The translations under genes were made by a program, and so were the position numbers. Below the pieces are notes generated by a model that was given only the letters and a program-made list of their open reading frames with translations, was not told the origin of the DNA and searched no databases. DNA of 63,991 bases, counting the filler, from Circinaria calcarea (Eukaryota): NCBI GenBank assembly GCA_051942165.1. It is 7 parts of 7 records of this genome, joined end to end, with 100 filler letters (N's around TTAATTAATTAA, not from the genome) between each part and the next. Parts side by side here need not be neighbours in the genome. Positions count along the whole stretch, not along the records: positions 18,569 to 27,751 come from JAVECS010000972.1; 6 more parts are not named here. One strand, 5' to 3'. Positions 1 to 63,991 of the stretch are shown piece by piece (the stretch's first letter is position 1; each line of letters opens with the position of its first letter).

Positions 1-300
1 AAAAAACCCAGAATTAATCCGTAATAATTAATAAAAAAAATATACCGTATTTTAATTATAATAATATATTATTAAAATTAATATTCGTACGCGGTATTTT
101 ATAATATTAAAAAACTTTATTAATAATAATTATTATAATAAAAACGATAGAAGTTGGGGTACGCGAAGTCGAAAAGCGATTTTTCGAAAAGAAAAGTTTA
201 AAAAAAAAGTTCAAAATTTTATTATTGCCGTATTCTAAGATCCATTCATGCCACCGTACCTAGGCTTATATTATATTAAAAGCCTAATTAACAAAACGAC
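1..300. repeat. AT-rich, RIP-like degenerate repeat relic at contig start
   Basis: Very AT-rich, TpA-rich, no ORF; same texture as 18800-19430 and 48340-48990. Confidence 0.55.
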
Positions 301-722
301 GATAAATAATTTGGGTGGTTTCGCTGAGTTCCGTTATACTTTGATAATTGTAGGCAGGCGGAGTAATTGTAATTAATCCATACCCTACTCAGGAGGGAGC
401 CCCAAGATCGGCTTGTCACCTGGACTTTACTATTTTAAGCTTAGGGTGTCGGTGCTGGCCTTCCGTATATAATAATCTCGTTTCAAAATTCAGCGAAACC
501 TCGTAAATGATGAGTGATAAAGTTTATTTGGCGATTAGGAGTTTCCGCCTTTCTACGTTGCAGATTAAAAGCACACTGCGCTCGAATAGCCAGCAACCAT
601 TAAGATAACCATCCTCACTATCGGACAGTGAATCCCCGCAGCGCCGCTATGAGGCTGGAAAATAATCACTGGTGCAACGGTCCGGACATTACATATACAC
701 GATCCAGAGGACCATTCAAGAC

Positions 723-2360
723 ATGAATTAATCCAATGCAACAAGGCCTTGGCTGTAGCCTCAGATCGAAGAAAAAGCGAGGCAGGGTCTGGCGGTGGAA
801 ATCCGGGACCCCTAGTGACTCTCAGACAAAGTGGAAAATCCAGTTTGAGGATGGTGGAAGCAATCTTAGAGTACCCTCGTCCCAAACCGGTAATCTAATC
901 CAGATTCTCAAGGTTCGTAGTTACTTTACTTCGGATAATATACCACTATCTAACCTTACCAATACATAGTTTACGACTTTGATGACACGGCCGAGGTCAT
1001 AATATCAGATAAAGCGACGTCAATTATAGCGAGGATCTCATCCGCAGCTTCAAAAAAGTTCAGGGAGAAATAAAGGAGGAGAACACTGAGAATACCGGAG
1101 GTGGTATTATTCAGATTAAGGAAATCGAGATTGTAATGACGCGTCTTGGCCCGAAGCCGTCACATATCATTCTTTTGATCACCGCATTCAACTATCTTGA
1201 CAAGGATGGAGAGGTAACATTCGAATGCCCTAGGTCAATCGAGACTGAGATAATATTCAGAAAGTCCTGGACGAACTGCGGAATTTTCAGTTAAAACCAG
1301 CTAGGTCTCCTGAAGCAAATATCACTAAGCGTCGGAAACGTCTCAAGATGTCTACGGATTTTAGTTTCAGCCAAGCCGCCCCAGCCTCGGGGGAAGATCC
1401 CAGAGTACGGGCTCAAAAGTAACGTCGGGAGTTTTTTGCCGCGCTCAAGAATAACAACTTGAAAAGCAAAAATTCTACTCAAGTTAATTTTCGGCATGAA
1501 AAACATCAATCGGATGCAACCACCTCAAATAATTGCGGAAACTAAGAATTTAATTCCATGACGGAGAGTAGAAAAAATGAGCAGCTCCGTTTAGACATTA
1601 ATACTGACGCCACGGCATCTGATACAGAATCAAGTGAGAGGTTAAACTTGAACAGGACTGCTTTCTACGGTTGCGGAAGATGATCGTACCGACACAAAGT
1701 CACCAGTATCAGAGCTCTTGGTGGCAGCGGCGAAGTCGGATATTCTATAATCCAGGGCTGTTCCAATTTATAAAGCTGTCGAGGAAATCTACACGATGTC
1801 CTACTTGACAATCTTACTTTAATTTATTAAAACAGACCTCTCCAGAGTATAAAGGTAGCGAGACAAATTTCATTACAATATGCGGCAAACTTAGGTCTTT
1901 AGAACTCCAGAATTGGGTTGAACACTGATCTTTATAGGAGGACTTTATTATCCGACATCAAATAGAACATAGGTAGTATCTACTCCAATATATAAAGCAA
2001 GCGAAGGACCCGATCCCGTACGAGGGGTTTTATCGAGAACAAATCGAAACATCACGGTTCATAAAAGCTATCATTACCTCCTTGAATCTTGGAAGTATAC
2101 TCGTGCCTTAAAAATCTGTCAAGCAAGGGACCGTCCAAGAATATCGATCGTTAGAAAGGCAGCCGCTGGTGAAGGATGGGTTAAATCCGCAATCGGTTGG
2201 TGAAAGTCGGTCTATATTTATAGCCTCTACTCCATCGTCGGACCGAGCTAGAATTCAGTAACCAATCAGCCAGTTATCCAGTCCACAACGAATAAAAATT
2301 ATAAAACAGCAGGATCAATTAATTAAGGTTACAAGCTCATCAGAAGTCCTAAAGGCTTAA
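723..2360 (+). pseudogene. TPP1/Est3-like (shelterin OB-fold) pseudogene
   Basis: Manual translation: MN*SNATRPWL*PQIEEKARQGLA/WKSG...FEDGGSNLRVP...LIQILK, intron 913-969 (GTTCGT..CTAAC..TAG), then AEVIISDKATSIIARISSAASKKFREK*RRR/TENTGGGIIQIKEIEIVMTRLGPKPSHIILLITAFNYLDKDGEVTFECPRSIE. This fits the fungal TPP1 N-terminal OB-domain pattern (PW...DDGSN...SD...T.G.IIQ...TFG.PR.IE). Several TAA/TAG stops and frameshifts; 3' end approximate. Confidence 0.65.
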
Positions 2361-3049
2361 AAAAAGGATAAATAACAATCAGTCAAAGTCCATTACAATC
2401 GGCTGAAAATACAAATCAATAAATCAGCAAATCACCACTACCAATATTATTAATCTGACGTCCTCTCTTTCTGCGCATCCCTCATCAATATCCACCCCTC
2501 TCGCCCAAAAAACCTCGTCGTCCCCTTCCATGGAATAAACCTACTCCATCTCCTTCCAAGCTACCACCAAACTCATCTTATACTTCTCTAGGACCCAGCA
2601 CCTTCCGCGCTTTTGTCGAACATCCAGTCAAATTTACTATATTTTTTACTACTTCAGACTCAGCACACTTCAAATCTCCAATCCCACCTTTACTTCCCAA
2701 AACCTCTTCTGTTCCCGCTTCATCATCTATTTCCACCCACTCGACCCACGAATAACCTGCAACCTCTCGAGCACCTCTTACCTCTACATCCTCAGCCACC
2801 CACGAAACCGCTAAACACACTAAGCCAATATCCCCACTTCCCGCAGTATGGTAGCACGACCCTAGTACTCCGTTCAAGGATATTATGCGCGCGGATCTGG
2901 CAATTCGAGCTTGGAATGGGAATGCATGAGCGATAGAGAAGGGGATTAGGATCGGGGAGGGGAAAGGGAGAGGGTAGGAAAGAGAGGGAGAGGGAGAAGG
3001 AGTAGAGGATATTGAATGTGGTTGATAAGCTGAAGGTTGCTAGATGGCT

Positions 3050-4730
3050 CCAGGAGTGATATGCGTCATGACGTACTCCTTGGTAGTTGCTATGGCGAGT
3101 ATTCTGCGAGATTCCATATCTTCGTCTCTGATAGTCTTTAGCAGCCAAAGACTGCCTATGACTCTGGTGATAAAGCCTTCGGACGAGATTTTTACTGACA
3201 AACGACTTAGATTTTCTGGTGTTCAACTCAAACTAGTGTATGCTCACCCATCGCTGTCAGTCTCGTTCTCTAATACGTTCTCCTTCTTCAAAGACTTTTC
3301 CTTACTGCCTTTCAAGACATACTTCTTCAACGCCTTTTCCATCTTAAAACCCCGATCGGCATGGTCCCATAGATTAACTTTACCATTGTCTCGAAGTGGA
3401 TAAGTCGCTTTAGAATTCTTCAGCGATGGTAAGTTACGGGGATCATTGAAATTATCTGCCCATTGCCCATTGCCTATTGCCTATCCGCCAGTTCGATGCC
3501 TTCAACATGCAAGTCGCCTAGATTGTATTGAAGGCGTAGGAAAGATCAAAATTCAGTCTGCGAGCATGCAAAAAAATTGAAGGTATAGCGTGGAGAGATT
3601 CAACGAGGTAATAGGCGTTTGACCAAAGATATCGGAGAGAGAATATGGTATTTAACGATCCCAATCTGACCCATTAGCGTTGGTTTCGGGATCTTCAAGA
3701 TCAGCCATCGATCTTAATATTTCCGGCAATGATAGTATTTACCGGCTTGAAGTCTGTAGTGTTGATTTGCATGTTAAGTTAATATTTAAATGGCGAATGC
3801 GTCTCAACGCGCGAATTGTATGCTGTAGTAATACTGTATCCATGGTTGCCTTGGAATCAAACACATAATCTGCAATTCCATTGGGGTTCGCGTATTCGAG
3901 TCTTGTGATTTCCATCCCCGTCAACGCTAGGGCACGCATCATGGCGGAAAACGCGATGAAGAGTGGCGAAAGATGGGTCGGAGGCTCTGCCGATGTGGGT
4001 CTTAGGTATAAAGGATGATAGTACCGAGAAAAAGGACTGCCCTTTAGAGATAATGGTGCCAGCGTCGTTTCAACGCTGAATCTCGGGTTTCGAAATCGAC
4101 TTGCCTATTTATATTCAAAGGATACCGTCTATAAATCAAGCAGCAGCTCCAGACCCATGCAGAGACGGGCAGCAAGTTTCCCTTTTTCATATCCGCGTTG
4201 TTCTTTGGTTTCCATCAGATACGCCTCATATCCCTATTTATGATTCTATAGGACAATAGTTTTCTTTCCGTGTACTTCATTTCGTATTCTGGGGGTTTTA
4301 CAGGATATGCAGCCTTGAGTTATTCATTAATTTGTTCGATGGTATTTTTGAATTCATGCCCGCGTCCGAAGTTCCAGAGTAAGTAGCTGATCTGCTGAAG
4401 AACCTACTTCATGTACCATTCCTTACCTGAACCGACAGTAAAGGTCGCGGTATCGTAGAAGACTTCTGATCTATCGGCTCAGATGAGGACTCTGTGATAT
4501 GTTCGTGAAAACCTCCAAGTCTTTTTGATGCGGTGAAATGTAGATGTGGTCGAAGAGTAGAGGCGTGGCAAGGGCATTGCAAGTCTTGGATGGTCCCCTG
4601 ATTTTCCTCATCTCCTCTTTTCTTGAATTGCCGAATATGAGCAAGAGAACCTCGTTCGGGATATGGAGATGTGTCCTGGAGGCTTGCTCCGCTGGGAGGA
4701 TCTACAGATCATCAATGATAGTTGTGGATA
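3050..4730 (-). pseudogene. F-box domain protein pseudogene
   Basis: Minus strand reads HIPNEVLLLIFGNSRKEEMRKIRGPSKTCNALATPLLFDHIYISPHQKDLEVFTNISQSPHLSR*IRSL (F-box plus a typical fungal downstream motif). It continues through MMRALALTG... and MEKALKKYVLKG with many stops and frameshifts. Start codon appears mutated to ATA; ends approximate. Confidence 0.65.
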
Positions 4731-4742
4731 TGTTCCGTTTTA

Positions 4743-5470
4743 TCAACCAAGTCGTGAACTTGGCCAAGTTGCTATAGTAGTTTCACCAAGTAGAATGTTT
4801 GGTCAATCACACGTGTAAGTCGAAAGTCCGTGTAGATAACCAAGCGGCCCATTTGACGAAACGCACGCATATAATCCACCAAGTAAATCGTTTGGCCAGC
4901 CGCCCGTGTAGGCGACCAAGTGATTGAACGAGTACTACTGTTATGCTCCTGTTGATGTCACCATCACCCCCAGGATCAGTAGCAGGTGCCTCGGCTGCTG
5001 TTCGGCCCTCTTTCGTTCGACCTAACTTGGTAGGGCCGGCGTCACCGAAGAGAGCAGCAGCAGCGAGAAGAGAATAGTAACACGAAGAGCCAGTATCAGT
5101 GCTAGTTTTAGTGCCAGTGCCAGTTTTAGTGCCAAGTACCAGTATCATTGTCAGTGCCAGTGCCAGTGCCAGTTTTAGTGCCAGTTTTAGTGCCAGTGCC
5201 AGTGCCAGTTTTAATGCCAGTGGCAAGTACCAGTATCATTGTCAGTGCCAGTGCCAGTGCCAGTCCCAGAGTGGGTAGCAGTTGTAACAAAAGATGTTTT
5301 CCGGAATACACAAGCCAAGCCATCAGGTAATTTACTTGCTGAATTACATATATAACTCAGAAAGCTACTAATTAGACTATATGAGTAGTTTAGCCAGATA
5401 CTTGTAAATATAAAGCAAGTGATTTAGCCAAGCTGCTATAGCGGCTTGATCAAGTTCACGATATGATTGG
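4743..5470. mobile_element. Non-autonomous Tc1/mariner(pogo)-type element (MITE) with 40-bp TIRs and TA TSD
   Basis: 4743-4782 vs reverse complement of 5431-5470: 30/40 identical, 9 of 10 mismatches are transitions. TA at 4741-4742 and 5471-5472. Confidence 0.75.
5090..5266. repeat. Hexamer-based minisatellite (CAGTGC/GTGCCA with TTTTAG variants) inside the MITE
   Basis: Directly visible; produces spurious VP, TG and LA repeat ORFs. Confidence 0.9.
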
Positions 5471-6705
5471 TACATGAAACAAACACTGAACATCTTATTT
5501 TGAGCTCCATGCGCTCACAATAGGCCTTCCGTGTATGCTAGAGCTGGCAACTTCAGGCAGTATGTAGGATAATGCACATCAAAGGTTAAACTAGGGCACA
5601 ATAGAATTAGGGTTGGACAGCGGTAGATTAGGGAACAAAAATATCCAAGGCTTTCCTGGACCGGTAAACAGATTCCAATGCATTATGTGGTCTTGGCTTT
5701 TAGTCTCGGATTTCTCATCGGCTTTGTGTATGCGTGGCACTTCAAACCGCCATTAAGTATTAGTCGCCATCTCTCAAACCATAGCGCACAAATGGCCGTT
5801 ATATCTTCGGCACCCTGACTGGGGTTGCGTTATTTTGACCACCCATTCCCCTGCACTGTGTCATCTCGCAATACGGTCACTTCGTGGTCCACGAGTAGAG
5901 AAAGGTGGTGTGGATGTATAACATCTATATAGATTGACAGCAATCTTGAGAAATCCCTAAGGGTTGGAGCTATCTTCGCCTAGGATACTAAGAGTGTATG
6001 GAAGGAATTGGCTTATAAGGGGATCAACACCCCACGTTACTTACTTTGGCTAAATCCCATTGGTAACGAGGCTTGGCCTCAGCTAGATAAAAGTCTCTCG
6101 CGCTCCAAGTACAAGGCAGCTGTTTCTCCGTAAGGATGTTCTCTTTCCCGTATATCTTTGTATATAAGACCTTTAATAGCTTAGATCCATCTGCGATTGA
6201 CGGCTTCGGGTGGGATTAACAACTTGAAGTTCAGATAGGTGAGAGATTGGATTAAAGGTATACCGTAGATGCAAGGGATAAATTCGTGTCCTGGCAGGTC
6301 AGTGTAAGAATAGAAATGACTGTATTGTAGTGGAATCTATAGATTGAATTTGAGGTCAAGTAGTGGGATTCATAGGTACGCTGGCGTAGATATTTCCTTA
6401 ACACACGTTCTCTGTTCAGTAGTCACGAAGACCGCCAAGGCCCTGTAAACAGAAGATTGTACAGGATATTGCATGCAGAGCGTGATCAGAAGCAAGGAGC
6501 ATCGGGATGGTTAGGTATTGCGCTGGCGAAGGAAGTTGTCCATACGTACAAGCAAGGCCTTTGTGGCCGTACACGAGGAAGTTATCATGGAGGATTGTGA
6601 TGTAATGCAGCTGGAGAGGCATACTGGAGCGCTGCAATTGCAGCGAGCAAAACCACCTGGAGCGACACCTCTAGAGCAAGAGAGGTACCTGCTGGAGCGA
6701 AGCGA

Positions 6706-6751
6706 CACCTGAGAGACCAGTCCGCACCTGAGAGACCAGTCCGCACCTGAG
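6706..6751. repeat. 19-bp tandem repeat CACCTGAGAGACCAGTCCG, ~2.4 copies
   Basis: Directly visible. Confidence 0.85.
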
Positions 6752-7805
6752 GCCACAAACGCGCACCCTCCTGTTCAAAAAATTGCCTCAGACCCATGTT
6801 GGCAATTGTGCCCAAAAGCGGCTTAGCGACTTTTAGCTCTGCAGTACGGGTCTACCATACTCCATACAGTAGCTTTTTAGGCTAGGCGCATCCTGGGTTG
6901 CATTACCGATTCAAAAAAACGGTCACCCTTGCTGGGTAATTGGCTACGTCGCCGACATTGGCGAACACATCGACGTACCATCATTCATCCTCGTTGAGAA
7001 ACATCCCCCCCAGTACTGAAATGGATATAACCACAATGCGTTTTATGAGACTGTGCGTGTTCGAGGATGCGTTTAACAGACCTAAGGGAGAAGAAAGCAA
7101 GATTTGGCGTAGCCGACCTTGTGAAAACCCAGACAGGCCTCGACGTCAATGAAAGGACTTGGTGAATGGGAAGAAAGCCAAACCATTTCTACCATACGTT
7201 GGACATCGGCAACCAAATGGCAAAAACAGTATCGTTCGGGATACTGTCATGGAGCATATCCGACGGGCCTCAAGGAATGCTCGAAGGACTTCCAAATAAG
7301 GAACACGCAAAATTAATCTAGCCAGTCGTATTGCCTGCTACTGGCTGGCACCGCTTTTCATGATAGTCACCATGACTTGTCAGTGCTATATTATAATTGG
7401 TGTCGGAAAGTTCCCAAGTCAAAGATAGGGTGAGTTCGTGTCTTCTTTGTAGACCACTATCAGTTTACAATTTGCTGTAAATTAGTGATCTGGGCTTCTC
7501 ACTAATATCTCAAAAGGCTTGGATCCTTCGAGACTATCATGCGTCGGTGGAATTTATGCATGAGAGTCATAACTATTCACCTTATTCATTTACAAGTGCT
7601 GCAATGCCTAAAAACATTATCCCTTGAGTTCTATGCTCACAGTCCGGAAAGTTCTAGCAGGCCCCTGGACACCGGGAATCTCTGAGCGACTGTGAATTTA
7701 GCATGTAAGTCTCATATTCGCTGGCTCCTCTTGAAAACCTATCTTCTTTCTGTTTGCTACCTCATTGACTACCCAACTCACTTAACCCCAATACCTACAA
7801 TCGCC

Positions 7806-8680
7806 ATGGACAACGGCACGTCCTCACTCGACACTCCAACTACAACCACCACAATCTCTTCCCTATCCCAGACCGAGTGGAAAGTCCTGCTGGCCGCAAT
7901 CATGTGTCTGCCCGAATTCAAAGTAAGTCCCACGAAGTCCCGTTGCCTCCTCCCAAGCTCACCCATCTCCAGCTGACACCCAAACAGCCCAACTCCACCC
8001 GCCTCGCCGCTCTCACCCACCACACAGACCCCTAGTCTTCCAACAAAGCCTTCCTGCGCGCCAAGAAGAGCCTCGACGCCGTCACCGCCTTTACCTTTGA
8101 GGATGGGAATGGGAGGGGTAGGGGGACGGGAAGAATGCTGCTCCTAAGGCAAACCAGAGCAAGCGCGCGCTGAAGCTGAAGGGCCCCTCTAAGGACAACA
8201 AGGCTCCAAGGACTGGAGCTAAACGCGTGAGAAGAGGGGATGGTGGCGATGTGAATGCTTAGGAGGATGACGATGAGGTGCCAGCTGGAAGAGGGGGAGG
8301 AGAAGGAGCAGCAGAGGGGGAAGGGGAGATGGTGCCCCCTTAAGACGAAGGGGAGAAAGCCGGCTTTGAAGCTCAAGGTCGCGTTCGCTGACAACAAGGT
8401 CCAGAAGCCCCGTGTGAAACGCGTGAAGGGAGGAAGGGATGGTAGGCAGGATGAAGAGGATGAAGAGCGAGCAGCACAGATGGAGGTTACGATGGAGGAG
8501 GGCGGGAAGAATGAAGGGAACGGAGATCTCCCCGCCGTTGCAAAAGCCGAAGACTCTTCTCGCGACCTGGCGCCAGCGGACGAAGGCGGCAATTTCGACG
8601 ACGTCGGGGCTGTTGGCGTAGAAGCTGCGGACGGCAGGGCTGTCGCGGCTCAGATATCAGGTGATGACGATAGAGAGTAG
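7806..8680 (+). pseudogene. Small basic/acidic low-complexity (probably nuclear) protein, disrupted
   Basis: ATG 7806, exon ending ...LSQTEWKVLLAAIMCLPEFK, intron 7923-7987 (GTAAGT..GCTGAC..CAG), then PNSTRLAALTHHTDP*SSNKAFLRAKKSL with further stops and frameshifts. Internal duplication LKLKGPSKDNK...KRVRRG / LKLKVAFADNK...KRVKGG. Confidence 0.5.
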
Positions 8681-9025
8681 GCGAAGCATTTGTAGGTTTT
8701 AGCGATGCGCTGCTTGTATAAGGAGGTTAGAGTGATCGTTGGTTGCATAGCACTCCGTCAATGACCGTAAACTTGTTCGATCGAGAAAGGCCAGCATAAC
8801 AGCTCAATTTGTGGCGTGGCTTAGTTTTCTCGGTATGCATGGTAACTGGTGGCGTCTGGATGCTGAGATATGGACCTTTTTAGAGCGTTCTTGTTCAGTC
8901 ATGGGAGTCACGTCGATCACGGAGACTTGAAGGTATCTAGGCGAAGGAAATCAATGGCAAATGCAATTCTATTTATTTACATTTTGAATATGCTAAAGGG
9001 TATATTGCGGTGAAGACGCAAAATA

Positions 9026-9184
9026 CGGTGGCATGAATGGACCTTACCAGATATCCCTGAGCTATGCCGCATCCGGACCGATGCCGCATTTTCCCCGCAT
9101 TCCACCCCCCATTTCAAAAAATCATTACTCCACCAATATGGCCTCAATTGATTCAGCTCTTGCAGATCTAAACGCCCAAATACA
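9026..9184 (+). mobile_element. Probable left end of a Tc1/mariner-pogo DNA transposon, truncated by contig end
   Basis: TA (9024-9025) followed by CGGTGG. ATG 9138 gives MASIDSALADLNAQI, like the N-terminus preceding the HTH of fungal pogo/Fot1-type transposases. Confidence 0.5.
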
Positions 9185-9284
9185 NNNNNNNNNNNNNNNN
9201 NNNNNNNNNNNNNNNNNNNNNNNNNNNNTTAATTAATTAANNNNNNNNNNNNNNNNNNNNNNNNNNNNNNNNNNNNNNNNNNNN
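9185..9284. other. Artificial contig linker (N44-TTAATTAATTAA-N44)
   Basis: Stops in all six frames; identical 100-bp structure at all six junctions. Confidence 0.98.
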
Positions 9285-10403
9285 CCCTTTCCCCCTTGGT
9301 ATAAATCCCGTGTTTGATGATTCCGGCGCGCGTTGGGGAGGCAGGGGTTAGGAGTCAGGAGTGGTGAGTCGTATACGTTGGAAGGGGAAGGAGAAAGGCC
9401 CGTGCGAGGAGAATGGATGGCGACAATTTTTGTAATTTGCACTTTTCCGAAAAAAAGGAAAACTTCCGTAGAGAGAGAGAGAAGGGGGGGCGGGATAAGT
9501 TTTTTAACAAATATCTTGGGCCTTCTTCGAATATTCATATAATATCTTGTCGCGCGCCCGCTGTTCACTATATACCCTAGGCACCCCAACCAAACCAAAC
9601 CAAACGCGGCAAGCCAATCCGAGGGCGCAATGCACAACAAGGCTAGGTTAGGCCGCGCCTAAACGTCCAATAGCTGCTGCTGGGTGCAAGTTGAGTGAAC
9701 TCTCTTTATATTATACCACAGGTTATCTTAGGGCAGTTGTAGTTACAGTGTAGTGTAGTGCAGTGTAATGTAACCGCTTTTTTCCGGCCGGTTGCATATA
9801 GTAACAACTAAATGCCCAGGGGGCCAGGGCTAGGGCCAGGGCCATCCAAAAAAACTCCCCCCCCAAAAAAAACAGTTAGATTTGGGGTGTTTTCTCTTTC
9901 TTCTCTTTCTTCTTCTTCTTCCGATCCCCTTGGAAACCATTTCAATAACCAAACAACCAGACCGGCAATGGGGAAAGTACGGGGAAGAAGAGAAGAGAAG
10001 AGAAGCGAAGAGAAGAGAAGAAAAGAGAAGAGAAAAGAAAAAGGGTTTACCTGCTGTAGACATTGTTGGAAGTCATAGGGCTTACCGAAGCCCGTGTTGT
10101 ATAGGAGGTCCATGCTCAACACTTCCTACACACATCATAAAAGCACTTTTCTCTACGTAGATAGCTTGGGAAGTTACACACTCAGATAGCATGAATGCCA
10201 CCACACATTACTGCATGCTCAACAGACATCTTGGTACGGGAGGACATTTAGCCTTAGGAGGGTTTCTTTTGAAAAGGGAGAAGGGGGAGTGGGTTGAATA
10301 CGTGGGTATAGACATACTGGGTATGCCTATAAGAGGAGTTGATAGAATTCTCAAATCAGGATGTGCGGTTTATATGTTTTATATTTTATACCCTGCTACC
10401 TCA

Positions 10404-10641
10404 TGAGGCCGTAGAGGACTTTAACTTGAAAAAAAATAAATCTAGGGGGTCAAGGTATGTGGTAACGTGAGGCGAGGCACGAACAAAATACGGCAGTTGA
10501 TACGGCAGTGTGTATGCGCGAGAAGTCAGTCATTTACCGGAGGAGAAATGTGCGAGTGAAAAGGGGTTTTTTCATTGAACGCTAAGAACGCCAACTAAAG
10601 CGACGTGTCGCCTCCCCCCCCCCTAAGCGTAAAGCTTGACG
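10404..10641 (+). mobile_element. Diverged solo-LTR copy, same family as 48134-48338
   Basis: Collinear blocks shared with 48134-48338: AGGCCGTAGAG..ACTTGAAAA..AAGGTATGTGGTAA..GAGGCACGA..TGTGCGAGTGAAA..AACGCCAACTAAA..CCCCCTAA.CGTA. Confidence 0.75.
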
Positions 10642-11097
10642 TACCCTGTAGTACCTACTGGGATGGTATGGTATAGGTAAGAGTAATCCCGATAGACAAG
10701 GGGGGTCAGTCATTAGCTTTTCAGGAATTACCAGTGGAACGTTTGGAGTGGCGCGCCCGGGGGGAAACCAATCTATAATATTATAAAATCCTAACCGTAG
10801 GGATAGGGCGGTAAAATGCACTCAGCTACACTATTGGGCGGCGGGGCCCTGGACCCTGGATAAGGGCTAAAAGATCATTCAAAGAACAAAAAACTTATGT
10901 AGGCACGAATGTAAGCAAAACTCATCTGTGCGCCAAATGAGAGGCGCCTTTCGGTTGACTAACTACAACCCCATTGCAGCCCAGACCCCTAACCTCTATA
11001 AGAACTCACCTACTCTCATCTCAGCTAGAGTCCTCGCAAATAAGGCGTTTGTTTGAGAAAGGAGGCGCCCGGGGGGGCGGGGGCGAGGTTGGCTTCC

Positions 11098-13231
11098 TTA
11101 GTTGCGAGGTTTGAGGACAACGAAAATGTCGCCCCGGGGGAGAATATATGATCGCCAGGTAGCTGAGAGCGAGGCGTCCTTGTCTGCAAGGTGGCAGTCG
11201 TAGTTGGTAAGGATATGGGCGAGAATCAGCTTGATGACGACCACGGCGTGAAATCTTGCCGGGCTTTTGTCGTAGTGAAAAGATTTTCTTTACGTTAGCC
11301 GGGGTTCAATGGTAGTTAGGAAACAAGGCCGAAAAGAGCGGTAAGAAAAGATATATATCGGGAAGTGGGCTCCGACCTACCATGCCATTCTGGTATTTCC
11401 CCACATTCCCCATGCGTAGGAAACATCCGTGAGTTTGGAAGGCCCTTCCGGTTGGGTGAAGGGGATCAGATTTGATTTCCGCAGATCGGTGAAGCGGAAG
11501 CCGTTGAACGTATTGGGGCTCGGATAGAGTTCCGGGTCGTGAAGCATCGGGCGCATGGGAACACAGGTCCAATCTCCCTGGTCCACTCGGGTGCCGTCGG
11601 AGAAGGTGAATCGCTTGAGGGCCTGACGACGCGACGTCACTCGGGAAATGTGTCAGTAGAATGAATTAGCCCGTGAGATAGTGCAAACTGACTAGAATCC
11701 ATTGGATGCATGCGGGCCGATTCTTTGACGAAGCTATCAAGCAATGGGAGCCCCACGGTGGTTTCGGCGAATGTCCTATACTCGGCGCTTTCGAGTTCCT
11801 TGCGCAGAGGCTCCACATACTCGGGATGCAGGCATAGATCGAACAGTGCGTAGGTTGCCGTCTGGGAAAGGTTGCTTAATTAAGCGAACAGGAATAAAGA
11901 CTTTCGCGAGCTCAACTTACGATGGACAGACCGTGGATCGAACCGAACCAAAGTGCCATCATCTCATGGACAATCCTACCGGCAGACCAGGGGTCATTCT
12001 TGGGCGACGTATCCATAATCCATTGGATACCGTCATTCTCTCTTCGGTCAGCCCGGTTGATTGTATACTGGCATGGACTTACTGGGTGATCTTTGGATCT
12101 TTTGCCATCCTTCAGTGGAGCTTGATATTCCAAACGGCGCTCGATATCGCTCTTCAACACACTGTACCAAGTTTCCTGCGTTTTTGTACAGCTGGAAAGG
12201 AACTTTCCAATGTAACTATATTCATTAATTCATTATTCCAAGTTCAAATGTGGAGTTAGACCTACGGAGCAAGAAAGGTAGGCATCACTCGAATCCATTC
12301 CGACGCCCATATAACATGCTCGATATTATCAAAGGCAGCATCCATGAATTCTTGGTTCGACACTAACCATGTTAGAATCTGTTTTGTAATTACCGTTTCA
12401 GGTGCTTACCGAGGTCTCTTCCGAAAAACGCGAACCCGTTGGTTTTAACAACGATTCGTTTCAATTCCTCAAATGCCGGAAAATGCTTCACACCTTGGCA
12501 AGGATTAATTACATGTACACTCAACACGGAGAACAGTTTACCATGAACGGTCTTTGAATTGCTATTATAGGATTTCGTGATTTCATGTTCAATAATAGAG
12601 CGTAGATCTGGCAAGATTTGGGGCAGATGAGCTGTCAACAAAGAGCGAAGGGCCCGAACATAACCAATACCGTCTTGACCTCTTCGATCGACCCAGTTGA
12701 AGCCATGCATAGTGTACTGGGGCTGAAACATCTATTCGGGGATTAGAAAATTTGCAGACACGAATCAATCAAAGAGGCCTAACCTGCTTAGTTGCCGCAA
12801 AAAGCGAAAGTGTATCCTGAGGAGCGCTGTCTATTTCCTTGATCTGTTTCTCTGATGAAATGAAAATGCATTTATGATCTGGAGCATTGATCTCGAAAGG
12901 CTGCCCTTTGGCCTACACGTATATCAACACTGTAATTAGATTTCAAGGCTTGGTGCAGAAATACCAACCTTAAGATAGGCACGGTCAATTTGCTGAGGTC
13001 CAAGGATAAGGAACAACCATGCGTTCAAGAGCCCTTTGACATAAGTATACGGCCATAACAAGGCATCAGTAACTAGCTTCTATCGCGCACATTAGAGTAT
13101 GATGCCTAAGGGAACGGTTTCAATACCAAGCCATGAAAGGTGACAGAGCTGAGGATGGCAGACAGAGAAATAAGGAGGAAAAGTAAAGCCGTTGCTTCCA
13201 AAGACTCCCATTTTGAAGCATATAAAAGCAT
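11098..13231 (-). CDS. Cytochrome P450 monooxygenase (multi-exon)
   Basis: N-terminal TM segment (ATG 13231), I-helix WFGSIH, ExxR (FVKESAR), PERF-like FNGFRF, heme motif WGNTRMAC-PARF split by an intron; stop at 11098-11100. Confidence 0.9.
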
Positions 13232-14399
13232 ACTGGCGTCGAGATACGCCTTGTGAGGTACAGTAATAACCGTGGGGTACGTAGAATACTGGGAAAGACC
13301 GGAGAATTTATCAAGGTAAACAGCCACTTACGATGAGGAAGCGTGATTAAGCCACCCTGGAAATGTAGCACAAAACCGGGCATGCCGTGGATGACTTATG
13401 AATTGTGTCTCCTAAAATGACACTAATGCCAGCACTCCCTCCACGAAATCATATCAACCATCCAAGTGCATCTAAGACAATACGACCTCGCTCTGCCGTG
13501 GCGGCTGGCTAAGAGTGTAGAGCACGACAAAGAAAGCCTGTGCCGCCATGATCGAACGGCCGAGTCCTTGAATCTAGGCCACACTAATATTTGGGAGCCC
13601 CTGTTCTCTCAGCTGACAGGAGCGATTCGCAGATGGCAAAGGCGAGGCGTACAGTAGCGGACTACTGAAGGTTTGGGGTACAGAGATTAACTACCGGCCG
13701 CTGGGTCCGTAGGTGACGTTATGTCCCGTTTGATTAGCAATCTTGCGAAGAGAATGAAACTGCTCGTTAGGCTGCTCCCTACACTGATGCGGCTTTCTCT
13801 CGGATGAGATGGCGGATATCGGATATACCTACTTTGATAGTGATCCGCATGTGGGACCCACCTGCATGAACGGTCTGCCGCATATTTAGAACCTATCACA
13901 GCCGCTTCCAATCGTACGTTGACGGCGTCAGTGACACTGCCCAGACGCTGTGCCTATTTGGAAAGTGCAATCGTGGCACAGTGCAAACGCATCAACATTA
14001 ACATAAATTGGTAGTATTCCATATACTCTATAAACAGGAAGAACAATGTGGGCATGGCCCCTTATAACTTGATTGTGGTGACAGTGGTATCGGCGCAAAA
14101 CAGCATGGGTACTAGACTCCTGCATGCCCTATATGCGTGCCGTGCGTGAGTGGGCCAAGCCACAGTAGCTCGAATCAGAGAGCACGGGGCTAAATCGTCG
14201 CGGTCCCATCCAGTATCTCGCTTAAGCGGCGTGGTGGGGTTGGGGAGAGTAAATATACGAGAATTCGCAAAGTTGTTTGTCGCTTTTGCGCTACGGGCTT
14301 CATCCCTTTCCTACATATGAGCATCCTGTTTCTACAGCTTTAGATACCTTTTTGTTTTTCTTTCTACCGAGTTGATTTGCTTTGGTGTATCATTCAACC

Positions 14400-15784
14400 A
14401 TGTCTGCTTCAATACCACCGGGAGTTGACCTCTCGAAGATCCCACTAGAAAGAAACCCAGCGGTCAAGTCGAATTTCGTCGACCCTCCAACCCTTGCTCC
14501 CGCCGTCACTGGAGTAGGCATCATCATGACCATCATCACCGTAGTCTTCGTGTTGATGCGGTTGAACGCAAATCTGCGCTCGGCCCGCAAGATTGGCTGG
14601 GACGACTGTGGGTAGCTATCTTGATCCGTCATAAAAGCCGAGGCTGACCGGTATCTAGGCTTTTGCGTCCTGGCTTTACTCTTGTCCCTCACTTACACGG
14701 GTGTAGTTATAAGCTGTACGATGGAAGTGCACTTACCATGAAGAAGCTCACCCATCATGTAGTGAACACAACCGCGCGACATCCGTGGGACGTTCCACTC
14801 AGCGTCTTTGCTGACCCTTCGTACTCAAAGGTAATAGACGCCTATCATTCCCCCTCCCTTTGGAAACGCAAGTGCTCATTGCCTCATTCAGAGGATCTTC
14901 GTGCTCGGAATGACATTTGGACCAGGTATCTGGTTTGCAAAAGCCGCAATTCTGATGCTTTATCTCCGCGTATTTCAAGTCAAAAGAATTATACGCTTCC
15001 TTATATATTTTGGACTGACTTTTATGTTTGTGCTTTATTGGATAAGTGTTCCGCTATTTTCGTATTATTGCACTCCTCGCGCTGGTGAAGCTTGGGATCT
15101 GACACTACTTGGTAAGTGCCATGTAAATGCCAAGCTTGCACTTGTACAAGGCGTATTTGGCGTGGTCGCAGATATTTACATTTTTATTTTACCCCTTCCG
15201 ACGATATACAATCTGAATCTGGCCTATAAAAAGAAGGTCGGGCTTGCTGCAATTTTCATGACTGGCATTCTCGGAATAATTGCGAGCGCATTGTCCTTGT
15301 ATTTTCGAGTTCTTAACTGGGAGCATAAAGACTCAACCTGGAACTCGGCAAAGGTCTACATTTTCGTGTAGGTCAAGGCACCTTCAGTGCTAAAAATTGC
15401 TGATTCATTGATAGCTTCGTGGAAACCTACGTCACCATCATTGTGGGATGTACACCCGCAGTAGCTTCATTCGGAAGGAATACCATGACGAAATCAGCGC
15501 TCTTCCAGAGTCTCCGATCTTTTCTATCTACAAGTTTACTGCGGTTGACGGGTAAGGAAGATAGTATCGCAGCCGAAGTATATTCAGGCCAGAACAATCA
15601 CGACCCGGAATCTTTATCGCATCTTAAGGAAGGCGATATCGACGAGCTTAATGCTCCACGGCAGATGGCTTACAGTACAGTAACATCTGACGGCAAATAT
15701 GCCGCTGACGGACCACCTTTTATCACAAGAATAGTTAGTCTAGATCAGTGGTCGGAAGGGGGCCGCACTAGTGGCTCAAGCTAG
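14400..15784 (+). CDS. PTH11-like (fungal rhodopsin-domain) 7TM integral membrane protein
   Basis: SNFVDPPTL, GWDD, RHPWDVP, FAKAAILMLYLRVF, DIYIFILPLPTI..L.L..KKVGL..IF.TG, E..V.IIVGC.P; several canonical introns. Confidence 0.9.
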
Positions 15785-16715
15785 GTGTGTAGAGGGTCAG
15801 AGCAGCGGTCATTATGGCATGATTTTATTAACTTAGCAATCTGTGTCTCTACGATATAGCCACATTCATATCAAATCATTAAGCAAAGTAGCAAATAACG
15901 ATTACAAAAAACCTTATCGGGCAGACTACTCCGTATTGGAGGCCTTCAGTCCACCCAGCCGTTCGGAGCAAAAGTCCCAAAAATATACTCCAGCGAATAG
16001 CATGTCCAGGCGCCGAGAGAGCCTAATAACGTCATTAGGACAATAACTTAGCAGGTAGCCTTACCAAGCCACAATAAGCAGCGCAGAGTAGTCAGTCGAA
16101 GAAGAATTGCCTGCAGGACGTTTGTGAACTCTAAAATGGTGGAATCGGACATTTCGAGGCGCGCGTGAAGCCGCATTAGCCCTATGTCCTCCCGACCCAC
16201 ACCTTCCGGTCCTGCATGCAAGCTCAACCGTCGAAGACTCATCCAATGAATTCACTACTCCTCATCATCGTGTTCGCTGAAGCATAAAAGGGCAGTCATC
16301 GGACTCGCTTACAGTAAAACCCGGACTTCGTCTCTTCAAACTAGTGAGTCTATGCGGTGTAAAGGAGTGGTGTCGGCTGTCCCCCTTATGGAGTCGGTCT
16401 CCCCGCCAAGCAGGATAGGGGGGAAACAAACGAGTGGAAACAAATACATATGCGGGCGCGTGATATATCAGCCAACGGGGCCTAAAACAAACAAACCAAG
16501 GTGACCCTGCGTATAAACAAATTTTCTGACTTATGCGACGTCGAATTCAAGACAACGTCTGCACGCCCACTTAAAACAGTATTCGCTGGGCCATATCAAT
16601 CATGCGTCGACTCATGCGCTGACCTCCAATAAGAACGGGGAAATCTTTTGTTGCCCACAGCCCATCATCCTACTATATTGCCGGGCAACCGCATTGATAC
16701 CGCCAAAAGACGGAA

Positions 16716-18352
16716 ATGCGGCTCCTCTCTATTTCCCGTCCCTTACTACTGTCACTGCATCTTCTTTTTCCATCGACAGCATCTGCTGCCATGGCTGATC
16801 CAGCTCTTCACCAAGCTCTCTCAACCGCCCTCAGCGCCAAAGTTTTCCTTCCCGGCACCAGTGGCTACAATGAGAGTACTACCTCCTACTACTCGGCTTT
16901 CGAGCACGAGCTCAAGCCCGGTCTTGTCCTCAAACCAGCTAGCAAGGAGGATGTCGCCGCGATTGTCAAAATCACTAAACCATTTGTAGCCAGAGGGAAA
17001 GTTCAGCTGGCCATTCGCGGAGGCGGTGCTACACCGGTCGCTGGTGTGGCCAATATCAATAATGGGATCACGATTGATATGCGTTCCGTTACCGGCATCA
17101 CGCTCCACCCCGAGAACTCAACCGTGTCTATCGGGGCAGGAGAATCCTGGGGTGACGTCTATGGAAAGCTTGAAGCCGAGGGCCTTGCCGTTGCGGGCGC
17201 CAGAACTTCGAGGTCTGGAGTTGGCGGACACCTTACGAACGGTATTCTCGACCACAGATACGGTGTTACACGGACATGTACACTGACTGCGTACAGGCGG
17301 CCTTTCTTTCTTCTCGGCACGTAAAGGTTTCCCGTGTGACAACGTTGTTAACTTCGAAGTGGTTCTTTCTAGCGGCGAGATTGTGAACGCGAATGCGGAG
17401 GAAAACCGGGACTTGTGGATCGCATTAAGGGGAGGTGGCAACAATTTCGGTATCGTCACTCGCTTTGACATGGCCACGTTCGGACAGGGTCAGCTGTGGG
17501 GAGGCAGCGTGTTTTACGATGCTGCCAAATTCCCCGGGCAGCTGGAAGCCCTCTCCGACTTTCTCACTCGGTCGAATGATGCGTACGCACACATCCTCAT
17601 CAGTGTCGGATACGCCGCCAACTTCGGCGGACTTCTCGCCAAGAACACCGTCTACTACACCACGAACCAGCCCGATCCGCCCGCGCTTCGACCCTTCAGC
17701 ACCGGAATCCAACCGCAGCTGGATGCCCTCCGATCGCTCCGGTCCGCCACCGTGAAGAGCTTTGCCGACGAACAAGCCGCAGGCGGAAAGGATGGTCGCC
17801 GGTAACGTTTCCGCTCTGTTTCCCTTGTTCCGAATGCGTGAACCGGTTGAGCTCATGATCAAGTTTAGGCAACTCTACATGACCACGACCTTCAAACTCG
17901 ACGTCGAGCTCATGCGAGCCGTCACCGACACCTTCCACACCACCGTCGACAACATGAAGCCCGTCCCCGGCCTCATCTATTCGCTGAGCTTCCAGCCCCT
18001 GTCGGAAGCGCTGCTGACCGAATCGGCCGCGCGGGGTGGGAACTCGTTGGGCTTGAGTCCGGCCGACGGCCCGCTGATCGTCGTTCTGCTCTATAGCTAC
18101 TGGGCCGACGCGAGCGATGACAAGACGGTGATCAGCTTGCAGCAAGTGTTCCTGCGGCAAGTGGAGCGACTGGCGGCGACCAGGGGCAAGGCGTCCTCGT
18201 TCAAGTTTATGCCTTACGCGTATGCGGGCCAAGATCCAATCGACGGATACGGTTCGACGAGCAAAGCCAAATTGCAGGCTACGAGTAGGAAATACGATCC
18301 CGATGGATTCTTTCAGAAGGGAGTTCCCGGAGGGTTCAAGCTGTTTCCATAG
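16716..18352 (+). CDS. Secreted FAD-linked oxidoreductase (VAO/BBE-like, FAD_binding_4)
   Basis: Signal peptide, RGGG.T, GVGG...GG, DLWIALRGGGNNFGIVTRF, C-terminal KYDPDGFFQKGVPGGFKL; introns ~17242-17295 and ~17803-17868. Confidence 0.9.
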
Positions 18353-18468
18353 ATTAATAGTAATCGCTTCTATGCCCGAATCGAGATCATTCTTCCTACC
18401 AAAAACTACCAAAGATGCACATATCTCACAGCGATGCCAAGCCCTGCAAAAACTCCGGGGGTATCGCC

Positions 18469-18568
18469 NNNNNNNNNNNNNNNNNNNNNNNNNNNNNNNN
18501 NNNNNNNNNNNNTTAATTAATTAANNNNNNNNNNNNNNNNNNNNNNNNNNNNNNNNNNNNNNNNNNNN
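18469..18568. other. Artificial contig linker
   Basis: N44-TTAATTAATTAA-N44. Confidence 0.98.
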
Positions 18569-18632
18569 TATGGAGTCTATTGAACACGGTCTATAAGCAT
18601 GCTATTCTAAAGAGCGGGAATAGCCTGCTATA

Positions 18633-19737
18633 TATAACACTCTGCTCACTGTGCTCACCTTCCCGAGCATTCTGCTCACCCTGCTCATTCTGCTCACCCC
18701 CATAAGCACCATGAGCACACTGAGCATTCCCACGGTGGAGGTTCCCCCGACCCGCGGTCCTATCCTAACCGGGCCTAGCGCATGTCATGGCGGGCACGCC
18801 ATAACAATTATAATAATTATTATAATTAAAAAAATAAAAATTCCTATACGCAAAATCGAAAAATTTTTAAAAAAATTTTCGATATTATATTAATATTTAT
18901 TCATACCACCATAATTATATTTTATTAATAAATTAAAATTAAAATTAAAATTATTTAAAATATTTAAATTAAAACCGTAGAAAAACGATTAAGTTAAATC
19001 TTTAGCTTTTAATAATAAAGTTATAAAATTTACCGAGCGTTTTAAAACGAGTTATATAACGGGGACGATATTTTAGAAATATAGAGGATCGCGATCGTAG
19101 TAAAAAACCTCGCGATTAAAAATTAATATTAACGGTAAAAACGATCGTAATAGTTAAATAACCTTAATTATAAATACAAATTGAAGTCCGAACGAAAAAA
19201 TACGAAACGGAATAAAAGGAGCCGAATAAATCAGGCCGCGCGAATTAATACGAGCGAGCGAGCGGATATAAAAAAAAGATAAATAAAGAACGGAGGGAAG
19301 GCAGTATTTATATCGCGAGTAAAGCGGCGAAAGACCGCGTTTACGCGTTTTCCCCGATAAGAGGGACGTTAAACCCGGTAAGGTAAATATTAATAAAATA
19401 ATTACGATGAAAATAGCGGTGACGACTTGTTAGGTACTGGTTTTAAAGCTGCGTTGCTTGATAACTGAAGACCGGTGGTGGAGTTGGTGGTTTACTTATT
19501 ACTCTGTTCTTGCATTTGATATGCGCCTTTAAAATACCCTTGATCAAACCGGAGGCAGAAGCATTCACAGCTAAATTACTACGACAGCTAGGTACCTGCA
19601 GTTTTGCGAATCGGCTGGTCGTTTTGCGTATCAAAGACCCCCCACTAGGACCGCAGGTTCGAAGCTGTGGCCGCAATAATGCCCCATAGGTAAGCAAGGT
19701 AAGTAAAGTAAGCCAAGTAAGCAATTCAGATGCTGTG
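18633..19737. mobile_element. Degenerate DNA transposon relic with inverted subterminal repeats and RIP-like AT-rich core
   Basis: Left end has TGCTCAC clusters and ACCCGCGGTCCTA. Right end has TAGGACCGCAGGT and GTAAGCA clusters, the reverse complements with G>A changes. AT-rich interior at ~18800-19430. Confidence 0.55.
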
Positions 19738-19904
19738 GTGATGGGTCGCATGCTGACGCGTAACAGTCAACAGATAAACGCTGAATAATCGATAGACAGA
19801 CGTGGAATGCTGTTTAAATACTCGCAGTGTTGGAAGTCCTATGCCTGCTAGGGTCTAGCTTCACTTATTGTAGCTTCTCAATAAGTAAAGCAAATACTGT
19901 TATA

Positions 19905-22900
19905 ATGATTTCGGCCAAAGTCTTGTACTTTTCGGGAGAAATTCCCCAGGGAGACCCAGAGGGCGATCAAAGAACCCTCTTCAGAAAGCTAAATCTGCTC
20001 AGCAAAGAGCGAGATTATGTGATTCTGGCATCATTGCTGCAGTGTGTGACAGTGGCATTGAAGGACGAGTGTAGCCGACTAAGCCATCTACAACGAGACC
20101 TGATCCCACCTTTCGAAAGCGTCCTCGATTTGACAGATCATGTTGTTCCATTAAGAAAGACGCCACTCGGGGGGGCCATCGAGCGAGTATTGGTTCTTAT
20201 TTTTCAATTGGGAAGCTTTGTTGCGTAAGCTTCACCAAGCCATTCGATGGAATTAGAAAGCTCACCAATGTTCTGGCAAGATATCATGAGGCTCATCCAC
20301 TGGAGTACGATTTCACACCGGCCAGCACCTCACTCATCGGCAGGGGCTTGGGTCTACTCTCGGCAGCTGCAATCGGTCTCTCACCGAGCATTTCGATGAT
20401 ACCAAGCATCGCCCAAGATATCACCCGAATCTCATTTCGTTTTGGTCTGGTTGTCGATCAAGTTTGTCGATCGTTGGAGGTCTCTCACGATGAGATCAAT
20501 ACCGACGGCGCCTGGGTATATTGTGTCCACGGGGTGGATGAGAAAGACGCGCGTGATTCGGTGAATCAATTCAACGAGGACAAAGTCAGCGCAGAACTGG
20601 ATTGGAAGTCGTTGGCAATATGCTAATGAATGCAAAAGGCATATCCTCCAACCAAAGGCGCGTCTGTCTTCAACGTCGACAACGCTGGAGGCTCGGTCAG
20701 CATAGGTGGACCGCCAGAAACGCTGAAGGCGCTTTTTTCCGAGTCTAATGGCTTTAAGAAGACGAAGAATGTGGCAATGAAGAAAATCCAGGGTATGTGG
20801 CATACTGACAGAGTGTATGGTGTGGAACACGTGGGGCAAGTGGTCCCAAAGATCGAATCCACACGGGAGCTGCACATTCCGTTGATATCGCCTGTGAGCG
20901 GAGAGCCGTTTCGGGAGACAAAGGCCGGACCCCTGTTTGAACAGATCATGGAAGAGATATTGACCGAGACGGTGCGGTGGGACATGGTTATTGACACTGT
21001 CACCAAGCAACTGAAGCAGCTGATGCCCAAATCCGCGCAACTGATTAGCATACAGCCATCGCACTATAACCAGAACCTGTTGGAACGCTGGCGGATCGAA
21101 TTGCCCAACGCCACGGTGTCAGACCTCGCTATAATGCCAGCTGTATTGGATTCCATTCTCGGAAAAAGTCCGCCGAAGGACACAAGATCGTCCAAGATTG
21201 CTGTCGTAGGCATGGCATGTCGTTTCCCGGGCGCGGACACCACCGAGGAATTCTGGGAGCGGTTGATGCAGGGGCAAGACATGCACCGCCATGTTCCTCC
21301 CGATCGATTCGACGTCGAAACACACGTAGATCCCACGGGGAAACGACAGAACACGTCAAAGACTCCTTACGGCTGCTTTGTTGATAATCCGGGGCTGTTC
21401 GAAGCTATGTTCTTCGGCATGTCACCCAGAGAGGCTGAACATACGGACCCAATGCAGCGCCTTGCCTTGGTCACGGCATACGAAGCTCTGGAGAACGCTG
21501 GGTATGTTGACGGTCGAGGCGTCATCCATCGCCAGCGCGTTGGCACTTTTTACGGCCAAGCCAGCGACGACTATCGCGAAGTCAACTCTGGACAGGAAGT
21601 AGGCACTTATTTTATTCCCGGTGGATGCAGGGCGTTTGGTCCCGGACGTATCAACTACTTTTTCAATTTCTGGGGCCCTAGCTTTAGTGTCGACACGGCG
21701 TGCTCTTCGAGTTTGGCAGCTATTCAAGCCGCGTGCTCGTCATTGTGGAGTGGAGATGTTGACATGGCCATTACTGTAAGTTGTTCGATTCACATCAAAG
21801 GCCATCAACTCGTGAGCGCTGATAAATCGTGACTGTCACCTTAGGGAGGGATGAATATCCTCACGAACTCTGATGTGTATGCTGGGCTCAGCCAAGGCCA
21901 CTTTCTCTCCCCTACGGGGGGCTGTAAGACTTGGGATGAGGGAGCGGACGGATACTGTAGATCAGGTATGCCGTCATCCCTCCACTCTTAGCACTGCGAG
22001 ATCTTCAAGACGTCCACTGACTAGCATTGCTGAATAGATGGAGTCGGAAGCGTGGTTCTAAAGAGACTCGAGGATGCAGAAGCCGACAACGATAACATCC
22101 TCGCCGTAGTCCTATCGGCAGCTACTTCTCATTCGGCGGAAGCTGTTTCGATCACGCATCCTCACGACGCGGCGCAAGCTCTGTTGTACGACCAGATTGT
22201 CCGACGAGCTGGGATCGATCCCCTGGCGGTAGGTTACGTGGAGATGCACGGCACAGGAACGCAAGCTGGTGATCCTACCGAAATGAGATCGGTGACCAGT
22301 GTGTTCGCGCCTCCCCGTCTTCATGGCCATCGACCGATACCCCTGCATGTGGGCTCAGTCAAAGCCAATATGGGCCATGGAGAGGCTGCTGCGGGAATCA
22401 TGGCTTTCGTCAAGACCATGTTAGTCTTCCAGAAAGGCATCATTCCACCTCATATCGGCGTGAAGACAGGTTTGAATCCTGCACTACCAGACTTGGGCAA
22501 GATGGGCGTCGTTATTCCATTTAAAGCTGCAAATTGGAGCCCGGCCAGTACGCAGAACAGGCTGGCCATGGTCAATAACTTTGGCGCTGCTGGAGGTAAC
22601 ACGGCCATGATCATCGAAGAGGCCAGCCCAAGGCCACGGCTATGCGAAGACACACGAGAAGCCCATGCCATTACGGTTTCAGCAAAGACGGCTCAATCTC
22701 TTGGCTTGAATATCAGGCGCCTTGTCGAGTATATTGAATCTTCGCAAGACTTATCTCTTGCCGACGTCGCCTACACACTCTCGGCCAGGAGACGTCACTA
22801 CGAATACCGGAAATCCGTTGTAGTAAGATCCTTGGCCGACGCCGTCAAACAGCTTCAACCGCACATCGAAACTGCTATGGCTCAGACTCCGACCTTATTG

Positions 22901-25573
22901 AAACGACCCCCGGTCGCTTTTGCTTTTGCTGGCCAAGGCACTTTCTATGTGGGAATTGGAGCGCAGCTTTACCGCGACTCTCCCTTCTTCCACGCGCAGC
23001 TCGATCAGTTTGACAGTCTTGCACGTCGCCAGAACTTCCCGTCCTTCCTACCTGCCATCGATAGAACGAGTGCTCGCGAAAACCTGCCAGCCTCCTCCAT
23101 GCATCTCGCCATCGTATGTGTTGAAATTGCTCTCGCTCGACTATGCATGACGTTTGGAATCAAGCCATGCGCGGTCATTGGACACAGCCTGGGTGAATAT
23201 GCCGCACTGGCCGTGGCTGGTGTGCTGTCCGACAGTGACACAGTCTTCCTCGTCGGGACACGAGCAACCATTCTAGAGTCGAACTGCTCATCTTACACCC
23301 ATGGCATGGTCTCCGTTCGCGCCTCGGTGGCTGATATTACGCGTGAAGCAGATGGCTCGCCATTTGAAGTAGCTTGTATCAACAGCCCGAAGGAGACTGT
23401 TATTGGCGGTACTGTCGAGCATCTGGAAGCTCTTTCGGCTCGTCTGTCCAAGGAAGGGTACAGGACAACGCGTCTGGATATGCCATATGCGTATCATACT
23501 GCTCAGATGGACAACGTCGTCAATGATCTCATTCGCCAAACCCAAGGGATCGTTTACAACACGCCCAGCATTCCCATTATATCTCCTCGAGACTCGACAG
23601 TCATCGAGACAGGCGCTAACTTTGACTCATCGTATTTGCACACCTCCCTACGAAAGACGGTCGACTTCGCTGGAGCTCTCAATGCGGCGTTGGAAGCTGG
23701 CGCGGTGTCGAAATCCACCGTCTGGCTTGAGTTGGCCCATCATCCCGTATGCAGCGGTTTCATCAGCCGTACGCTCGCCGACACTCGTCTAGCGTGCTCA
23801 AGCCTACAGCGAGACAGCGACAATTGGACATCTTTAGCGCAGATGCTGAGCAGCCTATACGAGGTTGGACTCAACATCGACTGGAATGAATACCATCGCC
23901 CATTTGAGCAAGCACTTCGACTTGTCCACCTGCCGACCTACGCTTGGAACAACAAGAACTATTGGATCCAATACCGAGGAGATTGGAATTTGACCAAGGG
24001 CCAGATTTTGCCAGAGCCAGCACTTCCCGTTGTTAGCAGGTTTCGAACATCAAGCATCCATCGACTCTACTCTGAAAATTACGACTCATTAACAGCACAA
24101 GTCTTGGGCGAATCCGATATGACCGACCCATCCCTCAAGGATGTGATAGAAGGGCATGCCATGAACGGTTATGGTGTTGCTTCGTCGGTAAGTTGATAAT
24201 AAACTCCTCCTTTGCTCAAACCTTCTGACCTGTGATAGTTTCTTCATGCCGACATGGCATTTACGCTGGCCCAAAGGATCCAAGAAAAGGCATTCTCGTC
24301 GACATTCAGTGGAATGGGCATCAACGTGGCCAACTTCGAGTATCACGATCCGGTAGTGAAAGATGCAAACCCTCTTGATCCACATCCCATTCTTGTCAAT
24401 GCTGAAGCCAACCTCGAGAAGGGCGAAGTCCACATTAAGTGGTTCAACCCAGCCAATGACAAATGGTACTGCCATGCTACAGCTTACTACGAAGACGCTT
24501 CGACCTGGCTGTCCGATTGGGCTCGAACGACCAGGCTTGTTACCAGTCGCATTGACGCTCTCAATGCTATGTCAATCAAGGGTACGGCAAGCAAACTCAC
24601 CACCGAACTTGCATACACCCTCTTTGGTAAGCTGGTGGATTACTCTAGCATGTATCGCACCATGCAATCGGTCATACTCAACGAAGACGAAGCCATGGCC
24701 GAAGTCTTTTTCCCTGCAGACACCCAAGGAGACTGGGCTGTGCCACCACATTTCATCGATGGTGTTGTATCTCTGTCTGGCTTCATTCTGAATGGCGGCA
24801 CATACTTTGACAACACCAACAACTTCTTCATCACGCCGTCATGGAAGTCCATGCGGTTTGCCAAGCCGTTGGCCCCTGGCGGTCGATATCTTGCATACGT
24901 GAGGATGGTGCCAGAGGCTGCTGACGACAACAGCAATCTTGGCTCTTACGTCGGTGACGTCTATATTTTACAGGACGGCGAGATTGTGGGTGTGGTCGAA
25001 GCCATCTTGTTCCGGCAGTGGCCGAGATTGATGCTGAATCGGTTCTTTCGCCCGGCAGGCTCGGCTCCTCCTGCTCCTACCAAAAAGAAGAGAGCTGCGG
25101 CTCCAAGCCCACTACCATCTGCAAGCTCTCTACAGGAAAAAGCCATGGCGACGGCGGTGGCGGCGAAGACGACTGCGAGACGTCCCGCATCTGCTATTAC
25201 TCCTCCACGTTCTGGACCGACCAGTAAGTCTGGTGGTAGTCCAAATATGACGCTTCAGCTTGATTACAATCTTCCAACGCCAGGAAGCTCGTCACCTCTG
25301 AATGAACGAACAGAAAAGACCGACAGCGATAGCGGCGACGAAGAAGCTGATGGCGATGATATTGCATCACGCGCTATAGTCCTATTGGCCGAACAGCTCG
25401 CCGTTGATATAGGCTTACTGACCGACGAGTGTAACATTACGGATATTGGGCTTGACTCGCTCATGTCGCTCGTTATTTCACAGAATTTGCGAGAGAATCT
25501 TGGCATCGAGATTCGTGATGCGTTCTTCCTCGAAGTGGCAACGATTGGGGACTTGAAAAGGATGATTTCCTAA
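19905..25573 (+). CDS. Non-reducing PKS, SAT-KS-AT-PT-ACP, no TE; GsfA/norlichexanthone synthase-like
   Basis: Introns 20225-20280, 20585-20638, 21776-21844, 21966-22037 and 24188-24238 join into one frame. KS DTACSSS/HGTGT/GHGE, AT GHSLG, PT GHAMNG, ACP IGLDSL, then stop. N-terminus ([21 protein letters not shown]) matches my recollection of GsfA; not database-verified. Confidence 0.92.
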
Positions 25574-25637
25574 ACAGATTGTTTGCTTGTTTTCCTGCCG
25601 TGCGCAACGCTCCCAGTAGTGCACCACACTACCAACA

Positions 25638-25930
25638 CTTGGGGGGTTCAGTTTTCCTTTGTTATGCTCGGAGGATGTTAGGTAGGCCCGGAATAACAAT
25701 GCTCCCAGCCAATCAATACTCGTCTGCCAGGCCACCCCCGCCTGGCTTTACATAGCTCCATTGTACATCCACAACGGAGCTATGTTATGCTAGTGGACCT
25801 AGTGTGGCCAATACGAATGCACAGTTTCTGCCAGCTTGGCACCCGTGCTTTACAGCATCGGGCTTAGCCCATCGGTGCCGTGCTCCCGAGCATAACAAAT
25901 TTCTAGCAAAGAAAAACTGAACCCCCCAAG
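25638..25930. mobile_element. MITE-like inverted-repeat element just 3' of the PKS
   Basis: CTTGGGGGGTTCAGTTTTCCTTTGTTATGCTCGG ... CCGAGCATAACAAA(insert)GAAAAACTGAACCCCCCAAG. Flanked by CA/TA; internal hairpin 25750-25785. Confidence 0.7.
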
Positions 25931-27751
25931 TATTTTCATGAACAGAGTTAATTTAATGAACTTTAGAACCACGAATTCCTCTATGATAATACCGCAGCAT
26001 CCATTCGCAGTATGGGGCTCGGGGCTAATAGAAAGGGCAGTAGAATGCGGAGAAGGTACATTTTCACATCAGACATAAGTTTTTACAAAGAAAACTTGGG
26101 AAAGGCGCGACCAACGGATAGATGGGAGCTCATTACATGCTTGACTTTTGCTATGGCGTCAGCACTATACTACAGGAGGTGAGCTCCGGAACGGGGTAAC
26201 CTCGGACCAGTTGCTCAGGATGTTTATGGAGGTATGGAGGTGAGTAAGGTAGTATATAGGCAGGCTATTCCTGCTCTTTAGAATAGCATGCTTATAGCCA
26301 TACATGGAACAACAACAGATCAATATTACGTTCCTAGTAATCGTGCACACCGGAGTGGCTCTATCCCTTATACAAGTCTAGCCCTATCCTAGCACCCTTA
26401 CAATTTTCCTAGATCTTATATGGGAAGTCACCTACCCACGCCAGCCAACCTCCGAGAAATCCTCACCACCTATTCTGGACCCTGCACATCCATCCTATAA
26501 AGAGCTTCGGCATCAGCAGGTGTTGTTCAGGATTAAATGTAGGTGATACAGCAGTGCGGGCATAAAATCACTTCTTTCTCACAAGCCCCGCTTTCACCAC
26601 TCTCTCAAGGTCTAATGCATGTCCGAATATCCAAGAGTGACATGCTGCATAGCTCAAAGGTCTGTAAAGTATCCTAAACCTAATGGCAGTATGACGCTTC
26701 CATTTGTTCTGCGACTTGCATATTGCGTAGTATGCTGTGTAACTTTACTTTGTGTTTTAAACCCCGTGCTCTGCATTACCTTTCTAGATAACGGGCCATT
26801 CGATTCGATACGACCAATGATTGCTTCGAGAGCTCAATAAATAGGAAGACGATCTTGCTGCTTCAAGTCGGTGAGGTTGATTCTTTAATGCACTCTCCAA
26901 ATCAGCGTCTAGTTTAACGTGGCTCCATTGCCTTTGATATCTGCAAGAAGAGGAGGACGTACTCGGAGATCGTCCACCGGTCCCCTCTATGTTCTGCTTG
27001 GTGTAACCTATGAAAGCGGAACAGATCTGAAGATAGTGTATGCAGACCCTCGCCTATCTATCTACCTACCTTACATGCTGCTTCGGGCACGGGCACGAAC
27101 CTCCTTTGTTGCTGCTCTCCGCATCCTAATAGCATTCAACATCCAAAAGTCTATCTCACAAACTGACATGATGAATTCTTAGTGCTCATGGAAGCGGCCC
27201 TCGAAGCCTTCGATGCTCTCCAAGGCAAGAACCTTGCCTGTTACCCTAAAGACGGGGGTTAGTACCACTTCTTGCTCAGCCACACACGCTCATATGGCCT
27301 CTTTTTCTAACTGGCCCTTTACGTTCAGTCTCGGGGTCATGCCGACGGGACTCAGACTGTTGTTCCGGGTGTTGCTATGTTCGCGTGACGCGAAGCATTA
27401 CCGTCAAGCCTGGTATTGCAGAAGCGGTATTCCAGATGCGATACATGAAGAAAGAGTCCTGTCATTCTGGCGTGAATGACATTTAAGAGTGGACATGGGC
27501 AGGAACCCCAAGGATGATAGAACACAATTCACTCGCCGAGTATACACTTTTGGCCATTTCCGCATCCAAGACTGTTCAGCAGACCTAGTGCTTATTAATT
27601 TCATCTCGAGATCGACTTCCGCTCCTCCCCTTCCCCGCCTTCCCTTATCCCAAAAAAAGGAAAAGTGACACAATGACCTCAAAGTACCCGTCCCTCTCCG
27701 CAAAGTTCCCTCCCAAGCAAGAATCCTTCCCCTTACCCTCCCCTCCGCCCC

Positions 27752-27851
27752 NNNNNNNNNNNNNNNNNNNNNNNNNNNNNNNNNNNNNNNNNNNNTTAAT
27801 TAATTAANNNNNNNNNNNNNNNNNNNNNNNNNNNNNNNNNNNNNNNNNNNN
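27752..27851. other. Artificial contig linker
   Basis: N44-TTAATTAATTAA-N44. Confidence 0.98.
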
Positions 27852-27889
27852 GAACAAGTGATACGTCAACAATTGGATATAAAATAATA

Positions 27890-28181
27890 ATGACATTTAT
27901 CGTGTAGACATCATGTGTGCGAGTACATCAAGATATTATGTGTGTGAATATATTAAGTGTACAACGACACGTGTGCGAGTACATTAAGTGTATATTGATA
28001 TGTGTGCGAGTACATTAAGTGTACAATGATATTTGTCCACAGACATTATATATACAAGTACATTAAGTGTATAATGATATTTGTCCACAGACATTATATG
28101 TACAAGTACATTAAGTGTATAATAATATTTGTCCACAGACATTATTTGTGTAAATACACTAGGTGTATAATAACATTTGTC
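27890..28181. repeat. AT-rich minisatellite, 48-bp unit (GTACATTAAGTGTATAATGATATTTGTCCACAGACATTAT..) with shorter degenerate units 5'
   Basis: About 4 units at 48-bp spacing from ~28010; truncated units upstream. Confidence 0.85.
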
Positions 28182-28269
28182 GGTAACTCCTATCTACGAT
28201 GCTCTTCTATCGAGACTGCGGTACGTCCAAACACGCCATATATCTCTTCCTTACACTGACGCTTCGACG

Positions 28270-28768
28270 GTGTAGATATATGACACCGCCGCTGGACGAG
28301 GAGGAGGAGAACGAGGAGTCTCGCTTGCTCGAGGCCCAGGGGCGTAAGGAATTAGAAAACGATGGCTGTCCTCCCTGCTACCCGCCCGACCTCGAGATTC
28401 CCCTGCAAAATCCGCCCGAGAAATACCAGCCAATTATAGGGTACTGGCAGTCGTTCCCAGGGACAGGCGATGTGGTGCTTCGCGCCGAATTATCGGAATG
28501 GCGGAAGAGGCGACCAGAGGCTTCTATGGTTCTCGGTAAGGTCAGGATCTCGAAAGTTAAGCTAAAGAAGCGGAACGGGCAGACACGTAGCAAGGAAGAG
28601 ACGCCACTCCGCCAATTTTGTCCGCAAAGGTGTCCAAGGTAAAACAATTCGCTAATGCCAGCGCGAAATCAATGTCAGGGACACAAACCCGTGGCGCCGT
28701 AGGTTAAAAGTGTCATGACAAAAAGTGCACGGATATCAAAGCGGCCAGTAAGATGGGCTCTAGAATGA
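28270..28768 (+). pseudogene. Internally deleted relic of an accessory fungal protein family (DGCPPCYP ... TRSGRISxxPxRW type)
   Basis: LENDGCPPCYPPDLE..IIGYWQS..DVVLRAELSEWRK lies only ~250 bp from the family's typical C-terminus, seen here as TKSARISKRPVRWALE*. Confidence 0.5.
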
Positions 28769-29667
28769 AAAAGCCAGGCGTTCTGAGCGGGGAGGGCTGT
28801 TGAATGTACCCTTCGACCACTGGTGCCAGGGAAGACAATCCAGCAGAGGAAGGCTTGAACATCTTGCAGCGACAGGAAATCCCCTATGCCCGCTCCTCCT
28901 CCTCATAGTCACAGCAGGCCCGAGCTAGTTATAATCGCCTTTGTATTCTGCAATGGGTGGGAATGAGACTTGAAGCCGCCAGCCGGTTGGCGTACATCCA
29001 GCACCGTGAGGATAGGGACGGGAGCAGAGATAGAATTCTACGGCTCCCACCATCGAGGCTGACAAGCTCATTTTGGCATGGGATGATGCTGTGTCTGTTT
29101 GAATGCGGAGAACTTGGAGTTATGTTTTAGAATATCTAGTTGCTCCAGGCGGAAGGGCCCTTATGTGCTCTCTCCTTAACTACTAGATAATATGTCTAAT
29201 TCGCAGCTAGCCTAAGTACCTTACATCGTCCTATTACGCGATGAACTCATGACCATTCATCTCTTGATCGTAGCATTACATACCAGCGTGAACGGACTGA
29301 TGCCGGGGTCCGTCAAGGAAATCGCTCAAAGATCCATCTCCATTTTTTTTCGTCCTTTTTCCATCGGATCAAGCGCTCATCGTCTGCTAGTGACCAGCGA
29401 CCGCGTTTACTATAGCTGTGATTCTTTTCGTCGTCGCTCAAGCTCTTGCGGGTAGTGGAATTAATCATTCAAATAGGTCTGTTTTTGGTGCCCCGGGTAA
29501 AAGTGCCCGGAGACTTCGTTGTATAGGGTTAATCAGCTGGCATGTTCTCGCCAAGACTTTAGCGCCGCTATCGTGCGTTTTTCCGTTAGCGTCCCCCCAC
29601 ACCTCTGATCATTTCAAAGCCGGCGGCAAGATAAAAACCATCTCCTACCCTCTCTGTTCCAATCGAC

Positions 29668-31701
29668 ATGGCCCGCAGTCAACAAAAATTTGACACCAGG
29701 GAAAATGGGCGGCAATCTTTAAACCGTGGTGGGAAATTCCATACACTCATCCATCCTGTTTCCGACTGACCATTAACAGGAAAGCGCCCTCAGGGTATCA
29801 CGAAGCATCAACCACAAACAGCTAATCGCAAGAGCGCACGTCTGGAAGCGATACAGCATCTCGAGGGGCGAACGGACTCCAAAGGCCAAAACACTAAACG
29901 GCATCCATTTTCCTCTCCGTTAACAAGTAATACTCGCAGTTCGGTATGTCCTCTACTCGCTTTGATATTATCTGTTGAAACCTAATCCTAAGGAAAGTGC
30001 TCACAGAACTTACCGGCTTATAAGAAACCTACATGCCCAGATCAAAGAATCATTTCAAAGCGAAAGCGATCACAAGGGACTGAAGATCCAATCCCTCAAA
30101 TTGAGGACCAGCCCATTAATCCAGAGAGAAAGACTTTCACAAGGGAGAACGAAGAACATCATCAGCTACCATCACCATCAACAAGCAACTCACACGAGCA
30201 ACCAACTAGGAAGAAAAGGAGGAGGGCTGTTTCCATAATACCGCGCTCGGAGGAAATTAATAACTGCTATCCGAAAAGGCGCGACAGTCCCATTTTTGAG
30301 ACGCCTGAACAAGAGCCTGAAGCCCAAGAAAGCGAAGAGAAAAAGAAAGATAACCCTATCGGCTACTGGGCCGCGAACCATACCTGGCCCGACAACTTTG
30401 CAGAGTCCTGTGCAATGTCTTCGGACAACATCAATAAACGACCGCGAACGTCGGATCATTCTCAAAGCAGCAAAGACGAGAAATCACGGAGCTATTCTCA
30501 AAGTCGTAAGGATGGAGATGTTCCGGAGCAATATACCAAGACATACGAAAAGTGGATTTTCACACAAGGTCTGGACATGAGTTATATCAAAGGCAGGGAA
30601 TATATTTCTCCAGACAGCAAGCTGGCTTGCCAAGAACTTCGAAAAATAGAATACTCGGTCATCTCTCCTACTATTTATCCTGAGGATAAAATAATCCATG
30701 TGGTCGACCTTTGCCAGAATACAAATGAAGCAACGGTAAACCGGGACATTACGACGCTGATTTTGCCGCCAATCAAAGCACTTCACTTAACGGACGAAGC
30801 AAACCGTTTCAAACATTTTACGGACCAAGTCAAGTCGCAGTGGCATGAGAGTTGGGTTCTAGCAGGGCCCCGGCCTGAACCTGACCTGGCCGTTGGTTTC
30901 CTCCATTCCGCTTTCACAGTATCGGAAAATGAAAAACTAACCAACTACACATCCTTTGAAAACTTGACGCGATCAACCAACGAAATGTGTTTCCCGTTCC
31001 TGATGTGCGAGGTCAAGTGTGGCGACAAAGGACTTGACTACGCTGACCGGCAGAACATGCACAGCTGCAGTGTGGCAGTCAAAGCACTTCTTAAGCTCGA
31101 GCAAAAGGCGGATCAGTACCGAGAGGATAAATTATTTGAAAGCTTGCTTGGCAAGATCCTAGTGTATTCCATCTCACACGATCAAAATGATGCCCGCGTC
31201 TGGGGGCACTTTGCCTTGGTTGAAGGAGGAAAATGGACGTATTATCGATACCATATTGGGAAGTTCGACATTGCACATGACGAGAGGGCCTTGCTAGCCC
31301 TTCATAACTTTGCTCGCAAAGTTCTAACCGTATACGCTCCGAAACTATTGGAACGTCTTCAGAAAGCAGTTGCAGCTCTCCCGGTCTCATCTACGCTATC
31401 ATTCTCTGCAGGTACGATGAACTTAGAGGACGACTCGCAGCAAAGCTCCCAACAACCCTCGCAGGGTCGAGATGCCGACTTGTTTGCGGCTCCCGTTCTC
31501 CCTGCCAGTGCCCAGAAACTGTTCGACGAGCAAAAGGAGCAGATGGAACGGCAAAAGGAGCAGATTGAACGGCAAAGGGAGGAAATGGACAAGCTCCTTC
31601 AGCAGATGGAGCAGCAGAGAAAGGAGAACAAGGAGAAGGAAGAAAAGCAAAGGGAGCAGATGGAACAACTCATGAAAATGCTGGAACAAAGATTAGCTTA
31701 A
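29668..31701 (+). CDS. PD-(D/E)xK-like domain protein (DUF7924-type by recall) with disordered N-terminus and coiled-coil C-terminus
   Basis: ATG 29668 and two small introns give an open frame through PIGYWAANHTWP, PRPEPDLAVG, FPFLMCEVKCG, ADRQNMHS, SISHD..ARVWGH and an EQMERQKEQIERQ tail. Confidence 0.8.
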
Positions 31702-31984
31702 TATTCATTGATTATTCTCCTATATCGACGCTTGTATGATTAGTATCCTGGCCTCACAAAAGTGTCATGTTCTGCGATAAGGGGGTGGTGATACCCCGCT
31801 CACCTAGTGCCTTGGCATATATTGAAAACCCCTCCTTTCTTCTGTAACGATTAGTTTTTGAATATACTACGTATAATCATCGTACTGCTCGTGCCTCACA
31901 TTACCATATATTTTAATCTTAGATACTTTTCAATTACTCTACGACCTAATAAAAAGTACCCTAATCTAATTATTGTTCTAAAAC

Positions 31985-32942
31985 ATGTTTACGAGCGCTT
32001 TTACCAATGACACTCGTGTTGTTACAACAGTCAGAGTTGTTGTACATACAACGGGACCATGGCCAAACGGCATGAGCGATAATCATTGGTCTATATATCT
32101 TCTGCTCGCCGAGAATGTGTCAGTGCGTATGAATATAACAGCCGAGCTTAACAATCCCACAGGGTTTTTAAAATGGGCTACCCTAAATTATGTCCTTACC
32201 CAGTCGGCTATAGAACATTGGGACTTTGAAACAGCCTCCAATGTCACAGTATCGGACATTTATCGGCTTGTAACCAGTAATTATCGTGATGAATACAAAA
32301 TGTCTGGAGGGGGTTCCGGCTGTCGCTGGTGGATGATATATTGTGCTTCACTTGCAATTACTAACTTTCAAGTTAAATATGTTATTATTTGTCAAGAATA
32401 GGGGTTTACACTATGTGGAAACCAATGGGCGGAGCGGGTGAACTAATCCCCGCAGCACACATACATAGCAGAGTTTTCTGCTATGCTATTCTATAGTGAA
32501 GTCCATACACATAGACTGGTAATTACCATAGCCAATACAGCCTATTCCACCCTGTATTACCCTCCATTATTTCCACATTATTACAGACCTACAAAAGAGC
32601 CTTTTGGCCTCAAAGACTGCTGGAGCTATAGTTTATACGGAGTTGCTCTTCCGGTACTCTAAAACTGCTCCAAAGAAACCCTTGCCAATGGTCCAGGGTA
32701 CATTTACCTATTCAGCTCCGACGGCTGTTGCGTCATTATCATCTAACCCCATATCTGCCTTAGTGCCTTCTCTAGTCAGCATCAACTCTTACACCAGTGG
32801 TGGGCAGCTTTGTTATTCTTGGAAGGGTAATGGTAAGGACGGGTATGGCTTTGCGAAGGAATGGGTTAGCACCAAAGATAGTGAAGGAAATCCACACCTT
32901 TTTCATCAGGCAAAGAACCTCTATGCTACACCTCCGCAGTGA
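31985..32942 (+). pseudogene. Small His/Cys protein (DUF7770-type by recall) interrupted by an insertion
   Basis: NHWSIYLLL..SVRMN..GSGCRWW, then VYT[insert]IITDLQK..VYTELLFRYS..PMVQGTF. Splice signals around 32330-32400 look degenerate. Confidence 0.6.
32414..32577. mobile_element. 164-bp TIR mini-element inserted in coding sequence
   Basis: TGTGGAAACCAATGG ... CCATTATTTCCACA termini. Excision restores GTT TAC ACT ATT ATT ACA GAC CTA (VYTIITDL). Internal hairpin 32464-32485. Confidence 0.7.
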
Positions 32943-33242
32943 ATCTTTATGCGGGGCAGGCCTCAAGGGAAAGTGGTATTCGCATATAATGGCTGTTGGA
33001 AGGTCGGAAATTTAGCTGTAGTAATGCAAGTGTCTGAAGTAGCAAAGCTGCAAGAGACACCACAGCTTCCTAAAGAATGCTCGTTTCTTTAATATATCGA
33101 ATTTATTAAAACGCTATATGCATTGCAAAAACACTAGTTATCAAAGGATGTCTTGGTCACCAACCGAAGGTCACGGGACCTTATTTAGCGTAATGCTAAC
33201 TACATAGGCCAGATTCCTCAGCCTTTTAAAAATATACCCACC

Positions 33243-34187
33243 ATGATCTATTATCCTACAATGTCTGCTTGTGAACCTCTTCACAACACTACCTCAAATG
33301 ACGAACTTATAGCTTTATGTTTCAGTCCAACCTGTGAGGTTATTGGTGGATCAGAACACGGCACCAAGGTCGTTAAAATATCGGAGGAGGCAGTTATTAA
33401 GTTTGGCTATCATCTCGAGGAGCAAGAGGTAAAAAATCAACAGATCGCCTACGAGTTGCTAAATCATCATATTGTTCGCGTGCCGCTTATTTACCGATTT
33501 TTCACCAGCGGTGAGAATGGGTTTATTGTTATGGAGTATATTAAGGGCCAAATTATTGAGCCGTTGGAGGATCCTAGTCGTGTCCGCAGAATCGCAAATA
33601 TACTCGCCCATTTCACGAAGATCCGTGGCTCGATACCTGGTCCACTTGGCGGAGGTTCTCCGCGTGGTCTTCTCTGGCCTGAGAGTGAAGACCTTTTCTT
33701 CAAGACTGTTCAGGATGTGGAGAGCTACGTCAACAGCAGGCTACGACATGATGATACGAAATTAGTACTTGGAGAGTCCGAGTTGATCATATGCCATCTC
33801 GATATCGCACCTCGGAAATATTCTCTGGTTAGAAGATGATTCTATTTGCTTTCTCGACTGGCAGTCTGCTGGATTTTATCCAAGGCTTTTCGAGTTCTGT
33901 GGGCAGTATATTGTCTATGGGTTTGAAAACGGGTTTAACCAAAAACTCCTTGAGTATATGGATAATTTAACGGATGAGGAAGAAGCGCAGAAGGAAATTA
34001 TATTACTGGCATGGCACAACCAGCAACGATATCATTTGTGAGTAAAGATCTTGAGCATCAACCGATTAACTAACACTAGAACAGTCAAGCTTCTTCCGTG
34101 GAAAACATGCGCAGTGTTTTCCATAGTCCGGCTGCCCGACCACTGCCACTATCGTCGCCACCATCACCACCGCCACGGTATGTCTAG
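33243..34187 (+). CDS. APH/choline-kinase-like phosphotransferase with a +1 frameshift (error or pseudogene)
   Basis: VIKFG, VRVPLIYRFF, IVMEYIKG, PGPLGGG, HLDIAPR; after removing one A at ~33816 it continues NILWLEDDSICFLDWQSAGFYPRLFE. Intron from 34038; 3' end approximate. Confidence 0.75.
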
Positions 34188-34504
34188 AAACTCGCAGTCA
34201 ATTTATTCCCAGAGACGCGTGTCCTCTCGAAAGCCCAATTATCACCTGCCGGGTTGTGAACGTTCGTGAGCAAGAAAATACTTTGATTCTCGTTCAGAGA
34301 GTCATGTTCACATGAGTATTGTACCATGGTGTAAAAATAAATTTGAGAAGCTTCTAGCAGAGGTTCAGAAGCAGAGGCGCCTAATCCATTATGGTTCCAC
34401 CTCCATACAGTGAAATCATCAACTATTGATATCACAAAATATATTTCAAAGTCGCCTACAGGAGTTTCAGAAGTGGGAAGCGCGTACGAGATAACGACTT
34501 TATA

Positions 34505-34860
34505 TTCTCGTAAAACTTTGAACCACAGCCCATGTTTGACCTTTATCATAAGAGAAGGACACTTGACACAAGCCCTCACTGTGGGCAGCACCTACATCTT
34601 GACTCATAGTTGCACCGGTGGTATTAGTTGAGTCAAAGAGCCAGAGACACTAATTAGCATGCAGTCTTTCCAGGAGTAAGTTACTCACTGAGAAGTAACC
34701 TGCTATCCAGCACGCCATGTGACGGTAGGTTCGCCGCCAGGGCCATCGATATCGACATGGTAACCTTTTCAAGGGAAAGGCAGCTGTTCGTTTCCGATAA
34801 GAGGCATAATGAGATTGCTGATATCACCGTGCCATCGGAACGGTGGGAGCTTGTGTCAAG
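34505..34860 (-). pseudogene. AA11 LPMO-like secreted protein relic
   Basis: LPPFR..MPL..PFP*KGYH..PTVTWRAG*QV, intron (GTGAGT), then GAAHSEGLCQVSFSYDKGQTWAVVQSF, resembling the AA11 FPCKG and HGGGSCQ.S.SYD motifs. Two stops, truncated. Confidence 0.55.
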
Positions 34861-35573
34861 CCAACAAGGCAGGTTAGTGGGATTATGGAAAAAACTGTGA
34901 TCTATCTGGGTGTTAAGGGATGTCGAAGCGATCATGGTCTACTTTTCAATCAATAATTGTGGAGCCGATTCGAGGTTACTGGAGCCAAAACTGCGTTTTC
35001 AAAAAATAAAACACCATAGCTGCATAAAACCCATACCAATATGGCGCACTACGAAGGTTGTTCCACTTAATAGAGGAAATGCCAGTCACCCGTCGAGTGG
35101 AATTCGTGGCTGCCCCGATTGGGAAGATCACAGACGAGTGTATATGGGCATATTGGAAATGGGCAACATTTTCACCACCGAACTAGTCGGCTCGAAGGAA
35201 GCATCGTTCTCTGGGGTGTTCATCCACAGCCAGTCACAGTATCAGAACGACCTTCCATCGCCCTCAATCCTCGTCCTAATGCTGTGATCAATGCTGAGGC
35301 TTCACTTACCCAAGGCCCCTGTCAGAGATAGGCAACGTCACTTTCGACTGCAGGTTGACATCCATGGCTTGCGGCGTATTACTGGTCGAGGGAAACAATG
35401 ACTTAGCGCGTAGCAAGTTGGAACGGTTGGGGAAGGGGTTAAGCTGACGAGTCCCCTGCTGCTGTGGGTATAAATGGACCGACCGCCCCTCGACTTTTCG
35501 TTTCTCTTTCTCTTCCTTTGTTAACTTTGAACACAGGTTTTCGTTGCCTGTCTAGCCATTCCACCTCCAAATC

Positions 35574-36983
35574 ATGGATATACTTAATCTATGTTCCCCG
35601 CAAACTGATGATATCTTGATGTCCACGTACACACGTTACCCTAGCGACTACTTCGGACTTCCTGATCCCTTCGATGATGAGCTGTTTGGTGCTCCAGAGG
35701 ATACCGCGGATCCTGTAGAACCATTCATCTTCGATGTTGACTCTGATTTTGGCACGGCGCTTTCCACCAACGAGAACTCTGCCCCACCAGCAAACGAAGG
35801 CGGAAGTATCTCGAGCGTAAAGGTCGCCACACATCCTGCAAAACAAGTGCAGCCATCATCCACCCAGGTGGATACCCCCCAGCTCTCTAATACGAAGATC
35901 GTGGCTCTATTCAACACAGAGGCCACCATACATCCTACCACAGAACAAATGCAGCCGTCAACTTCTGTGAACACTGCGCAGCCATTAGATGCAAAATCTG
36001 TGAAGCCATCCAGCGCAGATATCGCCACAGATTCTACAGCAGAGCAAGTGCAGCCGGCCGCTCCGATGGATAACATTCGGCCATCTAACACAGAGGCCGC
36101 TGAGCCGTCCAATGCACAATCCACCACACAGCTTACACTGCAGCAACTGCAGCTACCTGCCCCGGTAGATGACGTACAACTATCCAATCCAGAGATTGCT
36201 GAGCCGCCCAGTACAGATACTCCAACACATCCTATTACCATAGAACGAGCGGAGCAGCCTACTCTGGTAGATGCACAGCCACCTGATGTAGAAGTATCCT
36301 TGCCACCCCTTGTGGAGAGCACTATACTTCCTCGGTCCACAAAGGCCACACAACAGAATGACGAAGAAGTTTCGCAACTGTCCGACGTGAGCTTTGATCC
36401 GCAGGCTGCAGTTGAGAGCGCCACTCTATCTACTACAGCAGACATTGATGAACCGCCTGTCACCACAGAGGCTGTACCTTCTAGTATAGAGGGGAAAGCG
36501 AAATCGCCCAGCACAAATACTGCGCTGCCGCCTTTCAGTACGCGATCATCTATCACAAATAATGCCATGCAACCATCTTCTCCTGAGGGAAACCTCGCTA
36601 TTGAAGGCTCACCTGGTAAGACGGGTAGGAAAACTCTATAGCATTTGTACCGCTAACATACAGTAGACAATCCAATCAATATTGATGACCCTTTGCCCTC
36701 TACCAGCTCTGACAGTTCTGAACTCTCTAAACTCTCTGATTCTTCAAGCGAAACGACCGAGTTTCCATGCAGGCCCATCAGAAAGAGAAAACGCGATTTA
36801 AATCAAACATGCTCGCGTTATCCGAGCAGAAAACGAGCTAAACCAAATCGCGAGGGATTTGTGACACATGAGCGTATAGTGACCCTTGAAATCGTGCTCG
36901 AGATGTGCAAGGAGGCGGGGATTCCTGAAGATGAGTTTGCAGACGTAATGGCAGTTGGCCTCATTCATTATAACTCACAGTAA
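35574..36983 (+). CDS. Hypothetical S/T/P/Q-rich disordered protein with ~33-aa degenerate repeats and a basic NLS-like C-terminus
   Basis: 355-aa ORF, intron ~36616-36666, second exon with RPIRKRKR and RKRAK. TATA-like TATAAA at ~35469. Confidence 0.65.
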
Positions 36984-37021
36984 CATAGCATTAAATCAGT
37001 TTTTTTTTATTTGGCGCGGAA

Positions 37022-37121
37022 NNNNNNNNNNNNNNNNNNNNNNNNNNNNNNNNNNNNNNNNNNNNTTAATTAATTAANNNNNNNNNNNNNNNNNNNNNNN
37101 NNNNNNNNNNNNNNNNNNNNN
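37022..37121. other. Artificial contig linker
   Basis: N44-TTAATTAATTAA-N44. Confidence 0.98.
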
Positions 37122-38475
37122 GTCTTCCCGCACGCCAGCGCCAGGTCCTTGGTCATGATACCATCCACATCCACCGTATCCACGCACGCCTGCTCCAAGC
37201 TCTCCGCAAACGCCACCACCTCGGGCGTCTCGTCCAGCGTGCCCCGCTGCGCCAACCCGCGCGTCCAGGCAAAGATGGAGGCGATGGGGTTCGTCGAGGT
37301 CTCGTGGCCCTTTTGGTGCTCGCGGAAATGCCGCGTCACGGTGCCGTGGGCGGCTTCGGATTCGTGAGTTTTACCGTCTGGGGTGATGAGGACGGAGGTC
37401 ATGAGGCCGAGGGAGCCGAATCCTTGGGCGACAATGTCCGATTGGACGTCGCCATCGTAATCTAGAGAGAGGCTTTGTCAGTCTTCGCTGGGTAAGAGAG
37501 AGAGAGAGGGCCTCGTGACTTACTCTTCAAAGCCATAACATATCCTCCAGAACTCTTCATCATCTGGGCGACCATGTCGTCAATCAACCTATGCTCATAC
37601 CAAATCCCCTTCTCCTCAAACTCCTTCCTATACTCCTTTTCGTAAATCTCCTGGAAAATATCCTTGAACCTTCCATCATACTTCTTCAAAATCGTGTTCT
37701 TTGTGCTCAGATACAAGGGCAATGGCTTACTGGCCGCAAGCTTAAAACTCGCATGAGCGAATCCCTGTATCGACTCGTCGGTATTGTACTGCGTCTGCGC
37801 CACTCCTCCGCCCTCCCCAAACTCAAATACCTTGATCCTTTCCGGCTCGCCTCCCTTCGGCGTATATACCATCTCCAACGTCCCAGGCCCCTTGGCCACC
37901 ATATCCTTGGCCCGGTACTGATCCCCAAAAGCGTGCCTCCCAATAATAATCGGTTTCTTCCAACCGGGCACCAGCCGCGGTATCCTCGGAATAACAATAG
38001 GTTCTCGAAAAACCGTTCCCCCCAAGTAATTCCTAATCGTCCCGTTCGGACTCAGCCACATCTGCTTCAAATGAAACTCCTTCATTCGCGCCTCGTCCGG
38101 CGTAATGGTAGCGCACTTGACTCCGACAGAGTACTTCTTGATCGCGGCCGCGGCGTCGAGGGTGACTTGGTCGTTAGTTTCGTCCCGGTAGGGTAGGCCA
38201 AGGTCGTAGTATTTGAGGTCGATATCGAGGTAGGGGTGGATGAATCTGTCTTTGATGTCTTTCCAGATGATACGAGTCATCTCGTCGCCGTCAAGCTCGA
38301 CGACGGGATTTTTGACCTTAATCTTCCGTGACGAGGCCATCTTGCGTGTCTGGTAGAGGTGAGGAACGGATCGGGGGAGGATGGGTTGCGGTTGAGGCTG
38401 GCGAAGAGCTGTCGTGGTTGGGTGACCAATTGAGCGACCAATCCGGCGGGGGATTAAGGGAAAGAGGATGCTCAT
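37122..38475 (-). CDS. IDP1: NADP-dependent isocitrate dehydrogenase, 3' end truncated by contig end
   Basis: [67 protein letters not shown]; intron 37462-37523. Confidence 0.96.
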
Positions 38476-38920
38476 AACCAGGTAGAGTAAAAAGGAAGAG
38501 TTGGAGTTTGGAAAGCTACGACATTTATACTGCTGCCCAAAACGTTTGTGGAGAAGTTTTTGGCGGGGCCGAGGGGAAATTTCTGCCAGCCTTGGCTCTC
38601 AGGATGCTTTAGGGCTTGGCAGTTGGTTTTCGGCGCCGACATCAGGGACTGCTACGATAAGGGCACGGTAGCTTCGGCTGGTAATGGAGAGATGCTTGGT
38701 AAATTATTCATTTCTGCTAAGCTATGATTTCTACTTTTCCACACAAGGCAATAGCACCCGGTTTTAATTGCTGGACGTGACTTTTAAGGTATCTATTTTC
38801 CTTGTATGGTGTCATTGTTGAAGATGATATATCGGATATTTACATGTTGTGGATGCCACTGCTCTCAAGGCCGATTTGTTAAAGGGTCGCGAAATGTCCG
38901 GATGACTTCACACCGAGAAT

Positions 38921-41900
38921 TTAGAAAAGGCCGTCAATCTCTCCCGTCTCCGGGTCGACGTCGACGTTGATATAGCCTGGTGCTGTCGGTAGTCCAGGGA
39001 TGGTCTGAATATCAGCTGCCAGCGCATATCTATAGCTATTAGTATTCATCAATACCCTTTCCGCGTCGACACTCACAGGTAACCAGCTCCTACAGCTAGC
39101 CGTACATCCCTGATTGGAACCGTAAAGCCACTTGGTGCGCCTTTCAACGCGGGATCATGACTGAGAGAGTACTGGGTTTTGGCAATACATATAGGGAGGT
39201 TTCCGAATCCTTGCTTCTCGTATGTATCGACCTTTTTCTGAGCCAAGTCGCTAAACTCAACCTTGGCAGCCCCATACATGATTTTCCCGATGCGTTCAAT
39301 GCGCTCCTGCACACTGCCGTCAAGGTCGTAGAGAAGCTTAAATTTCTTGTCTTTGGCACTCGAGGCGATGACGCCCTTTGCTAGGTCAACTGCACCTCTG
39401 CCTCCTTCGGCCCAATGGTTGGCAGGAATGGCATCATCGGCACCGGCAGCCATAGCTTCCTCACGGACGACCGCAATCTCAGCGTCAGTATCAGTCTCGA
39501 ACTTATTGATGGCCACCACTACGGGGATACCATATTCCCGTGCGTTGGAAATGTGTTTCTTTAGGTTGACACACCCTTTTCGTAGTATGTCGATGTTCTC
39601 GGTCCGATAAACTTCGTGTAGAGCTCCGCCTGGAGTAATTTCAGGTCCACCGCCGTGTACCTTCAGAGCCCTTACCGTAGCCACAAGAACAACCACGTCC
39701 GGTACTAACCCTGAAGAGCGGCATTTGATGTTGAAAAACCGTTCTCCGCCCATGGTGAAATCGAATCCAGCCTCTGTCACCACAAAACCGGTCTTCTCGT
39801 CATGATTCTCGTCCTCCTCAGTTCCCGCCAATTTCAAGGCAAGTTTATCCGCTAGAACGGAGCTCGCGCCGATGCTAATATTGGCAAACGGCCCAGCGTG
39901 AACAAACACCGGAGTACCCTCGAGGGTCTGCATCAAGTTCGGTTTGATGGCATCTCTCATTAGTGCCGTCAGAGCTCCTCCCGCGCCTATATCATCACAT
40001 GTCACTGGATCACCTCTCCTCGAAGTAGCAACCACCATTCTACCGAGTCGTTCTCGCATATCTCCGAGGTCGTTACTTAGAGCGAGTATGGCCATGCATT
40101 CGCTTGCAACAGATATGTCAAATCCGGTCTCTCGGGTAGTGCCTTTCTCTGTTGGTGCCTGCCCAACAGTGATTCCTCTCAGATGACGATCATTCACGTC
40201 GAGAACCCGTCGCCAGGTGATTGTATCCGGATCAATGTCTAGCCTTGCAAACCTATGAATTTCGTCTTCCGTCAACTCATTCGGGTCTGTCTTCGTTATT
40301 CCCAGCTTTTTGAGCCGCCGGAACATGATGGGCTGGAATTCCCGCTTTCCTTTGTTCGCTGGAACTAGGCGTTTGTAAAGTGGGCCATCCTTTTGCGTAG
40401 CTTCATGGAACATTCTTGTTTCTATAGCTGCGGCGAGAAGATTGTTGGCTGCAGTGATTGCATGGATATCACCAGTCAAATGCAAGTTGAACTCGTCCAT
40501 TGGAATGACTTGACTGTATCCTCCCCCTGCTGCGCCACCTTTGATCCCAAATGTGGGACCTTGACTTGGCTGCCGTACATTTGCAAAGGCTATTCGGTTG
40601 AGATGACCTCCAATCGCCTGCGTGAGGCCCATGGTAGTAGTAGACTTACCCTCACCGAGGGGAGTTGGTGTGATTCCTGTGACGAGGATGTAGCGTCCGT
40701 TCCGGCGGTGTCCTAGACGTTGTAGTAAGCCCAAGTCGACCTTTGCTTTGTATGCACCGTAGGGTTCTAATTCGTGCGTTGCAATACCGACTTCTCCAGC
40801 TACCTGTGTGATGAGCTTCGGATGCTGAGCGCGCGAGACGGCAATATCCGAGGGAACCGGGCTTTGGAGTTTAAGGGGCAAAGGACGGATATGCCTGGCT
40901 TTCTGCCTCTCAAAATAGGTTGTTGCAGAATCAACAACGTTTTGTAAAAGCATAGCAACCGTCATAGGACCAACACCACCCGGGACAGGGGTTATCTTTG
41001 ACGCAACTTCTGCTGCCGATTCGAAATCTACATCTCCCACCAACCTTTGTCCCGATTTCTTGGTTTCATCGGGAATGTAGTTTGTACCGACATCAATTAC
41101 CACCGCTCCCGGTTTCAGCCAGTCTCCTTTGACGAAGTTCGGCTTCCCAATAGCTGCCACAACGATGTCTGCTCTCTTCAAGTGGTCTTGTAGATCCTGT
41201 GTGCGCGAATGACACACTGTAACAGTAGCATCTGCATTTTTCAGTAGATAACTGACTGGGCTACCTACGATATCACTTCGCCCAAGAACCACTGTATTCT
41301 TGCCTCGAAGCTCAACACCACTCTCTTGAAGGAGTACCATAACCCCTTTCGGCGTGCATGGAGTAAACATTGGCCTGCCACCCCGTTTTGCCAACTCCCC
41401 AATATTACTCACGCTAAATCCATCAACATCCTTTTCATCCGCCACGGCGGATGTAATGGCATGTTCGGAAATATGCTTGGGGACAGGAAGTTGTACCAGG
41501 ATGCCGTGGATCGAGGGGTCATTGTTGAACCTGGTGATATTCTGCAGAAGCTCGGCTTCAGTGATATCCTCAGGGTAATGTATCAGGTTACAGATAATAT
41601 TTGCTTCCTCGGCGGCCTTCAGCTTCATCCGAACATAGGTGCTCGAGTCTGACCGGTCCCCCACTTGCACAATGGTCAATGAGGGCTTGTAACGGGGATT
41701 GGAGGTCTGGGTCTTCTTGATCTCTGCATGAATCTTCTCTCGTATGGCCTTCGCAATAGCGTTGCCATCGATCTTGGTTGCTGTCATGTTTGCGCCCCTC
41801 GTAGAGTATTGCCTTTGCCTGCTCTGAACAGAAGCCGGGCCCACTGTTACTGATAAAAGTCTCACTGTGGAGACGTTGGCGCCGACAGTCTCAATGCCTT

Positions 41901-42069
41901 GTCGCTGCTGTGCATTGCTCACGAAGCTTGAGCAGAATCGAAAGGCCAATGTCCGACGTGGGTGAACAATGTTTAGGGTATGGTGGGGGGACTTGACGGG
42001 TGTGACATGCAGACGCCGGGTGATCGACAGCTTAGGGCTGCTCATGGAAAATCCCATGCCAATTCTCAT
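38921..42069 (-). CDS. ADE3: Trifunctional C1-tetrahydrofolate synthase (ADE3/MIS1-type) with N-terminal extension
   Basis: PCTPKG, GRSDIVGSP, TPVPGGVGPMTVAML, TPTPLGEGKSTT, FGIKGGAAGGG, VHAGPFANI. Intron 39030-39076; last exon ..EIDGLF*. First ATG 42069, second ATG 41787. Confidence 0.96.
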
Positions 42070-42357
42070 CCTCCACAAAGGTCACCACAAAATGAAGTAC
42101 AAGTAGGAAGAACTGACCGCATACGATTCTCACCATCCAGGATCATCTTCTCAAAGTTGCCACTTTTCACCTCGTCTAGTCAATAAATCGTAGGGCCCAA
42201 TTCCGCCCATCTCAACGCACGGATATCAAAGCGGCAACCGGAGGGCGGAAGCCAAAATTCTCATCCCGCTATTCTTCGCTTGCCTCACACCGAAGAATTT
42301 TATACTCCGTAACTATCAGATTTGAAGAAAGCCAGCGCTCTCACACCACCCGAAGCC

Positions 42358-43572
42358 ATGAGACCTATTTTGCTACAGGGTCATGTAAGTGTGTTAGATG
42401 TCTAAGCCTGGACTTGCACAACTAACTTTACCACTTTGCAGGAACGGTCCTTGACCCAAATCAAGTAAGCTATTGGGCGCACTGGACGGAGGGGGAACAA
42501 CCTTGCTTACCGTGTGAAAAAGGTACACAAAAGACGGCGACATTTTGTTCTCCTGCGCAAAAGACCAGGTCATCTGTGCTTGGTTCTCTGCCAACGGGGA
42601 GCGGTTGGGAACATACCACGGCCACCAAGGAGCACTCTGGACCGTCGATGTTGACCCGTCAACTACCCTCTTTGCTAGCGGCGCCGCTGATAACACCGTT
42701 CGGTTATGGGACATAAGGACGGGTAAATGTGTCAAAGTTTGGGATTTCAATACCGCTGTGAAAAGGGTGGAGTTTTCCGAAGATGGTCGACAATTACTGG
42801 CAGTCACGGAGAAGCGCATGGGGTTTCTCGGGACGATTGTGGTCTTCGACATTATCGTGGACGTCAACGCGGAACAAACAGACGAGCGAAGTCTGACCAT
42901 CACGTGCGAAGACAGCAAAGCCACTGTCGCCGGTTGGAGCTATCTCTCAAAGTACATTATTGCTGGGCATGAAGACGGCTCGGTATCACAGTATGATGCC
43001 AAGGTATGAGAATCTCACCTACCCTTTCACTCAGACTAACGTCTTGCAGAGCGGTGAATTGCTCATCAACGAACCTGTTCATGAAGATGGAATGCAAGTT
43101 ACAGATCTACAATGGGCACCTGACCGGACCTACTTTATCACAGCCTCCAAAGACAAAACAGCCAGGGTAACTCTCCTTGGGGACTTTCTATTAACCGAAC
43201 TAATGTGAACAGATATCTTCTGCCCGCGATCTGCAACCACTCAAAACCTACGTGGCCGACACTCCACTCAACACCGCAGCGATAACGCCGAAAAAAGACT
43301 TTGTCATCCTCGGTGGCGGTCAAGCGGCCATGGACGTCACAACCACAGCATCACGGCAAGGCAAATTCGAAGCTCGCTTCTACCACAAGATTTTCGAGGA
43401 TGAAATCGGAAGAGTGAAAGGGCACTTTGGTCCGTTGAACACGATCGCAGTAGATCCGCAAGGGAGAGGTTACGCGAGTGGTGGCGAGGATGGCTATGTC
43501 CGAGTGCATCATTTTGAAAAGGCTTACTTTGACTTTTTATATGAGGTTGAAAAGGCCGCTAATCGGTCATAA
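42358..43572 (+). CDS. TIF34: Eukaryotic translation initiation factor 3 subunit I (WD40)
   Basis: [64 protein letters not shown]; four canonical introns. Confidence 0.96.
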
Positions 43573-44606
43573 GAGAAGGATCCGGGGCTTATGCATATGG
43601 CGTGGGGCGTTCCTGGCTCAGGCGTATTCAGGGAGGTTGCATCAGGAATACCATCTCGCACCATACGAATTTCAGTTGGCCAGCAATAAGTAGGGCGATC
43701 TGATTCAATGTTCAAAGGATCAGATCCTATCATAGCTTAGGAAGATAAAAATTTTTGTTGGCCCTCCCCCCCCCTAAAAGACGACACTCTTTAAACATTG
43801 CATCAATTTCAGGGGCATTGCCTTTATTCCCTCTTGAGCCAAAGTACATACATGACGAGATACCGGGAAACTGGACAGGCACGGCACATTGGGGGATAGG
43901 ATACACGCTTCCCAAAAATTTCCAAGTACATGTGTGTGTTTCTTGTTTTTCTTTTTTTCTTCTTCTTTTTCTTAACCGGGCGACCAATTTTAAGTATCTA
44001 TTCGCTAGATTCATGTTCACATTCATCAATAAGGTTTGAGCGTCGTCGACTCTTTCTATAATACGTTACTAGAGTTCCTATGCCGGCGGGATGTTGTTAG
44101 TTTATGTATGTGTAGTGTTCAGAGATCCGGGATCCCGGAGTAAGGTAGCTATTTTGCATCTTTCCATCTTGCATCTTGCAGGATTTACTGTCTGTCCACT
44201 TTTGCTGGAATCCGCATGCGTGAACGGTCAGAGTAAAATAAAACCCTAGATGTGAAGTGGTCGGCACAGTTCGGCCTATTAGGGGCATATACGTCACACG
44301 TGCATAGTTTCGTAACCTAGGTACTAGGAATTTTGAGATATCTAGAGCCAAAAGCCACCTGGATAGCTAAGAGTGGCACAGCAATTTGGAAACTGACTCC
44401 CGGCAGCTGATACAGTGTACAAAACCCGAAAGCAGAAATATTTGCTAATCTGCCAAAGGGGAAGGGTAATGTACACACAACTGGCTTCATAGCCGAACCG
44501 CTTCGTCGAGTCTAGAAACCGTGGAACCTCCCACCGAGCACGCCCACAAAATGCTCTGACAAGCTGCAACTAGCCAGGCAGTTTCCCCCACTGACTTCTT
44601 CAGCCC

Positions 44607-46290
44607 TCAATCGTTCTCGTAAATCTTCACCTTATCCGCGTATTCGCGGATATTCGAGACGACATTCTCTTCGATCATGTCACCTTTACCACCCGCGATC
44701 CGCAAGATCAGGTCGTTCAACGACGCCCGGCCCAGGATATCGACGTGGTCTGCCGTGTTGGGCCCGCCTCGGGGAGAGAAGCGGTTGGGCTCGTGCGGCA
44801 TCTCGTAGGTTTTGATCTGCACCCCGGCGGGATTGTACCGCTTGATGCGCCAGCCTTTCGCACACATGTAGCCTGAGCTCAGGAGCGAGACTGTGCCGTC
44901 TCCCTCGCCGGGAATGATGCCGTGATCGACTTCTCCTCGCGTAAATGCGGTGTCGATTGTGACGTTGAGTTTGGAGTTTACGTCCTGGTCCTCGCGGTAA
45001 AAGTAACTTCGCTCGGTGGACTTGCCGATACCGTAGAAGCAGTAGATCTTGAGATGAGGCGCCAAGGGAAGCCGGGTTTCGAGTGGGTTAATCCATTTTC
45101 GAGGATCACGCGCGTTGTCCTCTACTTCAGCTGCGGTATGAGCAACCCCATGTGAGTAGCTGTTGGCGATCTGATCGCTATACCAAGTGTCACTGTTAGC
45201 GAGAAGATAGGCTAAGCTCTCTTCTACGGTTAGGTTCTTGGGAGAATGCGTAGAGTTACTTTCTCGGAAGTTGATGAATGTGCCGTAGCTGACGTTTTGA
45301 TTCGGCCGGTCATCGGGTGCCCAGGTTCTATTACCCCAGACGGCATCACCGCCTATCGGGAGCATACTTGAGATACCAGGCATAGCCCTGAAAATCTCCG
45401 CACGTTCTTCCTTGGCCAGGAATTTCTCCAGACCATACACGGCAAATGCATTGAGCTGAGCAGTATCTTTCATTTCTCCAGACAATACCGCCGGATAGCC
45501 TTTCAAGGCCCCTAGCATACAGCCACTCACATTGATCCAGGACCCGATGAACGTGTTCACCCAGTCGGGTCCCCCGTCACCGTAACCCTTGGCTTCGACC
45601 CAATGCAAGAAATACAGGAGAACCTGCGAGCCCATGCTATGTGACACGAGTACGACTTTCTGCTTTTCAGTACGAACAGCTGTCTCGATGTACCCCTTTA
45701 GTCGGGTGAAGTAATGGTCGCGAATCTCAAGGTTCATATAAGACAACCGCCAGTCGTAAGCAGCTGTGAAGGAGTTTGTCTGGGTCCATTTGTTAGAGAG
45801 GGTTTGGCACTCTCGACAACCCTACATACCGGGTCATAGCCGATAGTAGCCAGATTCTCCAAAATCTTATTCCAGATCCAGTAGCCGGTTATAAAGCTAC
45901 CAGAGTAATCAGCATACTGGTTCCAATCAACATTGCCATAGCGGAATATCTAACAAGTCGGCGGCATCAAATCCTTGCGAAGCACGAAGCTTGATGCCCG
46001 GCGGGTCTAGCCCTGTGACTCTATCCAGCATAATATGCCTTTTCCAGCCCGCCTTGTCCAGTACGAGAGCCCTCATCATACTCCAACTACCCCATAGCCT
46101 CTTTCTAAAGTATTGCCTCGATGCTGTCTCTGTTCCCCAGCTTTCTAACCCTGTTGATATTACACCGGGTATCATGATGACCGGATGTACCGCTCTGACA
46201 CCCTGGGATTGGAGATGGAGGCCAACGGAGAAAGAATCATAATTGACAGCCTCACGCTCAGTTCGCTGTGGGAAAACTCTGCATCAGCTC
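44607..46290 (-). CDS. LRO1: Phospholipid:diacylglycerol acyltransferase (LCAT family), 5' end truncated
   Basis: IPGVISTGLESW, YFRKRLWGS, GYWIWNKILENLA, AAYDWRLSY, SHSMGS, GEGDGTV, DHVDILG. Confidence 0.95.
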
Positions 46291-46390
46291 NNNNNNNNNN
46301 NNNNNNNNNNNNNNNNNNNNNNNNNNNNNNNNNNTTAATTAATTAANNNNNNNNNNNNNNNNNNNNNNNNNNNNNNNNNNNNNNNNNNNN
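46291..46390. other. Artificial contig linker
   Basis: N44-TTAATTAATTAA-N44. Confidence 0.98.
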
Positions 46391-46632
46391 CAAGGTTAAA
46401 AGCTTCCTCCAGCCATTTGCAGAAAGTGGGCAAGCTGTAGGAGCAGAGGATATCAAAGCCTACTTCGAGAAACTGCGAGGAGACGCTGAAGCTATTCGAG
46501 CTGCTGGAGGTGCTGCTATCACGGCTGGCGACGGGACAGATGGAGGAGCAGATAATCGAAGGGGGCAGAGTGGTAAGCCATGTCATCACCATCTAATCCA
46601 AAATATCTCGCTAACGTTTTTCAGGTTATTGA
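46391..46632 (+). CDS. 3' end of an unidentified gene
   Basis: Open frame KVKSFLQPFAESGQAVGAEDIKAYFEKLRGDAEAI..., intron 46573-46624 (GTAAGC..CTAAC..CAG), then GY*. Confidence 0.55.
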
Positions 46633-47099
46633 AACTGTCCCATCTACTTCTTTGGTAGGAGATGTGATATGAACAGCCTCCATTCGTTGTGGTCGGCGCC
46701 AAACTCCGCTGTTCACCCTCGATTTACTTGTGGAAGGCTCTTATGGAACACCCTTAATCAAAGCTCCACGAAAGGCATTGTTTTCGAGCTGCATGACCTT
46801 CGTCTTCGTACTACTGCGTCTATGGGATCTTGTGTGGCTGCAAGTCATGTCAAAGCATGTCTCGAAGTGCCCATGATTTACCTAGCACTTTGGTGACGGA
46901 GGGGTACTTCGCAGTTGCACATCTCCTTAGGGGAATTGTACGACCAGAAGCTCCCGATCAATCGTTTTGCGTTCAGCTACGCTGCGTGTCAAATATTATC
47001 ACGAGGCCATCATCCAAAACTTCAATTACATAGATTACATAGCCTCGCGTGGGCTCCTGTCAATGCAGATGATAATCCCCTCATCCTCATCGTCTGGAC

Positions 47100-47884
47100 T
47101 CAAAATCTACCTCTCACCAACCCCTGCAAAGCCCCAACCCCGGCCTTAACGCCATCCACAATCCTCACTCCCTCCTCGACCTCCTCTATCACCCACTCAT
47201 CCATTCCCGCCATCCCCGCACACCCCAAAAGCACCACCTTTACATTCCCCCTATCCACCAACCTCCTCGTCGCCTGCTTGATCTTCTTCTTCACCTCCTC
47301 CTGGGGCATATCATGTAATTCCGTAGCGTTCAACCCCGTAGTCTCCACCCCCGCGAACGGCGAGTTCGAGGTCCCCGAAGCCGTTCCCAGCATCTGCATC
47401 ACTCCGTCTCCCAGAAGCTTCTCCCACACTTTCCCTGTCGACACGATTCCGAACCTCTCCTTCCGTTCCGCACTCACGAGCTGCAAAGCTACCGTGATAC
47501 TGGCTTCGAAAATCCCAAGGATAGGCTTCCCGCCCGCGTGTTTCTGCAGCTGAGGCACGAGCGGGTGCTGGCTATAGCACGCCACTAGCACCGCTTCATG
47601 CTCTTCTAGCATCGGCAGCACGTGCGGGAAGCAGTGCTTCGCGCTCTCTTCGGCATCGCGTTCATTGTTGATGCTAGTGGGGCCGGAGGGGGCGGTGAAG
47701 AAGGTGTAGGTGGTCTGTTGGGTGGGTAAGCCTGGATTTGAGGTCTTTTTATCTCGTAGGTTGGGGAAGTGGCTGGGCGAGGGTGTACATTTTTGTAGTC
47801 GAGGCTTTGTACGAGGAGTTGGAGGCTGGTGGTCATGGAGGGAGTGGAGTTGGGATTTATGAGGAGGATGCGGATTGGGGGCAT
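47100..47884 (-). CDS. DCG1: Asp/Glu/hydantoin racemase family protein (DCG1-like)
   Basis: RILLINPNSTPSMT, SGPTSIN, LVACYSQHPLV, GIFEAS, FGIVSTG..W, LGCAGMAGM, VDGVKAG; one intron. Confidence 0.88.
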
Positions 47885-48133
47885 TGCGGTGGGTGTGTCG
47901 TCTCGGGGAGAATATTTGTCTCAGAAACTCAGACTGCTTTTGCTTCGCTGCCGCGTATATTTCGGAATGGCTGTATATAGTTAGTAAATGCTAAAAATAG
48001 CGTGCGCGCGAAGCGCAGTCTAAGGGTTTCATCCAGCCTTTTTGGTGACGAGAGCGAACTTTTTATATAAGAAATCGTTTTTTTGAAAATTAATCAACAA
48101 CAGCACGGCGTATTAAAATTCTGAAAAATGTAT

Positions 48134-48338
48134 TGTAAGGCCGTAGAGTACTTTACTTGAAAAGTACCTAAGGCTAAGGTATGTGGTAATGTGAGGCACG
48201 AGCAATACGATGGCTATACGCAGTATATGCGAGAATTAATCATTATAGGAGAAGAAGTGTGCGAGTGAAAGGTTTTCATTATACGCCAAAACGCCAACTA
48301 AACGAGGTTTCGTCACCCCCTAACCGTAGAGCCTAACA
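48134..48338 (+). mobile_element. Solo LTR (205 bp, TG...CA) with perfect 5-bp TSD TGTAT
   Basis: TGTAT|TGTAAGG...CCTAACA|TGTAT; related copy at 10404-10641. Confidence 0.88.
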
Positions 48339-48343
48339 TGTAT

Positions 48344-48990
48344 ATTAAATGGCTTAATAAAAGCTAGAACTTATCAGAACGAATTACTTTTAAAATATTT
48401 TATTAATTTTATAATATAAAATAAATACGTTGGAATTACTACGAAATCGCCGAAAAAATAATAAAATCTTATTTAAATTCGCGTGTAAGGGCCCCTACGA
48501 ACCCTACGGGTGAACTATACACCGAGGTCATGAGGTGTTGGCTTAGCGAGAAAGGTTTTCTTCGCGAAACGTTACACCAGAATTCTTTAGCAATAATTCA
48601 TACGCTTACGCGAACCCATTGAGCTCATTATCACACAGTTTACCGACCTTTATCGTAAGATCATCATACTATTCGTAGAGGATCCTTACATCGCGTTACA
48701 CACGATTCTTCTATAAAAACACGCCGTTTTTAAGCCCCTGTTATATATATGTATCGCGATTATTAAAATAATCTAAAGAAGCTATTCTCCGGAGCGAATA
48801 AAATAATAATTATTGTCAGAACGAAATTCTTTATTAATATATAAGGGATTTCCTATAGAAGTCAGCGTAAAAAACATGAATTTTCACGTATTAAAAGTTC
48901 GCGATATCTTATACATTCTGTGGATGAAACTCTCAGACTTCTTTTAAAAAAGGGTTATATAATATCGGATCGAAATAACCTTTTTTACGC
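48344..48990. repeat. AT-rich RIP-like transposon relic hosting the solo LTR
   Basis: TpA-rich with stop-riddled frames; the AT-rich texture begins ~47990. Confidence 0.55.
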
Positions 48991-49850
48991 GGAGCTAGTA
49001 CGAAAGAAGTCTGAGGCCTCCGGAGCTTGCGGAGGTGGCACTGAGGCAAGAGAATATAAGTTGTCTTGACGGTTACTAAGCTGCTTCGCTTGCTTTAGGG
49101 CTTTCATAAGCTTAAGAAAGGTTACGGGAGGGCCTCGTCCAAAATTCTCTGTGGATATCAATGTTCCATGATGGGGCGGGAAAACCCTCAATGGGGAAAT
49201 TGCATCCGCGGCTCGTGATTGGTTCTCGGTTTGAATCAACGCCCTCGACTTTCAACAGCCTGAAATAAAGATGGCTACGCTGACCGAGATTAGCCTAGAT
49301 AATGGAACAATCCAATTGGCATAGCTGAAGATGGTGCCCCCAAACCATGATCGTGATCAGGGAACGATTCCCTATTGGTGGGTGATGGTATCTATATCAT
49401 ACCCTTCTTCTAATTTTTAGCGCCCAAGGAATTAAGGGTTGCCTGTCGACTGGTCATGACTGAGGCCAGGCGGTCGAACATGTCGTTCTCTATGGCTGAT
49501 CACTTGGTACGAAGTAGGTGTGCCTGAAGCCTGCAGCATGTGTGACTGAGGCCAGGCTCCAGACCACAAGTTCTGGCCAATAGAGAGCTCCGCAGCACGG
49601 TATTTGAACCAACCAGAGTCTGGGATCGGTGCAATGCGGAGCCTGCGCACTCATTCACTCTGTTACTTATGTAGGCGGTTCCAATGCCTTCCTCCTCTCC
49701 GTTATTCTCTTCGCTTTTCATGGGATTCAGCGCACTCCAAGTTTCCTGTTTCCTTAGTATTAGCTTCTTACCCGTCTCAATAGCTATATAATCGCAGTAC
49801 GAGCGTGATCATCTTACGACGACCTGTATCAATACTCCTGTCTTTTGAAT

Positions 49851-52800
49851 ATGGCACTCCCCTTACCCAGTCGGCTACGACTGTTGTCACTCGGTTTGTT
49901 ACCTCTTGAACGTCTGTTTCATATCAGCTGATCAATAGTAGATGGTGGCGGCGTTCGCGGCTTATCAATTCTGATCATCCTACGCCATTTAATGAGCGGC
50001 CTGAGTAAGAACTATGGGCGAGCTGTTCAACCCTGGGAAGTGTTTGATATGATTGGAGGTACCAGTACGGGAGGGTAATGATTTTGAATCGAGTTACTTG
50101 CATAAGCTTATGAGTGCTACAGACTCATCGCTGTGATGCTTGGCCGCCTCCGAATGTCAATCAAAGACTGCGAGTCGGCATACCTCAAAATCTCAGAAAG
50201 GATATTCCAACCTAAACGAAATGCGCTCAATAAACTCGGCCAAGCAAAAGATTTCTTACAAGCAAACGGAAGATTTGATTACCGATATCTCGAGGCGGCT
50301 ATCAAAGAAGTCTTAGTAGACTATTGTGAAAAGTCTGAAGATGAGCTCTTGAAAGATCCTGATCCACGATGCAAAGTGTAAGTTTTAAACAAGCTTGGGG
50401 TATAACCCTGCGCTAACCACCACGACTCCACAGCTTCGTTTGTGCAACAAGAAAAGGCAACTCTGGGACTGCTATCCTGAGGTCCTACGAGAATGACGAA
50501 CCGGAACTGTTGTATGACGAATGCAAAATTTGGGAGGCGTGCCGAGCAACATCAGCAGCGACGACCTTCTTCGATTCAATCAAGATCGGGCCGTATGGGC
50601 AAGAGTTCGTGGATGGCGCTGTACTCTATAATAATCCTATTGAACTGGTACATAGAGAAGCAGCTTCCACGTGGCCGAATCGAATAAGCGATGCGATACT
50701 CATCAGTGTCGGGACGGGCAGTGCACCCGGACCCACTCTTGACGGCAACATCAAACATATCGTGGAAGCTCTGGCTAAAATCGTTACACAGACTGAACAG
50801 ACAGCAGACAATTTTTATCATGGCCACGAGCGCATGGTAGCCCAAAATTTACTTTACCGATTCAATGTATATCACGGACTCTCTGATATCGGCCTAGAGG
50901 AAAGCCAGGAGAAAGCAAAGATTGCAGATGCAACCCAGACCTATTTAATGAATGGAGAATCCCGTCAGAAAGTAAGGCGCTGCGTAGAGCAGCTCTGCGA
51001 GGTTACCCCTCAAGGCACCGAGCGCAATCATTCTGATTTGGGTGCGTAAGTTACAAGATTACCTGATGACAAGAGAGAGACTGATTAGGCATATCATGTC
51101 CATAGATAGTGATACTGAACAACGTAAAAGATCCAAGCAACGACCCACGCGCTCTCAACAAACCCCGAGGCAGTCATATTTTGAAGTCCCGAACCGCCTC
51201 ACCCGTTCCTTTGTTGGGCGAGAGGACATTCTGGCCAGAATAGACGAAACATTTTCCTCCAGACCAGGCCCATGTATCGCAGTCCTGCAGGGAATGGGTG
51301 GTCAGGGCAAGAGCCAGGTCGCACTCGAATATTGCCGCAGAAAGAGAGACGGCCCATATTCGGCCATATTTTGGGTTGATGCAACGACTGAAGGCACTGT
51401 AATCGGGAGCTTCCAGACCATTTATGAGCACATTGAAGCAGGGAAGCATCATTTACCTAACGCTAAATCAAAAGTCGATTTTGTACTCCATGCATTTGCA
51501 TCTTGGCCTACCAGCTGGCTTATGATATTCGACAACTATGACGATCCTAATGCCTTCTCAAACCTGCTGGACTTTGTTCCTCGAGGCGAGCATGGAGCAA
51601 TACTAGTCACTAGCAGGTATGCAGATTTTCAAGCGCTATTTATTGAGTGCAGCGGAAGCTTCATTGAATTGCCTGGCTTGGAAGAAGATGCAGCCTTGGA
51701 CTTGCTTAAAAAACACAGCCAGACCAAAGATTCAAGCTCCGACGATGCAAGAACCATCGTGAGAAGATTAGTATGCCATCCACTTGCCATCACACAGGCT
51801 GGGGCGTATATCAGAAAGCAGGGTATTCGGCTTAGCGACTTCATGATTCATTATAACGGCCGGAGGGAAAATATCTTAAAGAACACGCCACAGTTCTCGC
51901 AATATAGAAAGAAGTTGAACAACACTGAGGAAGAAACGTCGCTAAACGTATTCACGACTTGGGAGCTTTCGTTTCGACAACTCCAGTCACAACCCAACAG
52001 CAACGGCAATGAGACAAAATTGTTGACCCTTTTTGCATTCTTCGATGAGAAGGATATCTCTGAGCAATTCTTTACAGAATATGAATTCGAAGATATGCCA
52101 GCAGAGCTCGCGAACTTGTCTGAATGGCTCAAAGGCTTCTGTGACGCTGATCACCACTGGGATCATTATGGGTTCCGAAATGCTCTAATCGAGTTAAGGG
52201 ACTTATCCTTGATACAGTCATTCACAGAAGTAGTTGGATTTTGTCATTCATCGTTGCATCCTCTCATTAAGGACTGGATTCAACTGCGGACAGAGATTCC
52301 CACGTCTCAGGAGAATTGCCTAGTGGTGGCGATGCTGCTGAAGAGATTTCTGCTCAATAGCCACAATAATGGGCATTTTGACTTGGCCCCTTCCGCTAAT
52401 CAGGTCATCTTAGCTCATCTTATAGCCCAAGAAGAAAACTATGAAAATCACTTTGTGTGTCAATCCAAACCGCCTGTGAATCAGAAAACTTTCTTGGAGC
52501 ACCTTTTTGGTGCACAATGCCGGTTCGCTGCGTTCTTTAGCGAAAAAGGCTCATATGATAATGCAGCAAAGATTTACCAGCGAGCGAAAACGCACTATGA
52601 AAAAGCCCTTGGGCCAGAGCATCCTGTTACGCGGGTCAGTATGAATAACCTAGCATTGGCATATCAAAGTCAAGGACGGTGGGATGAAGCTGAGAAGCTG
52701 CAAGTGCAAGTCCTTGAAATGAAGACAAGGCTGTTAGGAGCAGAGCATGCTGATACGCTAGGCATTATGAATAACCTAGCATCGACATATCAATATCAAA

Positions 52801-53300
52801 AACGGTGGAAAGAAGCCGAGGAATTGGGGGTGCAAGTTCTAGAAGTGTCTAAGAAAATCCTCGGAGCAGAGCATCCTGATACGCTGGTCAGTATGAATAA
52901 CCTAGTATTGACATATCTACATCAAGTACGGCTGGATAAAGCTGAGGAGCTGCAACTGCAAGTCGTTGAAACGAATAAAAGGCTGTTAAGAACAGAGAAT
53001 CCTGGTGCTATGACCGATATGCACAATCTAGCGTGTATCTATGATTCGCTGGATCGGGAGTTTATGGCGATAGCATTGATGACTGTGGCCGTTCAATGGC
53101 GTGAAAAAAATCTTGGTGCGGATCATCCTGACACAAAAGAATCTACTGGGTTCCTACGCAGGTGGAAGGGAGAAGTAGATGGGGGAGAAGAAGACGAGAG
53201 AGAGGAAGACGAGTACGAGGGAGAAGAAGACGAGGAAGAAGAAGACCAGGGAGAAGAAGACGAGGGAGAAGAAGACGAGGGAGAAGAAGTCGATGACTAG
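49851..53300 (+). CDS. Fungal NLR: patatin-like phospholipase - NB-ARC - TPR, with acidic tail
   Basis: Patatin motifs LSL|DGGGVRG, GGTSTGG, RATSAA, FVDGA..NNP, SVGTG. Intron 51042-51105 joins in frame to FVGRE, Walker A GMGGQGKS, Walker B WLMIFDNYD, HPLAITQAGAYI, LHPLI, then 42-aa LG.EHP.T..SMNNLA TPRs. Confidence 0.92.
53181..53291 (+). repeat. 15-bp coding tandem repeat GGAGAAGAAGACGAG (GEEDE)n
   Basis: Directly visible at the NLR C-terminus. Confidence 0.9.
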
Positions 53301-55209
53301 CACCAGTGTCTCGATCTAAATGGATGCGCCTTTTTGCTAGTTGGACATCCCTTGATATCAGAGTAATAGCCACATGAATCTTGCACTTGGTCAGACGAGG
53401 TGGAAGTGCTTGAGAGCTTGATAGGACAAGTTCGAGGAATTCAGGGGCATGATATTTAAGGACAACGAGGACACAATCATTGCAACAGCTTAAAGATAAG
53501 GAAAAACATAAGATTCAAGTATAGAGTAAAAGGAAAGAAGAATATATAGTTATCGGGATATCTTCCTGCCTCTCCTTTATACTATGTTTGGCACGGCGTC
53601 TGGCTTCACACAGAGAAAATTGTGCTTTCCCTTCGGCCCACGTCACGCTCCCAAGCCGTCGTACCTCACTTCACCTACCTCCCAAGAGCCGAATTTCTAT
53701 ACAGCTATCCAGCCACTGGTTTCGACAGCAACCACAAACAGTAGGCCACGCGAGTTGGTATATAAGGACCCCACTTCGAGTTGTAGAGCGCCTACGTCAC
53801 GTTCTTGCTGGGCGGGAGAGCGGTTAGGAACTGGAGAGCATGAATGAGGTTGGTGAACGCGCTTTGATTGGGGAGCAGGGAAAGAGAAAGGGCCGGAAAC
53901 GGAATGGGTTAGTGTCAAGGCAAACAGAAAGGAACGAAGATGGGGTTGACTTGCATATGCCTTCCTTTGTGTGCTTTGGCTTCAGCGCTGGGGAAGGGGA
54001 GGTATTTGGTCTCTAGGACTGCTTGAAATCATGACATTTTTTGGAATTCGGGTTTCTATCTATTCATGTTAAGGGGTTTATGGCGCTCAAGGGTCTTTTA
54101 CGCAAGGCTATCTTAGCAACTGCCGTGTCTCCTGCTTTACCTTATACCTCTCCGCCTTAATCTACCATCCCTTACTTTCCTCCCTCCTTTCTATAGACTC
54201 CCATACCTCCTCTCCGCCTCCCTAGCGACTTACCCAACCCCCATCCAACCAGCCCTCCCCTGGCCATAGGAAACCTCAACATCCTTCATCCTAAACTTCC
54301 CTTACCTTAGCGCAATATCTCACCATCTCCACCAGTAGAAACCGAGAATCCACCCCGTGACTTATTCAAGAGCTCTAAGAACGATGACTGTCACGTTCTA
54401 GCTTACGCTGGGTATGTTTCGTAGGAGAAATTTGTGATGGATAGGGTGGTAGTTGAAGGTTGTGCGGTTCCTTTTCTGGGCTAGGTTTCGCTAGGCAACA
54501 TATTATTCCGACTCGCCGAGAAGATTTATCATCACGTGACTGGTACCATAGCCCTTCGAGTCCGCTAGTAGATCTAACCGAAAATTTCATTTCAACCTCA
54601 GAGGTTTCCACATCTTCCATAGATATCATCATTACTGTTTCTACTGCTTTTACATTAACGATCGTGACATGTTTACAATGCTTCATGCATTTTCAAAGTC
54701 CTAGGATAGTACCAGATTGCCATGCAGTCTTTCGAGCAAAGATTTTCATTGTCTCGCTGCTCTCGCAAGACCAGACGCCGCATTTGGATCATCTTGCTGC
54801 AATCGATAGGGCTTGGTCAACCATGTGATATCAATAGACTATATTCTTCTTAACATTTTTGGGAATACGATGTTTTATTTTTCCTTTAAGCTAACTTCCT
54901 CACAAAGTCCTCTTGCCGTGAGTTTGTTGTAGTGTAGTAATTCGCCATGCACATCGTAATCAGTGCCATCGCTTTCCTTTGAATGTCTCATTGTCTCTTT
55001 ATATCGCTGGACTCGGTATCAGCAATCATTTTCTTTGTTTAGTGTCAGTGGTATACCAGTAGGAGAACTCCTACATGGCCGAATCCGGAAGTCTGAGAGA
55101 CCGCAAGTCATAAAGAGGGCCTCAACCCTTGAGTTCTTGATTCATCAGTATAGAGTCTATTGTTTGAAAGTAATTCGTATGATTTTTACCGACGATAGAT
55201 AACATAGTA

Positions 55210-55542
55210 ATGCCGAGAGCGAAACTCCTTGCCGACCAGCCACCAGATGAGCTACTCGAATCACTCGGGAAACTTATTCCTGGTTTAACAATTGCTGGTC
55301 CTGTATTGTCAAGTTTCTTCGGCTTCAACATCTTTCGATACCTATACGACACTATTGTCTTAGGCGTTTTCAACTTCTTCACCTCTTCAATCGCGATATC
55401 TGGGAAGGAAGCGCTCCACGACGAAGTGCTTAAATGGTTGAGTAAGAATGTTATTGACGCACCAGGCGTAGTTACAACTGGCGCGCGCAGATTGACAGCT
55501 GCAAAATCCAAAGCTTGGGATCGTTTGGAGTCATCCTCGAAG
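55210..55542 (+). CDS. Probable BCS1-like AAA ATPase N-terminal part, truncated by contig end
   Basis: IPGL...FFGFNI...FFTSSIAISG...LHDEVLKWLS...ARRLTA resembles the BCS1_N region of fungal BCS1 paralogs. Confidence 0.55.
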
Positions 55543-55642
55543 NNNNNNNNNNNNNNNNNNNNNNNNNNNNNNNNNNNNNNNNNNNNTTAATTAATTAANN
55601 NNNNNNNNNNNNNNNNNNNNNNNNNNNNNNNNNNNNNNNNNN
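55543..55642. other. Artificial contig linker
   Basis: N44-TTAATTAATTAA-N44. Confidence 0.98.
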
Positions 55643-56437
55643 AAGGGGGAATGCTACATACCTGGTCTCAGGTTCCCGTTGGCTCTTCCGCAGTATTTTC
55701 TTTCCCGAATCTAGTGCCTTCTCCCAAGCCCCGTCTGTCAGAGTCTTGCGGTGTCTGAATAGACCTTCGGTGAAAGCTAAAACAAGTTTGACGTTCACTC
55801 TAGCAGCCTTAACGTCCCGCCTCTGCTCACTCTTTGATTCTGCCACCATTCTGTGTCTTTGAAGGAAAGCTTAGCCTTGGAAATGGGCAGCCAGAAGGCT
55901 CGTATTTGACTGGTGATCTTTATGTTTCCTACGTAGAGGTAAGGTTGGATTTACTGACATGAACGTTGGACCATGTAAAATTCTCCCACCCATTACATTT
56001 CCTATCACCTCGGCTAATACCGTAATGTTCATCGATTACATCCCGGCGCTAAGCCTTAGGATATTACCTACTCTGTACTTAAGTATAGGAGGACCTTTGA
56101 AATCCAGGGGCACGTGACTGGTAAAAGAAACTCCAAGGGAAAGCTGTGTGCTGCATTTCCCACATGACCATGTTATCTACTGGCTCTCGAGCATAGCTTC
56201 TCCCCGAGCTAGAATACGAGCCTGGCAAGCTCCACGCTGGTCTGATACGATCAGGAAAAGGAATTTACCCCAAAGAACCTGCTGTAAGAACTAAAACTAG
56301 GAGGTTATAAATCCATTAATTATAAATAGGTTTAGGCCTCGTTTTGAATCACGGCAAGTCATCAGCCATCATCAACGGCTAGTATCTCGTCTGAATGCCT
56401 TATCCCCTCCTCCTCCATCCCTGCAGAGCATCGAACC

Positions 56438-58103
56438 TCAAATCCACCCACCTCTCTTCGAAACCCAACTGATACCTTCAAGTGCGGCACTGAGCCCTGT
56501 GAGAACAATCAAAGCTCCGTATTCTGTCCGGGAGCCTGACTTTGTTTTTTCACCAGGCAGCGGAGCGCTGCTCAGTGGAGCTCGACTCAAGGGCCTTGAG
56601 ACCACACTTCCGACACCATGCCCTACTACAAGCAATCCGAATATCATCCCCGGATCTACACTATTCTTGCGCCTTTGGACCGCCTTGACAAGCCCCGTGT
56701 AAGCGGTCGAGAAACCGCCTATGAATAGTCCATACAGCAGGCCGAAGATACACAAAAGCGGCAGTGAAGTAAACGTGCCCCAGACGGGAGGACTGCCACA
56801 GTTGGACTGACAGTGAATATCAAGTTAACCGATGTCACATGCATCTTATCAAGAAGGCTGCCCATTGCTACCGTACCAACGACTAAGGCGGTGTTTGCGA
56901 GTGACACTGTCAACTTTAGTATTATAGTCGAGAAACTTAGTGACTGGGCGGACGTTAGCAAGTAAATATTCGGAATTAAAAAGCGGCACGCTAAAAGGTA
57001 TTTCCTATTTATGGAATCCAAATACTTAATATCCAAAGGAAACCGAAATCGAATCACCTCGATGTCCACGTCATGGAAAGCGGTAATCGAGGCTCACGAA
57101 GTACAAGAGCGGTCCCTGATATGATGACTAAAATGGCAGCCCATGCGCGAAGCATTACTCCGTGGCCATACCTCTCAAAACCCCAATTCATGACGAATGG
57201 GACTATAACGCCACTCATCCTACTGCCGACCCTAGAATAGGTAAATGTACTAAATCTTAGACCTGGTTGTACCCATCACATGCAACCAAAAGCTCTTATG
57301 AACCACTCGTCTAAAAAAAACAATTGTTGGGCTGTATAGTAGAATACCGCCAATAGCATAAAGTACCCCTTGCGCGACGATCAGCTGCCATACTCGAGTA
57401 GAAAATAACGAGGCAATTAAAGCCACAGCCATGCTGTCCAGACCGGTGACTGTCGAATACGGTTGGAATCTAGGCCACCGGTGCAGGATAGCAAACAGGA
57501 TTGGTGAGCTCAAGTATACAATTCCCTGGATGAGTTAGCATCAGGCTGAACCTGACGTTACTTAGACATATGGTGGCCGAAGTTCCTATAGCCGCTATCC
57601 CTGAAGGCACCTCAAACAAAGCTTGTGAGTAATGTAGTGTTCCCGAAACAGACCGAACGAAAATAATCAAGAAGCGTGAGACTAGCAACCTAGATATATC
57701 AAGAACATCGATCCATTCAGAATAAATCCAGCCTTTCTATCAGCTAAGGATGGAGCCAGCAAGGGAGTAGGCTGCTAGGTCGTAGGGTTTTGATGAGACA
57801 TGATTCAGTATGACCATATCTTCGTTCGGCGCAATTTATAAAATCTAGATCAAATGACAACAGGAAACACAAAGATAGATTTCTTACCGCACACGAGTAC
57901 CTCGACGCTGAAGCATGCTGCTAAGGACAGCCAAGCATCTCTACCACTATCAGCCCGGGGCAGCGAGAATTGTTGGCCATGCCACCCTCCTGTCCTGGTT
58001 GACTCCTTCGATCAGTACTTATTTCCCCGGACTCTTTGCAGGCAGAGCTTCTCCAACTTTCGGTAGCATGCAATACAGCGTCGCTGTTTCCTTGCGAGGC
58101 CAT
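56438..58103 (-). pseudogene. MFS monocarboxylate-transporter (MCT-like) pseudogene
   Basis: FSLPRADSGRDAWLSLAACFSVEVLVCG|GTAAGA, GIAAIGT, SPILFAILHRWP, WQLIVAQGVLYAIGG, FGLLYGLFIGGFS, GHGVGSVVS spread over several frames, with frameshifts and deletions. Confidence 0.8.
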
Positions 58104-58366
58104 TGATAGCTTATTGATATTGGAAACTTGAATGATATTGTGAACTTGAATGACAATGTCAACTTATCCAAAATGACTCAACGCTTCACGTCAGAATAGA
58201 TAGAACTAGCGTGCTAGAGGCTCCCACTTAGTATTTCAAAACAACTCATGTCTTTAGCATCATTGCATTTGTATATATCGTTGGATGAGCGTAACATTTT
58301 GGCGATGCGAATCATCGAAGTCGGAATGTTATTTCGAAGACGCTTATCCTGTAAATGACATCTGAC

Positions 58367-59655
58367 TCACAGCAGACCAGAAACTTCCTTTAGATTATCC
58401 AGGAAGCCCAAATCATAGATGTTGTCTACTTCATCAAGTCCTTTCACCCTTTTCCACCGAGGTTGTCGCAAGTCAAGATGCCTTTCTACGCCTTCATGCG
58501 TAAGGTTGATTAATCTCTGCCTCCTAGATATTGGCCAGTCCACGGCCAAGTCGATATCTGTATCAGCTGCGGGTTCTCCACACCCCGTATAGTCTTGGTC
58601 CCTATACACATAGCCGCCGGCGACGTCGTCCTTCCACTCCGCCCATTTAGAGCTCTCATTCGTCGTCATCCCAGCCCAAATCAAATAAACGTGAAAAAGG
58701 AACAATCCGCCGGCGAGGGGCGCTGTCAAAAAAGCCAGCAAACCCACACCCCCAACCGGGAGGTCGTCTATGACGGCGGAAGTCCACTTCTCAAAACACT
58801 GCGACCAAGTTCTACCTACACTCCAATGACTTCTGCCTTGCATTCCATCCGCACGGCGTAGGAGTGTCTCCTGTAGGAGAGTGTCAAGAAGTATATAGGA
58901 GAGCCATGCGCCGTAGCTGAGTAGGGCCGAGAGGCTTAGGAGCAAACCTATAAAGAAGGCATAATTCTCCATCCCAAGACAATTCATCACCCAGACGCAA
59001 TGATGGTCATGCTTAGCAACGCAGGCCTTGCAGATGCTGCAATGCTTGCTCCTCGCAGGCTTGGACAAATGACACGTCCGACAGATTCGACCCGGATGAA
59101 AGAGGACGTGGTCGTAAGGGTACTTCCGGATTTGCTTCTCAACATTCGCAGGGGTGACTAGTGACGCTTTGGACGTGACACACTTGTATGTGAAATAATA
59201 GGGGGCTACTGTAAGCAGAGAGGCTGTAACACGGCGATACAAGCTCAGTCGTGGCCATGCCGAAGGTAGGAACACACACTCGGAGCCAAGCAAGAGGGAA
59301 AGGTAAAAGATCTGCGCTAGGTCAGCAGAAAGCACCCCTCTGAACCCTGAGTTAAGTGCACTAGAACGATGGGATGGTTCTCATTCATAAGATAGTGTCC
59401 CACGCGTTGCAGACAGGAGGTGCATCGACCCCGGGCAAGACGGGCATCGAGCTTCAGGAGCAAGCCTGGGAACGTGACCCAGAGAAGTCGGTTCGCAAGC
59501 CCGATAGGGGTTTTCCTAGGGCTAAATCAGCAACAGCCGGATTCCTTACCGACGAGTGATGGATACCGAAAAGCAGGGAGACGCCCGAATAATGCAACAA
59601 AAGTGATGGATGATAACATCAACACTGCTACGATGACTTTCCTGACCAAGCCCAT
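58367..59655 (-). CDS. SWF1: DHHC palmitoyltransferase
   Basis: MGLVRKV..FVALFGRLPAFR, YPYD..LF.PG..CRTC...KPARSKHCSIC..CV.KHDHHCVW.MNC, GMTTNES.KW, NIYDLGF; two introns. Confidence 0.93.
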
Positions 59656-59917
59656 CTTCAGTCGGCAACGTAGCGGATCGTCAACCACTGTTCCGCCATC
59701 TCGAGAGGACAGAGCTGCATCTGCATGTTTTGGCTCCGCCGAGTCCGAAGTTACACCAACACAACCGAGCGGAAATTGGCATAGAATAGGGCTGACCGCC
59801 CCGCGTATCTATCTTTTTTCGTCGCGTCCTTGATTGAGGGCAAACTGATACTGATACCTGACATGTCCTGATATTCATCACTCAGCTGCCCAACAAGCCT
59901 GCCCTCGAATTGAACAC

Positions 59918-62212
59918 ATGGCGCAGATAGTTTACACTGGATTGAATGACAACAGGGCTGGATCTGGCTCGTTGTTTCAGGGCCAAAAGATCTGGTTTTC
60001 CCAGAGAGTACCCAGCCGGAGTCAATTCATCGAGCAAGTGAAGGTATCTCCACTCTGAGCTGGCATCTGGCCCCCATGATCATGAAGGAGGCCTGATTCC
60101 GACTAGGCGAACGGCGGCGAGGTCGTGCAGTTGGAGAAGTTTGCCGATATCAAGATCGTTGATCATGCGCGGAAGGAGAGTCTCCCCGGAACGTATGATC
60201 CTCTCACCCGATCAATGAATCTTCAAAGGGGGCTGACTTGATTGCTAACAGCCATTCTTGGAAGTACATCGATCTATCAATACGAAAAGGGATTTTAGAG
60301 GACCTTGACAAACACCGAGTAGGGCCTCCAGCGGGGACGACCAGAGATGTTGGATCAGTAGTACAACCTGCTAGAGGTAGCCGGACTCGCTTTACGGCGG
60401 AGGATGACCGCGTACTCTATGATTGGGTGGAAGCATCTGAAGATCAAGGGAGTGCGGCTGCGGGTAATGTGATCTATCAGCAGCTTGAAGCAAATGTCTA
60501 TCAAAATCGGATGATTCATGCTTCTAATCGCTAATACTTCCGCCAGAACCCGCGCCATACGTGGCAATCTTGGCGAGATCGATGGGTGAGGCATTTGAAG
60601 GACCGACCGCGCCCTGCTCGAATTCCTGCCAATGCTCCACCTACACCTCCCTTGGAGCAGATAGCGGAGCACAAGGTCAACTTGAGACAACACAACGAGA
60701 CCAAGAAAGTCAAGGCGAAAGCTGCAATCTTCACAGATGAAGATGCAAAAGCTCTACTCGCACAAGCCGGAGATATCTTGAATATGCACCCCGAAAGGAT
60801 AGATGATGCCTGGCAAAAATGGGCTAAGGAGGTGCGTCAACAAGCCAGGCGATACGAGTCATATATACTGAAGGACTACCTAGTACCAACAACACACTGC
60901 TCAAGATTGGCGTAACTTTTGGGAGCAGAGTATTTGTCCAATCTATTTAAGGAAGCAAGGCTATCGGACAGGTGTAAAGGGTGAACCAAATGGAATTCTA
61001 GCACCGAAAACCCACAGTTCACTAATCGCCCAGAAAAGCCCTTCCTTCAGACCGGATTCGCCACAACGGGCATCTGCGGATCAACCACATTTACAGGACG
61101 ATGTAAATCGCTCCCCAGCCCCCAATGACTACGTCCTGGAACAGTCTATTGAGCCCATTGAAGTCAGTGCTGCATTATCAGACCTGGAACTTCCTCCGGA
61201 GGGGCGCAAAACACCAAAACGGAAGCGACATATGTATGAACCTGAGATCCCTTCAAGCTCGCCATTCAAACCTCTGGTAAAGACGACGAACAAACGGCTT
61301 CGACCAGACGAGGTACTTACTAAGCAAAGAGAAATCCCGTCAACACCTGAAAAAGGCTCGACGGTTGATGTCCAGGAAGAAGTCATACTGCGAGATACGG
61401 GATTCATTGACCTTGGGAGTGACTGTTTAGTAGCTGAGGATGAGGACGACAGCAAGGATGTAGATGAGGATGACGGCAAGGATGTAGATGAGAACAGGGA
61501 GGATGAGGAAGATATAACAGGGCACCAGGCATCTCAGTCGTTGTCGGAGCCGGATCATCAATGGATGAGCGCAAAATCGAATCTTGAGGACTATCAAGAA
61601 GAAATTGACTTTGACCTCCCACCACCCGAGGGTGGTTGGGACTCTGACGCCGGTAACGAACGTGATGTTGAGGAGTTTGATCATCCAACACCTCGAGGTG
61701 CGAGAGTGGTGGTTGAGGACACGCAAGCCTTGTTGAATGGGAATATACCAACGCTGGACTTGACTGTTCCAGATCCCGATGAAGACTGGGGCTCCTTGGT
61801 CCATCCCCCATCTTCACCTCCACCTCTGCCAGCATCGGATTCCTCTCAAGATACGCCTGAAAGCGGTGCTGCAACTGGAGACGCTGAAGTGGAGGTACTG
61901 GATGAAGAGGCCGCCAACCTGGAGCTGCAGAAATGGGCCGAAGAGCGCATGGCAGCCAGGGTTCCGCTAGAGGATATCGAGATTGCTTTGAAGAGTACAA
62001 GCAACAACCTCGACCTTGCGGACGTGGTGCTGGAGTCTTTGGCCCAACACGCCGGTATTCCGCAGGGTATGATGGGGGTATGGACAGAAGAGGATGATGC
62101 TGACGTCGTTGCTGCCGACGCGCGGAAGATCGCGAGGCTCCACCGCAAGCATGGTGAAGATGCCTTTGACAGGCGGTTTACCTTTCTGGAGATCTACAAC
62201 GAGGATGCGTGA
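59918..62212 (+). CDS. RAP1: Telomeric protein Rap1 (BRCT - Myb - RCT)
   Basis: BRCT LFQGQKIWFSQRVP.R..FIEQVK|ANGGEVV, Myb RTRFTAEDD..GNVIYQQLE..NPRHTWQSWRDRW, C-terminal ALKSTS...A..VL..L....GIP....GVWTEEDD..KHG..R..FL; four introns. Confidence 0.9.
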
Positions 62213-63991
62213 CTTCATGCGCAGAGGAAGAAGGCCGGACGCTCTGATGCTACGAATGCCTCTATAGATATCACGAGTTTCTTTGGAGCATTGCTGTCTC
62301 TGCAGTAGCTCCTCCTATCCCAGCTGTTGCTAGCGAAGCAATAATACCGGACATCCATCTCCTCGGGTTGCATACAAGCTCATCTGACTCTCTCTCCACG
62401 AAGACCTTAGTCTACTCCATAGGTACTCTGTAGTTTGCATGAACTAAGGTAGAGCCAGGCCCGTCTACTTAGGGCTGAAGGAGAGGGCTCTAGCTCCGGA
62501 TCCTCCGTAACTTATCGGCGGTGTACGGAGTTAAGCTCGGCCCTTTTTCTCATTGCTGTGTGTGTCTCACTCCAGGCTACCTTAGACTGTAGAACCCTGC
62601 AGAGGAAGGAGCCTTTGCCGCGTTGATGACGTTGACTCGGTCTGTCCCTCCCGATCTTCCGGTTTAGCGAATGCCGATAGGCAGATCACCCTCGATCGAT
62701 TTGTGCTCCATCGCATTGCATGGCCGTTTCCAGGAAATGCGAACGAGCTTCCGCCAAACAGGTTCTCTTTCTCCCCCGTCTCCGACTCCCAGCGCATGCA
62801 GCCCCGGCCATTTTTCCTTTTTTCTCCTGCGACCCGGGTTAAGATGCCATGTGGTCGCTGCCAGGGCCCAGCGTGTCACCAAAAAGAAGATTATGCAGGG
62901 GTGCGAAGAAATCGTCGTGTGCCGACAGCCTCCTTTTGATTGGTCTGAAACACGTTGTCTCGCGTTTCCAGGGAGAACAGGGCCAGGGGCGTTGCTACGG
63001 CGGACCGTAGAGTCGTTCCGACCGTCCATGCGGCTGATATCCATTGGACTCCTGTTGTCAACCACGAGACTCTGCAAGCATCTGCAGAGAGCGGCGCGAC
63101 CCAGCAGCAAACCCAGCTTCCCGCCGGGAGACTGATAATGACAAGGCTCCGTTGCGATATGCGACGCTCATGGCACCCAAGCATATGGCTGAATTATGGA
63201 AATACTGGCCGACCCGCGGGCGTGTGGTGTGACTCGCAACGCTGATGGCAGTCCAAGCGTGCCGTTGTCACCGCGTATCGAGTCTCGAATTCCAATTGTC
63301 TGGCCCCGTGAAGAGTGTAGGATTCCGGCCATGTACGTACACGAATCCTGACGGGAGGACAACGACGGTCCGCTGGGAGGATTCGAGGGTCCTCGCGAAA
63401 CCGGGATAACGTGCTCCGGAATCGATTTCCTGCCTTCCGGTGGCTTGGAGTATCACCCATCTTCCTTCGGCGTTCGAGGCTCCCGGCCAGCGTCAAGAGG
63501 CTTCCCAAAAGAGGCAGTTGGAACCCTCCCCGATCTTCATGATAGCGGAGATGTTCCTGTCTCCCCGTGGGCGTGGGCGTGGGCTGCTGTTGTCTGTCCT
63601 GTCATCCAGGATCTACCTGTGCCTCAGATTTAAAATTCCCGATGCACGATAACATCACCGTGGGTGGCCTGGTGGAGATTTGATAGTCACGGATTCAGTA
63701 AGTATTGTTCCAATTAAGCTGCGCCGACGGGAGCATGTACTAGCAGTACGAGCTGCTCCATCCTTCATCCATCTCACTGACCATCATCCCGTCTCCCTCG
63801 TAAGGTCGAGGGGTGGTCTATTGTAGCTCTTTGCGACTCCACCTTCCCCCGACTCGATATCTACCCACGTGGACTTCCCCGGGTCTTCCCTTGCCACTCA
63901 TCTCCACGGCCACATCGAGATTAGCAGTCTTCTACTAGGTAGACGTCAATCTGGCAGCTGACACCCCGGCAGGCGAAGTCACTTGATATAT

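What the first reader, a model, noticed from the sequence alone, without database searches (positions are those of the whole stretch)
19905..25573. Stand-alone GsfA-like TE-less NR-PKS: candidate (nor)lichexanthone synthase
Seen: intact SAT-KS-AT-PT-ACP with catalytic motifs and no TE/CLC/R domain. No metallo-beta-lactamase or tailoring gene is recognisable in the 1.3 kb upstream or 2.2 kb downstream, and TE relics lie on both sides. Known: TE-less group V NR-PKSs usually need a separate MbL thioesterase, except GsfA of the griseofulvin pathway, which self-releases a heptaketide that yields norlichexanthone. Recall: the N-terminus and KS look very close to GsfA. Inference: a griseofulvin-type PKS detached from its cluster could make the xanthone scaffold typical of lichens, and may have been relocated or horizontally acquired.
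Basis: partly seen in the sequence, partly recalled or inferred. Interest (0 to 1): 0.75.

Follow-up and report, generated by a model that had tools for sequence, protein, structure and literature searches.

The report
Griseofulvin-type PKS on a short contig
An intact fungal gene about 90% identical to the enzyme that starts griseofulvin synthesis sits alone on a 9-kb assembly fragment grouped with a lichen fungus, so it is still open whether the lichen itself owns it.

Summary
The gene is real. It has six exons (19905-25573, + strand) and encodes 1788 aa with the order SAT-KS-AT-PT-ACP, all catalytic motifs and no releasing domain. It is a GsfA orthologue: 91% identical end to end to a Xylaria castorea protein, and 86.5% (90% over KS-AT) to X. 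flabelliformis FHL15_010257, the published gsfA of that species. It is not an atrochrysone-type synthase (45-47%).

The "64-kb window" is seven contigs of about 9.2 kb joined by 100-nt N/TTAATTAATTAA linkers. The PKS is the only gene on piece 3 (18569-27751). Nothing links the PKS physically to the lichen housekeeping genes. One of those, on piece 5, is 100% identical to a Circinaria calcarea protein.

Within the contig, the usual neighbours gsfB (233-1211 bp downstream in four published clusters) and gsfI are absent. Both flanks show no coding signal.

The most likely product is the heptaketide benzophenone/norlichexanthone scaffold, as in Apiospora, which also lacks the tailoring genes.

Two origins remain about equally likely: a gene transferred horizontally into the lichen fungus, or a mis-binned contig from a fungus living in the lichen. 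This is a new member of a known kind, of moderate interest.

The parts
18469..18568 (.). Artificial linker (44 N + TTAATTAATTAA + 44 N) marking the join between contig pieces 2 and 3
   Evidence: six identical 100-nt linkers in the window; one search shows the sequence
18569..27751 (.). Contig piece 3 (9183 nt), the only sequence physically linked to the PKS
   Evidence: the pieces measure 9184, 9184, 9183, 9170, 9169, 9152 and at least 8349 nt
27752..27851 (.). Artificial linker between pieces 3 and 4
18591..18634 (.). Upstream copy of a 45-nt inverted repeat, 22 nt from the contig start
   Evidence: 95.6% over 45 nt against 26253-26297, inverted
18800..19420 (.). AT-rich (27% GC) RIP-like tract with short AT tandem repeats and no coding signal
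   Evidence: (TpA/ApT 1.23, (CpA+TpG)/(ApC+GpT) 0.77 for 19001-20000), 67, 71, 62
19905..25573 (+). gsfA-type non-reducing PKS gene. Exons: 19905-20224, 20281-20584, 20639-21775, 21845-21965, 22038-24187, 24239-25573 (stop at 25571-25573)
19905..21154 (+). SAT domain (model residues 1-380). The GXCXG position reads GRGLG, with no Cys, as in all 15 aligned group V and wA rows
21176..22600 (+). KS domain (residues 388-815): Cys563 at 21701-21703, His698 at 22247-22249, His741 at 22376-22378
22868..23890 (+). Malonyl-CoA:ACP acyltransferase domain (residues 905-1245): GHSLGE with Ser1011 at 23186-23188
24023..25051 (+). Product template domain (residues 1290-1615): His1334 at 24155-24157. 94.5% identical to X. 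castorea
25352..25570 (+). ACP (residues 1716-1788): GLDSL with Ser1751 at 25457-25459. The protein ends here
25574..27751 (.). 2178-nt downstream flank with no detectable coding signal. gsfB would lie here in the canonical cluster
26253..26297 (.). Downstream copy of the 45-nt inverted repeat

Best explanation
The feature is an intact orthologue of gsfA, the thioesterase-less group V3 non-reducing polyketide synthase of the griseofulvin pathway.

Shown: the gene structure, the SAT-KS-AT-PT-ACP order, intact catalytic residues, a C-terminus at the ACP, placement inside the GsfA clade, and the absence of gsfB, gsfI, a metallo-beta-lactamase gene or any other coding signal on its 9.2-kb contig.

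Inferred from the characterised enzyme and from Apiospora: the enzyme loads acetyl-CoA and extends it with six malonyl-CoA. Its PT domain directs the C8-C13 aldol and C1-C6 Claisen cyclisations, so the heptaketide leaves without a separate thioesterase as the benzophenone. Without the GsfB/GsfC methylations, that benzophenone becomes norlichexanthone.

Not shown: which genome owns the contig. The window is a chain of separate ~9.2-kb contigs. The PKS contig is only co-binned with contigs of a Circinaria calcarea-like lichen fungus. I rate 'lichen fungus, by horizontal transfer' and 'co-occurring non-lichenised fungus, mis-binned' as about equally likely.
For: Gene model with no internal stop, aligning end to end at 91.1% to P0001. 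Pfam domains in 5 of 5 sense segments and no releasing domain. Motifs and C-terminus match the orthologues.

Clade: 19-row GsfA clade with support 100, and a 12-row core with support 98 (49 rows). With unnamed hits added, the window pairs with P0241 (97%, support 99) inside the core (40 rows). P0003 is FHL15_010257, listed as gsfA within the syntenic X. flabelliformis cluster and 80.28% identical to P. aethiopicum GsfA. Gene length is 5669 nt, against 5667 (X. flabelliformis) and 5672 (P. aethiopicum).

Constraint pattern: KS 95.8% and PT 94.5%, against 78% for the PT-ACP linker.

Function of the family: passages in PMC4205913, PMC4591646 and PMC9210304 section 3. Precedent without tailoring genes: PMC10999098.

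Concatenation: six linkers. Piece 5 is 9169 nt, equal to the longest_contig given for P0121, which is 100% identical over 902 aa.
Against: No product, transcript or expression data exist. I could not compare directly with P. aethiopicum GsfA, because the characterised protein itself was not among the returned hits. The link runs through orthologues.

The SAT lacks the canonical Cys, although so do all 15 aligned rows. The window has GRGLG where 7 of the 7 other aligned GsfA-clade rows have GRGSG or GRGPG.

The sister clade, at 63-68% identity, makes alternariol with a different first cyclisation. Product prediction therefore rests on clade membership, not on tested PT residues.

In the passages I read, Circinaria is reported with aspicilin and not with xanthones.

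The contig is too short to show that the tailoring genes are absent from the genome.
Confidence: 0.72

Rival explanations
1. Origin A. The contig belongs to the lichen-forming fungus (Circinaria calcarea or a close relative). That fungus acquired gsfA horizontally from a fungus carrying the gsf cluster and kept only the PKS.
For: The contig is grouped with contigs whose C1-THF synthase is 100% identical to a C. calcarea protein. Codon usage (GC3 0.563, within 0.37-0.655 for the other pieces' genes) and tetranucleotide profile (r 0.51-0.64, against 0.52-0.73 among the other pieces) are not outliers. Window plus P0241 form their own lineage (support 99), not nested in Xylaria or Penicillium. A 97% relative exists in ENA, just as 95-98% relatives of the housekeeping protein do. 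Among the best 120 C1-THF hits (all at least 88%) no Sordariomycete or Eurotiales protein appears, yet the PKS is 91% identical to Xylaria. Vertical descent is therefore implausible. There is an AT-rich RIP-like tract like those on pieces 1, 2 and 6, with a marginal match to piece 1 (50.4 bits against a best shuffle of 44.1).
Against: There is no physical linkage to any host marker. The composition tests have little power among Pezizomycotina. None of the 18 hits at 76% or above is a lichen-forming fungus. A BLAST of GsfA against 23 lichen genomes found only hits of about 37% similarity (PMC9146135). No xanthone is reported for Circinaria in the passages read.
Confidence: 0.4
2. Origin B. The contig comes from a non-lichenised fungus living in or on the thallus (endolichenic or lichenicolous) and was mis-binned with the mycobiont.
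For: All named members of the GsfA clade are non-lichenised Xylariales, Eurotiales, Hypocreales, Diaporthales or Amphisphaeriales. Xylaria, Aspergillus and Talaromyces are among the predominant endolichenic fungi, and norlichexanthone has been isolated from endolichenic fungi (PMC10889713 passages). The assembly is highly fragmented and the contig carries no other gene. The 91% identity to Xylaria exceeds what a housekeeping enzyme shows even within Lecanoromycetes (88-92%).
Against: It is not close to any sequenced genus (at most 91%; its own lineage with P0241). Composition is not an outlier in the bin. In the griseofulvin-cluster-bearing relatives with published coordinates, gsfB and gsfI abut gsfA, but here they do not. 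The source would therefore have to be an unsampled fungus with an Apiospora-like solo arrangement.
Confidence: 0.45
3. The PKS is part of a complete but rearranged or more widely spaced gsf cluster that the fragmented assembly cut away. In that case the producer makes griseofulvin-type grisans rather than a plain xanthone.
For: The contig ends 1.3 and 2.2 kb from the gene. The seven core gsf genes usually travel together (PMC9210304 section 10). The upstream end falls in a repeat.
Against: In the 4 of 4 clusters with coordinates that I read, gsfB lies 233-1211 bp past the gsfA 3' end, and in 3 of 4 gsfI ends 611-1278 bp upstream. Both should be at least partly visible here, yet 0 of 12 read-through frames show any family. 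Across all translated segments of the window (98 + 145 + 108 ORFs) there is no O-methyltransferase or halogenase. The only P450 is two weak fragments on another contig.
Confidence: 0.15
4. It makes alternariol or another heptaketide with a C2-C7 first cyclisation, like SnPKS19/PksI, rather than the GsfA benzophenone.
For: The sister clade is close (63-68% identity; PT 72% to P0021). It shares the same architecture and chain length (PMC4591646).
Against: The window sits inside the GsfA clade (support 100), separate from the SnPKS19-type rows. Its PT is 94.5% identical to the Xylaria orthologue.
Confidence: 0.06
5. It is an MbL-thioesterase-dependent atrochrysone/anthrone synthase (MdpG/ACAS type) whose partner gene lies off the contig.
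For: It is thioesterase-less like all group V enzymes.
Against: It is 44-47% identical to ACAS-type hits, which form a separate clade with support 100. No Lactamase_B was found anywhere in the window.
Confidence: 0.02

Closest known systems
GsfA, the norlichexanthone/griseofulvin NR-PKS of Penicillium aethiopicum, and its orthologues in gsf clusters (X. flabelliformis FHL15_010257 = P0003, P. griseofulvum P0008, A. alliaceus P0005)
   Same: Same SAT-KS-AT-PT-ACP order, no releasing domain, the same C-terminus and conserved catalytic motifs. Full-length identity is 85-91% and KS identity 92-96%. Gene length is nearly the same (5669 against 5667 and 5672 nt). All fall in one clade with support 100.
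   Different: It is not flanked by gsfB (downstream) or gsfI (upstream) as in the published clusters. It was found in a lichen metagenome bin rather than a mould or endophyte genome. With P0241 it forms a separate lineage.
GsfA-like PKS of Apiospora arundinis and other Apiospora ('PKS9'), linked to norlichexanthone
   Same: A GsfA-clade PKS that stands without the gsf tailoring genes. The organism produces norlichexanthone (PMC10999098 passages; PMC13173838 passage). It is 80-82% identical to the window.
   Different: Apiospora forms a separate subclade. Its locus is known on a contiguous genome, whereas this one is known only over 9.2 kb.
Alternariol synthases SnPKS19 (Parastagonospora nodorum, P0021) and related PKS19/PksI
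   Same: Group V3, same architecture, heptaketide chain length and C8-C13 cyclisation (PMC4591646). 67.6% identical.
   Different: It is the sister clade, not the same clade. The first cyclisation register and the product differ.
Atrochrysone carboxylic acid synthases (MdpG/ACAS/Agnpks1/PtaA, group V1)
   Same: Thioesterase-less SAT-KS-AT-PT-ACP enzymes with the same GxGxG at the SAT motif.
   Different: Only 44-47% identical and a distinct clade. They need a neighbouring MbL thioesterase, and none is present here.

Membership tests
Group V (thioesterase-less) fungal NR-PKS | SAT-KS-AT-PT-ACP with no C-terminal TE/CLC or reductase domain | tested here: met
   Pfam. The C-terminus aligns with the end of the group V relatives, and only the wA-type P0112 continues, by 350 aa. 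The 2178-nt downstream read-through holds no further domain.
Group V (thioesterase-less) fungal NR-PKS | Intact catalytic residues (KS Cys/His/His, AT Ser, PT His, ACP Ser) | tested here: met
Subgroup V3, GsfA clade | Phylogenetic placement with gsfA orthologues rather than with alternariol-type or atrochrysone-type enzymes | tested here: met
   (support 100 for the clade). The anchor is P0003 = FHL15_010257, listed as gsfA in the PMC9210304 supplement.
gsf (griseofulvin) biosynthetic gene cluster | gsfA flanked by gsfB (convergent, 233-1211 bp downstream) and by gsfI upstream, with gsfC-F beyond | tested here: not met
   Cluster coordinates. Both flanks are empty in 12 of 12 read-through frames and in the ORF scans. 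The test is limited to 1336 nt upstream and 2178 nt downstream.
gsf (griseofulvin) biosynthetic gene cluster | The seven core genes gsfA-F and gsfI are present in the genome | not testable with these tools
   Only this window is available. No O-methyltransferase or halogenase appears on its seven contigs.
Norlichexanthone synthase (function) | The enzyme alone releases the heptaketide benzophenone/norlichexanthone | not testable with these tools
   Known for GsfA only second-hand (PMC4205913 citing Cacho 2013). Cacho 2013 and Chooi 2010 are not held.
MbL-thioesterase-dependent anthrone synthases (group V1) | Clade membership and an adjacent metallo-beta-lactamase-type thioesterase gene | tested here: not met
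   44-47% identity and a separate clade. No Lactamase_B in any scan.
Gene of the lichen-forming fungus | Physical linkage to mycobiont marker genes | tested here: not met
   Linkers separate the PKS contig from every other gene. Composition tests are inconclusive.

The most novel reading that the evidence does not exclude
A lichen-forming Lecanoromycete (Circinaria calcarea lineage) captured gsfA by horizontal transfer from a fungus carrying the griseofulvin cluster, perhaps one living inside lichens. It lost or never received the tailoring genes and keeps the PKS under purifying selection as a self-releasing xanthone synthase. That would be the first GsfA-clade enzyme in a lichen fungus and a concrete route by which lichens obtained xanthone chemistry.
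Probability: 0.3. Interest if true: 0.7.

Novelty: new member of a known kind. Interest (0 to 1): 0.33.

Why it matters
The passages I read name no enzyme from a lichen-forming fungus for lichen xanthones (lichexanthone, norlichexanthone and their chlorinated forms). A GsfA-clade gene that truly belonged to a lichen fungus would give a directly testable candidate and a clear case of transfer between fungal classes. My literature searches found no report of a GsfA orthologue in a lichen-forming fungus. One survey of 23 lichen genomes found only distant hits.

There is also a practical lesson. The window is a chain of unrelated contigs, so any claim here about neighbourhood, 'stand-alone' status or host must be judged inside 9.2 kb. 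Contamination by fungi that live in lichens is a serious alternative.

Tried and rejected
1. Thioesterase relics. tblastn of the TE-bearing C-termini of P0112 and P0059, and of full P0001 and P0112, against the window found nothing outside the gene better than E=1.9.

2. Transposon protein relics. Pfam on all ORFs of 50 aa or more and on 12 read-through frames with stops as X found none.

3. Target-site duplication or defined ends for the 45-nt inverted repeat. The outer flanks differ, and the similarity fades into a gappy alignment that runs to the contig start. I therefore make no claim of a mobile element.

4. Shared repeats linking piece 3 to the other contigs. The only match is 53 nt of AT-rich sequence with piece 1, at 50.4 bits against 28-44 bits in 20 shuffles. 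That is too weak to use.

5. Codon usage and tetranucleotide profiles for host assignment. The PKS contig is not an outlier, but the test cannot separate Pezizomycotina.

6. No tRNA on the contig.

The GsfA anchor came from a paper supplement instead.

8. Cacho 2013 and Chooi 2010 are not held, so the biochemistry is cited second-hand.

9. At first I treated the FAD-oxidase, rhodopsin-like and P450 genes at 11-18.5 kb as PKS neighbours. I dropped this once the linkers showed that they lie on another contig.

10. The missing SAT Cys as a sign of inactivity. I rejected this because all 15 aligned rows share GxGxG.

The genome collection on hand holds only bacteria and archaea, so no fungal genomic context could be fetched, including the 15,260-nt contig that encodes P0241.

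Full report
**What is at the coordinates.**
Stop-to-stop ORFs on the + strand between 19.8 and 25.6 kb carry SAT, KS (N and C), KS-AT linker, AT, PS-DH (the PT domain) and PP-binding Pfam matches in 5 of 5 segments, and no thioesterase or reductase. Joining them at five GT-AG introns of 56, 54, 69, 72 and 51 nt gives a 5367-nt CDS. It runs from the ATG at 19905 to the stop at 25571-25573 and encodes 1788 aa without an internal stop.

The model aligns 1-1788 to 1-1789 of the best full-length hit at 91.1% identity, which validates the splice sites and both ends. KS Cys563/His698/His741, AT Ser1011, PT His1334 and ACP Ser1751 are in place. The protein ends with the ACP, level with its relatives. 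The SAT motif reads GRGLG, without Cys. All 15 aligned rows, including the characterised-type relatives, also have GxGxG, so this says nothing about inactivity.

**What the window really is.**
Reading the upstream flank showed runs of N around TTAATTAATTAA. A scan found six identical 100-nt linkers (44 N, the 12-mer, 44 N). They lie at 9185-9284, 18469-18568, 27752-27851, 37022-37121, 46291-46390 and 55543-55642. They cut the window into pieces of 9184, 9184, 9183, 9170, 9169, 9152 and at least 8349 nt.

The window is therefore a chain of separate contigs, in descending length, from a fragmented assembly. The PKS is the only gene on piece 3 (18569-27751). The FAD-linked oxidase, the rhodopsin-domain gene and the P450 fragments at 11-18.5 kb lie on piece 2. 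The housekeeping genes lie on pieces 5-7. None of them is physically linked to the PKS.

**Which organism.**
The C1-tetrahydrofolate synthase on piece 5 is 100% identical over 902 aa to P0121, named by its source as a Circinaria calcarea protein. The contig length given for that protein (9169) equals the length of piece 5. All other named hits among the best 120 (88-92%) are lichen-forming or allied taxa. The collection of contigs is therefore a bin of a Circinaria-like lichen fungus. That is not evidence for the PKS contig itself.

**What the PKS is related to.**
I searched with the KS-AT exon (716 aa) among longer proteins. The 18 best hits (76-92%) are from Xylaria castorea, X. flabelliformis, Penicillium canescens, P. 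egyptiacum, P. griseofulvum, P. coprophilum, P. atrosanguineum, Aspergillus alliaceus, Conoideocrella, Diaporthe, Apiospora and Poronia. None is a lichen-forming fungus.

A second tier (59-73%, mostly 61-68%) holds SnPKS19-type enzymes and six lichen MAG proteins. The rest (45-49%) are atrochrysone-type enzymes (best 120 of 6913 shown).

Among proteins of similar length, the closest is P0241, an unnamed ENA ORF on a 15,260-nt contig. It is 97% identical over 712 aa. Nineteen more unnamed hits follow at 78-86% (best 120 of 2141 shown).

I built a tree of 49 rows: the model plus 48 of the 120 hits. Most atrochrysone-type rows and a few fragments were left out, and nine atrochrysone-type rows served as outgroup. 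It places the window inside a 19-row GsfA clade (SH-aLRT 100) and a 12-row core (98). That core also holds Xylaria, Penicillium, A. alliaceus, Conoideocrella and D. amygdali. With the 20 unnamed hits added (40 rows, KS-AT only), the window pairs with P0241 (99). The pair forms its own lineage in that core and is not nested in any named genus.

The anchor to the characterised pathway is P0003. Its source name is FHL15_010257, and the supplement of Aris et al. lists that protein as gsfA of the X. flabelliformis cluster (gene order I-010256-A-B-C-D-E-F) with 80.28% identity to P. aethiopicum GsfA. The window is 86.5% identical to P0003 over the full length and 90% over KS-AT. Gene length also matches: 5669 nt here, 5667 in X. 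flabelliformis and 5672 in P. aethiopicum. Divergence is concentrated in linkers (78%) rather than in KS (95.8%) or PT (94.5%), the pattern expected under purifying selection (inference).

**Is it detached from its cluster?**
The supplement gives coordinates for four clusters.
- gsfB lies convergently 458 bp (P. aethiopicum), 235 bp (Memnoniella echinata), 233 bp (X. flabelliformis) and 1211 bp (P. griseofulvum D-756) beyond the 3' end of gsfA. It is about 1.44 kb long.
- gsfI ends 611, 874 and 1278 bp upstream in three of them. X. flabelliformis has one extra gene in between.

In this contig gsfB should therefore lie wholly or largely within the 2178-nt downstream flank, and the end of gsfI within the upstream flank. 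Neither is there. ORFs of 50 aa or more gave only two sub-threshold chance matches in the flanks. Six-frame read-through translations with stops as X gave 0 families in 12 of 12 frames at E up to 0.1.

The canonical gsfI-gsfA-gsfB arrangement is therefore absent at this locus. Whether tailoring genes exist elsewhere in the same genome cannot be told from 9.2 kb. The other six contigs hold no O-methyltransferase or halogenase, but they are an arbitrary sample of the assembly.

**The 'TE relics'.**
Read as thioesterase, there are none. Read as transposable elements, no transposase or reverse-transcriptase signal exists. The flanks do contain three other things.
- An AT-rich tract at 18800-19420 (27% GC) with RIP-like dinucleotide ratios, upstream only.
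- A 45-nt inverted repeat, 95.6% identical, at 18591-18634 and 26253-26297. It brackets the gene, and the upstream copy sits 22 nt from the contig start.
- Short tandem repeats.

I found no target-site duplication and no definable element ends.

**How it most likely works.**
[quoted passage not shown] It performs C8-C13 aldol and C1-C6 Claisen cyclisations and releases the benzophenone/norlichexanthone without the metallo-beta-lactamase thioesterase that other group V enzymes need.

Apiospora arundinis has a GsfA-like PKS (76.5% to GsfA) with no other gsf homologue apart from a 32%-similar O-methyltransferase, and it produces norlichexanthone (PMC10999098). By clade membership and 94.5% PT identity I infer the same chemistry here, ending at norlichexanthone if no methyltransferase acts. 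This step is inferred, not shown.

**Whose gene is it?**
Vertical descent is implausible. A fast-evolving PKS is 91% identical between this bin and Xylaria. The highly conserved C1-THF synthase reaches only 88-92% even among Lecanoromycetes, and no Sordariomycete or Eurotiales protein reaches its top 120. Path lengths tell the same story: window to Xylaria is 0.11, against about 0.7 between lichen and Aspergillus atrochrysone-type enzymes in the same tree.

Two readings remain.
1. Horizontal transfer into the lichen fungus. This is supported weakly by unremarkable codon usage and tetranucleotide profile, by the separate window/P0241 lineage and by an AT-rich tract like those on other pieces.
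2. A contig from a fungus living in the thallus, mis-binned. This is supported by the complete absence of named lichen fungi from the clade and by a published BLAST of GsfA against 23 lichen genomes that found only hits of about 37% similarity (PMC9146135). Xylaria, Aspergillus and Talaromyces are also prominent endolichenic fungi, some of which yield norlichexanthone (PMC10889713). Finally, Circinaria chemistry is reported as aspicilin, not xanthones, in the passages read.

I cannot separate the two with the tools at hand and rate them 0.40 and 0.45.

**Novelty and verdict.**
The enzyme family, its self-release and even the 'solo PKS gives norlichexanthone' arrangement are known. What is new is a distinct GsfA-clade lineage recovered from a lichen metagenome bin. 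My literature searches found no report of a GsfA orthologue in a lichen-forming fungus. It is a new member of a known kind. Its interest depends almost wholly on the unresolved host question.

Noticed in passing
window 9185-9284, 18469-18568, 27752-27851, 37022-37121, 46291-46390, 55543-55642: Six identical 100-nt linkers (44 N + TTAATTAATTAA + 44 N) show that the window is seven contigs of about 9.2 kb in descending length, not one locus. Any neighbourhood claim made across these joins is void.
   Followed up: yes
hits P0019, P0022, P0023, P0028, P0032, P0041: Six lichen MAG proteins (Trypethelium x2, Pyrenula, Bathelium, Bogoriella, Chrysothrix) fall in the SnPKS19-type sister clade, at 63-68% identity to the window. 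Five of them form one group with support 98. Trypetheliaceae are noted for lichexanthone (PMC2816970 passages). These may be better candidates for a lichen xanthone synthase than the window's gene.
   Followed up: partly
window 10406-10618, 31763-31947, 48138-48338: A repeat of about 200 nt (72-73% identity) occurs on pieces 2, 4 and 6. Two of the three copies (10406-10618, 48138-48338) fall in 1-kb windows with RIP-like dinucleotide ratios. This suggests that these three contigs share one genome. Piece 3 has no copy.
   Followed up: no
window 11380-11879, - strand (piece 2): Two weak P450 fragments (profile positions 279-337 and 342-393; E 1e-5 and 7e-5) lie in different frames and overlap by 13 nt, leaving no room for an intron. 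This may be a frameshifted or decaying P450 gene.
   Followed up: no
window 14838-15368 and 16698-18468, + strand (piece 2): A fungal-rhodopsin-domain membrane protein gene and a FAD_binding_4 oxidase gene. The oxidase runs up to the contig end. They looked like PKS neighbours until the linker was seen.
   Followed up: partly
window 50417-53297, + strand (piece 6): A patatin-like fragment followed by a 770-aa ORF with NB-ARC and TPR repeats. This is a fungal NLR-like gene.
   Followed up: no
window 29992-31698, + strand (piece 4): A single-exon 569-aa ORF with a strong DUF7924 match (E 1e-60), followed by DUF7770 and phosphotransferase-like ORFs. Function unknown.
   Followed up: no
window 27968-28181 (start of piece 4): A tandem array of four copies with 48-nt spacing (31 nt before the first copy), 64-92% identical, right at a contig start. 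A repeat like this probably broke the assembly there.
   Followed up: no
PMC9210304 supplement: All gsf proteins of X. flabelliformis (Sordariomycetes) are 80-90% identical to those of P. aethiopicum (Eurotiomycetes), and gene order is conserved. The whole cluster looks horizontally mobile between classes. I saw no test of this in the sections I read.
   Followed up: partly
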